From contig DASSLQ010000107.1 in the NCBI GenBank assembly GCA_035689325.1, positions 1 to 56,790 on the forward strand: a stretch of 56,790 bases of DNA. Reading direction: 5' to 3'. The stretch's first letter is position 1. Every line of letters starts with the position of its first letter. This DNA is from Burkholderiales bacterium. Lineage in GTDB: Bacteria; Pseudomonadota; Gammaproteobacteria; Burkholderiales; SG8-39. Both the position numbers and the translations under genes were made by a program. Below the pieces are notes generated by a model. The model searched no databases and was not told the origin of the DNA. It worked only from the letters and a program-made list of their open reading frames with translations. Shown here one piece after another: positions 1 to 56,790 of the stretch.

Positions 1-12
1 AAGCGCACGCCG

Positions 13-1437
13 ATGCCGGAGCAGCCGGCGCGCGAGCGGGCGAAGAACTTCAGCGAGGTGGCGTGCGGCTACTCGCTCGAGGACGCGCTGCGCGAGTCCG
101 AGCGCTGCCTTCTCTGCCCCGACCCCACCTGCATCGAAGGCTGCCCGGTGAACATCGACATCTGCGAGTTCATCCGCAAGATCGGCGAGCAGGATTTCAA
201 GGGCGCCTACGACATCATCAGCGCGACGAACCTGCTGCCCGCGATCTGCGGCCGCGTCTGCCCGCAGGAGAGCCAGTGCGAGGAAGTCTGCACGGTCGGC
301 GAGACGCTCGAGCCGGTCGCGATCGGGCGCCTCGAGCGCTTCGTCGGCGACCGCGCGATCGCCGAAGGCTGGGCCGCGACGCCTTCCATCGAGCCGAACG
401 GCTTTCGCGTCGGCATCGTCGGCTCGGGCCCCGCCGGCATGGCCTGCGCCGCCGACATGGCGAAGGCGGGCTGCGAGGTCACCGTGTTCGAGGCGTTCCA
501 GGAGCCGGGCGGCGTGCTCAAGTACGGCATCCCGGATTTCCGCCTGCCCAATCCCGTGATCGACGCCGAGATAGAAAACCTGCGCAAGCTCGGCGTGAAG
601 TTCGAGTGCAACACGCTCGTCGGACGGCTTTTCACCATCGAGCAGATGATCGACGAGATGGGCTATCACGCGGTCTTCATCGGCACCGGCGCCGGTTACC
701 CCTCGATGATGGGCATCCCCGGCGAATCGCTGAACGGCGTGCTTTCCGCCAATGAGCTGCTGACGCGCTGCAACCTGATGCGGGCGCGCGACTTCCCCGA
801 CTTCGACACGCCGCTGCCGGCAGGCAAGAGCGTGGCGGTGATCGGCTCGGGCAACACGGCGATGGACGCGCTGCGCGTAAGCCTGCGCCTGGGGGCGCCA
901 AGCGTGCACTGCATCTACCGGCGCTCGCGCGCCGAGAGCCCGGCGCGCGCGGAAGAGCTGCATCACGCCGAGGAAGAAGGCATCCAGTTCCACTGGCTCA
1001 CCAACCCCGTCGAGATACTGGACGACGGCAAAGGCAACGTCCGCGCCATGCGCTGCATCCGCATGGAGCTCGGCGAGCCCGATGAATCCGGCCGCCGGCG
1101 GCCGCTGCCGGTGAAGGGCAGCGAGTTCGAGTTCCCGGTCGACATCGTGGTCTACGCGATCGGCACCAACGCCAACCCGATCATCGGCCAGACCTGCAAG
1201 CTGAAGCTGAACAAGCGCGGCTACATCGAGACCGACAAGGAGTTCGCCACTTCGATGGCCGGCGTCTTCGCCGGTGGCGACATCGTGACCGGCGCCGCCA
1301 CCGTCATCGAGGCGATGGGCGCCGGCCGCAACGCTGCGCGCAGCATGAAGCGCTATCTGGGGCTCGAGGCCGTCGGCCACGAGCCCATGTTCGGCATTCC
1401 CGCCGGCCAGAAGAATTTCGCCCGCATTCGCGCATGA
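13..1437 (+). CDS. GltD-family NAD(P)H-dependent FeS flavoprotein (glutamate synthase small-subunit-like); probable NAD(P)H-coupling partner of the adjacent 2-oxoglutarate oxidoreductase
   Basis: 474-aa ORF. N-terminal Cys clusters CLLCPDPTCIEGCP and CGRVCPQESQCEEVC. Two dinucleotide folds (VGIVGSGPAGMACA, VAVIGSGNTAMDA). Stop overlaps the next start (ATGA at 1434-1437). Confidence 0.8.
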   Translation: MPEQPARERAKNFSEVACGYSLEDALRESERCLLCPDPTCIEGCPVNIDICEFIRKIGEQDFKGAYDIISATNLLPAICGRVCPQESQCEEVCTVGETLEPVAIGRLERFVGDRAIAEGWAATPSIEPNGFRVGIVGSGPAGMACAADMAKAGCEVTVFEAFQEPGGVLKYGIPDFRLPNPVIDAEIENLRKLGVKFECNTLVGRLFTIEQMIDEMGYHAVFIGTGAGYPSMMGIPGESLNGVLSANELLTRCNLMRARDFPDFDTPLPAGKSVAVIGSGNTAMDALRVSLRLGAPSVHCIYRRSRAESPARAEELHHAEEEGIQFHWLTNPVEILDDGKGNVRAMRCIRMELGEPDESGRRRPLPVKGSEFEFPVDIVVYAIGTNANPIIGQTCKLKLNKRGYIETDKEFATSMAGVFAGGDIVTGAATVIEAMGAGRNAARSMKRYLGLEAVGHEPMFGIPAGQKNFARIRA

Positions 1438-3314
1438 AAAAGACAGAAACGCTCAGGGAACACATCATCGAGATCATCAGCGACTCCGGCGAAGGCGCGC
1501 AGCGCTGCGGCCAGTCGCTCGGCTCGATCGCCGCCCGCATGGGTAACGGCATCTGGACGGTCGAGATCATCCCGGCCGAGATCCGCCCGCCGGCAAGATC
1601 GGTGGCCGGGGCGAGCGGCAACCGCATCCGCATCGGCGCCGGCCCGATCACCAACGGCGGCGACCGCACCGATCTCGCGGTCGCGTTCAACGAGCAGGTG
1701 CTGCTCGGCCGCGTGCGTGCCGGCGAGCTGAAGCCCAATGCGATCATCCTGCTCGAATCCCTGTGGCGCAGCCACAAGGATCCGCTGATCCGCGCTTCGT
1801 ACACCGAGACCGTGACCAAGCTGCTCGCGGCCGGCTATCGCCTACGCGAGATCCCGATGGACGCCGAGTGCCGCAAGCTCGGCCTCGCTCCCGAGCGCGG
1901 CAAGAACATGTTTGCGCTCGGCATGCTGCTCAGCATCTACAGCCTGGACCTGCAGCTCGGGCGCGAGCAGATCGCGCTCACCTTCGGCAAGAAGGACAAG
2001 CAGGTGATCGAGTCGAACGTGAAGCTGCTCGAAGCGGGCCATGCCTGGGCGGAAGCGCAGCTCGATTTCAAATACCGGATTCCCGCCACGCGCCCGACCG
2101 AGCCGAAGATCGTCGTCAACGGCAACACCGCGCTCGCGCTCGGCGTGCTCGCCTCGGGCATGGAAATCTGCGCGATGTACCCGATCACGCCGGCCACCTC
2201 GGCGTCGCACTACCTCTCGGACGTCTTCGAGAAAGTGGGCGGCGTCGTGCACCAGGCCGAAGACGAGATCGCCGCATGCACGTTCGCCATCGGCGCCTCC
2301 TACGCCGGCAAATGCGCCGTGACCATCACCTCCGGTCCCGGCTATTCGCTCAAGCAGGAAGCGATCGGACTCGCCGTCATGGCGGAGATCCCGCTGGTCG
2401 TGGTGAACGTGCAGCGCGGCGGTCCGAGCACCGGGCAGCCGACCAAGGCCGAGCAGGGCGACTTGCTCACTGCCATCTACGGCAGCCACGGCGACGCGCC
2501 CAAGGTGGTGATGGCGGCGAGCACCATCGAGGACTGCTTCTATTCGGTCATCACCGCGCGCAAGCTCGCCGAGACTTTCAATATGGTCGTGGTGGTCCTG
2601 ACGGACGCCAACCTCGCCACCTCGCAGCAGCCCTTCCCGCGGCCGAAGTTCGACCCGGCGTGGATCGCGCCGCCGGCCGAGCAAAGTCCGGTGCCCGAAG
2701 GCGTGCAGCCCTATGACTGGGAAGCGGCCACTGGCCTCGCGCGGCGTTTCATCCCCGGTCAGCCGCGCGGCATGCACGCGATCACCGGCCTCGCGCACGA
2801 CCGCGCGAGCCACGTCGCCTACGACCCGCAGATCAACGAGGAGGCCATCCACTTCAGGAGCCTCAAGCTCGCCGCGCTCCAGAAGACGCTGAAGACGCCG
2901 CCGATCCACGGCGAGCCGCAGGGCGACGTGCTGGTGATCGGCTGGGGCTCGACGCGCGGCGCGATCGAGGAGGCGGTGGACGCCTTGCGCGCGCAGGGCG
3001 CCAAAGTCGGCTCCATGCACCTGCGCTTCCTGCAGCCGCTCGCGCCGGGCATCGGCGAAGCGATGAAGCGGTTCAAGCACGTGATCACGATCGAAGGCAA
3101 CTGGTGCGACCGGCCCGAGGACGAGCTGATCGACGAATCGAACCGCCGCTACTCCGCGCTCGCGATGCTGTTGCGCGCGCGCTATCTGGTGGACGTCGAC
3201 TGCTGGAGCGAAGTGAAGGGCCAGCCGATCAAGCCCTCGACCATCGCCAATGTCGTCAACCGCAAGCTGAAAACAGGGACGGACCACGCTTTGGTCTCGC
3301 CGCAAGCGTCATGA
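1434..3314 (+). CDS. korA: 2-oxoglutarate:ferredoxin oxidoreductase alpha subunit (fused gamma/alpha type)
   Basis: 626-aa ORF with OFOR motifs EGAQRCGQSLG, MYPITPATSASHYL, TSGPGYSLKQE, VNVQRGGPSTGQPT. 4-nt overlaps with both neighbours. Confidence 0.85.
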   Translation: MKKTETLREHIIEIISDSGEGAQRCGQSLGSIAARMGNGIWTVEIIPAEIRPPARSVAGASGNRIRIGAGPITNGGDRTDLAVAFNEQVLLGRVRAGELKPNAIILLESLWRSHKDPLIRASYTETVTKLLAAGYRLREIPMDAECRKLGLAPERGKNMFALGMLLSIYSLDLQLGREQIALTFGKKDKQVIESNVKLLEAGHAWAEAQLDFKYRIPATRPTEPKIVVNGNTALALGVLASGMEICAMYPITPATSASHYLSDVFEKVGGVVHQAEDEIAACTFAIGASYAGKCAVTITSGPGYSLKQEAIGLAVMAEIPLVVVNVQRGGPSTGQPTKAEQGDLLTAIYGSHGDAPKVVMAASTIEDCFYSVITARKLAETFNMVVVVLTDANLATSQQPFPRPKFDPAWIAPPAEQSPVPEGVQPYDWEAATGLARRFIPGQPRGMHAITGLAHDRASHVAYDPQINEEAIHFRSLKLAALQKTLKTPPIHGEPQGDVLVIGWGSTRGAIEEAVDALRAQGAKVGSMHLRFLQPLAPGIGEAMKRFKHVITIEGNWCDRPEDELIDESNRRYSALAMLLRARYLVDVDCWSEVKGQPIKPSTIANVVNRKLKTGTDHALVSPQAS

Positions 3315-4279
3315 CCGAATACGCCAGCCAGTGCCTGCTGCGCCTGCACGACGAGCGCTTCGAGCTCGAGGACTACCAGAGCGGCGTGCCGCGCTGGTGC
3401 TCGGGCTGCGGCGACAACGCGATCCTCGCCGCCGTGCAAAAGCTCTGCCGCGACGAGTCGCTGCACCCGGAGAGGACGGTGTTCGTCTCCGGCATCGGCT
3501 GCTCGAGCCGCTTCCCGCACTACATGAAGACCTACGGCTTCCACGGCATCCACGGCCGCGCGCTGCCGGTCGCCGAAGGCATCCGCATGGCGCGGCCCGA
3601 CCTGCACGTGTTCGTGAACACCGGTGACGGCGACTGCTGCTCGATCGGCGCGGCGCATTGGGTGCACGCGGTGCGCTACAACATGAACATGACGGTGCTG
3701 CTGCACGACAACGAGATCTATGGATTGACGAAGAAGCAGGCGTCGCCGACCTCGCCGCGCGGCACCAGAAGCAACACCACGCCGCGCGGCAGCTACCTCG
3801 AAGGGCTGAATCCGCTCACGGTGACGCTCGGCGTGCAGAACGTCTCGTTCGTCGCGCAGGCGGTCGACTGGATCCCGGAGGTGCTCTACCAGATCGTCAA
3901 AGCCGCGTTCCACCACAAGGGCTTCTCGTTCGTGCGCATCCTGCAGCGCTGTCCCGAATGGCTGCCGGATCACTTCGAGCCCTACGTCAAGGACCCGAAG
4001 AAGACGCTGCTGCTCACGCACAAGGACGGCTTGCAGCTCTCCGAGGCGATCGCGCGCACTTACACGAACCGGCGCGAGCACGACCCGGCGAACCTGGCTC
4101 TCGCGCGCGAGAGCGCCTCGCAGCTGGACCCGATCCCCGTCGGCATCCTCTACCGCAACGAGCAGGTGCCCTGCTACGAGGACCTGCGCCGCTCGACCAA
4201 GCTGCGCACCGCCGAGTACATCAAGGCGGGCCTCGAAGCCGAGTTCGACAAGTTCACCGTATGGCCGCAGGCGGCCTGA
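3311..4279 (+). CDS. korB: 2-oxoglutarate:ferredoxin oxidoreductase beta (TPP-binding) subunit
   Basis: ATG at 3311 inside track ORF 3104..4279; the upstream part is Arg-rich overlap with korA. Motifs WCSGCGDNAIL, SGIGCSSRFP, NTGDGDCCSIGAAH, NEIYGLTKKQ. Confidence 0.85.
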   Translation: MTEYASQCLLRLHDERFELEDYQSGVPRWCSGCGDNAILAAVQKLCRDESLHPERTVFVSGIGCSSRFPHYMKTYGFHGIHGRALPVAEGIRMARPDLHVFVNTGDGDCCSIGAAHWVHAVRYNMNMTVLLHDNEIYGLTKKQASPTSPRGTRSNTTPRGSYLEGLNPLTVTLGVQNVSFVAQAVDWIPEVLYQIVKAAFHHKGFSFVRILQRCPEWLPDHFEPYVKDPKKTLLLTHKDGLQLSEAIARTYTNRREHDPANLALARESASQLDPIPVGILYRNEQVPCYEDLRRSTKLRTAEYIKAGLEAEFDKFTVWPQAA

Positions 4280-4280
4280 T

Positions 4281-6251
4281 ATGCATTCCGAGATCAACGC
4301 CCCGCTCGCCTTCCACCTGACCGGCATCAAGAGCGCCGAGCAGCTCGAGCCGCTCGAGAGCCTGGGACTGCGTCCGGCGCTGCTCGCCGCTTATCGTGAT
4401 CTCGCGAAGCTGCGCTACGACTTCCCGCTGGTGCTGCTCGCCAAGCCGGAGAACGGCGAGTTCGCCCAACCGCTTTGCGCGCTGGTGGACGCCGCGCTGG
4501 CGAACATCAAGGACGAGCGCGTGCGCACGCTGGCGCTGCGCAAGGAGCGCGAGATCCGTGCGCAGGCAGAGATCGAATCGCGGACGCTTGCGCAGCTCTG
4601 GACCGTCGCGCCGCCGCTCGGCGCCTCCGGGCACGTCGTCGACTGTGACGCGCGGCTGCCGGTGCGCTTCATCACCGCGGCGTGGAGCGCGGTGCAGGCG
4701 GAGAAGGCGCGCCGATTCCATGAAGAGGCGGAGCGGCTGATCGTCCAGCTCGAGAACATCCTCGCCGCGGCTCGCGCGCACTCCGACCAGGGACGGAGCG
4801 CCGAACGGCTTGCCGCCTCCCTCGCGGCCACCGACGACAGCTTCGATACGCAGGCGCTTTCGCGCCTGCTCTCCAGGGCATTGCCGGAGCGACGGCTGCC
4901 GCACTCGCGCGAGCGCCGCATCGGCGAGCTCCTGACGACGCTCACGACGCAACGCTTCTTCTCCGGCGGCCAGGGCGAGGAGCGCCCCTACAGCTTCGTC
5001 TTCTATAGCTGTGGCGCGGCGCGGCGCGCGCTGCACGAGCGCCGCAAGGCGGCAGTCGAGCTCGCGCAAGCGATGGCCGCGGCGCGGCTCGAAGTGAAGG
5101 GCGAGTACGTCGAGGGCGTGCATGATGCGCTGCTGCACGCGTTCGTGGACGGCGCGCTCGACCCCGCGCTCGCCCCCGACTACCTGGTGTGCATCAACTC
5201 GCAGAGCCTCAAGGTCCCTGCCGAGGCAAGCGGCCTGGCGGAGCTGCTCGAGAGCGGCCTGCCGGTCAAGATCCTGGTGCAGCACGACGACCTTCTCGAG
5301 AAGCGCACCGCGCTGTGCGCCGAAGCGCGTCTCGTAATGGGCATGGCGCTCGGCCTGAACGACGTCTTCGTCCTGCAGACGAGCGCGTCCAATCTTTACC
5401 CGCTGCGCAGCCGCGTGCTGCGCGGCATCGAGTATCCGGGCACTGCGCTCTTCAGCGTGTTCTCGGGCGGCTCCGGCCGCATCGAGGGAATGCCGCCCTA
5501 CCTGGTGGCCGCCGCGGCGATGGAATCGCGCGTTTTCCCGGCCTTCAGCTACGACCCCTCGGCGCGCGGCGAGCGCTGGGAGCGCTATTCGCTCGAGAAC
5601 AACCCGCAGCCCGACGCCGACTGGGTGCGCCACCGTCTCGACTTCGAGGACGGCGAGCACCAGCGCAGCTCCGAAGAGCTCGCCTTCACGCTGACCGACT
5701 TCGCGTCGCTCGACGCCCGCTTCGCCGGCTACTTCGCGGTCGCGCGGCGCGAGAAACTGAACGGCGCCGACGTGCCGACGCTGCGCATGGTCGACGCCGA
5801 GAACCGCCTGCAGACTGTGATCGTCGCCGAGCCGCTCGCGCGCGCGGCCGAACGCTGCCTCGACGCGTGGCGCGGCCTGCAGTCGCTCGCAAAGCGCCCC
5901 GCCGCGCCGGTAGCCACAGCCGCAGCGGCGCCGCCACCCGCGGCGCCTGCGCCAGCGCCTGCTTCAGCGCCGGCCGCGCCAGAGGCGGCAAAGGTGCCCG
6001 CCGGTGATGCGCCTTATATCGAGACGCCGCGCTGCACGACCTGCGAGGAGTGCGTGAAGATCAACAACCGCATGTTCGTCTACGACGCGAACAAGCAGGC
6101 CTTCATCGCCGATGCGAAGCGAGGCACCTATCGCGAGCTGGTCGAAGCCGCCGAGAACTGCCAGGTCTCCATCATCCATCCGGGCAAGCCGCTCAATGCC
6201 GACGAGCCCGGGCTGGACGAGCTCCTGAAGCGAGCCGAAGCGTTCCAGTAA
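4281..6251 (+). CDS. Unknown 656-aa protein with Ala/Pro-rich linker and C-terminal single-cluster ferredoxin-like domain
   Basis: ATG 1 nt after the korB stop. Linker PAAPVATAAAAPPPAAPAPAPASAPAAPEAAKVPAG (about 5893-6007). Tail YIETPRCTTCEECVKINNRMFVYD...AAENCQVSIIHPG. Confidence 0.6.
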   Translation: MHSEINAPLAFHLTGIKSAEQLEPLESLGLRPALLAAYRDLAKLRYDFPLVLLAKPENGEFAQPLCALVDAALANIKDERVRTLALRKEREIRAQAEIESRTLAQLWTVAPPLGASGHVVDCDARLPVRFITAAWSAVQAEKARRFHEEAERLIVQLENILAAARAHSDQGRSAERLAASLAATDDSFDTQALSRLLSRALPERRLPHSRERRIGELLTTLTTQRFFSGGQGEERPYSFVFYSCGAARRALHERRKAAVELAQAMAAARLEVKGEYVEGVHDALLHAFVDGALDPALAPDYLVCINSQSLKVPAEASGLAELLESGLPVKILVQHDDLLEKRTALCAEARLVMGMALGLNDVFVLQTSASNLYPLRSRVLRGIEYPGTALFSVFSGGSGRIEGMPPYLVAAAAMESRVFPAFSYDPSARGERWERYSLENNPQPDADWVRHRLDFEDGEHQRSSEELAFTLTDFASLDARFAGYFAVARREKLNGADVPTLRMVDAENRLQTVIVAEPLARAAERCLDAWRGLQSLAKRPAAPVATAAAAPPPAAPAPAPASAPAAPEAAKVPAGDAPYIETPRCTTCEECVKINNRMFVYDANKQAFIADAKRGTYRELVEAAENCQVSIIHPGKPLNADEPGLDELLKRAEAFQ

Positions 6252-6268
6252 CCGCGCAGGAGGCAGCC

Positions 6269-6282
6269 TTGACGTCGATCAA
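6269..6282. promoter_or_regulatory. Crp/Fnr-type box TTGACGTCGATCAA upstream of gltA
   Basis: Exact TTGA-N6-TCAA palindrome in the intergenic region. Centre is about 36 bp from the gltA ATG, a position more consistent with repression or a very short leader. Confidence 0.6.
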
Positions 6283-6311
6283 GACGCGCCCTTTCAAAGG
6301 AAAGAGACACC

Positions 6312-7622
6312 ATGGACACAAAATCAGTCAGGACCGCGGCCCTTAATTGCAACGGCACGTCGATCGAGTTTCCTCTGCTCGGCGGCAGCATCGGGCCGGA
6401 CGCGGTGGACATCCGCAGCCTCTACGGCAAGAGCGGCATGTTCACGTACGATCCGGGCTTCCTGTCGACAGCGAGCTGCAACTCGAAGATCACCTATATC
6501 GACGGCGATGCGGGCGTGCTGCTCTACCGGGGCTATCCGATCGAGGAGCTCGCGGCACAGTGCGATTTTCTGGAGACCTGCTACCTGCTGCTCAACGGCG
6601 AGCTGCCCACGCCGGCGCAGAAAACGCGCTTCGTCGGCGCGGTGCGGCGCCACACCATGGTGCACGAGCAGATGCAGTTCTTCATGCGCGGATTCCGGCG
6701 CGATGCGCATCCCATGGCCGTGCTGACGGGACTGGTGGGAGCGCTCGCCGCCTTCTATCACGACTCGCTCGACATCAATAACCCGCAGGACCGCGAGACC
6801 TCGGCGCTGCGCCTGATCGCCAAGATGCCGACGCTGGTGGCGATGTCGTACAAGTATTCCCTCGGACAGCCCTACGTCTACCCGAAGAACGACCTCTCGT
6901 ACACCGCGAACTTCATGCGCATGCTGTTCGCCACGCCGTGCGAGGAGTACAAGGTCAACGACACGCTGGTGCGGGCGATGGATCGGATCTTCATGCTGCA
7001 CGCCGACCACGAGCAGAACGCTTCCACATCCACCGTGCGGCTATGCGGTTCGTCGGGCACCAATCCGTTCGCGGCCATCGCCGCCGGGGTGGCGTGCCTG
7101 TGGGGACCCGCCCATGGCGGCGCCAACGAGGCCTGCCTCAACATGCTGCAGCGGCTGCTGGCGCAGGGCGGGGTGGCGAAGCTCGGCGAGTTCATCGCCA
7201 AGGTCAAGGACCCGAACTCGGGCGCGCGCCTGATGGGTTTCGGACACCGCGTGTACAAGAACTATGATCCGCGCGCGAAGCTCATGCGCGAGACCTGCTA
7301 TGAAGTGCTGGGCGAGCTCGGCCTGGCCGACGATCCGCTGTTCAAGCTGGCGATGGCGCTCGAGAAGGTGGCGCTCGAGGACGAGTACTTCGTGAGACGC
7401 AAGCTCTACCCGAACGTCGACTACTACTCCGGCATCGTGCAGAAAGCGCTCGGCATACCGGTGTCGATGTTCACCGGCGTCTTCGCGCTCGCCCGCACCG
7501 TGGGCTGGATCGCGCAGTGGCAGGAAATGATCACCGACCCCGAGTACAAGATCGGGCGGCCGCGCCAGCTCTACAGCGGCCCGTCGCGCCGGCCGGTGAC
7601 ACCGATCCACAAGCGCGGCTGA
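6312..7622 (+). CDS. gltA: Type II (hexameric-type) citrate synthase
   Basis: 436 aa. Collinear with E. coli GltA from the N-terminus ([37 protein letters not shown]; [14 protein letters not shown]). Confidence 0.9.
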
Positions 7623-7668
7623 GAGCCGTCCGCGCGGGCGCGCTGCCCGAGCGTCCTCCGAAAAAAGG

Positions 7669-8196
7669 ATGAGCGCCATCCTCATTCTCTATTCGACCGT
7701 CGACGGCCACACCGTGAAGATCTGCGAGCGCCTGGGCCGCATCGCCGAGCAGCGTGGCCACCGCATCAGCGTGGCGGCCCTGGAACACGCGTCCCGCATG
7801 GGACCCGAGGGGTTCGACAAGATCGTGATCGGCGCCAGCATCCGCTACGGCAGGCACCGCCCCAATGTGGCGCAATTCATGCGCGCGAACGCAGAGCTGC
7901 TTCGCTCGAAGCCGAGTGCGTTCTTCACCGTGAACATCGTGGCGCGCAAGGCGAACAAGAATACGCCGGAGACCAACCCCTACCTGCGCAAGTTCCTCCG
8001 GCAGCTCCGCTGGCGGCCGCGAGTGCTCGGCGCCTTCGCCGGCAAGCTGGACTATCCACGCTATGGCTTCTGGGACCGGCAGATCATCCGCTTCATCATG
8101 CTCCTCACCGGAGGGCCGACCGATCCGAAGGCGGTGGTGGAATTCACCGACTGGAGCGCGGTGGAGCGATTCGGGCAGCGGGTCAGCGAGATGTAG
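7669..8196 (+). CDS. hemG: Flavodoxin-like quinone-dependent protoporphyrinogen IX dehydrogenase
   Basis: 175 aa. ILILYSTVDGHT flavodoxin start, the long-loop region IVARKANKNTPETNPYLRKFL, and the DYPRYGFWDR motif typical of HemG. Confidence 0.8.
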   Translation: MSAILILYSTVDGHTVKICERLGRIAEQRGHRISVAALEHASRMGPEGFDKIVIGASIRYGRHRPNVAQFMRANAELLRSKPSAFFTVNIVARKANKNTPETNPYLRKFLRQLRWRPRVLGAFAGKLDYPRYGFWDRQIIRFIMLLTGGPTDPKAVVEFTDWSAVERFGQRVSEM

Positions 8197-8208
8197 TCCG
8201 GCGCGCGC

Positions 8209-9900
8209 TCACGCCGCCAGCCGTTGCAGCCCTTCGAGCGCAAAGCGCAGCACGCCGCTCACCGCGAGCGCCACGGCCACCGAGAGCGCGACCGAGGCGA
8301 GCGCCTGGCGGCGGCCGATGGTCTTGGTCATCACCGCGAAGGTGGAAATGCACGGCACGTAGAGGGTTAGAAAGACCAGGAACGTGAAGATCTGCGTCGA
8401 GCTGAGATACGCATCGACGGCGAAGCCGCCAAGCGCGGTATAGATCATGGCGAGCGAGAGTTCCTTGCGCAACACTCCGAAGAGGAGCGGCACACCGAGC
8501 ACGACCGGAAGCCCCAGCCACCACGCCGTCACCGGCGCGAGCGCGAGGTTGATCCAGCGGTCGGCGCCCCAGTGAGCGAGCAGCGCCAGCACCACGCTGC
8601 CGCCGACGAGGAGCGGCGTGACGATGGTGAGGATGTCCCGCGTGCGCAGCCAGGTCTCGCGCGCGAGCGCGCCCCAGCGCGGCGCCGCGTATCCCGGGAT
8701 CTCGAGGATCTGGCCCACGCTCTCGGCGGCGAAGCGGCGTCGCAGCAGGTGGCCCATGGCGGAGATCACCACGCCGGCCACGGCGAACACCGCGAACACA
8801 CCCCAGACGCCGAGATACTTGCCCGCAAGCGCCAGGATGATCGCCGAGCGCGCCGAGCACGGCACGAAGGTGACGAGGAGCGACGCGGTGGTGCGCTCGG
8901 CGCCCTTGGTGGTCGCCCCGACCGTAGAGAGCGCCGGCACATTGCAGCCGAGCCCGAGGAGGAGCGGCAGCGCCACGCCACCGTGCAGTCCCAGCCGGTG
9001 GAACACGCGATCGACGGCAAAGGCGATCCGCGCCATGATGCCGGTCTGCTCGAGCACGATGAGGAGCAGCACCAGCGGCACCATGTACGGTACGACGATG
9101 CCGATGAGCCCGACGAGGCCGTCGACCACCGCGCGCACCACGACACCGGCGGTGGTGTCGGGCTGCCAAGCCGACACCGTTGCGGCGAGCTGCGCCGTCG
9201 TCCTGGCATCGATCCATACGCTGACATAGAAGACCACGAACAGCACCGCGGCGAACACGGCAACGCTGCCGAGCAGTCCCCAGCGCGGGCTCAGGAATAG
9301 CTCGTCGAGCCAATAGCGCCAATCGCGGCGCTCGCGCACGCCGGCGGGACGCGTGGCGAGCTCGGCGAGCGCGGCCGCGCCGAGCGCAGGCTGAGGCACT
9401 GCCGGCGCTCGGCGCGCGGCGTCCGCGGCCGCGCCGAACAGCTCGCGTATGCCGTAGCCCATCGTCGCGATCGTCGCGACCACCGGCACGCGAAGTTGCC
9501 GCGCGAGCGCCCCGGTGGAGACGTGCAGTCCGCGCCGGCGCGTCTGGTCCATGCGGTTCATCACCAGCACCAGCGGTCGCCCGAGCGCGAGCAGCTCGAG
9601 CGTGAATTCGAGATGGCGCTCGAGCGCCGTGGCGTCGAGCACCTGGACGATCACGTCAATCGCCTGCGGATCGTGCGCTAGCCGCAGGCTCGGCACGCGA
9701 GTGATGCGCGCTTCGTCGAAGCCGATGTCGACGTCGCACTCGTCGCCGGCAGCGCCAGGGCGGCCAAGGCGCGTCGCCGTGCTTTCCACGGCGCGGAAGA
9801 TCGTGGTGGTGCCGGCGCCAGGCAGGCCGACGAGCGCGATGCGCAGGCGCTTCTCGCCCCTGAAGAGCGGCTGACGCAGCGGGACGCTGACGGCCTTCAA
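8209..9900 (-). CDS. feoB: FeoB-like ferrous iron transporter with degenerate N-terminal G domain
   Basis: 563 aa. Collinear with the E. coli FeoB G domain (VLDATALERHLEFTLELLALGRPLVLVMNRMD vs [32 protein letters not shown]) and polytopic gate regions. The P-loop reads GLPGAGTT (no Lys). Confidence 0.7.
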   Translation of the reverse strand: MKAVSVPLRQPLFRGEKRLRIALVGLPGAGTTTIFRAVESTATRLGRPGAAGDECDVDIGFDEARITRVPSLRLAHDPQAIDVIVQVLDATALERHLEFTLELLALGRPLVLVMNRMDQTRRRGLHVSTGALARQLRVPVVATIATMGYGIRELFGAAADAARRAPAVPQPALGAAALAELATRPAGVRERRDWRYWLDELFLSPRWGLLGSVAVFAAVLFVVFYVSVWIDARTTAQLAATVSAWQPDTTAGVVVRAVVDGLVGLIGIVVPYMVPLVLLLIVLEQTGIMARIAFAVDRVFHRLGLHGGVALPLLLGLGCNVPALSTVGATTKGAERTTASLLVTFVPCSARSAIILALAGKYLGVWGVFAVFAVAGVVISAMGHLLRRRFAAESVGQILEIPGYAAPRWGALARETWLRTRDILTIVTPLLVGGSVVLALLAHWGADRWINLALAPVTAWWLGLPVVLGVPLLFGVLRKELSLAMIYTALGGFAVDAYLSSTQIFTFLVFLTLYVPCISTFAVMTKTIGRRQALASVALSVAVALAVSGVLRFALEGLQRLAA

Positions 9901-9926
9901 ATGAGAGTCATTCCGGCTCGGGTGTC

Positions 9927-9969
9927 AAAAAAAAAGCACGCGGCTTTGGACGACCAGCAGGCGCGCGTT
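9927..9969 (-). terminator. Possible intrinsic terminator after the 2-oxoacid oxidoreductase operon
   Basis: On the minus strand an imperfect GC-rich hairpin (ACGCGCG...CGCGUGC) is followed by a run of nine U (A9 at 9927-9935 on plus). It lies 45 nt after the stop at 10014. Confidence 0.4.
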
Positions 9970-10013
9970 GGCGATCCGGAAACCGGACGCTTCGCTAAGC
10001 GCCGCAAAGTTGC

Positions 10014-11639
10014 TCATATCGCCTCCGGCACCATGTCGATCGCGCCGCAGGGGCACTCGGCGGCGCACAGGCCGCAGCCCTTGCAGTAGTCGTAGTTGAA
10101 CTCGAAGCGCTTGCCGGGACCGAGCTTGATCACCGCGTTGTCCGGGCAGACGCCGTAGCAGTTGTCGCACTCGAAGCAGTTGCCGCACGAGAGGCAGCGC
10201 CGCGCCTCGAACAGCGCGTTGCGCTCGTCCAGGCCCAGCACCACTTCGTCGAACGTCGACTGGCGCCGCAGCGTGTCGAGCACCGGACGCATGGTCTTGG
10301 GCGCATCCGAGTAGTACCAGGCGTTGAGTCGCTCGTAGGCCGCCGGTGCGTGCTTGGGCGCAGGTTTGTATTCGGTGCCGCGCAGCCAGGCGTCGATGTG
10401 CCGCGCCGCCTTCTTGCCGTGGCCGATGCCGACGGTGACGGTGCGCTCGGCGGGCACCATGTCGCCGCCGGCGAAGATGCCTTCGTGACCGGTCATCATG
10501 TTCGGGCCGACCTTGACGACGCCGTCGACGACTTCGAGGCCCGGCACGTCGCGCAGCAGGCTGAAATCGATATCCTGGCCGAGCGCGAGCACCACCGTGT
10601 CGGCGGCGAGCGTCTCGAGCTCGCCGGTGGGCTGCGGATAGCCTTTTTCGTCCAGGCGCATCTTCTCCACCGTGATCGAGCCTTCGGCCGCCTGCTTGAT
10701 CGTCGAGAGCCACTTCACCATCACGCCTTCCTGCAGCGCCTCCTCGAGCTCCGAGTCATGCGCCGGCATCTTCTCGCGCGTGCGCCGGTAGACGATGAGC
10801 GCCTCCTCGGCGCCCAGGCGCTTCGCGGTGCGCGCGACGTCGAGCGCGGTGTTGCCGCCGCCGTAGACCACGACGCGGCGGCCGAGCTGCGGCTTCTCCG
10901 CGCCTTCCATCGAGCGCAGCACCGAGACTGCATCCAGGATGCGCGCCGATGAGCCGGCGGGGATGTAAGCACGCTTGCCGATATGCGCGCCGATGGCCAG
11001 GAATGCGGCGTGGAAGCGACCGTCCTTCATGCTGCCGAGGAGGTTCGTCACCTTGCGGTTGAGATGCAGCTTCACGCCCAGCTCGAGGATGCGTTTCACC
11101 TCCGCGTCGAGCACCTCGCGCGGCAGGCGGTATTTCGGGATGCCGAAGCGCATCATGCCGCCGGCGAGCGGGCCGGCTTCGTGGATCTGCACCTCATGCC
11201 CGGCGCGCGCCAGGTGATAAGCGGCCGCGAGCCCCGACGGACCGGCGCCGACGACCAGCACGCGCTTGCCGCTGCGTGCCGCCGGCGGCGCGAGTTTCCA
11301 GCCGCGCCTGATCGCCTCGTCGCCGAGGAACCGCTCGATCGAGTTGATGCCCACCGCGCTGTCGAGCGTCGCGCGGTTGCACGCGGTCTCGCACGGGTGG
11401 TAGCACACGCGGCCCATGACCGCGGGCAGCGGGTTGTCTTCCGTCAGCAAGCGCCACGCGCGCTCGTAATCGCCAGACTCGGCGTGCGCGAGCCAGCCCT
11501 GTATGTTCTCGCCCGCCGGGCAGCCGGCGTTGCATGGCGGGAGGCGATCGACGTATACCGGGCGCAGCGTGCGCCACGAGCCGGTGTGGTTGGCGAGGCT
11601 CGACCCCGGATCGAGCGTGATGGCGAAGGGCTTACGCAT
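10014..11639 (-). CDS. GltD-like NAD(P)H flavoprotein fused to a C-terminal 2x[4Fe-4S] ferredoxin (delta-subunit-like) domain
   Basis: 541 aa. Motifs CNAGCPAGENIQ and GRVCYHPCETACNR. Dinucleotide folds VLVVGAGPSGLAAA and VVVYGGGNTALDVA. Tail CLSCGNCFECDNCYGVCP...YCKGCGLCAAECPCGAI. Confidence 0.8.
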   Translation of the reverse strand: MRKPFAITLDPGSSLANHTGSWRTLRPVYVDRLPPCNAGCPAGENIQGWLAHAESGDYERAWRLLTEDNPLPAVMGRVCYHPCETACNRATLDSAVGINSIERFLGDEAIRRGWKLAPPAARSGKRVLVVGAGPSGLAAAYHLARAGHEVQIHEAGPLAGGMMRFGIPKYRLPREVLDAEVKRILELGVKLHLNRKVTNLLGSMKDGRFHAAFLAIGAHIGKRAYIPAGSSARILDAVSVLRSMEGAEKPQLGRRVVVYGGGNTALDVARTAKRLGAEEALIVYRRTREKMPAHDSELEEALQEGVMVKWLSTIKQAAEGSITVEKMRLDEKGYPQPTGELETLAADTVVLALGQDIDFSLLRDVPGLEVVDGVVKVGPNMMTGHEGIFAGGDMVPAERTVTVGIGHGKKAARHIDAWLRGTEYKPAPKHAPAAYERLNAWYYSDAPKTMRPVLDTLRRQSTFDEVVLGLDERNALFEARRCLSCGNCFECDNCYGVCPDNAVIKLGPGKRFEFNYDYCKGCGLCAAECPCGAIDMVPEAI

Positions 11640-12609
11640 CGAGCAATCCGTACTTGCGGATGTTGCGGTCGGCGATCTCCTGGATGCGCATGATCGCTTC
11701 GACCTTTACCTCCGGCGAGAAGAGATGCGCGAAGCGCCGCTGCGGCCGCAGATAGTCCTCCACCGCTCGTTTGCGGCGAATCTTGGAAACGCTCACCACT
11801 TCGCCCTGCTCCGCCTCGTACACCGGAAAAAGCCCGGTCTCCTTGGCGAGGCGAGCGATCTGCACGCTCGCTTCCGACGGGTGTCCCCAGCCGAGCGGGC
11901 ACGAGACGAAGATGTGGATGTAGCGCGCGCCGCGGAATTCCATCGCGCGGCGCACCTTGGCCTCGAGGTCGTGCAGCTCGGCGATGGTCGCCGTTGCGAC
12001 GTACGGAATGCCATGGGCGATGGCGATGGCAGGCACGTTCTTGCCCTGCCCGAATGCATTGCCGGCGGAAGTGGTGGCGGTGCGCGCGGCCGGCGGCGTG
12101 GCCGATGAGCGCTGCACGCCGGTGTTCATGTACGCCTCGTTGTCGTAGCAGATGTAGAGCACGTCGTCGTTGCGCTCGAACATCCCCGATAGGCAGCCGA
12201 AGCCGATGTCGGTGGTGCCGCCATCGCCGCCCTGCGCGACGACGCGCACGTCGTGGCGGCCCTTCACCTTCATCGCCGCCGCGATGCCGGTCGCTACCGC
12301 TGCGGCGTTGCCGAAGAGCGAATGGATCCACGGGATCTGCCAGGACGTCTCCGGGTACGGAGTGGAGAACACTTCCAGGCAGCCGGTAGCGTTGGCGGCA
12401 ATGAGCTGGCGCCCGGTGGCCTGCATCGCCGCATCGAGCGCGTAGCGCGCGCCGAGCGCTTCGCCGCAGCCCTGGCAGGCGCGGTGGCCGGAGTTGAGCG
12501 AGTTCGTGCGGCGCAAGTCCGACTGCACGGCGCGCAGCTCCTCGGGCAGCAGCCGGTTGCCCACCGTGAAGGTGCCGGTCTGGTAGTACTTAACGGGCTG
12601 GAACGCCAT
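11632..12609 (-). CDS. porB: 2-oxoacid (pyruvate-type):ferredoxin oxidoreductase beta (TPP) subunit
   Basis: 325 aa. Motifs GHRACQGCGEALGARY, GGDGGTTDIGFGCLSG, YDNEAYMNTGVQRS. Confidence 0.8.
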   Translation of the reverse strand: MAFQPVKYYQTGTFTVGNRLLPEELRAVQSDLRRTNSLNSGHRACQGCGEALGARYALDAAMQATGRQLIAANATGCLEVFSTPYPETSWQIPWIHSLFGNAAAVATGIAAAMKVKGRHDVRVVAQGGDGGTTDIGFGCLSGMFERNDDVLYICYDNEAYMNTGVQRSSATPPAARTATTSAGNAFGQGKNVPAIAIAHGIPYVATATIAELHDLEAKVRRAMEFRGARYIHIFVSCPLGWGHPSEASVQIARLAKETGLFPVYEAEQGEVVSVSKIRRKRAVEDYLRPQRRFAHLFSPEVKVEAIMRIQEIADRNIRKYGLLDA

Positions 12610-13837
12610 GGCGCTCCTTCAGTACCTGCTCGGCCAGCGGGCCGCTGCGACGCACTTCGGCTTCGCGCGCGAGCACGCGCTCGACCAGCGGCGCGTCGAG
12701 GTCGAGGAATGTGGTGAGGCGCAGCTCGTCGCGCATGCCGTCGGCGAAAACGCGCGCCAGCGCGTTCTTGGTGATCGGGCGGCCGCCGAGTCCGGCAATC
12801 ACGTCGTAGACCGGCACGGCGCGGCCCGAGAGCGTGGTGCGCACGTTGGTCGAGACGATGCCGCCGACGCCGACCGCGAGGCTCTTCTCGACCACGATGA
12901 CGCGCTTCGCGCCCTCGAGCAGCCAGCGCATTTCGGTAAGCGGCCACGGCCGGAAGCACGACACGCCCAGCACTCCGATTCGTTCTCCTTTGGCGCGCAG
13001 CTCGTCGACCGTGTCCTTGATCGTGCCAAGCACCGAGCCGAGCGCAATCACGACGGTCTCAGCGCCCTCGAGCTGGTAGGCGCGCGCGAGACCGCCCGCA
13101 TCGCGGCCGAAAGCGCGGCGGAATTCGCTCGCCCATGCCGGAATCAGGTCGAGCGCGTGCATCTGCTTGGCGTGCGCGAGATAGCGCACCTCGGTGAACG
13201 CCTCCGGCCCGACCATCGCGCCGATCGACACCGGCTCGCGCGGGTCGAGCACCTGGCGCGGCGCGAACGGCGGCAGGAAGGCGTCGACTTGCTTCTGCGT
13301 CGGCAGGTCCACGCGCTCGTAGGCATGCGTGAGGATGAAGCCGTCCATGCACACCATCACCGGCAGCGACAGCTCCTCGGCGAGGCGGAACGCCTGGATG
13401 TGCAGGTCGAGCGCCTCCTGGTTGTTCTCGGCGAACAGCTGGATCCAGCCGCAGTCGCGCTGCGACATGGCGTCGGTGTGGTCGTTCCAGATGTTGATCG
13501 GCGCGCCGATGGCGCGGTTCGCGACCGTCATCACGATCGGCAGGCCCAGGCCGGAAGCGTTGAAGAGCGCTTCCGCCATGTACAGCAGGCCCTGCGATGC
13601 GGTCGCCGTGTAGGCGCGCGCGCCGGCCGCGGAGGCGCCAATCGCCACCGACATCGCGGCGAACTCCGACTCGACGTTGATGAACTCGCACGGCGCGAGC
13701 TTGCCCTCGGCGACGATCTCGCCGAGCGCCTCGACGATGTGCGTCTGCGGCGAGATCGGGTAGGCGCAGATCACTTCGGGCCGGCAGAGCGCGATCGCCT
13801 CGGCGACCGCGCGCGAGCCTTCAAGCTGTTTCAGCAT
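12590..13837 (-). CDS. porA: 2-oxoacid:ferredoxin oxidoreductase alpha subunit
   Basis: 415 aa. Motifs GSRAVAEAIALCRPEVICAYPISPQTHIVE and TATASQGLLYMAE. Confidence 0.8.
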   Translation of the reverse strand: MLKQLEGSRAVAEAIALCRPEVICAYPISPQTHIVEALGEIVAEGKLAPCEFINVESEFAAMSVAIGASAAGARAYTATASQGLLYMAEALFNASGLGLPIVMTVANRAIGAPINIWNDHTDAMSQRDCGWIQLFAENNQEALDLHIQAFRLAEELSLPVMVCMDGFILTHAYERVDLPTQKQVDAFLPPFAPRQVLDPREPVSIGAMVGPEAFTEVRYLAHAKQMHALDLIPAWASEFRRAFGRDAGGLARAYQLEGAETVVIALGSVLGTIKDTVDELRAKGERIGVLGVSCFRPWPLTEMRWLLEGAKRVIVVEKSLAVGVGGIVSTNVRTTLSGRAVPVYDVIAGLGGRPITKNALARVFADGMRDELRLTTFLDLDAPLVERVLAREAEVRRSGPLAEQVLKERHGVPAR

Positions 13838-14381
13838 GTGCGAGCTTCCCGTAGGCCGCGCGCGCGGCGCCGATGTTGGCGAGCGCCACCTTGCCTGTGA
13901 ACTTCTCCTGGATGGCGCCCATCACCGCGTCGAGCGAGACCGCTCCCGAGAATGCGGCAAAGGCCCCGAGCAGCGCGGCATTGGGCACCGGCCGACCGAT
14001 GAACTTGAGCGCGAGCTCCGTCGCCGGCACGGTGCAGGTGCGGTACTTGCCCACCAGCTCGCCCAGGCCGAGCTCGGCGAAGCTGCGTGAGGTGTTGATG
14101 AGAATGTAGCCCTTCGGCGCGATGCCGGCGAAGAGATCGACCTGGTGCAGCAGCGTCGGGTCCTGGATGATGAGCGCGTCGGGCGCGAGGATCGGCTCGC
14201 GCACGCGGATCTCCTTGTCGTCGATGCGGCAGTACGCGACGACCGGCGCGCCGGTGCGCTCGGAGCCGAAGCTCGGGAACGCCTGCGCGTGCTTGCCCTG
14301 GCGGAAGGCGGCGATGGAAAGCATCTCGGCGGCGGTCACTACGCCCTGGCCGCCGCGGCCGTGAATGCGCACCTGGAACAT
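13821..14381 (-). CDS. porG: 2-oxoacid:ferredoxin oxidoreductase gamma subunit
   Basis: 186 aa. MFQVRIHGRGGQGVVTAAEML and FPSFGSERTGAPV are typical gamma-subunit motifs. Confidence 0.8.
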   Translation of the reverse strand: MFQVRIHGRGGQGVVTAAEMLSIAAFRQGKHAQAFPSFGSERTGAPVVAYCRIDDKEIRVREPILAPDALIIQDPTLLHQVDLFAGIAPKGYILINTSRSFAELGLGELVGKYRTCTVPATELALKFIGRPVPNAALLGAFAAFSGAVSLDAVMGAIQEKFTGKVALANIGAARAAYGKLAHAETA

Positions 14382-14414
14382 GAGCCCAGTATCGCGGCCC
14401 GCCCCGGGCTGCCT

Positions 14415-14428
14415 TTGATTTACGTCAA
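14415..14428. promoter_or_regulatory. Crp/Fnr-type box TTGATTTACGTCAA upstream of the por operon
   Basis: Exact TTGA-N6-TCAA. Centre about 40 bp upstream of the porG ATG (14381). Overlaps the lutC stop codon. Confidence 0.6.
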
Positions 14429-14973
14429 CAGGCGATGACGGTGAGGCTGCGGATGCCCTGCGCGCCGCGCACCAGGATGCCTTCGATGTCGGCCGTCGCC
14501 GACGGGCCGGTCATGAGTACCGCGTAGCGCGCTTCGCGAAAGCCCGGCTGCCGATACGCATGGTGCAGATTGGCGACGATGGCTTTCGGGTCAAGCAGCA
14601 CGACGAGGTGCTGCGGCAGGAAGCCGAGCGCGTTCACCTCGAACTCCGCCTCGGACAACCAGACGGAGCCGGTCTCCGCCACGCCAAAACGCGCGCGCAC
14701 GACGCCGAGGTCGACGTCGGCGAGCGCCTTCGGGTCGTCGGGCAGCGGACGGTTCCCCGCCACTTCCGGCGTCGCCGAGCAGATCACGCGCGCGTGGGGA
14801 AACTTCGCGCGGATCAGCGCGGCGGGCTCGCCCTGCAGGAATTCGCCGCCCATGCGCTCCAGGTTGGTCTTGAAGTCGTGCACCACGCCGTCGAAGAGCG
14901 GCACTTCCGGCAGTGCGACCGCCGGCGGCTGGTTGCGGCGCACGCGCGCCAGGATGTCGTCCCGGTTGTTCAT
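14425..14973 (-). CDS. lutC: Lactate utilization protein C
   Basis: ATG at 14973 inside track ORF 14425..15993 (MNNRDDILARVR...). 182 aa, LUD-domain pattern. ATGA overlap with the lutB stop. Confidence 0.75.
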   Translation of the reverse strand: MNNRDDILARVRRNQPPAVALPEVPLFDGVVHDFKTNLERMGGEFLQGEPAALIRAKFPHARVICSATPEVAGNRPLPDDPKALADVDLGVVRARFGVAETGSVWLSEAEFEVNALGFLPQHLVVLLDPKAIVANLHHAYRQPGFREARYAVLMTGPSATADIEGILVRGAQGIRSLTVIAC

Positions 14974-16337
14974 CGGTGCTTGAGATACCACTCGCGGAAC
15001 GATTGCTTGGGCGCCTTGGGCACTTCGCGCTGCCGGCCCCAGGCGTTGAGCGGGTTGTAGATCATCGAGCGTGGCAGATGGTCGAGGCCGGCCTGCGCCG
15101 CCTTCACTGCCAGGCGATAGAGCTTCGGGCTCGCGAGCACCTTGCCCGCCATGCGCATCGCCTCCTGCTTCACCATGGGGAGCTGGCCGCGCTCGGCGAT
15201 CACCTGGCGCCAGCGGTAGATCTGGTCGTGGATGTCGATCTTCACCGGACAGACGGCGGTGCAGCTGCCGTTCAGCGTCGAGGCGAAGGGAAGCGCGCTG
15301 TACTTGCGCAGGTTGAACGTCGGATCGATGATCACGCCGATCGGCCCGGAGTAAGTCGCGCCGTAGGAGAGGCCGCCGCTGCGGCGGTACACCGGGCAGG
15401 TGTTCATGCAGGCGCCGCAGCGGATGCACTTCAGCGAGCGCCAGAAGCCGTCCATCCCCAGCCGCTCGGAGCGGCCGTTGTCCACGAGCACGACATGGAT
15501 CTCCGTGCCCGGACGCGGCGCACGGAAGTGCGAAGTGATCTGCGTGATCGGCGAGCCGAGCGCGCTGCGCGACAGCATGCGCACGAAGACGCCGAGATCC
15601 GCGAGGCGCGGAATCAGCTTCTCGATGCCGATCGAGGCGATGTGCAGCTTCGGCAGGTTGGCGCTGAGATCGGCGTTGCCTTCGTTGGTGCAGACGACGA
15701 AGCTGCCGGTCTCGGCCACCGCGAAGTTCGCGCCGGTCATGCCGGCGCCGGCTTTGAGGTAATACGGGCGCGTATGCTGCCGCTGGCTTTCCGCGAGATA
15801 CGGCACATCGCTCTTCCTCGCGTCCGTGCCGATCGTGCGCGAAAAGACCTGCGCGACGTCGCCGCGCAGCTTGTGCACGGCCGGCACCACGATGTGGCTC
15901 GGCGGCTCGTCGTCGAGCTGCTGGATGCGCTCGCCGAGGTCGGTTTCGATGATCTGGATGCCGCGCGTCTCCAGGAACGGCCGCATCTCGCACTCGTCCG
16001 TCAGCATCGACTTGCTCTTCACCAGCACGGTGGCGCCGTGGCTGCGCAGCAGCTGGTAGACGATCTGGTTGTGCTCGGCGGCATCGAGCGCCCAGTGCAC
16101 CTGCATGCCGTTGGCAATCGCGTTACGCTCGAACTGCTCCAGGTAGTCGCCGAGATGCGACAGCGTGTGCTCCTTGATGCTCGATGCGAGCGTGCGCAGC
16201 TCCTCCCATTCCGGAATCGCCTCGGCTTCGCGGTCGCGCTTCTGCCGCAGGTCCCACAGGCGCTTGTCGTGGAACTCGACGTGCTCCCTCGCGGCAATGA
16301 AGCGCGAGGAGGCTTCGGCGTGATCGACGCGCTTCAT
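14970..16337 (-). CDS. lutB: Lactate utilization iron-sulfur protein B
   Basis: ATG at 16337 (MKRVDHAEASSRF...). 455 aa. Motifs CIRCGACMNTCPVY and NGSCTAVCPVKIDI. Confidence 0.8.
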   Translation of the reverse strand: MKRVDHAEASSRFIAAREHVEFHDKRLWDLRQKRDREAEAIPEWEELRTLASSIKEHTLSHLGDYLEQFERNAIANGMQVHWALDAAEHNQIVYQLLRSHGATVLVKSKSMLTDECEMRPFLETRGIQIIETDLGERIQQLDDEPPSHIVVPAVHKLRGDVAQVFSRTIGTDARKSDVPYLAESQRQHTRPYYLKAGAGMTGANFAVAETGSFVVCTNEGNADLSANLPKLHIASIGIEKLIPRLADLGVFVRMLSRSALGSPITQITSHFRAPRPGTEIHVVLVDNGRSERLGMDGFWRSLKCIRCGACMNTCPVYRRSGGLSYGATYSGPIGVIIDPTFNLRKYSALPFASTLNGSCTAVCPVKIDIHDQIYRWRQVIAERGQLPMVKQEAMRMAGKVLASPKLYRLAVKAAQAGLDHLPRSMIYNPLNAWGRQREVPKAPKQSFREWYLKHR

Positions 16338-17077
16338 GCGCGCGCGCCGTTCAGTACCTGTGCGATGTGGATGAACTTGAGCGGCAGGGCGAGACGCTCG
16401 GCGCAGCCCTTCTGGTGCATGAGGCAGGACGGATCCGGCGTGACGATGTACTCGGCGCCCGCGCCATGGTGATCGCGCACCTTGTCCTGTCCCATGCGTG
16501 CCGACACCGGCTCCTCGGTCACCGAGAAGGTGCCGCCGAAGCCGCAGCACTCGTCGACGCGCGCAGGCTTTACCACTTGCACGCCCTTCACCGCCGAGAG
16601 CAGTGCGAGCGGCTTCGAGTGTCGGGCGCCGGCGATCTCCGAGGTGCTGGCTTCGCCCAGCCCGCGCAGCGTCGCGCAGCCGATGTGCAGGCCCACCTTG
16701 TGCGGAAATTTTGCCCAGGGGAACTCGCTCACCCTGAGCACGTCGTGCAGGAACTCGCACAGCTCGAAGGTGCTCGCGCGCAGCTTCGCGACCTCCGGCG
16801 TCTGCTCGATGGCGGTGAGATGCTGGCGCACATGGTGCGCACAGCTGCCCGAAGGCGTAACGACGTAGTCGAGCTTGCGGAAGTTGCGCGCGAAGAGCCG
16901 CTCGACCGGCGCCGCGTCGGCGTGGCAGCCGGAGTTGGCCAGCGGCTGCCCGCAGCAGGTCTGGTCGAGCGGGTAATGCACGGCGAGCCCGAGCCGCTCG
17001 AGCAGCTCGAGCGTCGCGACGCCGATCTCAGGAAAGAACGCGTCGACGTAGCATGGGATGAAGAGCCCGATCTTCAA
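16334..17077 (-). CDS. lutA: Lactate utilization protein A (Fe-S oxidoreductase, CCG domains)
   Basis: TTG start at 17077 gives (M)KIGLFIPCYVDAFFPEIGVATLELLERLGL..CCGQPLANSG, collinear with B. subtilis LutA / E. coli YkgE. TTGA overlap with the hemerythrin gene stop. Confidence 0.75.
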   Translation of the reverse strand: MKIGLFIPCYVDAFFPEIGVATLELLERLGLAVHYPLDQTCCGQPLANSGCHADAAPVERLFARNFRKLDYVVTPSGSCAHHVRQHLTAIEQTPEVAKLRASTFELCEFLHDVLRVSEFPWAKFPHKVGLHIGCATLRGLGEASTSEIAGARHSKPLALLSAVKGVQVVKPARVDECCGFGGTFSVTEEPVSARMGQDKVRDHHGAGAEYIVTPDPSCLMHQKGCAERLALPLKFIHIAQVLNGARA

Positions 17078-17622
17078 TGCGTGCCGGCCGCGATGTGCCG
17101 GCGCAGCGCGCGGTAACGCTCCTCGGGCCGCTCGCCGAACACCGGATCCGGGACGCTGCCGACCGCCGACTTCACGGCCTGCCAGTCCTCCGGCCCGAGC
17201 AGCGCCGCCGCGCGCGGCAGCACGACCTCGTCTTCCCTCGCGAGATGGTTGGCGTAGTAAACGAGATAGGTCGCGGCGGCGACCTCGACGTCGCTCCTCG
17301 CGATCATCGAGCCGTTCAGGATCGACTCGATGTGCTCGCGCAGCTTTTCGCCCGCGCGCGCGATGATGCGATGCTCCTGTATGAGACGCGCGAGATCGAG
17401 GCTGAGATCCGGACAGCGCTTGGCGAGGCGCGCGAACGCCACGTCCTCGCGCGGATGGTGATACTGGTCGGTGTACTCGCGCAGGTACGAGACGATGTCG
17501 AGCATCAGCTCGTAGTTGGGCCGCTCGCCGCGGTGGAAGCAGTCCAGCTCCTTCTGCAGGAGCTCGAGCAGGCGGCGGAAGTAGACGTGCTCGGTATGCC
17601 ACATCGCAAGGGGTCCGCTCAT
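17074..17622 (-). CDS. Hemerythrin (HHE cation-binding) domain protein
   Basis: 182 aa. Motifs W.TEHVYF, DQYHHPREDVAF, IQEHR, YYANHLAREDEV; His/Glu spacing typical of hemerythrin-like domains. Confidence 0.7.
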   Translation of the reverse strand: MSGPLAMWHTEHVYFRRLLELLQKELDCFHRGERPNYELMLDIVSYLREYTDQYHHPREDVAFARLAKRCPDLSLDLARLIQEHRIIARAGEKLREHIESILNGSMIARSDVEVAAATYLVYYANHLAREDEVVLPRAAALLGPEDWQAVKSAVGSVPDPVFGERPEERYRALRRHIAAGTH

Positions 17623-17656
17623 GACTCGTTTGTACCGGCTGGCCGGGCCACGCCTA

Positions 17657-17670
17657 ATGACCTAGATCAA
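17657..17670. promoter_or_regulatory. Near-consensus Crp/Fnr-type box ATGACCTAGATCAA upstream of hemerythrin-lutABC
   Basis: One mismatch to TTGA-N6-TCAA. Centre about 41 bp upstream of the ATG at 17622. Confidence 0.45.
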
Positions 17671-17677
17671 ATCGCGC

Positions 17678-19351
17678 TCAGGTCATCATGCCGAGGAGGC
17701 GCGGCAGCCAGAGCGAAAGCGGCGGCCAGTACGTCACGATCACCAGGAAAACCAGCATCGTGAGCAGCCAGGGCCACACCGCGATCGTCAGCTCGGTGAT
17801 GCCCATCTTCGTGATGCCGCTCGCGACGTAGAGGTTCAAGCCCACCGGCGGATGGCACATGCCGACTTCCATGTTGACGGTGATGAGAATGCCGAAGTGA
17901 ACCGGGTCGATGCCGAGCTTGGTCGCCACCGGAAAGAGGATCGGTGCGGTGATGAGCACGATGGAAGAAGGCTCCATCACGTTCCCGGCAAGGAGCAGCA
18001 GCAGGTTCACCATCAGCAGGAAGCCGATCGCGCCCAGGCCCTGGCCGATCATCCAGTCGGCCATCGCCTGCGGGATCTGCTCCGAGGTAAGCAGGTAAGA
18101 GAAGAGCACGGCGTTGGTGATGATGTAGAGCAGCATCGCGCTCATGTTCGCGGAGTCGAGCAGCACCTTCGGCACCTGCTTCAGGCCCATGTCCTTGTAG
18201 ACGAACACCGCGACGAAGAACGCGTAGACCGCGCTCATCGCCGCGGCCTCGGTGGGCGTGAAGACGCCGCTGTAGATGCCGCCCAGCACGACGATGACCA
18301 GCAGCAGGCCCCAGACGCTCTCCCAGAAGCTGCGCCAGACGAGGAGCGCTTCGTGCCGCGCGCTGATCGCCATGCCCTCGACGAGGTCGCCCTTTTTCGC
18401 AAGCGGAATGGCGGCGAGGATCCAGATCACGAAAAGCGCGAGCAGCAGTGTGCCGCCGCCCGTCGGCAGGAAAAGCGCGAGCAGCGCATGAACGACAACC
18501 GGCGGCGTTGCGAGGAACGCCACGCTGAAGACCCAGCGCAGGACGAAGCGGTTCTGCGTGAGAAGGCGCGCGACCAGCAGCCAGGCGATGCCGAGAATGA
18601 CGACCAGGATGCCGGTGCCTTCGGGCGCAAGGCGGCCCATCAGCCACCACAGCGCCGCGATCGGTGCGGCGATGAAAAACAGGCTCGCGGAGAGGCCGGC
18701 AATCGTGGCGATGCTCGCCTGGCCGCCAGTGCGGCCGGCGACGAGCTGCATCCGCGGATATTTGTTCTTGCGCGCCCGGTACCAGGTAAGCGCGCCCAGC
18801 ATGAAGGCGAGCACGAGCCCCGGCACTACCCCCGCCATGAAGAGCGTCCCGACCGACGTGTTGGTCGCCACCGAGTACATCACCATCACGATCGACGGCG
18901 GAATGAGGATGCCGAGCGCGCCGGAAGTGGTGATGACGCCCGCGCCGAAGCGCTTCGGGAAGCCGGCCTTCACCATCGCCGGCAGGATGATGGAGCCGAT
19001 CGCCACCACCGTGGCGGGGCTCGAGCCGGACACGGCGGCGAACAGCGCGCACGCCATCACGCCCGCGAGCCCGAGGCCGCCGTGCCAGTGGCCGACGACG
19101 CTGGTGGCGAAGTTGATCATGCGGCGCGCGACGCCGCCGTGCGTAAGGAAGTTGCCGGCGAGGATGAAGAACGGGATCGCCATGATCTCGAAGCGCTCGA
19201 TGCCGGTGAAGAGCTTGAGCGCAACGGACTCGACCGGCACGCTCGTCATGAAGAAGAGAAAGGCGAGCACCGTGAGGCCAAGCGAGATCGACACCGGCAT
19301 GCCGGTGAGCATCAGGCCGAACAGCAGGACGAAGATGATGGTCGCCGTCAC
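17678..19351 (-). CDS. dctM: TRAP transporter large permease with about 125-aa hydrophobic insertion
   Basis: GTG at 19351 (VTATIIFVLLFGLMLTGMPVSISLG), a GTGA overlap with the dctQ stop. 557 aa, versus roughly 430 aa that I recall for typical DctM. Confidence 0.8.
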   Translation of the reverse strand: MTATIIFVLLFGLMLTGMPVSISLGLTVLAFLFFMTSVPVESVALKLFTGIERFEIMAIPFFILAGNFLTHGGVARRMINFATSVVGHWHGGLGLAGVMACALFAAVSGSSPATVVAIGSIILPAMVKAGFPKRFGAGVITTSGALGILIPPSIVMVMYSVATNTSVGTLFMAGVVPGLVLAFMLGALTWYRARKNKYPRMQLVAGRTGGQASIATIAGLSASLFFIAAPIAALWWLMGRLAPEGTGILVVILGIAWLLVARLLTQNRFVLRWVFSVAFLATPPVVVHALLALFLPTGGGTLLLALFVIWILAAIPLAKKGDLVEGMAISARHEALLVWRSFWESVWGLLLVIVVLGGIYSGVFTPTEAAAMSAVYAFFVAVFVYKDMGLKQVPKVLLDSANMSAMLLYIITNAVLFSYLLTSEQIPQAMADWMIGQGLGAIGFLLMVNLLLLLAGNVMEPSSIVLITAPILFPVATKLGIDPVHFGILITVNMEVGMCHPPVGLNLYVASGITKMGITELTIAVWPWLLTMLVFLVIVTYWPPLSLWLPRLLGMMT

Positions 19352-19953
19352 CGCACGTCCCTCGGATGCAGGTCGTCCTTCATCGCGGTGGGGACGAGGT
19401 CCGCGTCGGTGACCTCCGCCACGCCTTCCACGCGCCCATGGTCGTGATGCGGGAGCTGCCCGGTGCGCCAGAACGACCAGGCTACCTGCAGGAAGCGAAA
19501 GCACATCAGGTAGGAGCCGCAGGGGATCGCGAGGAACACGATCCACATCGGCGCCTCGAGATCAGGCGAGACCTGGTCGGTGTGCGCGATCTCCCAGACG
19601 AACTTGGCGCCGAGGGAGCCGACGATGCCAGTGAAGAGCGCGCCGCAGAGCAGCCCGAAGAGCACGAAGCCGGCGCGCGGCTTGTCCGGCATGCGGTTGA
19701 TCAGCACGTCGACGCCGACGTGGATGCCGGTGCGCACGCCGTAGGCGGCGCCGAACTTGGCCATCCAGATGAACATGTAGATGCACAGCTCCTGCGCCCA
19801 CGAGAGGTTGATCGTCAGGAGCCAGTCCTGGAACGCGGGCCACGGGATGCCCGAGGCGTAGCGGTGCACCACGGCGACGAAGATCACCACCGTCGCCGCC
19901 CCCATGAGGAAGGCGATCAACCACTCCTCGAGATGGTCGAGCGCCTTCAGCAC
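19348..19953 (-). CDS. dctQ: TRAP transporter small permease
   Basis: 201 aa, four hydrophobic helices, located between dctP and dctM. Confidence 0.8.
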   Translation of the reverse strand: MLKALDHLEEWLIAFLMGAATVVIFVAVVHRYASGIPWPAFQDWLLTINLSWAQELCIYMFIWMAKFGAAYGVRTGIHVGVDVLINRMPDKPRAGFVLFGLLCGALFTGIVGSLGAKFVWEIAHTDQVSPDLEAPMWIVFLAIPCGSYLMCFRFLQVAWSFWRTGQLPHHDHGRVEGVAEVTDADLVPTAMKDDLHPRDVR

Positions 19954-19960
19954 GCGCGTC

Positions 19961-20962
19961 TTACAGCTTGCTCGGGTCGAAGCCCGTCTCTTTGTAGATC
20001 TCCTGGATCAGCGCCTTGCCGATGGTCGCCTCGCTCTCGCGGTGGACTTTCATGAGCGACTTCTTCCAGGCCTTCTTTTCCTCGGCGCTGAGCGCGATGA
20101 TCTGCGTCTTGCCGGTGGCCTTGACCTTGGCGAGCGCGTCCTCGTTCTCCGCCTTGGCGATGTCGTTGGCGTACTTGGTCGCGTCCTTCATCGCGCCCTC
20201 GAGCGTCGTGCGCACCTCGGCCGGCAGGCCATCCCAGAATTTCTTGTTCGCGATCACGGCGTACTCGATGACGCCGTGGTCGGAGAGCGTCACGTACTTC
20301 TGCACCTCGTTCATCTTCTGGGTGTAGAGATTCGAGGGCGGGTTTTCGGTGCCGTCGACCACGCCCGTCTGCAGCGCCTGGTAGACCTCGGAGAACGCCA
20401 TCACCTGCGGCGTCGCGCCGAGCGCGCGCATCTGCGCGTCGAGCACCTTGGAGGACTGGATGCGCATCTTCAGGCCGCGGAAATCCGCCGGCGTCTTGAG
20501 CGGCTTGTTGGCGCTCATCACCTTGAAGCCGTTGTCCCAATAGGCCAAGCCGACGATGCCCTTGCTGTCCAGTTTCCTGAACAGCTGCTCGCCGATCTTG
20601 CCGCCGGTCACGGCGTGCAGATCGTCGTAGTTGTCGAAGATGTACGGCAGGTCGAACACCTCGAACTCGCGCGCGCCGAGCGGTCCGAACTTCGACACCG
20701 ACGGCGCCAGCATCTGCACGTTGCCGAGCTGCAGCATCTGCATCTCCTCGCCGTCCTTGAAGAGCTGGCTGTTCGGATAGACCTCGACCTTGACGCGGCC
20801 CTTGGTACGGCCCTCCGCGAGCTCCTTGAACTTGAGCGCGCCCTTGCCCTTGGGCGTGTTCTCGGCGACGACGTGGCTGAACTTGATGACGATGGGCTGC
20901 TGCGCCTGGGCGCTGCCGAGCAAGAGCAGCGCCGCGGCCGCGGCGATTGCATAGCGTTTCAT
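19961..20962 (-). CDS. dctP: TRAP C4-dicarboxylate-binding periplasmic protein
   Basis: 333 aa with signal peptide. IVIKFSHVVAENTPKGKGALKFKE and YWDNGFK are typical DctP motifs. Confidence 0.85.
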   Translation of the reverse strand: MKRYAIAAAAALLLLGSAQAQQPIVIKFSHVVAENTPKGKGALKFKELAEGRTKGRVKVEVYPNSQLFKDGEEMQMLQLGNVQMLAPSVSKFGPLGAREFEVFDLPYIFDNYDDLHAVTGGKIGEQLFRKLDSKGIVGLAYWDNGFKVMSANKPLKTPADFRGLKMRIQSSKVLDAQMRALGATPQVMAFSEVYQALQTGVVDGTENPPSNLYTQKMNEVQKYVTLSDHGVIEYAVIANKKFWDGLPAEVRTTLEGAMKDATKYANDIAKAENEDALAKVKATGKTQIIALSAEEKKAWKKSLMKVHRESEATIGKALIQEIYKETGFDPSKL

Positions 20963-21015
20963 GGTTCCTCCTGTGGCTGTGCCCCGGAGCCTAGCGGCGT
21001 GCAGCGGCGCTCGAC

Positions 21016-21029
21016 TTGACCTGCGTCAA
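21016..21029. promoter_or_regulatory. Crp/Fnr-type box TTGACCTGCGTCAA in the dctP / malic enzyme divergent region
   Basis: Exact palindrome; the 14-mer is identical to the box at 28350. Confidence 0.65.
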
Positions 21030-21054
21030 GTCCGGCTGATCGCGCGGGCGCATC

Positions 21055-22686
21055 ATGCATCAACCGGAGAACGCCATGAACGGCCTCGACGTGCTGCGCG
21101 ACCCGCTGCTCAACAAGGGCATGGCCTTCACCGAGCGGGAGCGCGATACGCTCGGCCTGCGCGGCCTGCTGCCGCCGCACGTGCTCTCGCAGGAAGAGCA
21201 AGTGGTACGCGCGCTGGCACACATCCGGCGCCAGCCGACCGACCTCGAGAAGTACATCGAGCTCTACGGCCTTTACGACCGCAACGAGTCGCTGTTCTTC
21301 CGCGTGGTGTGCGAGCACATCGACGAGATGCAGCCGCTCATCTACACGCCGACCGTCGGCCTCGCCTGCCAGAGGTACGGCCACATCCTGCAGCGGCCGC
21401 ACGGCCTGTTCATCGGCGCCAACGATCGCGGCCGCATCGAGCAGGTGCTGCGCAACTGGCCGCATCGCGCCGCCATCATCGTCGTTACCGACGGCGAGCG
21501 CATCCTCGGCCTGGGCGACCTCGGCGCGAACGGCATGGGCATCCCGGTCGGCAAGCTCTCGCTCTACACCGCCTGTGCCGGCATCCATCCGCAGCTCTGC
21601 CTGCCGGTGATGCTGGATGTCGGCACCAACAACGACGAGCTGCTCGCCGATCCCTACTACGTGGGCCTGCGCCAGCACCGGCTGCGCGGCGCAGCCTACG
21701 AGGAGCTGGTGGAGGAGTTCATGGTCGCGGCCGAGCGCGTGTTTCCCGGCGTGCTGATCCAGTTCGAGGATTTCGCCAACCGCAATGCGTTCCGGCTGCT
21801 GCGCGAATACCGCAATCGGTTTTGCTGCTTCAACGACGACATCCAGGGCACCGCGGCGGTGGTGCTCGCCGGCATTCTCTCGGCGCTGCGCGTCAGCGGC
21901 GCACGGCTCGCCGACCAGACGTTCCTCTTCCTCGGCGCCGGCGAGGCGGCGAGCGGCATCGCCAACCTGATCGTGGCGGCCATGGTGGAGCACGGCTTGC
22001 ACGTGGAGGCCGCACGCCAGCGCTGCTGGCTGTTCGACTCGCATGGGCTGGTGGTCACCGGGCGCCACGACCTCGCCGAGCACAAACTCGCCTTTGCGCA
22101 TCCGCACGCGGCGATCGAAGACTTTCCGAGCGCGGTGCGGGTGCTCAGGCCGAGCGCCATCATCGGCGTCGCGGCCGTGGGCGGCACATTCACGAGCGAG
22201 GTGCTGCAGGATATGGCGCGCATCAACCCGCGGCCGATCGTCCTCGCGCTCTCCAACCCGACGTCGAAATCGGAGTGCACGGCGGAACAGGCCTACCGCC
22301 ACACGCAAGGCCGGGCGCTGTTTGCCTGCGGCAGCCCGTTCGAGCCGGTCACGGTCGATGGCGAGCGGCATGTGCCGCGCCAGGGGAATAACTCCTATGT
22401 CTTCCCCGGCATCGGGCTCGGCGTGATCGCGAGCCGCGCGCGCCGCGTGAGCGACGAGATGTTCATGGCGGCGGCGCGCACGCTCGCCGAGCAGGTCGCG
22501 CCTTCCGATCTTGCGCAGGGCAGTCTCTATCCGCCGCTCGCCGCGATCCGCGAGGTCTCGGCCCGCATTGCCGCCGCGGTGGCCGCGATCGCCTACGAGC
22601 AGCAGGTCGCCGCCGGGCCCCGTCCGGCGGATTTCCTCGCCTTCGCCAAGGCGCAGATGTACGAGCCGCGCTACGCGAGCTCCTAG
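21055..22686 (+). CDS. maeA: NAD(P)-dependent malic enzyme
   Basis: 543 aa. Motifs LLNKGMAFTERERDTLGLRGLLPP, VVTDGERILGLGDLG, FNDDIQGTAAV. The start could alternatively be the ATG at 21076. Confidence 0.9.
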   Translation: MHQPENAMNGLDVLRDPLLNKGMAFTERERDTLGLRGLLPPHVLSQEEQVVRALAHIRRQPTDLEKYIELYGLYDRNESLFFRVVCEHIDEMQPLIYTPTVGLACQRYGHILQRPHGLFIGANDRGRIEQVLRNWPHRAAIIVVTDGERILGLGDLGANGMGIPVGKLSLYTACAGIHPQLCLPVMLDVGTNNDELLADPYYVGLRQHRLRGAAYEELVEEFMVAAERVFPGVLIQFEDFANRNAFRLLREYRNRFCCFNDDIQGTAAVVLAGILSALRVSGARLADQTFLFLGAGEAASGIANLIVAAMVEHGLHVEAARQRCWLFDSHGLVVTGRHDLAEHKLAFAHPHAAIEDFPSAVRVLRPSAIIGVAAVGGTFTSEVLQDMARINPRPIVLALSNPTSKSECTAEQAYRHTQGRALFACGSPFEPVTVDGERHVPRQGNNSYVFPGIGLGVIASRARRVSDEMFMAAARTLAEQVAPSDLAQGSLYPPLAAIREVSARIAAAVAAIAYEQQVAAGPRPADFLAFAKAQMYEPRYASS

Positions 22687-23021
22687 GAGCCGCTGACGAC
22701 GTCGAGCTTGTTCTCGACCGCCTTGACGCCTTCGACCTTCGCCGCCACCTGAGCGGCGAGGCCGCGTTCCTTCGCGCTGGGCGCGCTGCCCCACAGCGTC
22801 ACGGCGCCGCCCGTGGCGACGACGTCAACGTTGTAGAGCTTCGCGCCTTCGAGCGCGCGCGACACGCGCTGTGCGAGCTCCTTGTCGGCGTCCGGCTTCG
22901 CCGGCTCGACGGGCGCGGCGATCAGCTTTGCGCTGGTGCTCGCGGCCGGCGCGAGCCTCGGGTTCTCGCTGCCGCACGCGGCGAGGCCGAGGATCATTGC
23001 GAGCACGACTGTCTTCTTCAT
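22683..23021 (-). CDS. BON-domain lipoprotein
   Basis: ATG at 23021 preceded by GGAGG. MKKTVVLAMILGLAAC lipobox. Single BON-like domain (VDVVATGGAVTLWGSAPSAKERGLAAQVAAKVEGVKAVENKL). Confidence 0.7.
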   Translation of the reverse strand: MKKTVVLAMILGLAACGSENPRLAPAASTSAKLIAAPVEPAKPDADKELAQRVSRALEGAKLYNVDVVATGGAVTLWGSAPSAKERGLAAQVAAKVEGVKAVENKLDVVSGS

Positions 23022-23118
23022 AATCAACCTCCGTTGTTGGATGCCGGAAGGTTGCCCGCTCAGCATGACGCCCGCGGGGCGCGATGAGGGCAAAGCGATG
23101 GCGAATTCTTCGCGACCC

Positions 23119-24459
23119 CTATTCGGGCGTCAGGAAGCGGTGGTATTGGCCGTCGGGAATCTCGTTGAGCTCGCAGGCAGTGCCCGGTGCAAAGAAGGAC
23201 CACGGTGTCGCCGTCTGCCGATCGGCAAACACGAAGCGCGCGCGCACGCTCCAGAAGTATCGCTGACCGGGCTTCAGCGCCTGCTCGATCCGGTGCTCGG
23301 GGCGCGTGAGGCCGTCTCGCTGATAGACGAGGCTGCGCCGTGAGCAGTCTTCCTCGTCCCAGACGCGCAGGTCGTAGGTGACGTGGCTGACGCTCGAGGC
23401 GAGCTCGCGGTCGAGCGCGCGCGGGAACGCCTCCCAGGTGAGCAGCGGCTGAACCGAGTCGGCGCTGCCGAAGCGCAGCGCGCTGCCCATGCACAGGTCC
23501 TTGCCATACTTGATGAAGGGCGCACTGACGAAGTCGCCGATACCGAGCGGCTTGGCGGCCGGCTTGCGCGGCTCGAGCCAGCACAGGCCATATTGCGGGT
23601 CGACCTCGGGCAGCCGGCCGAAGCTCGACGGCATGGCGAGGTCGACCGCGCCGAGCAGGAAGAAGCCATCGGCGATGCGCCCCGCGAGATCGTCGTAGGC
23701 CCGGTCGAGCTCTTCATCGATCAGCTTCGCGCCGTCCGCCGTCCAGCGAGCGAGCTCGCGCCGCGGACTGTGGTAGCGCAGCTCGCGCGCAAAGAGCGCT
23801 TCCTCGTCGCCGGCGTGCAGCAGGCGCGCGCGCACCGTGAGCGTCAGCGCGAGCGCCGGATTGCGGGTGCCGCCGGGACACGGATTGGCATCGAAGGGCG
23901 CGCGCGCCACGCATCCTTCCAGCTCGATCGCGAGCACGGCGAGCTCGAGCACCGTATCGGCGGGCGCTTCTTGGGCCACACGTACCGCTCCGTCGGCACC
24001 GAGCACGCTCGCGACGCGCGCCGCCAATGCCCGCTGGCTGTCGAGGCGAGCCGCCGCGTCGTGAATCACTTTGTCGATCTCGCGCGCCTTGTCGGCCGGC
24101 ACCGCATGCACGCTGCCTTCCACGGCACCGCCGGCGGCCTCCGCCGTGATCACCACGGGCGCCATGAGGAGCACGTAGGGCGTCGCCGCCCCGGCGCTCG
24201 CCGCGACGATCAGCACGGCGAGGCCCGCCTCGGTGCCGCGCCCGAGCGCGCCGAGCGCGGCGCCCGTCGGGCGGCTCTTGGCGAAGGTGGCGAAATTGGA
24301 GCGCGGGACGCTGTCCGCAGGAAGGATGACGACGGTGCCAACGGCGGCCTGCACCTCCGGCGGCGGCGACGCGGCGCCTTGCGTCGTGCAGCCGCTCAGC
24401 GCCGCTTCAAGCGAGAACCAGATACACGGCAGCGAGCGTGCCCAGGAACGCGAACCCAT
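23119..24459 (-). CDS. Unknown 446-aa putative lipoprotein
   Basis: ATG at 24459; LSGC lipobox near the N-terminus. No recognisable family. Overlaps the frdD 3-prime end by 53 nt. Confidence 0.55.
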   Translation of the reverse strand: MGSRSWARSLPCIWFSLEAALSGCTTQGAASPPPEVQAAVGTVVILPADSVPRSNFATFAKSRPTGAALGALGRGTEAGLAVLIVAASAGAATPYVLLMAPVVITAEAAGGAVEGSVHAVPADKAREIDKVIHDAAARLDSQRALAARVASVLGADGAVRVAQEAPADTVLELAVLAIELEGCVARAPFDANPCPGGTRNPALALTLTVRARLLHAGDEEALFARELRYHSPRRELARWTADGAKLIDEELDRAYDDLAGRIADGFFLLGAVDLAMPSSFGRLPEVDPQYGLCWLEPRKPAAKPLGIGDFVSAPFIKYGKDLCMGSALRFGSADSVQPLLTWEAFPRALDRELASSVSHVTYDLRVWDEEDCSRRSLVYQRDGLTRPEHRIEQALKPGQRYFWSVRARFVFADRQTATPWSFFAPGTACELNEIPDGQYHRFLTPE

Positions 24460-24751
24460 GGAAGATCGCCTTGAGGCCGGGCCCGACGTGCACGCCGAAG
24501 TCGTGCACGCAGTGGTACATGCGATGCAGGCCGTGGAACAGGAAGAGCCCGATCACGGCAACGATCGCGAGCTTGCCGATCGGGTTATGGACGAGCGCGA
24601 GCATGCGCTCGTAGCTCATCGTCTCGCGCGACATCAGGCCCATTGGCACGGCGATGCCGGTGATGAAGATGAGCACCGGCCCGATCAGCGCCGACAGCAT
24701 GCCGCCCGCGCCGAACAGCGACCAGAAGATCGGCTTGTTCGAGCGCTTCAT
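24407..24751 (-). CDS. frdD: Quinol:fumarate reductase membrane anchor subunit D
   Basis: ATG at 24751. KPIFWSLFGAGGMLSALIGPV...LSYERMLA...GLHRMYHCVHDFGVHV is collinear with E. coli FrdD. Confidence 0.85.
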   Translation of the reverse strand: MKRSNKPIFWSLFGAGGMLSALIGPVLIFITGIAVPMGLMSRETMSYERMLALVHNPIGKLAIVAVIGLFLFHGLHRMYHCVHDFGVHVGPGLKAIFHGFAFLGTLAAVYLVLA

Positions 24752-25116
24752 GCGCGCGCCGCCCACAACAGCAGCACCGAGCAGATGCCGATCGCCGTCA
24801 CGCCGGCGACGACGATCGCCTTGTCGGGCACCGGCACGCGCGGCAGGGTCTTCGGCATGATCTTGAACCAGGTCCAGGCGTGATACGCGACGAGCACGAA
24901 CGCGAGCACGTGGTACGCAATGACCCACGGGCGCGAGAGCCGCTCGAGCCAGTCCTCGTAGCGCACCTCGCTCTGCGTCAGGCGCGCGACGCCGACGAGC
25001 AGCGTAAGCGCGTAGATCGTGAGAACGACGCAGCTCGCCTCGCGCACCATGTACCACACGTAGTACGGATTGCGCCGCCACCACCACGCGGTCACCGGGC
25101 GCCGATAGGCCTTCAT
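24748..25116 (-). CDS. frdC: Quinol:fumarate reductase membrane anchor subunit C
   Basis: 122 aa. RRPVTAWWWRRNPYYVWYMVREAS resembles E. coli FrdC [24 protein letters not shown]. Confidence 0.85.
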   Translation of the reverse strand: MKAYRRPVTAWWWRRNPYYVWYMVREASCVVLTIYALTLLVGVARLTQSEVRYEDWLERLSRPWVIAYHVLAFVLVAYHAWTWFKIMPKTLPRVPVPDKAIVVAGVTAIGICSVLLLWAARA

Positions 25117-25847
25117 CTGCCACTCCGCGGCGCGAGGAAGCGCAGGAAGTAGTCCTTGGTGCTTTCGATCTTGTTCTGGTTCACCGCGCGCGCCGGATCG
25201 ACACCCTTCGGGCAGACCTCGGAGCAGTAGCCCACCAGCGTGCAGCCCCAGACGCCGTCCTCGGCGTTGACGAGCTGCATGCGCTCCTGTTTTCCACCGT
25301 CGCGGGAATCGGCGTTATAGCGGTGCAGCAGCGCGAGCACGGCCGGGCCGGTGAATTTCTCGTTCAGCCCGTACTGCGGGCACGCGGCGTAGCACAGCAG
25401 GCAGTTGATACATTGCGAGTACTGGTAGTAGTCGGCCAGCTGCTCCGGTGTCTGGCGGTGCGGCTCGGCGCCGGGATCGACCTTCGGCATGAGCCAGGGC
25501 TTGGCGGACTCGAGCTTCGCCAGGAAATCGGATTGGTCGATGGCGAGATCGCGCACGATCGGGAAATGCGTAAGCGGCTCTACGCGCAGCGGTCCGGGGT
25601 AGTAGTCGCGCAGGAAGGTCTCGCATCCGAGCCGCGGCACCCCGTTCACCATGGTGCCGCAGCTGCCGCAGATCGCCATGCGGCAGGACCAGCGGAAGGT
25701 GAGGCTGCCGTCGAGCTCGTCCTTGATGTACTGCAGGCCCTGCAGCACGGTCATGTCGTCGGTAAAGGGCACGTCGTAGTGCTGCCAGTGCGGCGCGGCA
25801 TCCGCCTCCGGGTGGTAGCGCAGGCACTCGATGGCGATCGTTCTCAT
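25113..25847 (-). CDS. frdB: Fumarate reductase iron-sulfur subunit
   Basis: ATG at 25847 (MRTIAIECLRYHPE). Motifs CRMAICGSCGTMVNG, CINCLLCYAACP, CTLVGYCSEVCPK. Confidence 0.9.
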   Translation of the reverse strand: MRTIAIECLRYHPEADAAPHWQHYDVPFTDDMTVLQGLQYIKDELDGSLTFRWSCRMAICGSCGTMVNGVPRLGCETFLRDYYPGPLRVEPLTHFPIVRDLAIDQSDFLAKLESAKPWLMPKVDPGAEPHRQTPEQLADYYQYSQCINCLLCYAACPQYGLNEKFTGPAVLALLHRYNADSRDGGKQERMQLVNAEDGVWGCTLVGYCSEVCPKGVDPARAVNQNKIESTKDYFLRFLAPRSGR

Positions 25848-27604
25848 GTCATCACCGCCTGCTTGCCGGCGCCCCCGTAGTGACGCTGGCGGGGCGCGGA
25901 CTTGGTGATGGTTACCGGCTGGTGCTCTATGCGCGGAGCGCCATCGCCGCCGTGGTGAGCGAGCGTGTGCTTGAGGAAGTTGGCGTCGTCGCGCCGCTCG
26001 TAGCCGTCGAGGCGCTGGTGCGCGCCCCGCGACTCGCGGCGCGAGAGTGCCGAGTGCGCCATCGCCTCCGCCACTTCGAGCATGAAGCCGAGCTCGATCG
26101 CCGTAAGCCACTCGGTGTTGAAGGCCCGGCCGCGATCGTCGAGCTTCACGCCGCGCCGGTAGCGTTCGCGCAGCTCGGCGAGCTTGCTGCAGGCGGCCTT
26201 CATGCCGGACGCGTCGCGATAGATGCCCACGCCCTCCTCCATGGCGTCGCGCATCCCGTCGCGCAGCTTGGCCACGCGCTCGCCCTGCTCATTGCTCAAC
26301 ATCGCGCCAAAGCGGGCCGCCGATGCGGCGGCGGCCTCGACGTTGCGCACCGGCCGCGCGCTGCGCGCGAACTCGGCGGCCGCGTCGCCCGCGGCGCGGC
26401 CGAACACCACGATCTCGACCAGCGAATTCGAGCCCAGGCGGTTCGCGCCGTGGATGCCGACGCTCGCGCACTCGCCGGCCGCATACAGCCCCGCGAGCGG
26501 CGTCTCGCAGCGCACATTCGTGTAGATGCCGCCCATCGTGTAATGCACCGCCGGGCACACGGGGATCGGCTGCTTCACCGTATCGATGCCGGCGAAGGTC
26601 TTCGCCGCCTCGGTAATGAGCGGCAGGCGCTCGTGGATCTTCTTCGCGCCGAGGTGGCGCAGATCGAGGTGCACTGCCGGCCCCTGCGGCGTGGCGATGG
26701 TGCGGCCCTTGTGCAGCTCGTGCCAGAACGCCTGCGAGAGGCGGTCGCGCGGGCCGAGCTCCATCGCTTTCACGCGCGGCCACGGATCGACCGGGCCGAG
26801 GCCGTAGTCCTGGAGATAGCGATAGCCGTCCTTGTTGACGAGGATCGCGCCTTCGCCGCGGCATGCCTCGGTGATCAGGATGCCGGTGCCCGGGAGGCAG
26901 GTCGGGTGCCACTGCATGAACTCCATGTCGCGCAGCGGCGCGCCGTGGCGGAACGCGAGGCCCATGCCGTCGCCGGTAACGGTACCGGCGTTGGTGTTCT
27001 GGCGATAGACGCGCCCGGCACCGCCGGTCGCGAGCACTACGGCAGCGCATTCGATGAGCACGAACTCGCCGCTCGCGATATCGATCGTGAGCACACCGCG
27101 CACGCGGCCGTCCTCGACGATGAGATCGGCGCAGAAATGCTCGTCGTAACGCCGGATCTGCGGATACTTGAGCGACGTCTGGAAGAGCGTATGCAGGATG
27201 TGAAAGCCGCTGCGGTCCGCCGCGAACCAGGTACGCTGGATCGACATGCCGCCAAAGAAGCGCGTGTTGATCGTCCCGTCGCTCTTGCGGCTCCACGGAC
27301 AGCCCCAGTGCTCGAGCTGCATCAGCTCGGCGTTGCAGCGCTCGACGAAATAATCGACCACGTCCTGGTCGCACAGCCAGTCGCCGCCCGACACGGTGTC
27401 GTTGAAGTGCGCTTCCAGGCTGTCGTCATCGCGCGTGACGCCGGCCGCGCCGCCTTCGGCTGCCACGGTGTGGCTCCTCATCGGCAGCACCTTGGAGACG
27501 AGCGCGACAGTCAGGCGCGTGTCCTGCGCGGCCACGGCGAGGGCTGCGCGCAAGCCCGCGCCACCGGCGCCCACTACGACGACATCCGCCTTGGCCGATT
27601 GCAT
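25844..27604 (-). CDS. frdA: Fumarate reductase flavoprotein subunit
   Basis: 586 aa. Motifs VVVVGAGGAGLRAAL, SHTVAAEGG (covalent-FAD His context), HYTMGGI. Confidence 0.9.
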   Translation of the reverse strand: MQSAKADVVVVGAGGAGLRAALAVAAQDTRLTVALVSKVLPMRSHTVAAEGGAAGVTRDDDSLEAHFNDTVSGGDWLCDQDVVDYFVERCNAELMQLEHWGCPWSRKSDGTINTRFFGGMSIQRTWFAADRSGFHILHTLFQTSLKYPQIRRYDEHFCADLIVEDGRVRGVLTIDIASGEFVLIECAAVVLATGGAGRVYRQNTNAGTVTGDGMGLAFRHGAPLRDMEFMQWHPTCLPGTGILITEACRGEGAILVNKDGYRYLQDYGLGPVDPWPRVKAMELGPRDRLSQAFWHELHKGRTIATPQGPAVHLDLRHLGAKKIHERLPLITEAAKTFAGIDTVKQPIPVCPAVHYTMGGIYTNVRCETPLAGLYAAGECASVGIHGANRLGSNSLVEIVVFGRAAGDAAAEFARSARPVRNVEAAAASAARFGAMLSNEQGERVAKLRDGMRDAMEEGVGIYRDASGMKAACSKLAELRERYRRGVKLDDRGRAFNTEWLTAIELGFMLEVAEAMAHSALSRRESRGAHQRLDGYERRDDANFLKHTLAHHGGDGAPRIEHQPVTITKSAPRQRHYGGAGKQAVMT

Positions 27605-28294
27605 CTAGCGCCTGGTGATGGTCAGAAGCTGGTACAGGCCGCCGAAGAACGTTTGCTTCTCCACGCGAGCGACGGCGCCCGCCGGGAACCAGTCGGCGAT
27701 CTCGTGGCGCCAGAGATCCATGGCGAAGGGCTCGAGCGTCTTGAGGATGCCGACCATCGGCAGATAGAGCGGGTTCGATTTCCGCGGGCGGTGGTAATCG
27801 ACGATGACGAGCTGCCCTCCCGGCTTCACCACGCGCAGCGCCTCGGCGATGGTGCGCCGGCGCACGTCTTCGGGCTGCTCGTGCAGCAGGAAAAAGAGCA
27901 GCGCACGGTCATAGGCGCCGCTGGCGATGTCGAGCGCGGCGCTGTCGCCCTGCATCAGGCCGACGCGCGGATCGCCGGGGAGCTTGCGTGCGAGGTTGTC
28001 GAGTTGCACACGCAGGATGTCGACCACGTCGAGGCTGCCGCCGGTGCCAAGGCGCGAGCGCAGCCGGTCGGTAAGGTTGCCGTAGACGCAAGCGATCTGC
28101 AGCGTCCGCCCTTCGAGGCGCGCGCCGAGCGCGTCAAGCGCGGCGTCGCGCAGGCGGCCGAAGTTGCCCCACAGGATCAGGTTGACGAGCCATTGGCGCT
28201 CGAACAAGCGCACCGCGTTCGGGTGGACGTAGGCCCACCAGTAGGTCTGCGCGAGGTAGCGGGGTACGGCGATGGGTTCGATGGCGCGCTGCAA
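27605..28294 (-). CDS. rquA: Rhodoquinone biosynthesis methyltransferase-like protein RquA
   Basis: Pattern YWWAYVHPNAVRLFERQ..ILWG..LQIACVYG..FFLLHEQPEDVRR..VIVDYHRP..NPL..LEPFAMDLWRHEI matches what I recall of the RquA family (atypical QxACVYG motif I). Likely TTG start at 28294, 7 nt after AGGAG; the track start at 28363 is a TTG inside the regulatory box. The TAG stop abuts the frdA ATG. Confidence 0.65.
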   Translation of the reverse strand: MQRAIEPIAVPRYLAQTYWWAYVHPNAVRLFERQWLVNLILWGNFGRLRDAALDALGARLEGRTLQIACVYGNLTDRLRSRLGTGGSLDVVDILRVQLDNLARKLPGDPRVGLMQGDSAALDIASGAYDRALLFFLLHEQPEDVRRRTIAEALRVVKPGGQLVIVDYHRPRKSNPLYLPMVGILKTLEPFAMDLWRHEIADWFPAGAVARVEKQTFFGGLYQLLTITRR

Positions 28295-28349
28295 GTTTCG
28301 ACTCCTCCGGGTTACGCCGTCGATTGTGCGAGGCGCGCGCCGCGCCGAT

Positions 28350-28363
28350 TTGACCTGCGTCAA
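28350..28363. promoter_or_regulatory. Crp/Fnr-type box TTGACCTGCGTCAA upstream of rquA-frdABCD
   Basis: Exact palindrome. Centre about 62 bp upstream of the proposed rquA start and 47 nt downstream of the stop of the cytochrome gene at 28410. Confidence 0.65.
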
Positions 28364-28409
28364 AAAGGGGCGCCCGCGCGCCCCGATTCGGAATTTTCCG
28401 AGTCCGGCG

Positions 28410-28694
28410 CTACTTGGCCGCGAGCACCTGCTCGACCGCGCTCTTCAGCTCCGCGTCCGAGGCATTGACCTTCATATGGCCTTTGCCTTCTTTCAGCTTG
28501 GCGACGAGCGCGGCCTCGGCGCCTTTATTGTCCTTGTACTTCGCCGCAACCTCCTTGAAGGCCGGGCCGACTTTCTTCTTGTCCATCTCGTGGCAGTTCA
28601 GGCAGCCCTTGGCCTTGAGGACGTCGGACTGAGCAAGGACAGCGCCGCTCGCAGCGGCGGCGACCACGGCAGCGGCAATCAGCAGGTTCTTCAT
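28410..28694 (-). CDS. Monohaem class I cytochrome c, MtoD-like
   Basis: 94 aa with signal peptide and a single CLNCH. VGPAFKEVAAKYK...KLKEGKGH pattern. Lies immediately downstream of an MtoB-type porin gene. Confidence 0.75.
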   Translation of the reverse strand: MKNLLIAAAVVAAAASGAVLAQSDVLKAKGCLNCHEMDKKKVGPAFKEVAAKYKDNKGAEAALVAKLKEGKGHMKVNASDAELKSAVEQVLAAK

Positions 28695-28709
28695 TCCTTG
28701 GTTCCTCGT

Positions 28710-30860
28710 CTAGAACTTGTACTTGGCGAGAGCGTACACGATGTTGGTGGTGTAGGGCTGGAAGGCGTACTGCCCGGTCGTGTAGGAGAAAGACGGAGCG
28801 GTGACGCCGACGGTCGTGACGTACTTCGTATTGTCGTAGCCGATGTCGCTGTACCAGTAGTGCTCGTACGCGTAGCCGCCGGTGAATTCCCAGCTGCGGT
28901 TGTAGTCGTAGATCGCGCGCAGGCTGAGGGACGTGCGCCGCGTATTGTCGAAGTTGTTGATCGGCTGGAACACGGTGGTGGCACCGCCCGGTTGCGCGGT
29001 AAAGTCGGCGGCGCCGTTGGTCTCCGCATAGGTCGCCGAGCCCTTCAGCGTCAGCTTCTCGCGCGGCTTCCAATCTGCGCCGACGCCAACTTCCCAGCTC
29101 TTGTCGGTGTTGTTGGCATTCCAGTTGTAGGTCGAAGTGGTCGGCGGCGCCGATGGATCGGGGTTGCCGGTGCCGACGCGGTGCGTCGACTTGAATTTCG
29201 TGTATTCGAAGTCGGTGAAGGCGAGCACGCGGAAGCGCGACGGATCGCCGTATCCGACGCTCAGGTACAGCTCCTGGCGCTGGTCGGACGTGCGGCCGAG
29301 CTGCGTGTCCTTGTAGTTGTTGTCCTTGAAGATCGCCTCCACGCCGACGTCGAAGCCGCCGCCCGGCACCATGTCCAGCACGGCCTTGATCAGGTTCTGG
29401 TTGACATTGGCGAAATCGAAGCGCCGCACGAAGAGGTCCATCGGGTTCGCCGCAAGCGTCGCGACGTCCGCCTCAAAATCCGAGCGCCGCTCCAGGAACT
29501 GGTACTTGACGCGGCTCGTCAGCCAGTCGAGGGAGCTGTTCTTCCACTCGACGAAGACTTTGTTGTCCTTGGTGCTCGGGAAATCGGCGCGCTCGCGCTC
29601 GGTGTGCAGGTATTCGTAGCCGCCGGAGAACCTGTTTTCGCGCGACAGGCGGTAGTTCGCCTCGGCCCCGATGTCGTGCCTGCGGTAGTGGAACAGGTCC
29701 GCGCTGCACAACACGCCCGCCGCAGCGGCGCAGTTGACGCGCGGGTCGGTCGAGCCCAGGCGCAGCCCCGACGCGACGGTCGGGTTGAACGTCATCTCGG
29801 TCGAATCGTTCTTCTGACTCGCGTAGTCGTAGTAGAGCCGCGTATCGAGCGTCTTCGTCGGATGCGAGGCGAGCGAGACCGAGGCGGTGGTGTTCTTGAT
29901 GTCGCCGTGGAAGCTGGACTCGTTCGGATTGGTGGCCGGGAACGCTCCCCCGGTGGAGAGCATCGTCTGCTGGATGTTCACGTCGTTGGTCAGGTGGCTC
30001 GTCGTGAAGCGCCCGGCGAGCGTCGAATCCATCGGCAGCTGACGCAGGTTGCCGTTGATGGCGAGCCGCGTGAGGTCGTTGCTCGGCGTAAGCACGGTCG
30101 TATCGAGGCCGTTGCCGAAGAAATCGTTCTGCCAGCGCAGCAGGGCGTTGCCGTTGTCGAAGCTGCTGTGCATGAGGTTTATCGCGAGATGTCCGCGCTT
30201 GCTGGAGTAGCCAGCCTCGCCGCTCACATTGCGCGTCGTGTAGTCGATCGGCGTGGGCAGGTCCATGAAGCCGTTGCCGGGGCTCGTGCCTTTGGCGCCT
30301 GCGAACACATTGATGCCCTTGCGCGTCACCTCGTTGCCGTCGAGGCGGAAATAGAAGGGCGACGCCGCCTGCCACTCGGCGAAGCCGCCGACGTCCCTGC
30401 GCTTGTAGGAGTGGTCGAAGCTATTCCAGGTCGCGGGGTTGGTGTTCGGGAACGTACCCGTGAGCGTGGTGCCGCCGATGCCGATGTACGGCGAGAGCGC
30501 GCCGGGACCCGAGCCGAAGTTGTGCCGCAGCTCGTTGTCGTAAAGGCGGTACTTGTACGTGCCGTAGCGTCCGCCCTGCAGGTTGAGGTACTGGTCATCG
30601 CGCCCGAGGTTCTCGCCGTAAGCGTTGAGATAGTTCGATTCGCCGCGCTGCCGCAGCTCGAAGGCGCCGATCGGCTTCGTGCCTTCGCTCAGATCGCGAT
30701 ACTCATTCAGCTTCGAGGGATCGCTGGCACTCTCGCTGACATGGCGGCCGCCGACGGTGACCGAGCCGGACCATTCCTTCTGCGTTTGGGTCTCCTGGGC
30801 TCCCGCGAACGTGGGAACGAACAGCCCTGCGACGAGAACCGATAAGAGCTTGCGTTCCAT
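28710..30860 (-). CDS. mtoB: MtrB/PioB/MtoB-family outer-membrane porin (module 1)
   Basis: 716 aa with signal peptide. LNEYRDLSEGT...YLNLQGGRYGTYKYRLYDNELRHNF is typical of the family. Beta-strand-rich, ends in aromatic ...AKYKF. Confidence 0.8.
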   Translation of the reverse strand: MERKLLSVLVAGLFVPTFAGAQETQTQKEWSGSVTVGGRHVSESASDPSKLNEYRDLSEGTKPIGAFELRQRGESNYLNAYGENLGRDDQYLNLQGGRYGTYKYRLYDNELRHNFGSGPGALSPYIGIGGTTLTGTFPNTNPATWNSFDHSYKRRDVGGFAEWQAASPFYFRLDGNEVTRKGINVFAGAKGTSPGNGFMDLPTPIDYTTRNVSGEAGYSSKRGHLAINLMHSSFDNGNALLRWQNDFFGNGLDTTVLTPSNDLTRLAINGNLRQLPMDSTLAGRFTTSHLTNDVNIQQTMLSTGGAFPATNPNESSFHGDIKNTTASVSLASHPTKTLDTRLYYDYASQKNDSTEMTFNPTVASGLRLGSTDPRVNCAAAAGVLCSADLFHYRRHDIGAEANYRLSRENRFSGGYEYLHTERERADFPSTKDNKVFVEWKNSSLDWLTSRVKYQFLERRSDFEADVATLAANPMDLFVRRFDFANVNQNLIKAVLDMVPGGGFDVGVEAIFKDNNYKDTQLGRTSDQRQELYLSVGYGDPSRFRVLAFTDFEYTKFKSTHRVGTGNPDPSAPPTTSTYNWNANNTDKSWEVGVGADWKPREKLTLKGSATYAETNGAADFTAQPGGATTVFQPINNFDNTRRTSLSLRAIYDYNRSWEFTGGYAYEHYWYSDIGYDNTKYVTTVGVTAPSFSYTTGQYAFQPYTTNIVYALAKYKF

Positions 30861-30869
30861 GTGCCCCCC

Positions 30870-31832
30870 TTAGCGGAAGAAGAGCTTGCCGCGCACCGCA
30901 GGCGCGTTGCTGCCGTGCAGGTTGTAGTGACAGTTGACGCAGCCGCGCGCGATGAGCCGGGTGTTCTGCGTGCCGGTCCAGGAGCCGCTCGCGTCGTAGA
31001 TCGTGCCCGGATGCCGGGACGCGTCGTGGCAGTCCTGGCAGACGTTGGGCGCCTTTTCGGCAAGCAGCCGCGCGTGGTTCGCGCCATGCGGGTTATGGCA
31101 GGTGAGGCAGTTCTCCTCGACCGGCGGATGGTTCCAGACGAACGGGCCGCGCTTTTCCGCATGGCAGCTGGTGCAGAGCTGCGGGATCGATTCGGCGTTG
31201 ACCATCGCCTTGGAAAGCGCGCCGTGCGGGTTGTGGCAGTCGGTGCACGCGAGCTTGCCCTCGATGATCGGGTGATGCGACGGCTTGAGCAGCTGCGAGC
31301 GGATCTGCTTGTGGCAGGTCGTGCAGGTCTCGTACTGCAGCTGGCGCTCCGTGGTCTGGAACGGCGCGACCGTGGGGTTGGGCTTCTTCAGCGCGATCGT
31401 CGCGCCCGGCCCGGGCTTGCCGTGCAGGCTGTGGCAGTCGTTGCACGCCACGTCCTGCTTCTTGTGCGCACCCGAGTCCCAGAAGGCGAGGTGGCGGTTG
31501 CCCTGGTGGCAGGAGAGGCAGACGCCGGCCTTCTGGCCGGCGGGGATTGCCGGGTTGTTGAAGCCGACGATGCCGCCGACGCCGCGGCCGCCGCCAAGTT
31601 TGGCGTGCTCGAGCGCGGTGCCGTGGCAGGTCGTGCAGGTCGGGCCGGCGACGTTGCCGACCTGGCCGTGCTTCGTCTCGAAGTAGCTCTGGACCTGGTC
31701 GGCGTGGCAATTCTTGCAGACCTCGGACTCGGGGGCCTTGGGTTTCTCTTGTTGTCCTAGCGCAGGCGCCCCGGCCAACACGGCGACGCAAGCGAACGCG
31801 GCCGACAGAACACGCAGTAGTAAGCCCTGCAT
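30870..31832 (-). CDS. mtoA: Periplasmic decahaem cytochrome c, MtrA/MtoA/PioA/DmsE family (module 1)
   Basis: ATG at 31832 preceded by GGAGGAG. 320 aa with signal peptide and ten CXXCH motifs (CKNCH...CVNCH). Confidence 0.85.
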   Translation of the reverse strand: MQGLLLRVLSAAFACVAVLAGAPALGQQEKPKAPESEVCKNCHADQVQSYFETKHGQVGNVAGPTCTTCHGTALEHAKLGGGRGVGGIVGFNNPAIPAGQKAGVCLSCHQGNRHLAFWDSGAHKKQDVACNDCHSLHGKPGPGATIALKKPNPTVAPFQTTERQLQYETCTTCHKQIRSQLLKPSHHPIIEGKLACTDCHNPHGALSKAMVNAESIPQLCTSCHAEKRGPFVWNHPPVEENCLTCHNPHGANHARLLAEKAPNVCQDCHDASRHPGTIYDASGSWTGTQNTRLIARGCVNCHYNLHGSNAPAVRGKLFFR

Positions 31833-31905
31833 TGTTGTCTCCTCCAGTGCGGCTCGCGCATGCACGCGCCGACGAGCCATTGAACTGCGTTGGCGTCATC
31901 ATCGT

Positions 31906-31919
31906 TTGATCTGGAGCAA
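31906..31919. promoter_or_regulatory. Degenerate Crp/Fnr-like box TTGATCTGGAGCAA
   Basis: One mismatch in the right half-site. Centre is exactly 40 bp from the box at 31946. Confidence 0.3.
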
Positions 31920-31945
31920 AGCGCCTGCGGGAGAGCCGCCAAACG

Positions 31946-31959
31946 TTGACCGGCATCAA
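31946..31959. promoter_or_regulatory. Crp/Fnr-type box TTGACCGGCATCAA upstream of mtoA (module 1)
   Basis: Exact palindrome in the 193-bp gap between the module-2 porin stop and the module-1 mtoA start. Confidence 0.6.
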
Positions 31960-32025
31960 CGTCCAAGAGGGCGGGAATGACCGGCGCCGGGGCGAGCGCC
32001 GCGAATCCGAAATCTGCGAAACGTC

Positions 32026-34374
32026 TTAGAAGTTGTAGATCAAGCTCGCGTAGACGACGTTGACAGAGTAGCTCGGCGCCCGCTGGTTCGTCGGCAGCAC
32101 CGCTGTCGGCGTGAACCCGGTCTGCATGCCGTTGTAGATGAAGTCATCGCTCGTCAGGTGCTGATAGAGATAGCCGAGCTTGAATGTCGACTGCTTCGTC
32201 ACCTGATAGAGGCCGCTGATCTTGAACTGGAAGAGCTTGTTCGTGATGAGCGGCGTAGGGACGCAGGTCAGGAAGAAAGGATCGGCGCAAGTCCTTCCGC
32301 TTGCATCCGTCGTCGAATAGTTCAGGACGGTGCTGTACTCAGTCCTGGTGTACGAATAGAGTGCATCGCCGAGAAGGTCCAGCCGTCCGCCCATGAATCC
32401 GCCGTGTTTGACACCAACGCCGATGGTGCTGTCGCTGTCTTTCATGGCGTTGCTCCAAGTGGCACCGGAGGGCACGCCGATCGTGGTGGCGCCGGGAGCG
32501 GTAGGAGTGGTCGTGGGCGATCTTTGCTGGTTGGTCAGGTCGCGTATGCGCTCCTGCTGAGTCCAATACGCGGTGATCGTGCCGTTTTCGTGATACCGGT
32601 AAGTGCCGTCGGCATTCAGGGACCATGACTTGCCGCGCTGCATGCCGAAGTCGGTGCCGTAATTGTCTACGGTGAGGCGCCCGTTCAGCCCCAGAGACAG
32701 CCGGTCGGCTGCCTCCCAGTTGGCTCCGGCCTTCAGCATGTTCTGCTTGCGCGACGCTTCGAAGAACGGATTGAAGCCTCTGAACTCGCCACCGTTGATA
32801 CCGGTGATGCCCGCGGGCGTACCTACGCCAGGAAGCGCTGGCGCCACGACGGCGTTGCCGTCCAGGCCAATCATGGGGGCTCGTGCGGTCAGATCGCGGT
32901 CTGATCTGCGGTTGCTGAAGCTGTAAGACGCGTTCAGGTTAAGTCCGTCAGCGGCTCTCAGCCTATAGAGGACGCCGAGCTTGTCTTCTTTGGTGCGCGG
33001 TACGGTCACACAGTTGGTGCCCGGCGCGTAGGGTGGCGTGCCGCCGCCCGACGCGTACTGGTTGCAGAAGCGGTGCGTATCGTCGTGGTTATACGCGAGC
33101 CGCAGTTTCTGGCTCGTGCTCAGCCGATAATCTCCAGCGAGCTCAGCTTGTTCCTTCTTGTAACTGAGTGGCGCATTCGGATAGTTGGCCGTATTCCCGC
33201 CGCTGATCGCGTTGTAGTTGTAAATGTTCGAAGCGGTCTGGTTGTCGCGGTAGTCGTACTTGAACCCGCCGGACAAGATCAGGTTGCGGGTAGTCTGGTC
33301 GGTGATCTTGAGATCGGCGTGGGAGGTCTTCACGACGCCGTCCAGCGACGTGGTCGGCGCCGGCGTCACCATCACCGTGGGCACGATGTTGTCGTAGGCG
33401 TAGACCATGTCCTGCCTGTTGTAGCCATAGGAAAGACCGCCGGCCAGCTTGGTTCTCGCCGATAGCGCATAGCCTCCGGTGAAGTTGAGCTGGTGGAACT
33501 GGCTGCTCGGCGGCGTGCCCATGGTTTCGTTCACGTTCGCGCCGGCCCAGGTCGTGAATCTCACCCCGTTGTAGTTATCCTGGAAATACGAGCCGAAGTA
33601 CGACAACGTCGCGTTCGACCTGCTGCCAAGCCAATTCAGGGCCAGATTGACCGTGTCGGTGGTGTAGTTCGTGGGCATCGGCAGTATGGCCGGCCTCTCC
33701 CCGGTAGCGCCGCTGATGGCGGCGGCGCCGAATGCCATCAGTTTCGCGCCCGACTGTTCGAGATGGTTTGCTTCCAGCTTGACACTCCAGCGCGGATCAA
33801 TGATGAGGGTGCCGCTGGCCGAGGTGTTTTCCCGCTCGTTGCTGATCTTCATGGTTTGAAACTGCCCGAGCTGCGCGGCCGAGAGCGTGCGCGCATTCGC
33901 GGCGGTACCGAAGCTCGGCAGGGTGAAGCTGTTGCCGCCCATGCTGCCGGTATACGGCGTCTGGTAGCTGTCCGACGTGTAGTGCGTCAGCTGATCGAAG
34001 CCGACGCCGATGGTCCACCGGCCCTGATCGCCTACCGTGGCGGCCAGGCTACGCGAAGTCAGGCCGAGATCCGTGCCGATCAATTGCCAGCGTCTGGTGC
34101 CATTGCCGTCCGCGTAGGCGTCGCCGCCGCGGACGTCGAAGTTGCCGATCAGGTAGGCGCCAGACCTGACGAGCCCGGTGTACTCGCCGAACTTGTAGGA
34201 ATCCTTCGAAACCGTCGCCACGCCGAGCTCCACGAAGTTCGGCGGCGCTCTGAGCGAGCCGAGTTGCGTGTCCTGAGCACGGGCAGGCACGGCGGCCATC
34301 GCGATGAGCACTCCCTGTACCGCGAGCGCGATCGCGCTTGCTTTGACTTTTTCGTTACGCGTTTTCATCGCCAT
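32026..34374 (-). CDS. mtoB: MtrB/PioB/MtoB-family outer-membrane porin (module 2, larger)
   Basis: 782 aa. YKFGEYTGLVRSGAYLIGNFDVRGGD is typical of the family; ends ...SLIYNF. The start may be the second ATG at 34368, which has better SD spacing. Confidence 0.8.
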   Translation of the reverse strand: MAMKTRNEKVKASAIALAVQGVLIAMAAVPARAQDTQLGSLRAPPNFVELGVATVSKDSYKFGEYTGLVRSGAYLIGNFDVRGGDAYADGNGTRRWQLIGTDLGLTSRSLAATVGDQGRWTIGVGFDQLTHYTSDSYQTPYTGSMGGNSFTLPSFGTAANARTLSAAQLGQFQTMKISNERENTSASGTLIIDPRWSVKLEANHLEQSGAKLMAFGAAAISGATGERPAILPMPTNYTTDTVNLALNWLGSRSNATLSYFGSYFQDNYNGVRFTTWAGANVNETMGTPPSSQFHQLNFTGGYALSARTKLAGGLSYGYNRQDMVYAYDNIVPTVMVTPAPTTSLDGVVKTSHADLKITDQTTRNLILSGGFKYDYRDNQTASNIYNYNAISGGNTANYPNAPLSYKKEQAELAGDYRLSTSQKLRLAYNHDDTHRFCNQYASGGGTPPYAPGTNCVTVPRTKEDKLGVLYRLRAADGLNLNASYSFSNRRSDRDLTARAPMIGLDGNAVVAPALPGVGTPAGITGINGGEFRGFNPFFEASRKQNMLKAGANWEAADRLSLGLNGRLTVDNYGTDFGMQRGKSWSLNADGTYRYHENGTITAYWTQQERIRDLTNQQRSPTTTPTAPGATTIGVPSGATWSNAMKDSDSTIGVGVKHGGFMGGRLDLLGDALYSYTRTEYSTVLNYSTTDASGRTCADPFFLTCVPTPLITNKLFQFKISGLYQVTKQSTFKLGYLYQHLTSDDFIYNGMQTGFTPTAVLPTNQRAPSYSVNVVYASLIYNF

Positions 34375-34389
34375 CTCCGATCTCCGGGC

Positions 34390-35376
34390 CTAGCGCTGGA
34401 AGTAGCCGCCATTGGGGCTGTTCGAGCCGTGGATCACGCTGTGGCAGTTGAGGCAGGCGCGTCCCAGGGCCTGGTTGCTCGGGCTCTGGTTCGTGAGCCC
34501 CGCCTGATTGCTGGCGGCGTTACGGCCGACCGGGTTCTCGCTCGAATGCTGTCCGTCATGGCACGACTGGCACAGCCAGGGAGCGCGGGACACCAGCAGC
34601 GGCGTGAGGTTCGAGCCGTGCGGCGTATGGCAGTTGGCGCAGTTCTCCACGACCGGCTGGTGCTCGAACAGGAACGGGCCGCGCTTCTCGGCGTGGCAAG
34701 TGAAGCAAGTCTCGTTGATGGTGTTCTTCTTCACCATGGTCGGCCCGGGCGAGCCGTGGGGGTTGTGGCAGTCGGAGCACACGACCTTGCCGACCTGGAT
34801 CGGATGGGTGGAAATCTTGTAGCTGTCGGCGCGCTGCTCGCGGTGGCAAGCAAAGCAGACCTGCGTTTGGGTCTTCTTGTAGAGCACGGCGTCTGTGGCC
34901 GCATGACTCTGGTGGCAGTCGCTGCAGGACATCAGATTCACCTGGTGCGCGCTGCCCGCCCAGTGCGTACGCGCCGTTCCCCGGTGGCAGCTCAAGCAGG
35001 CTTCGCTGCGCTGCTCGACCGGCGTAGCCGCGTGCTTGCCGAACATGAGGTCCGGCTTGTCCGCGCCGGGATTGGACTGGTGCGCCACGCTCTCGCCGTG
35101 GCAGCTGGTGCAGGTCGGCGTGCGGCTGTCGCCGCGCACGCCATGCTTCGTCTTGCCGATCTCAAGAACCGGATAGGGCCAGCTCTCGTCGTGGCAGGTC
35201 GTGCACTTGGCGTCGCCGCGCAGGACCTTGTCCTTCTCCTGCGCGGCGGGCTGCTGCGCATGCGCAGGAGGAACGAGCAGCGCGTCAGCTGCGATCAGCG
35301 CCAGCAGTCCGAGCGCGAGGAAAAGAAGGCGCCGCCATGCATGGCGCGAAAATGACGCAGTACCGCCGAAGCTCAT
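34390..35376 (-). CDS. mtoA: Periplasmic decahaem cytochrome c, MtrA/MtoA family (module 2)
   Basis: 328 aa. GGAGGAG lies 5 nt before the ATG. Signal peptide and ten CXXCH motifs (CTTCH...CLNCH). Confidence 0.85.
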   Translation of the reverse strand: MSFGGTASFSRHAWRRLLFLALGLLALIAADALLVPPAHAQQPAAQEKDKVLRGDAKCTTCHDESWPYPVLEIGKTKHGVRGDSRTPTCTSCHGESVAHQSNPGADKPDLMFGKHAATPVEQRSEACLSCHRGTARTHWAGSAHQVNLMSCSDCHQSHAATDAVLYKKTQTQVCFACHREQRADSYKISTHPIQVGKVVCSDCHNPHGSPGPTMVKKNTINETCFTCHAEKRGPFLFEHQPVVENCANCHTPHGSNLTPLLVSRAPWLCQSCHDGQHSSENPVGRNAASNQAGLTNQSPSNQALGRACLNCHSVIHGSNSPNGGYFQR

Positions 35377-35452
35377 GACCGGCTCCTCCCAGGGGCGGGG
35401 TGCTTACTCTTACTTATCGTTGGCTATAGTGCAGCGGCGCAAATCCCTCTGA

Positions 35453-35466
35453 TTGATGTAGATCAA
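35453..35466. promoter_or_regulatory. Consensus FNR-type box TTGATGTAGATCAA in the mtoA(2) / c5 divergent region
   Basis: Perfect TTGAT-N4-ATCAA, about 83 bp from the mtoA ATG and about 78 bp from the c5 ATG. Confidence 0.7.
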
Positions 35467-35537
35467 TGCCGAAATGGCGGCGCCGGCGCGGTTTCACTAT
35501 GATTGATGCCGAGCCATGCGCCAGGGGATGCTGCGCT

Positions 35538-36164
35538 ATGCGCAAGCCGATCGTTGGTAAGACGCTGATTGCTATCGCGATGCTGAGCGCGGCGTCGGCA
35601 CTGCACGCCCAAAGCACGGGCGGGGAACGCAGCGGCAAGCAGGTCGTCGATCAGGTCTGCGCCCGCTGCCATCGCGCCGGCGTCGACGGCGCGCCGAAGA
35701 TTGGCGACAAGGAAGCCTGGGCGAAGCGCTCCTCACGCGGACTCTCCAGCCTCACGAAGAGCGCGATCAACGGCATCCGCAAGATGCCGCCGCATGGCGG
35801 CCATCCGGAGCTGAGCGATACCGAGATCAAGCGCGCCGTTACCTATATGGTGAACCGGTCTGGCGGCCACTGGGTCGAGCCGGTCGGCGCCAAGCCGGCC
35901 GCGGAACGCAGTGGCCAGGCGATCGTCAAGGCGCAGTGCGCCAAGTGCCACGCGAGCGGCAAGGGCGGCGCGCCGAAGCTCGGCGACCGTGCGGCGTGGT
36001 CCGAGCGCGTAAAGCCGGGCGTCGACGCCCTGGTGCGCTCGGCGATCAACGGTCACGGCGGCATGCCGGCGCGCGGTGGCATGGCGAATCTCACCGATGT
36101 CGAGATCCGCAACGCGGTGAACTACATGGTGACCACCAGCATCGCGCCGCGCAAAGGCGAGTAG
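35538..36164 (+). CDS. Dihaem cytochrome c, two c5-type domains
   Basis: ATG at 35538 (MRKPIVGKTLIAIAMLSAASALHA). Two repeats: CARCH..GAPKIGDKEAW..MPPHGG and CAKCH..GAPKLGDRAAW..MPARGG. Confidence 0.8.
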   Translation: MRKPIVGKTLIAIAMLSAASALHAQSTGGERSGKQVVDQVCARCHRAGVDGAPKIGDKEAWAKRSSRGLSSLTKSAINGIRKMPPHGGHPELSDTEIKRAVTYMVNRSGGHWVEPVGAKPAAERSGQAIVKAQCAKCHASGKGGAPKLGDRAAWSERVKPGVDALVRSAINGHGGMPARGGMANLTDVEIRNAVNYMVTTSIAPRKGE

Positions 36165-36179
36165 GGCACAGCGGCTGGG

Positions 36180-36193
36180 TTGACATGGATCAA
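36180..36193. promoter_or_regulatory. Crp/Fnr-type box TTGACATGGATCAA upstream of the CbcL-like gene
   Basis: Exact palindrome. Centre about 65 bp upstream of the ATG at 36252. Confidence 0.6.
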
Positions 36194-36251
36194 CTGCGGC
36201 TCGAGTTACCTCGGGCAGCTACGCCCGCCGCTTGTTAGCTTAGCGGCCATC

Positions 36252-38729
36252 ATGAGGCTCCTTGCGTGCGCTGCGCTGCTCACGGCAGCCATGCCCTTGT
36301 GCACCTCCCTGCAAGACGCGCAGGCGCAGACCGGCGCCGACTCGGCGCTCGCGGAATCGAAGGGCTGCTTCAGCTGCCATGCGATCGACAAGCAGGTTGT
36401 CGGACCGGCGTTCCGCGATGTGGCGAACAAATACGGCGGCGACCAGCGCGCGGCAGCCAGGCTCGCCGACCAGCTGAAGAAAGGCACCGGCCACCCGATC
36501 AAGGTCGAAGGCACCGACGCCGAGGTCGAGGCGCTGGTGCGCTATGTGCTCGCGCAGGGCGGCGCGGCCGCGCCGCGAGCGCCCAAGGCACCTGCGAAAC
36601 CGGCTGCGGCCACCGCGCTGCTCGAAGCGAAGGGCTGCCTCGGCTGTCACGGCGTCGACAAGCCGGGGGTCGGCCCGGCATTCAAGGACGTGGCCGCGAA
36701 GTACAAGAACGAGAAGACCGCCGAGGCGACGCTGATCGCGAAGCTGCGCGAGGGAAAGGGCCATCCCGTCAAGGCCGAGGCGTCGCAAGCGGAATTGAAG
36801 ACGCTGGTGCAATTCGTGCTCGCACAGGCGGCTGCCGCCAAGCCTGCCGGCAAATCGCAGGCGGCCACGGCGGCGAGCCCGCCGCTCGACAACGCCGTGT
36901 GCCTCGGCTGCCACGGGCAGCCGGGCTTTTCGATCACCGGCGTCGACGGCGCGCCGCGTGCGCTGCACGTGACGAAGGAGCGCTTCGAGAGCAGCGTCCA
37001 CGGCAAGCGGCAATGCGTCGAATGCCATCGCAACATCACCGAGATACCGCACAAGCCCGGTACGCAGGTGCGGGTGAGCTGCATCACCTGCCACGATGAC
37101 CTGTGGAAGCAGGCGCAGCGTCAAGGCACCACGGGCGAGCACGCGCGTCTCGGCGTGGTGGTCGCGCAGATCGACCGTTACATGAAGTCGGTGCACGCGC
37201 GGCCGAGCCGCGAAGATCAGTCGCGCACCAACGCCACCTGCTACAACTGCCACGATGCGCACTACGTCTATCCGCTCGGCACGACCGAGCGCGCCGACTG
37301 GCGCCTGAGCATCCCGCAGGTCTGCGGCAAGTGTCATGCGGAGAAGCTCGACGCCTACGCCACCTCGGTGCATGGTACGGAAGTGCTGAAGCTCCGCAAC
37401 CCCGCCGCCGCCATCTGCTCCGACTGCCACACTACACACGACATCCAATCGCCCGAAGGGACTGCTACCAAGCTCGTCATCGTCAAGAACTGCGGCGGCT
37501 GCCACGTCGCGAGCTTCAAGTCCTATACCAGCACCTATCACGGCCAAGTCCATCTGCTCGGCTACACCTATACCGCGAAGTGCTTCGACTGCCACGGCAG
37601 CCACGGCATCAAGCGCGTGAGCGATCCTTCGTCCAGCGTGAACCTCGAAAACCGCCTCGCCACGTGCCGCAAGTGCCACGCCAATGCAACCGCCGGCTAC
37701 GTCAGCTTCGAGCCGCACGCGACGACGCACGACTTCCACCGCTTCCCCCAAGTGTGGCTGTCGGCCAAGTTCATGATCGGCCTGCTCGCCGGCACGTTCC
37801 TCTTCTTCTGGACCCATACGGCGCTTTGGTTCTACCGCGAGTACCACGAGCGCCAGCGCGGCGCAATGCGCACGCACGTGAGCACGGCCGAGCTGCCCGG
37901 CGTGGCGGCCGGCAAGCAGTACCAGCGCTTCGGTCCCTGGTGGCGCCTCGCGCATCTGCTCTTCGCGGTCAGCCTGATGGTCCTCACGCTCACCGGCATG
38001 ACCGTGCTCTATGCGGAATCGAGCTGGGCGCCGGTGGTCATCAAGCTGCTCGGCGGCACGCGCAGCGCAGCGATCATCCATCGCCTGGCGGCCGTGGTGT
38101 TCGCCAGCGTCTTCCTCGTCCACCTGGTGGTGGTGCTCAACCGGGTGCGCAAGTGGCGCACGCTCGAGCAGTGGTTCGGTCCGCGCTCGCTGATCCCGAG
38201 CTGGCAGGACATCAAAGACATCTTCTTCATGTTCCGCTGGTTCGTCGGCAAGGGGCCGCGCCCGTTCTTCGACCGCTGGACCTACTGGGAGAAATTCGAC
38301 TATTGGGCGCCCTTCTGGGGCGTGACGATCATCGGCGTAAGCGGGCTCATGATGTGGCTGCCCGCGCTCACCGCGTCGCTCTTGCCCGGGTGGGTGTTCA
38401 ACGTCGCGATCCTGGTGCACGGCGAGGAAGCGCTGCTCGCAGCGCTGTTCCTCTTCACGGTGCATTTCTTCAACAACCACTTCCGGCCGGACAAGTTCCC
38501 GCTCGACGTGGTGATGTTCACGGGCAGCATGCCGATCGAGGAGTTCCGCCGCGAGCATCGCCTGGAATACGAGCGGCTCGTGCGCACGGGGGAATTGCAG
38601 AAGCACTTGGTGGATGCGCCCTCGCTGCCGATGTCGCGCGGCTCGCGCATCCTCGGCTTCACGCTGATCGGCACCGGCCTCGTTCTCCTCCTGCTGGTGC
38701 TGGTCGGTTTCTTCGGGCACGCCGCGTAA
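36252..38729 (+). CDS. Fusion protein: 2 x MtoD-like monohaem c domains + nine-haem c domain + C-terminal FdnI/HydC-type cytochrome b membrane domain (CbcL-like)
   Basis: ATG at 36252 with signal peptide; 825 aa; 11 CXXCH motifs. Residues about 30-205 are two repeats collinear with the 94-aa cytochrome at 28410. Residues about 495-825 carry 4-5 TM helices with conserved His (WRLAHLLF, IIHRLAAVVFASVFLVH, ILVHGEE..FTVHFFNNH). Confidence 0.75.
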   Translation: MRLLACAALLTAAMPLCTSLQDAQAQTGADSALAESKGCFSCHAIDKQVVGPAFRDVANKYGGDQRAAARLADQLKKGTGHPIKVEGTDAEVEALVRYVLAQGGAAAPRAPKAPAKPAAATALLEAKGCLGCHGVDKPGVGPAFKDVAAKYKNEKTAEATLIAKLREGKGHPVKAEASQAELKTLVQFVLAQAAAAKPAGKSQAATAASPPLDNAVCLGCHGQPGFSITGVDGAPRALHVTKERFESSVHGKRQCVECHRNITEIPHKPGTQVRVSCITCHDDLWKQAQRQGTTGEHARLGVVVAQIDRYMKSVHARPSREDQSRTNATCYNCHDAHYVYPLGTTERADWRLSIPQVCGKCHAEKLDAYATSVHGTEVLKLRNPAAAICSDCHTTHDIQSPEGTATKLVIVKNCGGCHVASFKSYTSTYHGQVHLLGYTYTAKCFDCHGSHGIKRVSDPSSSVNLENRLATCRKCHANATAGYVSFEPHATTHDFHRFPQVWLSAKFMIGLLAGTFLFFWTHTALWFYREYHERQRGAMRTHVSTAELPGVAAGKQYQRFGPWWRLAHLLFAVSLMVLTLTGMTVLYAESSWAPVVIKLLGGTRSAAIIHRLAAVVFASVFLVHLVVVLNRVRKWRTLEQWFGPRSLIPSWQDIKDIFFMFRWFVGKGPRPFFDRWTYWEKFDYWAPFWGVTIIGVSGLMMWLPALTASLLPGWVFNVAILVHGEEALLAALFLFTVHFFNNHFRPDKFPLDVVMFTGSMPIEEFRREHRLEYERLVRTGELQKHLVDAPSLPMSRGSRILGFTLIGTGLVLLLLVLVGFFGHAA

Positions 38730-38738
38730 ACGCCTTTG

Positions 38739-38752
38739 TTGACCTAAATCAA
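38739..38752. promoter_or_regulatory. Crp/Fnr-type box TTGACCTAAATCAA upstream of the tetrahaem c4-type gene
   Basis: Exact palindrome. Centre about 40 bp upstream of the ATG at 38785. Confidence 0.55.
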
Positions 38753-38784
38753 GGCCGGATTGGCGCGGGACGATAGGGTCAGGC

Positions 38785-39996
38785 ATGCTCAAGGCTGCCG
38801 TGCGCGTACTCTTGCCGACGCTGCTCCTGCTATGGGCCGCATGCGCCGTGGCCCAGCCTGCGCGGCTTAAGCCCGCGGCGGATGCGGACCTGCGGGCGCT
38901 CTATGCCAACGCCGCGGACATCGCGGAAGGCAAACGCCTGGCGGAGAGCTCCTGCGCACGCTGCCATGGCGCGAACGGCATCAGCTCAACGCGCGGCATC
39001 CCGAACATCGCCGGGCAGCGTGCGGCCTATCTGCACCTGCAGCTGCGCGCCTACCGGCAGGGCGCGCGCGCCAAGGGCCCGATGGGCGGCGCGGTGGGCT
39101 TCCTGAGCGACGAGGCGCTCATCAAGGTGGCCGCCTATTTCGGCAGCCTGGAGCCGGCGAAGCCAGCGGCGGCGAAGCCGGTAGCGCAGAAGTCCGACCC
39201 GCTGCAGGCCGGCAAGGCGGCGGCCGCCGCCTGCGGCGCCTGCCACGGCGACAACGGCACGAGCAAGACGCCGGGCACGCCGAGCCTCGTCGGCTTCAAT
39301 CCGACATACTTCGTCGCGGCCATGAGCGCCTACAAGAGCGGCCAACGCAAGAACGACATGATGAAGTCCATGGCCGGCAGCCTGAACGACGCCGACCTCG
39401 CCAACGTCGCCCTCTACTATGCGCTGCAGAAACCCGCGCGTGCGCAGACGCCGGCCGCCGGCGATGCGGCAGCGGGCAAGGCGGCCGCCGGCGCCTGCAG
39501 CGGCTGCCACGGCGAAACCGGGGTCAGCGCCAGCCCGGAGACCCCGAGCCTTGCCGGCCAGGACGCCCAGTACCTGAGCGCCGCCCTGCTCGCCTACAAG
39601 GACAAGGCGCGCAAGGACGAAGCAATGCAGGGCATCGCCGCGGCGCTGGACGAGCAGACGACCAGAAACATCGCCGCGTATTACGCTGCGCAGCAGCCGC
39701 AGGCGCCGGGCGTTCGCAAGCCCCTCAGCGTCGCCGAGTGGGTCGAGCGCTGCGATCGCTGCCACGGTTCGAATGGCAACAGCACCGATGCGCTGATCCC
39801 GGCGCTCGCCGGGCAGCGCGCCGACTGGCTGGAAACGGTGCTGCAGGCATACCGCAGCGGCGCGCGCAAGAGCGCGGCGATGAGCGCCATGTCCTCGGGG
39901 CTGAGCGAGACGGACATCAAAGAACTGTCGGCGTACTACGCGCGCCAGACGCCGCGCGCGGTGCTCTATGTGGTGGTTCCGGAGGGGCAACGATGA
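38785..39996 (+). CDS. Tetrahaem cytochrome c built from four c4-type class I domains
   Basis: 403 aa with signal peptide. CARCH, CGACH, CSGCH, CDRCH, each followed by the P.L/IAGQ...YL...L.AY..G.R pattern. Confidence 0.8.
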   Translation: MLKAAVRVLLPTLLLLWAACAVAQPARLKPAADADLRALYANAADIAEGKRLAESSCARCHGANGISSTRGIPNIAGQRAAYLHLQLRAYRQGARAKGPMGGAVGFLSDEALIKVAAYFGSLEPAKPAAAKPVAQKSDPLQAGKAAAAACGACHGDNGTSKTPGTPSLVGFNPTYFVAAMSAYKSGQRKNDMMKSMAGSLNDADLANVALYYALQKPARAQTPAAGDAAAGKAAAGACSGCHGETGVSASPETPSLAGQDAQYLSAALLAYKDKARKDEAMQGIAAALDEQTTRNIAAYYAAQQPQAPGVRKPLSVAEWVERCDRCHGSNGNSTDALIPALAGQRADWLETVLQAYRSGARKSAAMSAMSSGLSETDIKELSAYYARQTPRAVLYVVVPEGQR

Positions 39997-40796
39997 GGAT
40001 CAACGAGCCTACGGTGGACGACGAGCCGCTGCACCGGCTTTTCTACCATTTCTCCGAGATGCCGAAGAGCCTTCGCGTGCTCTATACCGCGACGCTCCTC
40101 GTGCTCGGGATGGGCTACCTGTTCGCGCTGATTTATCTCTTCCATACGTACTCGGGCAAGGACGGCAATCCGGGAACGCTCTCGTATGAGGACATCGTCA
40201 TCGCCTACAGCGGCAGCGGCAAGGGCTCGCGTCTGGAGTCGGCGCTGCGCGGCCCGATGTCCACGATGCTGCCGCGCGACGAGATGACGCCGATTCTCGC
40301 GTGGCTGCAGCAAGGCGCCGGTCGCGACGCCTTCGAGAAGACGATCCGGCCAACGCTCGACAAGCGCTGCATGGCCTGCCATGACGGCAGCAACCCGCAC
40401 CTGCCCAACCTGAACGGCTTCGACAACGTGCAGAAGCTCACCGAGCGCGACACCGGCACCGGGGTCTTTACCCTGGTTCGCGTATCGCACATTCACCTCT
40501 TTGGCCTCACGTTCATCTTCTTCCTGCTGGGAACGATCTTCAGCCACGCCTACGTGCGGCCGGTGTGGTTCAAGTGCACCGTCATCGTGCTGCCTTTCGT
40601 CGCCCTGGTGATGGACGTGAGCTCCTGGTATTTCACGAAGCTGTTCCACCCCTTTGCGCTGGTGGTGATGGCCGGCGGCGGCCTGATGGGACTGTCCTTC
40701 GCCTTCATGTGGGTGGTGTCCATGTATCAGCTCTGGTGGTCGAAGCCGCCGAGCCCGGTCGTGCAAAGAGCCACCGCAACCGTTGATGTCGGCTGA
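39993..40796 (+). CDS. Unknown polytopic membrane protein with one CXXCH motif
   Basis: ATG at 39993 (ATGA overlap with the previous stop). 267 aa, about 4 TM helices, periplasmic loop with CMACHDGSNPHLPNL, and His-rich TM (VSHIHLFGLTFIFF). Confidence 0.6.
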   Translation: MRINEPTVDDEPLHRLFYHFSEMPKSLRVLYTATLLVLGMGYLFALIYLFHTYSGKDGNPGTLSYEDIVIAYSGSGKGSRLESALRGPMSTMLPRDEMTPILAWLQQGAGRDAFEKTIRPTLDKRCMACHDGSNPHLPNLNGFDNVQKLTERDTGTGVFTLVRVSHIHLFGLTFIFFLLGTIFSHAYVRPVWFKCTVIVLPFVALVMDVSSWYFTKLFHPFALVVMAGGGLMGLSFAFMWVVSMYQLWWSKPPSPVVQRATATVDVG

Positions 40797-40812
40797 TGCT
40801 GCGAGGTGTTCG

Positions 40813-41946
40813 ATGAAAAGCCTGAAGCTGGGAATCGTCGTTTCGCTGGCGCTCGCCGCCTGCTCACCGGAGCAGCCGGCCGGCAAGGCGGATGCCGCGA
40901 AGCTCGCGCCGGGCAATGCGGCCGCCGGCAAGCCGATCGCGGAGAAGGAATGCAAAGGCTGCCACGGCCTCGACGGCAAAGGCGCGGCGCCGGGCATCCC
41001 GCATCTCGCCGCGCAGAGCGAGCGCTATCTTGTCTCGGCGCTCAAGGAATACAAGGACAACAACCGCACGCACGCCGCCCTCAGGGCCATCGCCGAGGGC
41101 CTGACGGATGCCGACACGCGCAACGTGGCCGCGTATTACGCGGGCCTGCCGCCGGTGCAGCTCGCATCGCAGACCCAGCCGAAGCAGATCACGCCCTACG
41201 AGCACGGCAAGGCGCTCGCGAGCGCCTGCGCGCAATGCCACGGCCCGGACGGCAATAGCAAGACCTCAGGCACGCCGAGCCTCGCCGGACAGCAGTTGCG
41301 CTACCTGGTCGTTGCCATGGACGAGTACCTGCACAGCGAGCGCAAGGCGGCTTCGATGCACGCCGTGGTGCCGCGCCTGGGCAAGCTCGACAAGGAAGAC
41401 CTGGCCCTCTATTTCGCTTCGCAGACCCCGGTGCAGCGCGCGGCCGCGCCTTTCGGCGATGCGGCGGCGGGCGAACCGCTCACCGCGGTGTGCGGCGGAT
41501 GCCATGGGGCGCAGGGCGTGAGCGCCGACAGCGCGACGCCCACGCTCGCCGGTCAGGACGCCGCCTACCTGGTCGAAGCGATCAAGGCCTACCGCACCAC
41601 GCGCAAGCGCGAAAATATGCGTCTATACGTCACCGGTTTGAAGGAGGCGGACATCCGCAACATCGCGGCGTTCTACACGACGCAGAAATCGCTCGCATCA
41701 GAAAAAGGGGACACCGTGGCTCAGCAGGTCGCCGACAAGTGCGAACGCTGCCACGGCAGTGGCGACAATCCGGCGCTGTCGGTGCCCAAGATCCGGGGCC
41801 AGGACCGGGACTACCTGATCATGGCGCTGCGCGCCTACCGCGACGATCGGCGCGGCAGCTCGACGATGCACAAGATGAGCATCCCCTACGGCGACTCGAT
41901 CATCGAAAGCCTGGCGTCGTACTACGCGAGCCAACCGCCCAGATAG
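40813..41946 (+). CDS. Tetrahaem c4-type cytochrome lipoprotein
   Basis: ATG at 40813. MKSLKLGIVVSLALAAC lipobox. CKGCH, CAQCH, CGGCH, CERCH with c4-type repeats. Confidence 0.8.
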   Translation: MKSLKLGIVVSLALAACSPEQPAGKADAAKLAPGNAAAGKPIAEKECKGCHGLDGKGAAPGIPHLAAQSERYLVSALKEYKDNNRTHAALRAIAEGLTDADTRNVAAYYAGLPPVQLASQTQPKQITPYEHGKALASACAQCHGPDGNSKTSGTPSLAGQQLRYLVVAMDEYLHSERKAASMHAVVPRLGKLDKEDLALYFASQTPVQRAAAPFGDAAAGEPLTAVCGGCHGAQGVSADSATPTLAGQDAAYLVEAIKAYRTTRKRENMRLYVTGLKEADIRNIAAFYTTQKSLASEKGDTVAQQVADKCERCHGSGDNPALSVPKIRGQDRDYLIMALRAYRDDRRGSSTMHKMSIPYGDSIIESLASYYASQPPR

Positions 41947-41959
41947 GGCCGCGTCATCA

Positions 41960-42271
41960 TCACTTGCCCTTGAGCGACGCGTAATACGCCGCTATGTCGG
42001 CCATGTCCTGATCGCTCAGCTTGCTCGCAAATGTCTTCATGACGGCGTTCGTGCGCTTGCCCGACTTGTAGTCGTTCATCGCTTGCACGAGCTCGCCCTC
42101 CGGCTTTCCGGCGAGGGGCGGGTTCGGCTTGCGCCCTTCGCCGTTTGCGCCATGGCAGCCGGCGCAGCTGCTCGTTTTGGCCTTGCCGGCGCCGGCATTG
42201 CCGCCCGCCTGGACGGCACTCATCGCTCCGAGCAAGGCGAAGATTGCAGCGGCGAGAATTGCACGTTTCAT
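41960..42271 (-). CDS. Monohaem class I cytochrome c
   Basis: ATG at 42271; 103 aa with signal peptide. CAGCHGANGEG...PLAGK...YKSGKR..VM...DIAAYYA. Confidence 0.8.
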   Translation of the reverse strand: MKRAILAAAIFALLGAMSAVQAGGNAGAGKAKTSSCAGCHGANGEGRKPNPPLAGKPEGELVQAMNDYKSGKRTNAVMKTFASKLSDQDMADIAAYYASLKGK

Positions 42272-42303
42272 TGTCTGCTCCTGTGATGACCCAATGGACG
42301 ATT

Positions 42304-43518
42304 CTAGGCGACGGCTTCGTCGCCGACGAGACCTTCTGCGCCCGGCTCGTGCCTCGCTGCCGCCGGTTCCGTCCACGGCGGAAAGAAGCGCACGGCAATC
42401 GATAGCAGCAAGAATGGCATGACGAGCACCGCCAATGCCGCGAGCAGTCCCTCACGCCCGAAGACCGCCGGGTGGTAGGCCAGGATCCCCTTGCCGGTCT
42501 TCGCGATCTCCTGTCCGCCGATCACCACATTCCAGCGCATCATCAGCACGGCAAGCAATACCAGCACTGCACTCGCCGTGGCGCCGGCGATCAGCGCCCT
42601 TCCGGCCGTGCCGCGCCAGACCATATAGGTGAGCGTCAGCAGCGGCACCAGCGAGCCGATGCCGAACTGCAACACGAAGAACGGCAGGAGGAGCGGCCCC
42701 TTCACGTACTCCATGATCGCCTCGATGCCCTCGCGGCCGCGATACACCAGCGCCCCGAACTCGACCCCTTCGAGCACCAGCGTGAACATGAGGAATCCCC
42801 ACAGCGCATAGACCATGCCTTTCAGGCAGTCGAGGTCGACCGCAACGCGCCGCAGGCGGCAGGAGACCACGTAAAGCAACATGACGAGCGCTGTGCCCGA
42901 GATGATCGCCGAGAACAGGAATATCGCGGGCATCAGATCCGAAGACCACCATTCGCGCGACTTGACCGAGCCGAAGACGAAGCCGACGTAGCCGTGAAGC
43001 CCGTGCGCCGCCGGAATGCCCACGACCGCCAAGGCGAAGATCCATTTGCGGTCGTAGCGCATCGCCGCTTCGGAGAGGTCATTGGAGCCGAGCGACAGCG
43101 CGCGATAAATCCATCCGAGCACGCCGTTGCGCTCCTGCGCCTGGCGCACGATATGCGGCCGGAAGACGAACCAGTTCTCGAGCATGAGCAGCGTGACGTA
43201 GAAGCTCGCCATGTAGCCGAACATGACGAAGGCGGAGGTCCAGTGCGGCGTGATCATGGCGTTGAACGCGCGCTCCGGATGGCCGAGGTGCAGCATCAGC
43301 GGGATCGGCACGACCACCATGAAGCACAGCGATGCCAGCAGGGCGAGATGCGCCGCCGGCTTGAACCGCTGCATGCCGAACACCTGGTAGAGGCTCGAGA
43401 TGGTGAATGCCCCGGCGACCAGCCCGGTGAGGTAGGGGTACACCACGATCAGCGCCGACCAGCCGATGACGCTCTCGTTCGGATAGACGTAGCCGGTGAA
43501 AGTCATCACATGATCCAT
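42304..43518 (-). CDS. NrfD/PsrC-family integral membrane quinone-interacting subunit
   Basis: ATG at 43518 (MDHVMTFTGYVYPNESVIGWSALIVVYPYLTGLVAG). 404 aa, about 8-10 TM helices. Confidence 0.8.
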   Translation of the reverse strand: MDHVMTFTGYVYPNESVIGWSALIVVYPYLTGLVAGAFTISSLYQVFGMQRFKPAAHLALLASLCFMVVVPIPLMLHLGHPERAFNAMITPHWTSAFVMFGYMASFYVTLLMLENWFVFRPHIVRQAQERNGVLGWIYRALSLGSNDLSEAAMRYDRKWIFALAVVGIPAAHGLHGYVGFVFGSVKSREWWSSDLMPAIFLFSAIISGTALVMLLYVVSCRLRRVAVDLDCLKGMVYALWGFLMFTLVLEGVEFGALVYRGREGIEAIMEYVKGPLLLPFFVLQFGIGSLVPLLTLTYMVWRGTAGRALIAGATASAVLVLLAVLMMRWNVVIGGQEIAKTGKGILAYHPAVFGREGLLAALAVLVMPFLLLSIAVRFFPPWTEPAAARHEPGAEGLVGDEAVA

Positions 43519-44351
43519 CAGCTCACATCCTTGTCGATGCCGACATAGAACCCGTTGGGCGCGTTGCCCGACTCGGGCTTCAGCACATGCGTGCGGTTCT
43601 CGCGCAGGAAGCGGCTGATCGGGCTTTGCTTGTCGGCGCGGTCGCCGAACACGCGCGCGCCGGTCGGGCAGACTTCGACGCAGGCCGGCTGCAATCCTTT
43701 GGTGATGCGGTGGTAGCACCACGTGCACTTGTCGGTGACGTGCTTGCGCTCATCGAAGAAGCGCGCGCCGTAAGGGCAGGCCTGCACGCAGTACTGGCAG
43801 CCGATGCAGTACTTGTGGTCGATGACGACCACGCCATCCTTGGTCTTGTACGTGGCGCCGGTGGGGCACACCTGCACGCAAGCCGGATTGGTGCACTGGT
43901 TGCAGAGCTTGGGTACGAAAAAGGCCTTTTCTACCTGCTCGTCCGGATAACGATTGGCGAATCGATATTCGCCTTCGGCTAAGGAAGCGGCGATGTTCAC
44001 CGGATCGTGCTGGCTGTCGATGCGCGGCCGGTCTTCGCCTTGCAGATAGACGTAGCGCTCGACCCAGGTGCGGAAATGATGTGCATCCAGCGGCACGCCG
44101 TTCTCGGTCTTGCACGCCTCGACACAGCGCAGGCAGCCGATGCACTTGGTCGCGTCGACGCCGAATGCCCAATGGTGCTGCGTCCAGTCGTAGCCCGGAA
44201 TGGGCGAGTCGCTGCTCGCCGCTTCGGCCTCGCGCAGCGCCGCGTTGCTCGCGAGCGCGGCGCCCGCGCCCGCGGCCGCGCCGCCCAGCAACCGTAGAAA
44301 GCGCCGCCGCGCGGCCCTTGCCTGATCGGTGCTGCGGGTCAGCCCGTTCAT
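43518..44351 (-). CDS. Tat-exported 4x[Fe-S] ferredoxin subunit (NrfC/PsrB/HybA-like)
   Basis: ATG at 44351. Twin-arginine motif ARRRFLRLLGG. Cys clusters CIGCLRCVEAC, CNQCTNPACVQVCP, CIGCQYCVQACP, CTWCYHR...CVEVCP. Confidence 0.85.
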   Translation of the reverse strand: MNGLTRSTDQARAARRRFLRLLGGAAAGAGAALASNAALREAEAASSDSPIPGYDWTQHHWAFGVDATKCIGCLRCVEACKTENGVPLDAHHFRTWVERYVYLQGEDRPRIDSQHDPVNIAASLAEGEYRFANRYPDEQVEKAFFVPKLCNQCTNPACVQVCPTGATYKTKDGVVVIDHKYCIGCQYCVQACPYGARFFDERKHVTDKCTWCYHRITKGLQPACVEVCPTGARVFGDRADKQSPISRFLRENRTHVLKPESGNAPNGFYVGIDKDVS

Positions 44352-44361
44352 GTGCGTGGTC

Positions 44362-45375
44362 TCAATTGGCGCTCGCGTAATGCTCCGCCAAGGCATCCAT
44401 CTCGGCGTCGCTCAGTCCGCCGGCCACGCCGGCCATCAACTCATTCTTGCGAGCACCTGTCTTGTAGGCCTTCAGCGCGCTCACGAGGTATTGCTTCGAC
44501 TGTCCGGCGAGATTGGGCCACGCTGGGTTGGCGCTGATGCCCGCGGCGCCGTGGCACGGCACGCACGCGGCGACGTTCGCCTGGCTTGCGGCGCGTTTGG
44601 CTTCGCTGCGCGGCCGCGCCAAGCGAGCGTAGTAACCGGCGATCTTGCTGATGTCGCCATCGCCCAGCGCTTTGGCGGTTGCGGACATCATGGCGTTGTC
44701 GCGAGCGCCCGTCTTATAGGCCTTGAGCGCGTCGCTGAGGTAAGTGCTTTGCTGCCCGGCGAGATTCGGCCATGCTGGATTGGCGCTTATCCCGTTGGCG
44801 CCGTGACAACCCGAGCAGCTTGCGACCTTGCCCGCCGTCGCGTCAGTGGATCGGCCCGCGGGCGCCGCGGCGGTGCGTATCATTTTCGGCGAATGGGGGT
44901 TGTGGCAGCTCGTGCATTGCTGCGTGCCGGCATGCGTGGCAAGCACGATCTGTGGCTGCGCGGCCGGCCGGCCCGCCGTCTTTTCGTGGCACAGGGAACA
45001 GAGCTTGCGCGAATCGGCGGGAACGGCAAGCTTGCCGCTCGCCGGATGGTCGACACCGGTGCTCACGTGCTGAAAGAGCCCGCCTGCATCGCGTCCGCCC
45101 GCCGCCCCGTGGCAGACCTCGCACTGCACGGCCTTGCCCCGCTCGGTAGCGTGATGCACGCCTTTCGACCACTCCGCAAAGCGCTCGGCATGGCAATCGC
45201 GGCAATACTCCGAGCCCGTGAACTTCGGCTTGTCGGCGGCGATCTCCGCCACCGACGCGCCTCGATAGTGCCCGTAGAGGTAGAACGAATCGGCGGTAAA
45301 GAAGCGCTTCGCCGCATACGCCGCTACTCCGGCGGCAACCATGAGTGCAACGAGCCGAGTGATGTGTCTTGGCAC
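44362..45375 (-). CDS. Membrane-anchored hexahaem cytochrome c (tetrahaem domain + two c4-type domains)
   Basis: 337 aa with N-terminal TM helix. CRDCH, CEVCH, CSLCH, CTSCH, then a duplicated GISANPAWPNLAGQ..YL..ALKAYKTGAR domain with CSGCH and CVPCH. Confidence 0.8.
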   Translation of the reverse strand: MPRHITRLVALMVAAGVAAYAAKRFFTADSFYLYGHYRGASVAEIAADKPKFTGSEYCRDCHAERFAEWSKGVHHATERGKAVQCEVCHGAAGGRDAGGLFQHVSTGVDHPASGKLAVPADSRKLCSLCHEKTAGRPAAQPQIVLATHAGTQQCTSCHNPHSPKMIRTAAAPAGRSTDATAGKVASCSGCHGANGISANPAWPNLAGQQSTYLSDALKAYKTGARDNAMMSATAKALGDGDISKIAGYYARLARPRSEAKRAASQANVAACVPCHGAAGISANPAWPNLAGQSKQYLVSALKAYKTGARKNELMAGVAGGLSDAEMDALAEHYASAN

Positions 45376-45428
45376 GGGCCGCGACTGTCCCTCCGATTCG
45401 CACCTTGCACCACGCGACGCTGGACGTG

Positions 45429-45442
45429 TTGATGCACATCAA
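45429..45442. promoter_or_regulatory. Consensus FNR-type box TTGATGCACATCAA upstream of the hexahaem-NrfCD operon
   Basis: Perfect TTGAT-N4-ATCAA. Centre about 60 bp upstream of the ATG at 45375. Confidence 0.7.
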
Positions 45443-45580
45443 CCGGCTAACGGAGGGCCTGCCGAGCAAAGGACGAAATCGTCCGCGTCGCAGCCGAGCA
45501 CGTACTGGCCGCCCCGCGCGCGGCAGCTTCTTCAGCGTTGTCTTAGCGGCGCATTGGGCACCGGGAAAGGCATACGGCAG

Positions 45581-45594
45581 TTGACTCAGATCAA
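45581..45594. promoter_or_regulatory. Crp/Fnr-type box TTGACTCAGATCAA
   Basis: Exact palindrome. Centre is exactly 40 bp from the next box (45621). Confidence 0.6.
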
Positions 45595-45620
45595 ACGGCC
45601 TGTGATGCTCGCTATTAGAT

Positions 45621-45634
45621 TTGACGCGCGTCAA
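45621..45634. promoter_or_regulatory. Crp/Fnr-type box TTGACGCGCGTCAA upstream of regulator 1
   Basis: Exact palindrome. Centre about 41 bp upstream of the ATG at 45669. Confidence 0.6.
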
Positions 45635-45668
45635 CAACGGCCGCCATGCGGGGGCGATACTGCAAGAT

Positions 45669-46400
45669 ATGAGTAATGGCGTAAACAACGGCGTGCAGCG
45701 CGACCGTCCGCTCATCGAGGGCGTAGTGGCGAACCTGCCGCTCTTCTGGAGCGTTTCGCCGGCACAGCGCCAGGTCCTTGCCGCCGGCTGCTGGAGCCTG
45801 AGCGCAGCGCGCGGCGCTTCGCTGCTGCAGGCGGGCAGCCGTCCGCCGGGTCTGTTCGCCGTCGCGTATGGCGCGGTGAAGCTCGCGCTTCGCAACGGCG
45901 GCGCCGCCGAGCGCCTGCTGCGCGTGGTTGCTGCGCGGCAGACATTCGCCGAGGCGAGCGCGCTGCTCGGCCGCCCGGCGCCCTATGACGCCGTGGCGAT
46001 CACCGACGCGAAGCTGGTCGTCATCCCGAGCGCGGCGCTGCTCGGGCTGCTCGAGCGCGAAACCGGGTTCGCCAAGTCGCTCATTAACACCCTCGCCGAA
46101 GGTCACCTGCAGCTTTGCGCCGAGATCGGAGCGGCGACGCTGCAGCGCGGCGCGGCGCGCCTCGCGGGCTATCTCGACGCCCTGGTGGGCAATGGTGCAG
46201 GCGACGCAGAGTGCACCGTGGAGCTGCCGTTGAGCAAGACGCTGGTCGCGGCGCGGCTCGGCATGAAGAAGGAGACGCTCTCGCGGCTACTGCGTCAGTT
46301 GGGCGAGGCCGGCGTCATAGCGGTTTCCCGCCGCAGCGTCCTCATCCGCGACCGCGGGCGCCTGCAAGCCGCGGCGAGCGGACACCGCAGCGCCGATTGA
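45669..46400 (+). CDS. Crp/Fnr-family transcription regulator (no FNR-type N-terminal Cys cluster)
   Basis: ATG at 45669. cNMP-like beta-roll followed by an HTH with the E--SR recognition motif (KKETLSRLLRQL). Confidence 0.8.
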   Translation: MSNGVNNGVQRDRPLIEGVVANLPLFWSVSPAQRQVLAAGCWSLSAARGASLLQAGSRPPGLFAVAYGAVKLALRNGGAAERLLRVVAARQTFAEASALLGRPAPYDAVAITDAKLVVIPSAALLGLLERETGFAKSLINTLAEGHLQLCAEIGAATLQRGAARLAGYLDALVGNGAGDAECTVELPLSKTLVAARLGMKKETLSRLLRQLGEAGVIAVSRRSVLIRDRGRLQAAASGHRSAD

Positions 46401-46410
46401 CCCATATCAA
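46397..46410. promoter_or_regulatory. Crp/Fnr-type box TTGACCCATATCAA upstream of regulator 2
   Basis: Exact palindrome. Overlaps the stop codon of regulator 1; centre about 36 bp before the ATG at 46440. Confidence 0.55.
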
Positions 46411-46439
46411 ATGCTGCTCCTTGCGCCCGGCTAGCCTCG

Positions 46440-47120
46440 ATGCCAATGCGGGCGATTGCAGGCCTTTGGGGCATGTCGCAGGCACAGGCGGCTGCGCTGG
46501 CGGAGCATTGCCGGCCGCTGAGCGCGCCGCGCGGCGAGGTGATCGCGCAGCGCGGCACACTGCTTCCCGGCGTGCTCGTGCTGTGCGCTGGGTCGGTGAA
46601 GCTTTGCCTGCGCAGCGCGGAGGGCGACGAGCGCGTGCTGCGCATTGTCGCCGCCGGCGAGAGCTTCGGCGAGCCGACGGCGCTCCTGCGCAAGCCCTGT
46701 CTCTACGACGCCATCGCCCTCACCGACGCGAAGCTCTTGAGCATCGCCACCGCTGGCATCTTTGCGCTGCTCTCGCGCGACCGGCGCTTCGCGCGCTCAG
46801 TGGTGGTGGCGCTCGCCGAGCGCTCCTACACCGTGCTCACAGAGCTCGAGGCCGCGACTACGCAGCGCGGCGCGCAGCGGCTCGCCGGCTACCTCGAGTC
46901 CCTGCCGCGCCGTCAGGGCGCGCGCGGCGCGGCGAAAGTGCTGCTGCCGGTGAGCAAGACCGTCGTCGCAGCGCTCCTCGGCATGAAGAAGGAGACGCTC
47001 TCGCGCCTGCTGCGGCAGCTCACCGCTGACGGCGTGATCGGCATGACGCGCCGCGAGATCGACATCCTCGACCCCGCCCGGCTGAGCGCCGCCGCGGCGC
47101 ACGAACGCGCTAGGGCTTGA
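46440..47120 (+). CDS. Crp/Fnr-family transcription regulator, paralogue of the preceding gene
   Basis: 226 aa. Same architecture and an identical KKETLSRLLRQL recognition helix segment. Confidence 0.8.
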   Translation: MPMRAIAGLWGMSQAQAAALAEHCRPLSAPRGEVIAQRGTLLPGVLVLCAGSVKLCLRSAEGDERVLRIVAAGESFGEPTALLRKPCLYDAIALTDAKLLSIATAGIFALLSRDRRFARSVVVALAERSYTVLTELEAATTQRGAQRLAGYLESLPRRQGARGAAKVLLPVSKTVVAALLGMKKETLSRLLRQLTADGVIGMTRREIDILDPARLSAAAAHERARA

Positions 47121-47265
47121 GCGGCTTGTCGTCGTCGGCGACGATGTCGTGCGCCGGCCGCTCGAGGTCGTCGAACTGCCCGGACTCGAGCGCGCGCCAG
47201 AAGAGCCAGCCGCTCAGGAATACGAGTACGACGGAAAGCGGGACGAGGAGGTAGAGGCTTTCCAT
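47110..47265 (-). CDS. ccoS: cbb3 oxidase maturation protein CcoS/FixS
   Basis: 51-aa ORF, below the track cutoff: MESLYLLVPLSVVLVFLSGWLFWRALESGQFDDLERPAHDIVADDDKPLKP. This is the classic CcoS pattern, and it lies downstream of ccoI. Confidence 0.75.
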   Translation of the reverse strand: MESLYLLVPLSVVLVFLSGWLFWRALESGQFDDLERPAHDIVADDDKPLKP

Positions 47266-49544
47266 GGCGATTGCACGCCGAGCGTGCGCGAAGCGTTCAG
47301 CATAACGATGATCGAGCTCGCCGCCATGCCGAGCGCGGCTTCCCAGGGGCCGATGAAGGCGGCGGCGGCGAGCGCGAGCGCCGCGCCGTTATAGGCGAGC
47401 GCCCATCCGAAGTTCCCGCGCACGAGCTGCATCGCGCGGCGCGAGCCCACCAGCGCATCGATGATGGCGCCGAGCCGGTTGCCGGGCAGCACGACATCGG
47501 CCGCAAGCTGCGCGGCATCGGCGCCGGCGCCCATCGCGAACGACACGTCCGCGCGGGCGAGCACCGGCGTGTCGTTGAGCCCGTCGCCGACCATGGCGAC
47601 CACGCGCCCCGCGCGCTGCAGGCGCGCGACGTAGTCGCACTTGTCCTGCGGCGCCATGTCACCCGCATAGCGCTCGATCCAGAGCAGGCGCGCAATCGCC
47701 GCCCCGGCCTCGAGCCGGTCGCCGGTCGCGAGATGCACGCCGAGCCGCCGCGCGCGCAGCGCGGCGATGAACGCCGCGGCTTCCGGCCGCAGCGCATCGC
47801 GCAGCTCGAACGCCGCGATCCACTCCTGCTCGGCGGCGAGGAACACGCGGCAGTCATCCAGGCTTTGATGGCAGGGCGCCGGCGGACCGGCCAGCTCGCG
47901 GCAGAAGCGCTCGGTGCCGATGCGCACGCGCCGCTCGCCCACCGTGGCTTCGATTCCTTCGCCGGCGACGTGGCGCTGCGATTGCACCGCGAGCGTCGGC
48001 CCATCGCCGTAGGCGCGCGACAACGGATGCCGGCTCGCCGCTTCGAGCGAGCGCGCGAGCGTGATCGCCGCCCGCTCGCTTTGCGTGCCGAGGAGCACCG
48101 TGCGAGCGAGCGTCATGCGCCCGCTCGTCAGCGTGCCGGTCTTGTCGAGCACCACGTCGGTGACGCGCGCGAGCGTCTCGTACGCAGCGCTGCGCGTGAC
48201 CAGCGCGCCGCGCGCAAGCAGCCACGCGTTCGCGCGCGTGAGCACGATCGGCGCGGCGAGGCCGAGCGCGCAGGGACACGTCGCAATCAATACCGCTACC
48301 GCGACCCACACGTCGCCCCAGTAGAGCGCCGCGCCCAGCGCCGTGGCGAGCACCAGCACGGTGAGCTGGCGCGCGATGCGATCGGCTGCCGCGACCAGCG
48401 GGGGTCTTTGCGATGCGGCGCGCTCGGCAAGCCGCGCGATCGCCGCTGCCTGGGTGTCGGCGCCCGCGCGTGTCACGCGCATCGTGAGCGGCTGCTCGTA
48501 GTTCACCGACCCGGCGAGCAGCGCGTCGCCGGGATGCTTCGGCACCGCTCGTGCTTCGCCGGTAAGGAGCGATTCGTCCGCACTGGAGATGCCCTGCTCC
48601 ACGATGCCATCTGCGGGCACGCGCTCGCCGGGGGCGATGGTGACGCGCTCGCCGGGCGCGAGCGCCGCGGACGGCGCCCAGGCAAGGAGCCGATCGAGCT
48701 GCGCGGTGGCGCGCCGCGTCGCCACGAGCTGGGCATAGCGCGCGGCGAGCAGGAGGAAAGCGAGCATGCTGATGGAATCGAAGTACACCTCTGCCGTGCC
48801 GGTGAAGGTGGCCCAGCTGCTCGCCACGAATGCGCCGGCGAGGCCGAGCGCGATCGGCGTGTCGAGACCGATGCGGCGGCTACGCAGGTCGCCCAGCGCG
48901 CCGGCGAAGAACGGCTGGCAGGAGAAAAGCACGACCGGCAGGGTGATGAGCAGGCTCGCCCAGCGCATGAGCTGCGCTGCTTCGCCGCTCAGCTCGCCTC
49001 GGCTGATGTAGGCCGGGAAGGCGTACATCATGACTTGCATTGCGCCGAAGCCGGCGACGAACAGCCGCCACAGCGCGACGCGCCGCTCGCGCCGGTAGAG
49101 CGCTTCCTGGCGTTGCGGGTCGTACGGCGTGGCGTCGTAGCCGACCGCCCGGATCGACGCGATCAGCTCGGCGAGCCTGGTTTGCGCCGGATCCCAGGCG
49201 AGCTGCGCGCGCCGTGTCGTGTAGTTCACGTCGGCGCGGATGATGCCGGGCGCCCGGCGCAGCACCTGCTCGATCAGCCACAGGCAGGCGGCGCAGCGCA
49301 CCCCCTCCAGGATGAGCGCAGCCTCGCCGCCGTCACCGGCAACGGCTACCGGAGCATGCTCGCGCGGCGTCGGCGCCGGCTGCGTGCGGGTCTCGTAGTA
49401 CGCGCCGAAGCCACCCTCGACGATGGTGCGCGCGACCGCCTCGCAGCCCGCGCAGCAGACCTCGCGCTCGACGCCAAGCAGAAGAAAAGCGCGCCTGCCG
49501 GCGGGAGGAACCGGCAGGCCGCAGTGGAAGCAGGGAGCGCTCAG
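47214..49544 (-). CDS. ccoI: Copper-translocating P1B-type ATPase CcoI/FixI
   Basis: The track ORF begins at the GTG inside the LEGVRCAAC metal-binding motif. The same frame stays open upstream and encodes CFHCGLPVP...VCCAGCEAVARTIVEGGFGAYYETR, typical of FixI N-termini. No ATG/GTG/TTG is available there, so the start is tentatively placed at the CTG at 49544. Confidence 0.7.
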   Translation of the reverse strand: MSAPCFHCGLPVPPAGRRAFLLLGVEREVCCAGCEAVARTIVEGGFGAYYETRTQPAPTPREHAPVAVAGDGGEAALILEGVRCAACLWLIEQVLRRAPGIIRADVNYTTRRAQLAWDPAQTRLAELIASIRAVGYDATPYDPQRQEALYRRERRVALWRLFVAGFGAMQVMMYAFPAYISRGELSGEAAQLMRWASLLITLPVVLFSCQPFFAGALGDLRSRRIGLDTPIALGLAGAFVASSWATFTGTAEVYFDSISMLAFLLLAARYAQLVATRRATAQLDRLLAWAPSAALAPGERVTIAPGERVPADGIVEQGISSADESLLTGEARAVPKHPGDALLAGSVNYEQPLTMRVTRAGADTQAAAIARLAERAASQRPPLVAAADRIARQLTVLVLATALGAALYWGDVWVAVAVLIATCPCALGLAAPIVLTRANAWLLARGALVTRSAAYETLARVTDVVLDKTGTLTSGRMTLARTVLLGTQSERAAITLARSLEAASRHPLSRAYGDGPTLAVQSQRHVAGEGIEATVGERRVRIGTERFCRELAGPPAPCHQSLDDCRVFLAAEQEWIAAFELRDALRPEAAAFIAALRARRLGVHLATGDRLEAGAAIARLLWIERYAGDMAPQDKCDYVARLQRAGRVVAMVGDGLNDTPVLARADVSFAMGAGADAAQLAADVVLPGNRLGAIIDALVGSRRAMQLVRGNFGWALAYNGAALALAAAAFIGPWEAALGMAASSIIVMLNASRTLGVQSPWKASTSSSRFPSYSYS

Positions 49545-49963
49545 GAGACCGTGATGCGCCGCGAGGCGCTGCCTGCTTTCTTCGGCAGGACGAGCTTGAG
49601 AACGCCGTCCCGGTATTCGGCGATGACCGCCTTGTCGTCGACCTCGACGGGCAGCGTGAAGCTGCGCGCGACCATGCCATAGCTGCGTTCGCTATAGAGG
49701 GTCGTCTCGTCCGCCTTCTCGTCCTTCGCCGCCTTCACCTCCGCGCGCAGCGAGACGGTATCACCGTCGATCTCGACGCTGATGTCGTCCTTCTTGACGC
49801 CGGGAATCTCTGCGAAGACGGTGAAATCCCTGTCCGTTTCCTTCACGTCGATCTTCATCGCGAGCTCAGTCTCGCCGGGATAGGCGAGCGGCGGCAGGAA
49901 CAGGACTTTGCCGAAATCCTTGAAGAAATCATCGAACGGTGCACGACGAGCGATGGTGTACAT
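49541..49963 (-). CDS. Hsp20/alpha-crystallin small heat-shock protein
   Basis: 140 aa. Motifs MKIDVKETDRDFTVFAEIPGVKKDDISVEIDGDTVSL and AEYRDGVLKLVLPK. Confidence 0.85.
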   Translation of the reverse strand: MYTIARRAPFDDFFKDFGKVLFLPPLAYPGETELAMKIDVKETDRDFTVFAEIPGVKKDDISVEIDGDTVSLRAEVKAAKDEKADETTLYSERSYGMVARSFTLPVEVDDKAVIAEYRDGVLKLVLPKKAGSASRRITVS

Positions 49964-50025
49964 AAAGCCTCCAAACGACTGTTTCCGTGGGCCACCCTAT
50001 CGTAGGCCTTGCGCCCGCGGCGGTA

Positions 50026-50039
50026 TTGATCTCCGTCAA
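50026..50039. promoter_or_regulatory. Crp/Fnr-type box TTGATCTCCGTCAA in the hsp20 / pat-like divergent region
   Basis: Exact palindrome, about 69 bp from the hsp20 ATG and about 40 bp from the ATG at 50072. Confidence 0.55.
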
Positions 50040-50071
50040 AGCCGTTCGCGGTACATTTGCCAGCCTCGCGC

Positions 50072-52738
50072 ATGCTCCGCCATTACCTCCAGCCGCTGCT
50101 TGCGCCGCGCAGCGTGGCGCTCGTCGGCGCGACCGAGCGCGAAGGCGCGCTCGGCAACATCGTGCATCGCAATCTGGCGGCGGCCGGCCTGCGCGGCCCG
50201 CTCTGGACGGTAAATCCAAAGCACTCGACGCTCTTCGGCGCAAAGTGCTATGCGCGCCTCGGCGAGCTGCCGCAGCCGCCCGAGCTCGCCGTGATCGTCA
50301 CGCCGGCGCGCACCGTGTCCGCAATCGTGCGCGAGGCCGGCCAGGCCGGCGTCAAGGCCGCGGTCGTGCTCACCAGCGGCTTCGCCGAAGTGGGCGACCA
50401 AGGCAAGCGCCTGCAGGCGGACCTGCTGGCCGCGGCGCGTGGCGCGCGCGTGCGCCTGCTCGGGCCGAATTGCCTCGGCCTCATGCGCACGGACGTCGGC
50501 CTCAACGCCACCTTTGCGCGCAGCTACGCGCATGCCGGCCCGCTCGCGCTCGTCTCGCAGTCCGGCGCGATGTGCACCGCGATGCTCGATTGGGCGTACG
50601 CGGCGGGCGTGGGATTTACCAGCGTGGTGTCGCTCGGCGGCGCGGCCGACATCGATTTCGGCGAGGTGCTCGACTTCCTCGTCGCCGACGAGCCGACGCG
50701 CGCGATCCTCATGTACGTTGAAGGCATCCACGACGCCCGCCGCTTCGTCTCGGCCTTGCGCGCCGCGGCGCGCGTCAAGCCGGTGATCGCGCTGAAAGTA
50801 GGCCGCTTTGCGAGCGGCTCGCGGGCGGCGACGAGCCACACGGGCGCCCTCGTCGGCAGCGACGCGGTGTTCGATGCGGCGCTACGGCGCAGCGGCACCG
50901 TGCGCGTCAAGACCTATACGCAGCTTTTTGCCGCGGCGCGCGTCCTCGCCAGCGGCGTGCTGCCGGCAGGCGAGCGCCTCGCCATCCTCACGAACGGCGG
51001 CGGACCGGGCGTGGTGGCGGCCGACAGCGCGGCCGAAAACGGCGTGCCGCTCGCCCAGCTCGCCGCCGATACGCTCGCGCGGCTCGATGCCGCGCTGCCG
51101 CCGCAGTGGTCGCACGGCAATCCGATCGACATCATCGGCGACGCGCCAGCCGAGCGCTTCGCCGTGGCCACGGCCGCCGCGCTCGCGGATCCGGGCGTGG
51201 ACGCGCTGCTCGCGCTTTATTCACCGGTCGCCGTGACCTCGCCGCAGGAGGCGGCGCGCGCCGTGGTGCAGGCGGCACGCGGCACGCGCAAGCCGGTGCT
51301 CGCCGGCTGGCTCGGCGACATCAATCCGAACGAAACGCGCCGCTACCTCGACAGCGAGCGCATTGCGAACTTCTATACGCCGGAGAACGCGGTAGAGGCC
51401 TTCTCGTTCGTGTGCGCCTACCGGCGCAACCAGCAGCAGCTCATGCAGGCGCCGCCGGCGCTGCACGGCGAGGAAACGCGCCCCGCGACGGCGAAGGTGA
51501 GCGCCATTCGCGACGCGGCGATCGCAGAACGCCGCAATCTGCTGAACGAGCGCGAGGCGAATGCGCTGCTCGGCGCCTTCGGCCTGCCCGTGCCACGGAG
51601 CGCGCTGGTCACGTCGAAAGAAGCCGCCATCGAGGCGGCGCGCGGCATCGGCTTCCCGGCCGTGCTCAAGATCCAGTCGCGCGACCTCGCGCACAAGAGC
51701 GACGTCGGCGGCGTGCGGCTCAACCTGCAGAACGCCGACATGGTGGCCTCCGCCTACGACGACATGATGCGCCACGTGCGCGCGCTGCGGCCCGATGCGC
51801 GCGTCGAAGGCGCGATCGTGCAGCCGATGCTGCGCTATGAGCATGCGCGCGAAGTGCTCGTGGGGGTGGCGAGCGACGCGGTGTTCGGACCGGTGATCTC
51901 GTTCGGCGCCGGCGGTGTCGCCGTGGAAGCAGTGCGCGATACCGCGCTCGCGCTGCCGCCGCTCAACGCGGCGCTCGCGCTCGAGCTGATGCAGCGCACT
52001 CGCGTGCATCGCTTGCTGGGTGCCTATCGCAACGTACCGGCGGTCGACATGGAGGCGCTCTGCGCGCTGCTGAACGGCGTCTCGCGCATGGTGTGCCTGC
52101 TGCCCTGGCTCGCCGAGATGGACTTGAATCCGGTGCTCGCCCACCCGGGCGGCGCGGTCATTGCCGACGCGCGCATCGTCATCGATCCCGCGCGCACCAA
52201 GCCGTTGCCGCGCTACGGCCACATGGCGATACACCCTTACCCGGTGGAGCTCGAGCAGGAGCTCGCGCTCGCCGACGGCACGCGCGTTCGCATTCGCCCG
52301 ATACGGCCGGAGGATACCGATCTCGAGCAGCGGTTTTTCGATTCGCTCTCCGAGCGCTCGCGCTACCAGCGCTTCATGCAGCACATGCAGCACCTGCCGC
52401 CGTACCTCCTCGCGCGCTTTACGCAACTCGACTACGACCGCGAGCTTGCGCTGGTGGCCCTCCACGCGGACAGTTTCATCGCGGTAGGACGTTACGCGCC
52501 GAACCCCGACGGCGAGACGGCGGAGTTCGCCCTCGTGGTGGGCGATGCCTGGCAAGGCAAGGGGCTCGGGCGCGCGCTGCTCGAGCGCCTGTGCGAGGCG
52601 GCACGCGCCGCCGGCTATCGAGCGCTCTACGGCGAGATCCTGAACGCCAACCACGACATGCTCGACCTCGCCCGGCGCCTCGGCTTCATCGAAGAACAGC
52701 GTGCCGGCGGCGAGGTGACCGTCGCGCGCCGCCTTTGA
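50072..52738 (+). CDS. Bifunctional ADP-forming acyl-CoA synthetase-like / GNAT acetyltransferase (Pat/YfiQ-type protein lysine acetyltransferase)
   Basis: ATG at 50072; 888 aa. N-terminal CoA-binding and ATP-grasp regions (SVALVGATEREG, LLGPNCLGLM). C-terminal GNAT (IRPIRPEDTDLEQRFFDSLSERSRYQRF...GKGLGRALLERL). Confidence 0.8.
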   Translation: MLRHYLQPLLAPRSVALVGATEREGALGNIVHRNLAAAGLRGPLWTVNPKHSTLFGAKCYARLGELPQPPELAVIVTPARTVSAIVREAGQAGVKAAVVLTSGFAEVGDQGKRLQADLLAAARGARVRLLGPNCLGLMRTDVGLNATFARSYAHAGPLALVSQSGAMCTAMLDWAYAAGVGFTSVVSLGGAADIDFGEVLDFLVADEPTRAILMYVEGIHDARRFVSALRAAARVKPVIALKVGRFASGSRAATSHTGALVGSDAVFDAALRRSGTVRVKTYTQLFAAARVLASGVLPAGERLAILTNGGGPGVVAADSAAENGVPLAQLAADTLARLDAALPPQWSHGNPIDIIGDAPAERFAVATAAALADPGVDALLALYSPVAVTSPQEAARAVVQAARGTRKPVLAGWLGDINPNETRRYLDSERIANFYTPENAVEAFSFVCAYRRNQQQLMQAPPALHGEETRPATAKVSAIRDAAIAERRNLLNEREANALLGAFGLPVPRSALVTSKEAAIEAARGIGFPAVLKIQSRDLAHKSDVGGVRLNLQNADMVASAYDDMMRHVRALRPDARVEGAIVQPMLRYEHAREVLVGVASDAVFGPVISFGAGGVAVEAVRDTALALPPLNAALALELMQRTRVHRLLGAYRNVPAVDMEALCALLNGVSRMVCLLPWLAEMDLNPVLAHPGGAVIADARIVIDPARTKPLPRYGHMAIHPYPVELEQELALADGTRVRIRPIRPEDTDLEQRFFDSLSERSRYQRFMQHMQHLPPYLLARFTQLDYDRELALVALHADSFIAVGRYAPNPDGETAEFALVVGDAWQGKGLGRALLERLCEAARAAGYRALYGEILNANHDMLDLARRLGFIEEQRAGGEVTVARRL

Positions 52739-52748
52739 CTTGCGTCAA
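52735..52748. promoter_or_regulatory. Crp/Fnr-type box TTGACTTGCGTCAA upstream of the usp gene
   Basis: Exact palindrome overlapping the preceding stop codon. Centre about 61 bp upstream of the ATG at 52803. Confidence 0.6.
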
Positions 52749-52802
52749 TAGCGGGGCAGCGCCTTGGCCTACGCTGAAGCGTCATCGTTGAGGGAGCACG
52801 AC

Positions 52803-53246
52803 ATGTTCAAGCGCATCCTGATACCGACCGACGGTTCGCCGGTGGCCACCAAGGCGATCAAGGCCGGCGTGGCGCTCGCCAAGGAAATGGGCGCCTCGGT
52901 GACCGGCTATTACGCGATCGAACCGCCGCCGACGCACGTTTACGGCGAGGGCTATCTCGCCGATCGCAAGCTGGTCGCGGAACTCGAGCGCCGCTCGCGC
53001 GACGTGGCGCAGCGCGCGGTCGACGAGGTGAGCGACGCCGCCAGGGCCGTGGGCGTACCGTGCGATACCGTGGTCGACAAGGCGGTGGTGCCCTACAAGG
53101 GCATCATCCAGGCGGCAGAAGAAAGGAAATGCGACGCGGTGTTCATGGCCTCGCACGGCCACCGCGGCCTGACCGGGTTACTGATCGGCAGCGTGACGCA
53201 GCAGGTGCTCACGCATTCCAAGGTTCCGGTGCTCGTCTTCCGCTGA
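52803..53246 (+). CDS. Universal stress protein (UspA family)
   Basis: ATG at 52803. Motifs MFKRILIPTDGS and MASHGHRGLTGLLIGSVTQQVLTHSKVPVLVFR. Confidence 0.85.
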   Translation: MFKRILIPTDGSPVATKAIKAGVALAKEMGASVTGYYAIEPPPTHVYGEGYLADRKLVAELERRSRDVAQRAVDEVSDAARAVGVPCDTVVDKAVVPYKGIIQAAEERKCDAVFMASHGHRGLTGLLIGSVTQQVLTHSKVPVLVFR

Positions 53247-53249
53247 GGA

Positions 53250-53600
53250 CTAGAACCGGCGCCCGACGACCCTGAACGTCTCGATGGCGGCGCGCATATC
53301 GGCGCGCAGCACCGCGAGCTTGCGGTGCTCGACTCTCGGCGTGCGCAGAAGCGTGGCGCCGCGCTGGAATACGCCGAAGAGCAACTCCACTTCGTCCAGC
53401 CGCCGTTGCGAGCCTGAATCCCGGTCGAGCACGTAGATTGGCGCCACCTCGGCGAGCGCCGTCGCCACGGCCTGCAGCACGGCGTTCGACTGCGCGACGC
53501 CGCTCGGCTGCAGCGGCTGTTCCATGACCTGGTGATACACGATTGCCGCCGCCGTGGAGACGGAAAGGAATTCGACGATGTGCAGGCGGGCGCGTTCCAT
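53250..53600 (-). CDS. Hypothetical 116-aa protein
   Basis: ORF with non-artefactual composition in a locally lower-GC patch. No recognisable motif. Confidence 0.35.
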   Translation of the reverse strand: MERARLHIVEFLSVSTAAAIVYHQVMEQPLQPSGVAQSNAVLQAVATALAEVAPIYVLDRDSGSQRRLDEVELLFGVFQRGATLLRTPRVEHRKLAVLRADMRAAIETFRVVGRRF

Positions 53601-53796
53601 TCGGCAGCGAATTCTGCACCAGCGGCAACGAGCGAGCGCTCATATAACGCGCGCGGGAGGCACAAGTTGTTGTTCGTTGTCCTCATGTCGGGCTGAAGCG
53701 ACGGCGTTTCGGCCGCGTTCGGCTTCACAAGCCGCAAATTCGCTACGTCATTCGAGCGCTCTGCCGCATAGTGAGAAGTCGCGAACCGGGAGGCAC

Positions 53797-54216
53797 ATGA
53801 AGCAAGTCGTCAGCAGCGTAGTTGCGATTGCTGGATTCGCGTTGCTTGCCGCAAATGTGGTCTGGGCGCAGGGCAGCAACCTTGAAAAGGCCGCGCATAT
53901 GCTCGATCAGCAAGCGCGCGCCGGCAAAGGCGAGTTCGTCACCTATCTCACGGGCGCGGCGGCCGCGTACCGCTGGGTGGGCGTGAAGAGCGATGTCGAA
54001 GGATCAGCGTCGATCTACTGCCCGCCGCCTGAAGCGCAGCTCGATGGTCGGGGCTACGCCAAGATCGCGCTGGCGGAATACGAGCGCAACAAAGGCGCGT
54101 ACGCGGGCATGAAAGACTTCCCGCTGAATGTGCTGGCGCTCGCCCTGTTGCGCGGCCTGCAGGAGCGCTATCCCTGCGCGACCGAGGCGCAAGCGCCGTC
54201 GGTGAAGCCGCAGTAG
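53797..54216 (+). CDS. Hypothetical secreted 139-aa two-Cys protein
   Basis: ATG at 53797 preceded by GGGAGG. Signal peptide MKQVVSSVVAIAGFALLAANVVWA. The pattern IYCPPP...LLRGLQERYPC faintly recalls Rap1a/Tai4-type periplasmic proteins. Confidence 0.5.
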   Translation: MKQVVSSVVAIAGFALLAANVVWAQGSNLEKAAHMLDQQARAGKGEFVTYLTGAAAAYRWVGVKSDVEGSASIYCPPPEAQLDGRGYAKIALAEYERNKGAYAGMKDFPLNVLALALLRGLQERYPCATEAQAPSVKPQ

Positions 54217-54217
54217 G

Positions 54218-54934
54218 TCAGAGCCCGAGATACGCGCGGCGGATCTCCGGCCGCGACTCGAGCTGCGCGGGCGGGCCTTCGGTGAAGAGCCGACCTTCGG
54301 CGATGACGTAAGCGTAGTCGCTGAGCGAGAACGCGAGGTGCACGTTCTGCTCGACCAGCACGATCGTCAGTCCTTCGCTCTTGAGCGACTCGAGCTTCGC
54401 GAAGAGCTCGTGCACGACGATCGGCGCGAGCCCGAGCGAAAGCTCGTCGATGATGACGAGCTCGGGATCGGCCATCAACCCGCGCGCAATGGCGAGCATC
54501 TGCTGCTCGCCGCCCGAAAGCGTGCCGGCGCGCTGGAAGCGGCGCTCCTTCAGACGAACAAAGAGCGCGTAGATGTGCTCGAGGCGCGCCGCGTAGTCGC
54601 GCGCTGCGCGCCCGGTATACGCGCCCATCTGCAGGTTCTCCTCCACCGTCATGGTGTGGAAAAGCTGCCGCCCCTCTGGCACCAGCACCAGGCCGCGGGC
54701 CGTCTTGGCGTGCGGCGCCAGCCGCGTCACGTCTTCGCCCTTGAAGAGCACGCGTCCGCCCCAGGGGCGCAAGCTCCCGGCGATAGCGCGCAAGGTCGTC
54801 GTCTTGCCAACGCCGTTCGCGCCGACAATCGTCGTCAGGCGGCCGCGCTCGGCGGCGAGCGAGATGCCCCACAGCACTTGCACCTCGCCGTACCCGGCTT
54901 CCAGCCCTTCGACGCGCAGCAGCGGTTCGCTCAT
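54218..54934 (-). CDS. livF: Branched-chain amino acid ABC transporter ATP-binding protein
   Basis: 238 aa. Walker A GANGVGKTT, signature LSGGEQQMLAI. Confidence 0.85.
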   Translation of the reverse strand: MSEPLLRVEGLEAGYGEVQVLWGISLAAERGRLTTIVGANGVGKTTTLRAIAGSLRPWGGRVLFKGEDVTRLAPHAKTARGLVLVPEGRQLFHTMTVEENLQMGAYTGRAARDYAARLEHIYALFVRLKERRFQRAGTLSGGEQQMLAIARGLMADPELVIIDELSLGLAPIVVHELFAKLESLKSEGLTIVLVEQNVHLAFSLSDYAYVIAEGRLFTEGPPAQLESRPEIRRAYLGL

Positions 54935-55677
54935 TGCGGCCGGCGCTGCACCATGCCGGGATCGCCGAGATAGGCCTCGACCACGGCGGGATCATGCGCG
55001 ACCTGCGCCGGCGCGCCTTCGCTCAGTTTCTTCCCGGAGTTCAATACGACGATGCGATCGGAGAGACTCATGATCGCCTGCATCAGGTGCTCGATCATGA
55101 GGATGGAGACGCCGCGGCCGCGAATCGTGCGCAGGATCTCGATCATGTGCGCCACCTCGGTCGGGTTGAGGCCGGCGAGCACCTCGTCGAGCATCAGCAG
55201 CGCCGGCCGCGCGGCGAGCGCGCGCGCGAGCTCGAGGCGCTTCTTGCCGGCGATGGTGAGCTCCAGTGCCGGCGCTTCGAGGCGCTTTTCCAGCCCGACC
55301 AGCGCGGCGGCCTCGTGCGCGGCTTCTCTCGCTCGGGCGAGCGGCAGGTTCTCGCGGCCGAAGCAGGCACCCACCGTGCAGTTGTCGAGCACCGTCATGC
55401 CCGCGAAGGGCTGCACGATCTGGTGCGTGCGCGCGAGGCCGAGGCGCGCCACGCGATAAGGCGCCGCGCCGGTGATATCGGCGCCGCGAAACGCGACGCG
55501 GCCGCTGTTGGGTGCGAACACGCCGTTGATCAGGTTGAAGACGGTCGACTTGCCGGCGCCGTTCGGCCCGATCAGGCCGAGGATCTCGCCCTCGCCGACC
55601 GTGAAGTTCAGCGACGCGACCGCCTGCAGGCCGCCGAAGCGCTTGCTGAGATCCGCGACCTCCAGCAGCGCGCTCAT
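54931..55677 (-). CDS. livG: Branched-chain amino acid ABC transporter ATP-binding protein
   Basis: 248 aa. Motifs GPNGAGKST and FGGLQAV, typical of LivG. Confidence 0.85.
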   Translation of the reverse strand: MSALLEVADLSKRFGGLQAVASLNFTVGEGEILGLIGPNGAGKSTVFNLINGVFAPNSGRVAFRGADITGAAPYRVARLGLARTHQIVQPFAGMTVLDNCTVGACFGRENLPLARAREAAHEAAALVGLEKRLEAPALELTIAGKKRLELARALAARPALLMLDEVLAGLNPTEVAHMIEILRTIRGRGVSILMIEHLMQAIMSLSDRIVVLNSGKKLSEGAPAQVAHDPAVVEAYLGDPGMVQRRPQ

Positions 55678-56633
55678 TCGAATATGCGCCGCAGACGCGG
55701 CCAGCGGCGGTAGAAGAAGCCCATCAGGCCGTCGGGGGCGAACTGCACGATCACAAGCAGCAGCACGCCCGCCACCACGAGCTGAAAGTTGGCGAAGGTC
55801 TCCGAAGTGAGCAGCCAGCCGCGCAGCTCCTCATAAAGGTAGGCGCCGAGCGCGGGCCCGACGATCGTGCCCTGTCCGCCGAGCATGGTGATGACGATCG
55901 CCTCGGTGGAAAGCGTGAGGTCGAAGGCGTCGGCGGGCTGGATGAACGCCCCCTTGAAGAAATACAGACCGCCGGCGACCGCGGGCAGAAGGGCCGAAGC
56001 GCTGTAGGCGAGCGCCTTGTAGCGCGGCGTCGGCACGCCGAGCACCGCTGCGGCGTCCTCGTTCTGGCCGATCGACAGGAGTCCGAGCCCGAATTTCGAG
56101 CGCTTGATGAAGTAGCTGAGATAGAGCGAGACGCCCATGATCGCAACCAGCAGGTAATAGATGATCCAGAGCGCCGGCCCCGGGCCGCCGAGCGGCTGGA
56201 ACAGCTCGGTCGAGAGATAGATGCCGGTCGAGCCGCCCCAGGGCTGGAAGTTGGTGACGAACGCCATCACCGCCTCGTTAACGCCGATGGTCGCGAGTGC
56301 GAAGTGCACGCCGCGCAGCCGCAGGATGCCAAGGCCGAAGACGAGCGCGGCGGCGGTGACGGCGGCGCCCGAGGCGACGAGCGACGGCGCGAGCCCCCAG
56401 CCGAGCGTGCCCATGAAGTACACGCAGAAGTAGCCGCCCAGCCCGAAGAACACGATGCTGCCGAAGTTGACATAGCCGGCGTAACCGAGCATCAGGTTGA
56501 GGTTGCTCGCGAGCGTGATGTACACCGCCGCGAGCAGCAGGCTCTCGCGCAGTTCGACATCGGCGCCGCGCGGCGCCGCGGCGAAGACCGCGATCGTGAG
56601 GGCGATGATCCAGAAGAACGGACGCCTGAGCAT
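55674..56633 (-). CDS. livM: Branched-chain amino acid ABC transporter permease
   Basis: 319 aa polytopic protein. NLNLMLGYAGYVNFGSIVFFGLGGY motif. Confidence 0.8.
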   Translation of the reverse strand: MLRRPFFWIIALTIAVFAAAPRGADVELRESLLLAAVYITLASNLNLMLGYAGYVNFGSIVFFGLGGYFCVYFMGTLGWGLAPSLVASGAAVTAAALVFGLGILRLRGVHFALATIGVNEAVMAFVTNFQPWGGSTGIYLSTELFQPLGGPGPALWIIYYLLVAIMGVSLYLSYFIKRSKFGLGLLSIGQNEDAAAVLGVPTPRYKALAYSASALLPAVAGGLYFFKGAFIQPADAFDLTLSTEAIVITMLGGQGTIVGPALGAYLYEELRGWLLTSETFANFQLVVAGVLLLVIVQFAPDGLMGFFYRRWPRLRRIFE

Positions 56634-56661
56634 CAGTGGACGGCGAAGGGACGCCGGAACA

Positions 56662-56790
56662 TCAGCGGACGGCGGGACGCCGCCGCCCGATCGAGATCAG
56701 ACCGCCGGGGAACGTGATGAGAACGATGACGAAGAGGACGAACTCGATGACCAGCGTCCAGCTCACCGGCATGAACGGCGTCGCCAGGCC
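56662..56790 (-). CDS. livH: Branched-chain amino acid ABC transporter permease, C-terminal fragment (gene continues beyond the window)
   Basis: Open frame from the window edge: GLATPFMPVSWTLVIEFVLFVIVLITFPGGLISIGRRRPAVR, stop at 56662-56664. Position upstream of livM. Confidence 0.6.
   Translation of the reverse strand, partial: GLATPFMPVSWTLVIEFVLFVIVLITFPGGLISIGRRRPAVR

Follow-up and report, generated by a model that had tools for sequence, protein, structure and literature searches.

Does the long reading frame that lies beside two mtoAB gene pairs encode one electron-transfer protein and, if so, between which partners and in which direction would it move electrons? The question is raised by the window, the 56,790-nucleotide stretch of Burkholderiales DNA analysed here (contig DASSLQ010000107.1), in which a gene on the + strand encodes a product of 825 aa. 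An initial annotation, made from the letters alone, described it as two MtoD-like shuttle domains wired to a nine-haem domain and a cytochrome b anchor. Our analysis makes it probable that the product is an inner-membrane enzyme of MtoC/MtrH type, a quinol/quinone:cytochrome c oxidoreductase carrying tethered shuttle-like domains. Domain anatomy, family membership, the conservation of ligand residues and synteny were read directly from the data, and from them we infer haem ligation, quinone type, partners and direction.

Architecture and integrity of the fused gene

The open reading frame (36252..38729, + strand) runs from ATG 36252 to a stop codon at 38727-38729. An alternative TTG start at 36180 would lengthen it; this codon falls within an FNR-type box, and its use is unlikely. 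The protein begins with a predicted Sec signal peptide (aa 1-26, ending in DAQAQ; 36252..36329, +), assigned from a hydrophobic segment at aa 3-21, an AQA motif recognised by eye and the need of c-type haem domains for export. Two class-I cytochrome c domains on linkers, nine CXXCH motifs and six transmembrane helices (TMHs) follow in that order. Pfam matched class-I cytochrome c at aa 33-100 and 122-189, multihaem families at aa 250-430 and Ni_hydr_CYTB at aa 559-739, and the full count of CXXCH motifs is 11 (aa 39, 129, 217, 255, 277, 330, 358, 389, 414, 444 and 472). With NCBIfam searches and 1224 homologues, these data mark an mtoC/mtrH-type gene for 11 haems c and a predicted dihaem cytochrome b, in the domain order first described.

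That an assembly or frameshift error merged small-cytochrome genes with mtoC might be suspected, given that a one-base error could produce such a fusion and that loci such as L057, L063, L064, L066, L069, L075 and L080 have the small cytochrome as an ORF of its own immediately before mtoC. Against this, the frame is continuous, with a GC3 of 0.88 that is uniform over its entire length; the tethered domains have no internal signal peptides between them and are joined by typical Ala/Pro linkers; and independent homologues from different projects carry the fusion, 13 of them with two domains and 89 with one. The 11-haem architecture is common to 13 independent database clusters (JGI, ENA, NCBI), and the two-domain gene is present in a syntenic island of a separately assembled MAG (L081). 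The artefact is effectively refuted, with a negligible residual probability: the fusion is real, and the single polypeptide of the initial annotation stands.

The N-terminal cytochrome domains

Domain 1 (aa 27-103; 36330..36560, +), recognised by Pfam Cytochrom_C, PDB matches and alignment, has its haem site at C39/C42/H43 and a predicted distal ligand at H81. Domain 2 (aa 118-192; 36603..36827, +), recognised by Pfam, alignment and Foldseek, has its haem site at C129/C132/H133 and a predicted distal ligand at H171, and it is the counterpart of the single fused domain in the nearest relatives. As had been described, linkers of Ala/Pro/Lys character set the repeats apart: LAQGGAAAPRAPKAPAKPAAA between the two domains (aa 104-117; 36561..36602, +) and the Ala-rich LAQAAAAKPAGKSQAATAASPPLDNAV behind the second (aa 193-213; 36828..36890, +). 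AlphaFold assigns low confidence to both, with pLDDT <50 at aa 104-115 and 197-208.

Both domains had been called gap-free repeats of the free-standing 94-aa cytochrome encoded elsewhere in the window. Their kinship with it holds, at 47% and 63% identity, but the alignment is gap-free only as far as the conserved G-x-G-H, after which there is a single 1-residue indel. The likeness to MtoD also needs narrower wording. In the PDB, domain 1 matches c551 with an E-value of 8e-13 and MtoD with one of 3e-9 (phmmer to 4xxl), and Foldseek superposes domain 2 on 4xxl with a TMt of 0.71 and an rmsd of 2.2 A, and on c551 with a TMt of 0.75-0.81. The fused domains are 33-38% identical to MtoD as opposed to 43-46% to P. 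aeruginosa c551, and alignment with 4XXL and with the Gallionella and Ramlibacter MtoD shows that they lack MtoD's 10-residue loop. On sequence grounds we would assign them to a short-loop subgroup of the c551/MtoD fold, not to close MtoD orthologues.

H81 and H171, at +38 from the proximal His, fall in the alignment column of the distal ligands MtoD His95 and c551 Met61 (PMC4412085). A His is found there in all 235 sequences compared (115/115 fused domains and 120/120 free homologues), while the next residue is P, M, L, Q or V, the +2 position is V, I or M, and a neighbouring Met is not conserved. Because an invariant His occupies the distal-ligand column, bis-His ligation is predicted for the N-terminal haems. 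Thus, of the earlier proposal that His replaces the distal Met, the aligned and invariant residue is observed and the ligation is a prediction. Individual short-loop cytochromes could still be His/Met-ligated, since some fused domains have a Met two residues past the His (HPM) and the free 94-aa protein has GHM.

Taken with the higher identity and better E-values for c551 and with weak NCBIfam c550/c551 matches, these Met residues are what favours reading the domains as ordinary c551/c552-type His/Met cytochromes that would dock oxidases or nitrite reductases in the way of Pseudomonas c551. We consider that improbable. The Pro-rich Met loop of c551 (WGPIPMPP), sought in the fused domains by alignment, is deleted, and no conserved Met is found; the His at +38 is invariant where the residues behind it vary; and the genes adjoin mtoAB, as mtoD does in described clusters. 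The NCBIfam c551/c550 profiles give 19-24 bits, far below their cutoffs of 118-125.

The nine-haem domain and the membrane anchor

The nine-haem c domain (aa 214-490; 36891..37721, +) was delimited by CXXCH count, alignment and the Pfam multihaem families, and its nine CXXCH motifs (aa 217-476) are invariant in 61 aligned homologues. For the membrane domain (aa 491-825; 37722..38726, +), where 4-5 helices had been proposed, the AF2 model (moderate in quality, with a pLDDT of 72, no haems and domain 1 poorly modelled) gives six TMHs at 499-535, 562-586, 603-633, 678-702, 713-743 and 792-824, and hydropathy and the positive-inside rule agree. The first is a linker helix, the next four form an FdnI-like core and the last is C-terminal. 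A periplasmic location of the c domains follows from the six helices and the loop charges.

Four His residues, H568, H610, H723 and H738, are invariant across 61 sequences and align in hhalign with H18, H57, H155 and H169 of E. coli FdnI, the hhalign probability being 44% with a single-sequence template. FdnI (1kqf_C) is also the best PDB fold match of the membrane domain (Foldseek, TMt 0.74). Profile searches score lower: Pfam Ni_hydr_CYTB (PF01292) reaches 26.7 bits, below the gathering score of 30.1, and TIGR01583 reaches 23 bits against a cutoff of 115.85; PF01292 is precomputed for many homologues. The kinship with FdnI is supported at the level of fold and ligands rather than of profile score, and the FdnI/HydC-like His placement that had been proposed, when checked against the FdnI ligands, is borne out. 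The haem-b pairs are predicted to be H568/H738 on the cytoplasmic side and H610/H723 on the periplasmic side. At its cytoplasmic end, TMH5 carries an invariant motif, FFNNHFRPDKFP.

Family placement and spread of the fusion

Sequence comparison makes the protein a member of the CbcL/MtrH/MtoC family described by Shi 2012 and Zhong & Shi 2018, within its MtoC/MtrH branch. Its haem-motif spacing is that of Galf_2006 and Daro_1404, not that of GSU0274. Identity to listed family members is 64-69%, as obtained through two homologues: P0101, which is 69% identical and has the source-MAG name and length (637 aa) of OFW44602.1 in Table S2 of Zhong & Shi 2018, and the L006 homologue, which is 64-66% identical and comes from the MAG holding OGA15362.1 listed in the same paper; Galf_2006, Rfer_4073 and GSU0274 were compared by description. 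The phrase ‘extended CbcL’ was thus right about the relationship to the Geobacter protein and misplaced the branch.

The homologues form 790 clusters at E <= 1e-30, and a scan of species-representative genomes from the GTDB collection yields at least 586 loci. An N-terminal class-I fusion is absent from the 138-member table of Zhong & Shi 2018 and has no name in the literature searched. Comparing architectures with and without the N-terminal repeats shows, however, that it is widespread: among the best 120 matches, 89 have one class-I domain, 13 have two and 17 have none (102/120 fused). The novelty of the repeats is modest, and the fusion is a variant common in metagenomes, not a new system.

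Many loci encode the short-loop cytochrome on its own, in a gene immediately upstream or downstream of mtoC, and in L001-L003 it is fused once to MtoC. By Rosetta-stone logic, a separate neighbour in relatives that is fused once or twice elsewhere argues for the short-loop cytochrome as a partner of MtoC. Canonical long-loop MtoD genes adjoin MtoC homologues in Gallionella and Ramlibacter loci.

The genomic island

The fused copies are encoded 0.9 kb from mtoA, and the genes for two mtoAB pairs and for the 94-aa cytochrome run divergently from them. On the - strand, copy a consists of an mtoA/mtrA-type decahaem cytochrome gene (34390..35376; TIGR03508 275 bits, above the cutoff of 192; 10 CXXCH) and an mtoB/mtrB-type porin gene (32026..34374; PF11854 E 5e-115; TIGR03509 433 bits). 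Copy b pairs an mtoA-type decahaem cytochrome (30870..31880; TIGR03508 230 bits; 10 CXXCH) with a more divergent mtoB-type porin (28710..30860; PF11854 E 1e-71; TIGR03509 204.9 bits, below the cutoff of 240). After mtoB, in the MtoD position of this mto operon, comes the free-standing 94-aa short-loop class-I cytochrome (28410..28694, -), which has 1255 homologues.

The last cytochrome-linked gene of the mto operon is rquA, for rhodoquinone biosynthesis (27605..28363, -; NF038261 292.6 bits, above the cutoff of 175), and it is followed by frdABCD for a quinol:fumarate reductase (24407..27604, -; NF006686 981 bits, NF009051 380 bits, FrdC and FrdD). The presence of rquA and frdABCD in the mto operon, and the recurrence of rquA beside MtoC homologues, are side findings that may matter more than the fusion. 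Genes for a C4-dicarboxylate TRAP transporter, malic enzyme and 2-oxoacid:ferredoxin oxidoreductases are likewise present in the window, a set that would have a heterotrophic, anaerobic flavour.

On the + strand, family and haem-motif searches identify a dihaem class-I cytochrome c as the first gene of the operon (35538..36164, starting probably at ATG 35538). Behind mtoC, family searches recognise a tetrahaem c4/PdsA-like cytochrome (38785..39996, +), a likely periplasmic partner, and a second tetrahaem class-I cytochrome c (40783..41946, +). Between these two lies a membrane monohaem protein (39993..40796, +) to which no real family was matched locally, although tblastn finds it at 52-77% in many loci; its counterpart in L081, conserved in position and size (265 aa), matches PF27139 Aq_1264_TM. 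A hexahaem membrane-anchored cytochrome, an NrfC/DsrO-like 4Fe-4S protein and an NrfD-like membrane subunit form an ACIII-like trio (42304..45375, -) that is conserved beside MtoC homologues.

The same island is found in L081, including the immediately adjacent mtoAB and the small cytochrome with mtoA/mtoB. In P0005/L082, MtoC carries the c4 tetrahaem cytochrome as a fused extension of its periplasmic C-terminus, with no mtoB in the vicinity. About 25 of 80 loci have mtoA/mtoB within 10 kb of the MtoC homologue, and the Gallionella MAGs L071 and L073 carry close homologues next to mtoD-mtoA-mtoB. In many homologous loci mtoAB was not found within the 10-kb flanks, which is weak evidence of absence beyond 10 kb.

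A pattern search found an FNR/Anr-type box, TTGACATGGATCAA (36180..36193, +), ending 59 bp upstream of the mtoC ATG, and a perfect FNR-type box (35453..35466, +) in the stretch from which mtoA and the dihaem cytochrome gene diverge. The pattern has 11 matches at <=1 mismatch as compared with 0.2 expected, and such boxes precede most operons of the island. Induction of the island by low oxygen via these sites is predicted.

Discussion

We propose that the FdnI-like core, with its two b haems, would exchange electrons with the quinone pool at a site that, by analogy with FdnI, probably adjoins the invariant FFNNHFRPDKFP motif at the cytoplasmic face. Electrons would traverse the membrane via the two b haems and enter the nine-haem c wire in the periplasm, at whose tip the two class-I monohaem domains, predicted to be bis-His, would be held on flexible Ala/Pro/Lys linkers. 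Being fused copies of the short-loop cytochrome that is otherwise separate beside mtoC/mtoAB, these domains may serve as shuttles between MtoC and periplasmic partners, for which the two MtoAB conduits, the free 94-aa cytochrome and the c4-type tetrahaem cytochromes are candidates. The hard-wired path of the initial annotation is one way to picture this arrangement, and a mobile shuttle on a tether would be just as compatible with the flexible linkers. For proteins of this family, quinol/quinone activity and a role in extracellular electron transfer are proposed in the literature. The gene is linked to mtoA/mtoB, as the initial annotation held; that MtoC takes the place of CymA beside mtoAB/mtoD has been described before, in Gallionella ES-2 and Dechloromonas RCB.

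As to direction, we lean somewhat towards rhodoquinol oxidation with export of electrons to extracellular acceptors, because rquA and frdABCD lie in the mto operon and the predicted induction is of FNR type. Enzymes of this type are considered reversible, and the same protein might run the other way, with electrons from extracellular Fe(II) or reduced humics passing through MtoAB, the small cytochromes and the nine-haem wire to reduce quinone at the cytoplasmic face and generate pmf as in the FDH-N loop. The Fe(II) oxidisers Gallionella ES-2 and Dechloromonas RCB are the organisms for which MtoC was defined, and the family has been proposed to be bidirectional; the Gallionella MAGs L071 and L073 have their homologues next to mtoD-mtoA-mtoB; and an ACIII-like trio, to which 42304..45375 is likened by subunit composition, is reported to be up-regulated in Ferrigenium during nitrate-dependent Fe(II) oxidation. 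FdnI (1KQF), the structural template, works in the quinone-reducing direction as well. We nevertheless regard uptake as rather unlikely. The rquA and frdABCD genes in the mtoAB operon imply a low-potential quinol pool needing sinks; to reduce rhodoquinone, with its potential of about -63 mV, from Fe(II)-level donors via a charge-separating loop would be thermodynamically hard; and the TRAP transporter, malic enzyme and 2-oxoacid:ferredoxin oxidoreductases fit a heterotrophic anaerobe.

A different question is whether MtoAB is the outlet at all. The protein might be a general (rhodo)quinol:cytochrome c hub feeding the c4 tetrahaems, the dihaem c, the Aq_1264_TM-like protein and the ACIII-like trio, with MtoAB one optional outlet among terminal reductases or oxidases. 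A block of mtoC, tetrahaem c4, Aq_1264_TM-like and second tetrahaem c genes (plus hexahaem/FeS/NrfD) is conserved in many loci of Beta-, Gamma- and Alphaproteobacteria where mtoAB is not seen within 10 kb, for example L001, L002, L012, L013, L019 and L029; the c4 fusion of P0005/L082, with no mtoB nearby, points the same way. This reading seems doubtful to us, since both the window and L081 have mtoAB as the direct neighbour, sharing with the mtoC operon the intergenic region that contains the FNR box, since roughly 25 of 80 loci do have mtoA/mtoB within 10 kb, and since flanks of only 10 kb make absence weak evidence. Because of the many loci without mtoAB in that range, we would note that extracellular electron transfer need not be the enzyme's sole function.

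Having favoured export, we tentatively raise the possibility, which at present we would not call probable, that MtoC/MtrH-type enzymes are rhodoquinol-linked, with an FNR-induced island of RquA as the source of the low-potential quinone, fumarate reductase and MtoC with tethered short-loop bis-His cytochromes feeding MtoAB in ubiquinone-only Beta- and Gammaproteobacteria. If true, rhodoquinone would be the counterpart of the menaquinone used by CymA in Shewanella and CbcL in Geobacter, and the fusion would mark the short-loop cytochrome as an obligate partner of MtoC. No link of rhodoquinone or rquA to Mtr, Mto or MtoC was found in the papers searched.

Comparison with known systems

The closest described proteins are MtoC (Gallionella capsiferriformans Galf_2006; Dechloromonas aromatica Daro_1404) and MtrH (Rhodoferax ferrireducens Rfer_4073), as named by Shi et al. 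2012 and Zhong & Shi 2018. They have in common with the window protein the nine-haem periplasmic domain with the same CXXCH spacing, the six TMHs with conserved b-haem His and a gene that adjoins mtoA, mtoB and a small class-I cytochrome, and core identity to Gallionella and Rhodoferax MAG or isolate homologues is 53-61%. The named proteins, however, have 655-673 aa and nine haems and lack class-I domains, of which the window protein adds two. Both names are also used otherwise in the literature, ‘MtoC’ for an MtrC-like outer-membrane cytochrome and ‘MtrH’ for a Shewanella MtrC-family clade.

CbcL (Geobacter sulfurreducens GSU0274) likewise has nine CXXCH motifs followed by a HydC/FdnI-like dihaem b domain with six TMHs. 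It differs in haem-motif spacing, in the absence of class-I domains, in working with menaquinone-containing Desulfuromonadia and in having no link to mtrAB-type conduits; the literature reports about 35% identity between CbcL and MtoC/MtrH and only proposes a quinol oxidase role for CbcL in extracellular electron transfer. MtoD (Sideroxydans lithotrophicus Slit_2498, PDB 4XXL) has the class-I c551/c552-like fold, single CXXCH, distal-column His in place of Met and position beside mtoAB that the N-terminal domains have, but it is free where they are fused to MtoC, its identity to them is the 33-38% given above, and its 10-residue loop before the distal His (KAKFPDGHEE), a beta-loop exposing the haem, is missing from them.

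FdnI, the gamma subunit of E. coli formate dehydrogenase-N (PDB 1KQF chain C; PF01292), has the same four-helix dihaem b bundle with four aligned ligands, yet identity is 16-17%, the Pfam score is under the gathering cutoff, and the His-His spacing in the last core helix is 15 residues in the window protein as opposed to 14. Beyond FdnI, the window protein has two extra TMHs, an N-terminal one that links the bundle with the c-type domain and a C-terminal one that takes the chain back to the periplasm. The tethering itself recalls caa3 oxidase subunit II, cbb3 CcoP and actinobacterial QcrC, which have fused cytochrome c electron-entry domains and in which a shuttle is likewise tied covalently to its membrane partner, shortening diffusion. 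These belong to other enzyme families, and in the window protein a duplicated tether is attached to the far end of a nine-haem wire.

Architecture of the window MtoC

The mtoC frame runs on the + strand from ATG 36252 to the stop codon at 38727–38729 and encodes 825 aa, with CXXCH occurring eleven times, at residues 39, 129, 217, 255, 277, 330, 358, 389, 414, 444 and 472. The N-terminus is a signal peptide. Pfam places class-I cytochrome c stretches at residues 33–100 and 122–189 (domains 1 and 2), several multihaem families at about residues 250–430, and Ni_hydr_CYTB at residues 559–739 (E 5.5e-6; 26.7 bits, slightly below the gathering score of 30.1). Ala/Pro/Lys-rich stretches, over which AlphaFold pLDDT falls below 50, part domain 1 from domain 2 and both from the nine-haem block. 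Thus, the ORF, the motif count and the Pfam matches bear out the initial annotation's observation of one 825-aa polypeptide joining two class-I domains, nine further CXXCH motifs and a cytochrome b part; the interpretation built on it is supported in part, as discussed below. A longer TTG start for mtoC at 36180 was dismissed, as it falls within an FNR-type box.

The concern that an assembly error or frameshift had joined separate genes could be ruled out. GC3 is uniform (0.88) across the frame, the 11-haem architecture occurs in 13 independent database clusters and the 10-haem version in 89, and a Burkholderiales MAG assembled separately (locus L081) encodes a two-domain orthologue within the same gene island. 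Identity between domains 1 and 2 is 51%; the free-standing 94-aa cytochrome encoded at 28410–28694 (−) shares 63% identity with domain 2 and 47% with domain 1.

Distribution of the fusion and inference of redox partners

To gauge how common the fusion is, class-I domains were counted as CXXCH motifs preceding the nine-haem block. Among the best 120 of 1224 database matches to the whole protein, 17 have nine CXXCH, 89 ten, 13 eleven and one fourteen. Among the best 80 species-representative genomes (of at least 586 loci), a fused domain was found only in L001–L003, one each, and two in none. A representative search at 50% identity merges fused variants under nine-haem representatives and is uninformative on fusion frequency. 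The N-terminal class-I addition is absent from all 138 proteins tabulated by Zhong & Shi, and our literature search found no paper describing such a fusion to MtoC.

The core of the window protein is closest to the one-domain proteins (72–79% identity), whose single domain matches domain 2 (64–68%). Within individual two-domain proteins, domains 1 and 2 share 47–78% identity across homologues, a spread that suggests repeated duplication, loss or conversion. In many loci, a separate small-cytochrome gene lies directly upstream of mtoC (L057, L063, L064, L066, L069, L075, L080) or directly downstream (L001, L002, L049, L059–L061, L069, L071, L073). In our reading of these patterns, a partner gene has repeatedly been fused to MtoC homologues and duplicated in tandem. 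Because the short-loop cytochrome is free in some genomes and fused once or twice in others, Rosetta-stone reasoning nominates it as a candidate direct redox partner of MtoC.

A second fusion extends this reasoning. P0005, a 1096-aa metagenomic homologue (L082:10001-13291), is a one-domain MtoC fused C-terminally to a c4-type tetrahaem cytochrome; in the window, the counterpart of this cytochrome has its own gene downstream of mtoC (38785–39996, +). Such an arrangement fits a C-terminus that emerges in the periplasm after TM6, and it fits c4 being a further MtoC partner. No mtoB was found near the P0005 gene in L082.

The N-terminal class-I domains

The N-terminal domains share the c551/c552/MtoD fold. 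Foldseek matched them to 4xxl (TMt 0.71, rmsd 2.2 Å) and to c551/c552 structures (TMt 0.75–0.81), and phmmer returned c551 at 8e-13 and MtoD at 3e-9. For a residue-level comparison, the 4XXL sequence, obtained via a Gallionella MtoD query, was aligned with c551, the window domains and the free homologues. Canonical MtoD proteins (Sideroxydans, Gallionella, Ramlibacter) carry a long loop (…GEKAKFPDGHEEEH…), whereas the two window domains, the 94-aa cytochrome and the free homologues of L001–L003 form a short-loop group with 10 residues fewer, ending in G-x-G-H. The histidine of this motif shares a column with MtoD His95 and c551 Met61, the distal ligands of the respective proteins (PMC4412085). 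This histidine does not vary: it occurs in 115/115 fused domains, in each case before a proline, and in 120/120 free homologues, there before P (60), M (38), L (20), Q or V. Since a histidine invariably occupies the distal-ligand column in fused and free sequences alike, bis-His ligation is the parsimonious prediction for the short-loop domains. In sequence, the window domains are nearer to c551 (43–46% identity) than to MtoD (33–38%). The label ‘MtoD-like’, as initially applied, holds for their context and predicted ligand, but not as a statement of orthology.

Cytochrome b domain, topology and putative quinone site

Four histidines of the cytochrome b domain, His568, His610, His723 and His738, are invariant in an alignment of 61 homologues. 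In a profile-sequence alignment to E. coli FdnI (NC_000913; E 2e-4, probability 44%, with a single sequence as template), they pair with FdnI His18, His57, His155 and His169, the four residues that ligate haem b in 1KQF. The loss of these ligands, which the initial annotation had named as grounds for abandoning its reading, was thus not observed. The alignment has one residue of slack, the relevant His spacing being 15 in MtoC versus 14 in FdnI. The AlphaFold model of MtoC has a mean pLDDT of 72, mostly 80–90 in the membrane domain, and among PDB folds it matches FdnI (1kqf_C) best, at a target TM-score of 0.74; target-normalised scores were used because Foldseek E-values are weak (best 4.7e-3) with the whole 825-aa model as query. 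The FdnI relationship comes from Foldseek and hhalign only: PDB sequence searches gave no match with the cytochrome b core and, for the nine-haem and membrane portions together, nothing useful (best E 0.035, to OmcA). For the nine-haem domain, Foldseek matched no PDB structure.

The topology is clear. With six helices and K+R counts of 4, 1, 8, 0 and 8 in successive loops, the c-type domains are placed in the periplasm; the C-terminus is likewise periplasmic, His568 and His738 lie on the cytoplasmic side, and His610 and His723 on the periplasmic side. By analogy with FdnI, we infer that a quinone site would lie near the cytoplasmic haem, beside the invariant FFNNHFRPDKFP motif. Quinol oxidation at such a site would send electrons outward and release protons inside, dissipating proton-motive force, and the reverse reaction would constitute a redox loop that generates it.

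Gene neighbourhood and predicted regulation

On the − strand, an operon-like run comprises mtoA, mtoB, mtoA, mtoB, the 94-aa cytochrome, rquA, frdA, frdB, frdC and frdD. The two tandem mtoA-mtoB pairs span 28710–35376; the second porin (28710–30860) is more divergent, scoring 204.9 bits with TIGR03509 and so falling short of the 240-bit cutoff. No gene for an MtrC-type extracellular decahaem cytochrome was seen among the ORFs annotated in the window. The + strand reads dihaem c, mtoC, tetrahaem c4, a membrane monohaem protein and a second tetrahaem c. The longest ORF of the dihaem cytochrome is 35466–36164 (+), and its likely start is ATG 35538 (MRKPIVGKTL…, a signal peptide), giving 208 aa; ATG 35466 is disfavoured, as it overlaps a perfect FNR box. 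The membrane monohaem protein (39993–40796, +; 267 aa, a single CXXCH) gave no real Pfam or NCBIfam match, the borderline Pfam S_100 hit being likely spurious, and its L081 homologue has PF27139 (Aq_1264_TM). It is kept at 52–77% identity in dozens of loci, always adjoining the tetrahaem c4 gene. Downstream lies a convergent ACIII-like trio (42304–45375, −), conserved beside MtoC homologues at many loci: a hexahaem cytochrome with a membrane anchor (4+2 haems), an NrfC/DsrO-like 4Fe-4S protein and an NrfD-like subunit. The trio is followed by a Crp/Fnr-family regulator gene (45621–46400).

Beside the cytochrome island, an E. coli-type quinol:fumarate reductase (frdABCD, 24407–27604, −), a DctP/DctM TRAP C4-dicarboxylate transporter (17678–21025, −) and a malic enzyme (21055–22686, +) make up a fumarate-respiration module. 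The frd-rquA-malic enzyme arrangement recurs in L081 and L082, and L081 carries nearly the entire island, rquA-frdABCD included. FeoB, citrate synthase and 2-oxoacid:ferredoxin oxidoreductases are encoded elsewhere in the window.

The rhodoquinone biosynthesis gene rquA (27605–28363, −) sits inside the mtoAB operon, and its assignment from sequence is unambiguous (292.6 bits versus a cutoff of 175). In 13/80 loci, the MtoC homologue has an rquA homologue no more than 10 kb away, and in Rhodoferax lacus (L053) rquA directly follows it. With the same NCBIfam model (cutoff 175), 7/7 tested homologues scored 280–315 bits, five from these 13 loci (L053:12045-12725, L047:5789-6481, L062:15340-16038, L080:18792-19460 and L027:214-873) plus L081:3446-4141 and L082:17499-18218. 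Otherwise, rquA has been described as ‘very sparse’ in Pseudomonadota.

FNR/Anr-type boxes (TTGAT-N4-ATCAA) with at most one mismatch number 11 in the window against 0.2 expected, and most are intergenic, upstream of the cytochrome operons and the Crp/Fnr-family regulator gene. They lie before mtoA and the dihaem c gene (35453–35466, perfect), mtoC (36180–36193), c4 (38739–38752), the second mtoA (31906–31919 and 31946–31959) and the regulator (45429–45442, perfect, and 45581–45594), with the remaining four at 46397–46410, 50026–50039, 6269–6282 and 14415–14428. These boxes predict low-oxygen induction of the whole island. We found no paper tying rhodoquinone to Mtr/Mto/MtoC electron transfer, and the rquA-MtoC-FNR association is apparently unreported so far.

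Direction of electron flow

In the mechanism we propose, one polypeptide would connect the quinone site, by way of two b haems that bridge the membrane and then a wire of nine haems, with a pair of tethered monohaem heads, which might reach MtoA either directly or via the free 94-aa cytochrome and c4 proteins. Taken together, the FNR-type sites, rquA and frdABCD suggest a low-oxygen programme around a low-potential quinol needing sinks, and on these grounds we lean slightly towards quinol oxidation with electron export. The same chain run in the opposite direction would carry electrons inward, reduce quinone and generate proton-motive force. MtoC has been named in Fe(II) oxidisers and FdnI operates in the quinone-reducing direction, both of which speak for inward flow. 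So does a 2026 preprint on Ferrigenium straubiae, in which a ‘novel membrane-bound redox complex’ with the subunit composition of the window trio (hexahaem cytochrome, 4Fe-4S protein, NrfD-like membrane subunit) is reported as up-regulated during nitrate-dependent oxidation of Fe(II). It is also possible that MtoC is a broader quinol:cytochrome c hub, since mtoAB is absent within reach of many related mtoC loci.

The step between the quinone pool and the outer-membrane porin-cytochrome conduits is the least understood in extracellular electron transfer beyond Shewanella and Geobacter. As one chain, the fused MtoC lends itself to structural and electrochemical study of the quinone site together with the transmembrane b haems, the periplasmic wire and the shuttle. 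Furthermore, the recurrent rquA/frdABCD linkage and the dense FNR-type sites lead to a hypothesis on the quinone that drives anaerobic electron export in Betaproteobacteria without menaquinone. Of most use are the redox partner suggested by fusion and fission, the short-loop subgroup with predicted bis-His ligation and the rquA-MtoC-FNR association.

Relationship to known CbcL/MtrH/MtoC proteins

Taken alone, the mtoC gene is one more member of a very large family already described, and metagenomes commonly show the same architecture. An exhaustive representative search gave 790 clusters at E ≤ 1e-30, and at least 586 loci occur in GTDB species-representative genomes of Beta-, Gamma- and Alphaproteobacteria. 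We know of no MtoC/MtrH member characterised so far; the window MtoC brings a new architecture to a family that is known and well populated but uncharacterised.

In 2018, Zhong & Shi (PMC6295460) grouped inner-membrane quinol oxidases/quinone reductases with nine CXXCH motifs, six TM helices and a dihaem b region resembling HydC/FdnI as the ‘CbcL/MtrH/MtoC’ family; they put the identity between Geobacter CbcL and betaproteobacterial MtoC/MtrH at about 35%. For Gallionella ES-2 and Dechloromonas RCB, the same study, and likewise He et al. 2017, reported mtoC together with mtoA, mtoB and mtoD, so the proposal in the initial annotation that this protein replaces CymA in the Mto cluster is not new. 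The gene names are used inconsistently across the literature: Shi 2012, Zhong 2018 and Baker 2022 apply MtoC to the inner-membrane nonahaem/cytochrome b protein, but Hoover 2023 applies it to an MtrC-like outer-membrane cytochrome, and MtrH also names a Shewanella MtrC-family clade (Baker 2022).

We link the window protein to the named members CbcL, Galf_2006 and Rfer_4073 indirectly, by way of Table S2 entries of Zhong & Shi and of homologues from Gallionella and Rhodoferax. The database homologue P0101 is 69% identical to the window MtoC and has the source-MAG name and length (637 aa) of entry OFW44602.1; the homologue in locus L006, whose MAG holds entry OGA15362.1, is 64–66% identical. Counted from the first of the nine, the CXXCH motifs of the window protein lie at 0, 38, 60, 113, 141, 172, 197, 227 and 255, close to those of Galf_2006 (0, 37, 60, 113, 144, 175, 200, 230 and 258) and unlike those of CbcL (0, 23, 48, 71, 95, 124, 152, 195 and 223). 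Given the family homology and this Galf_2006-like spacing, the gene called an extended CbcL in the initial annotation is better placed in the MtoC/MtrH branch.
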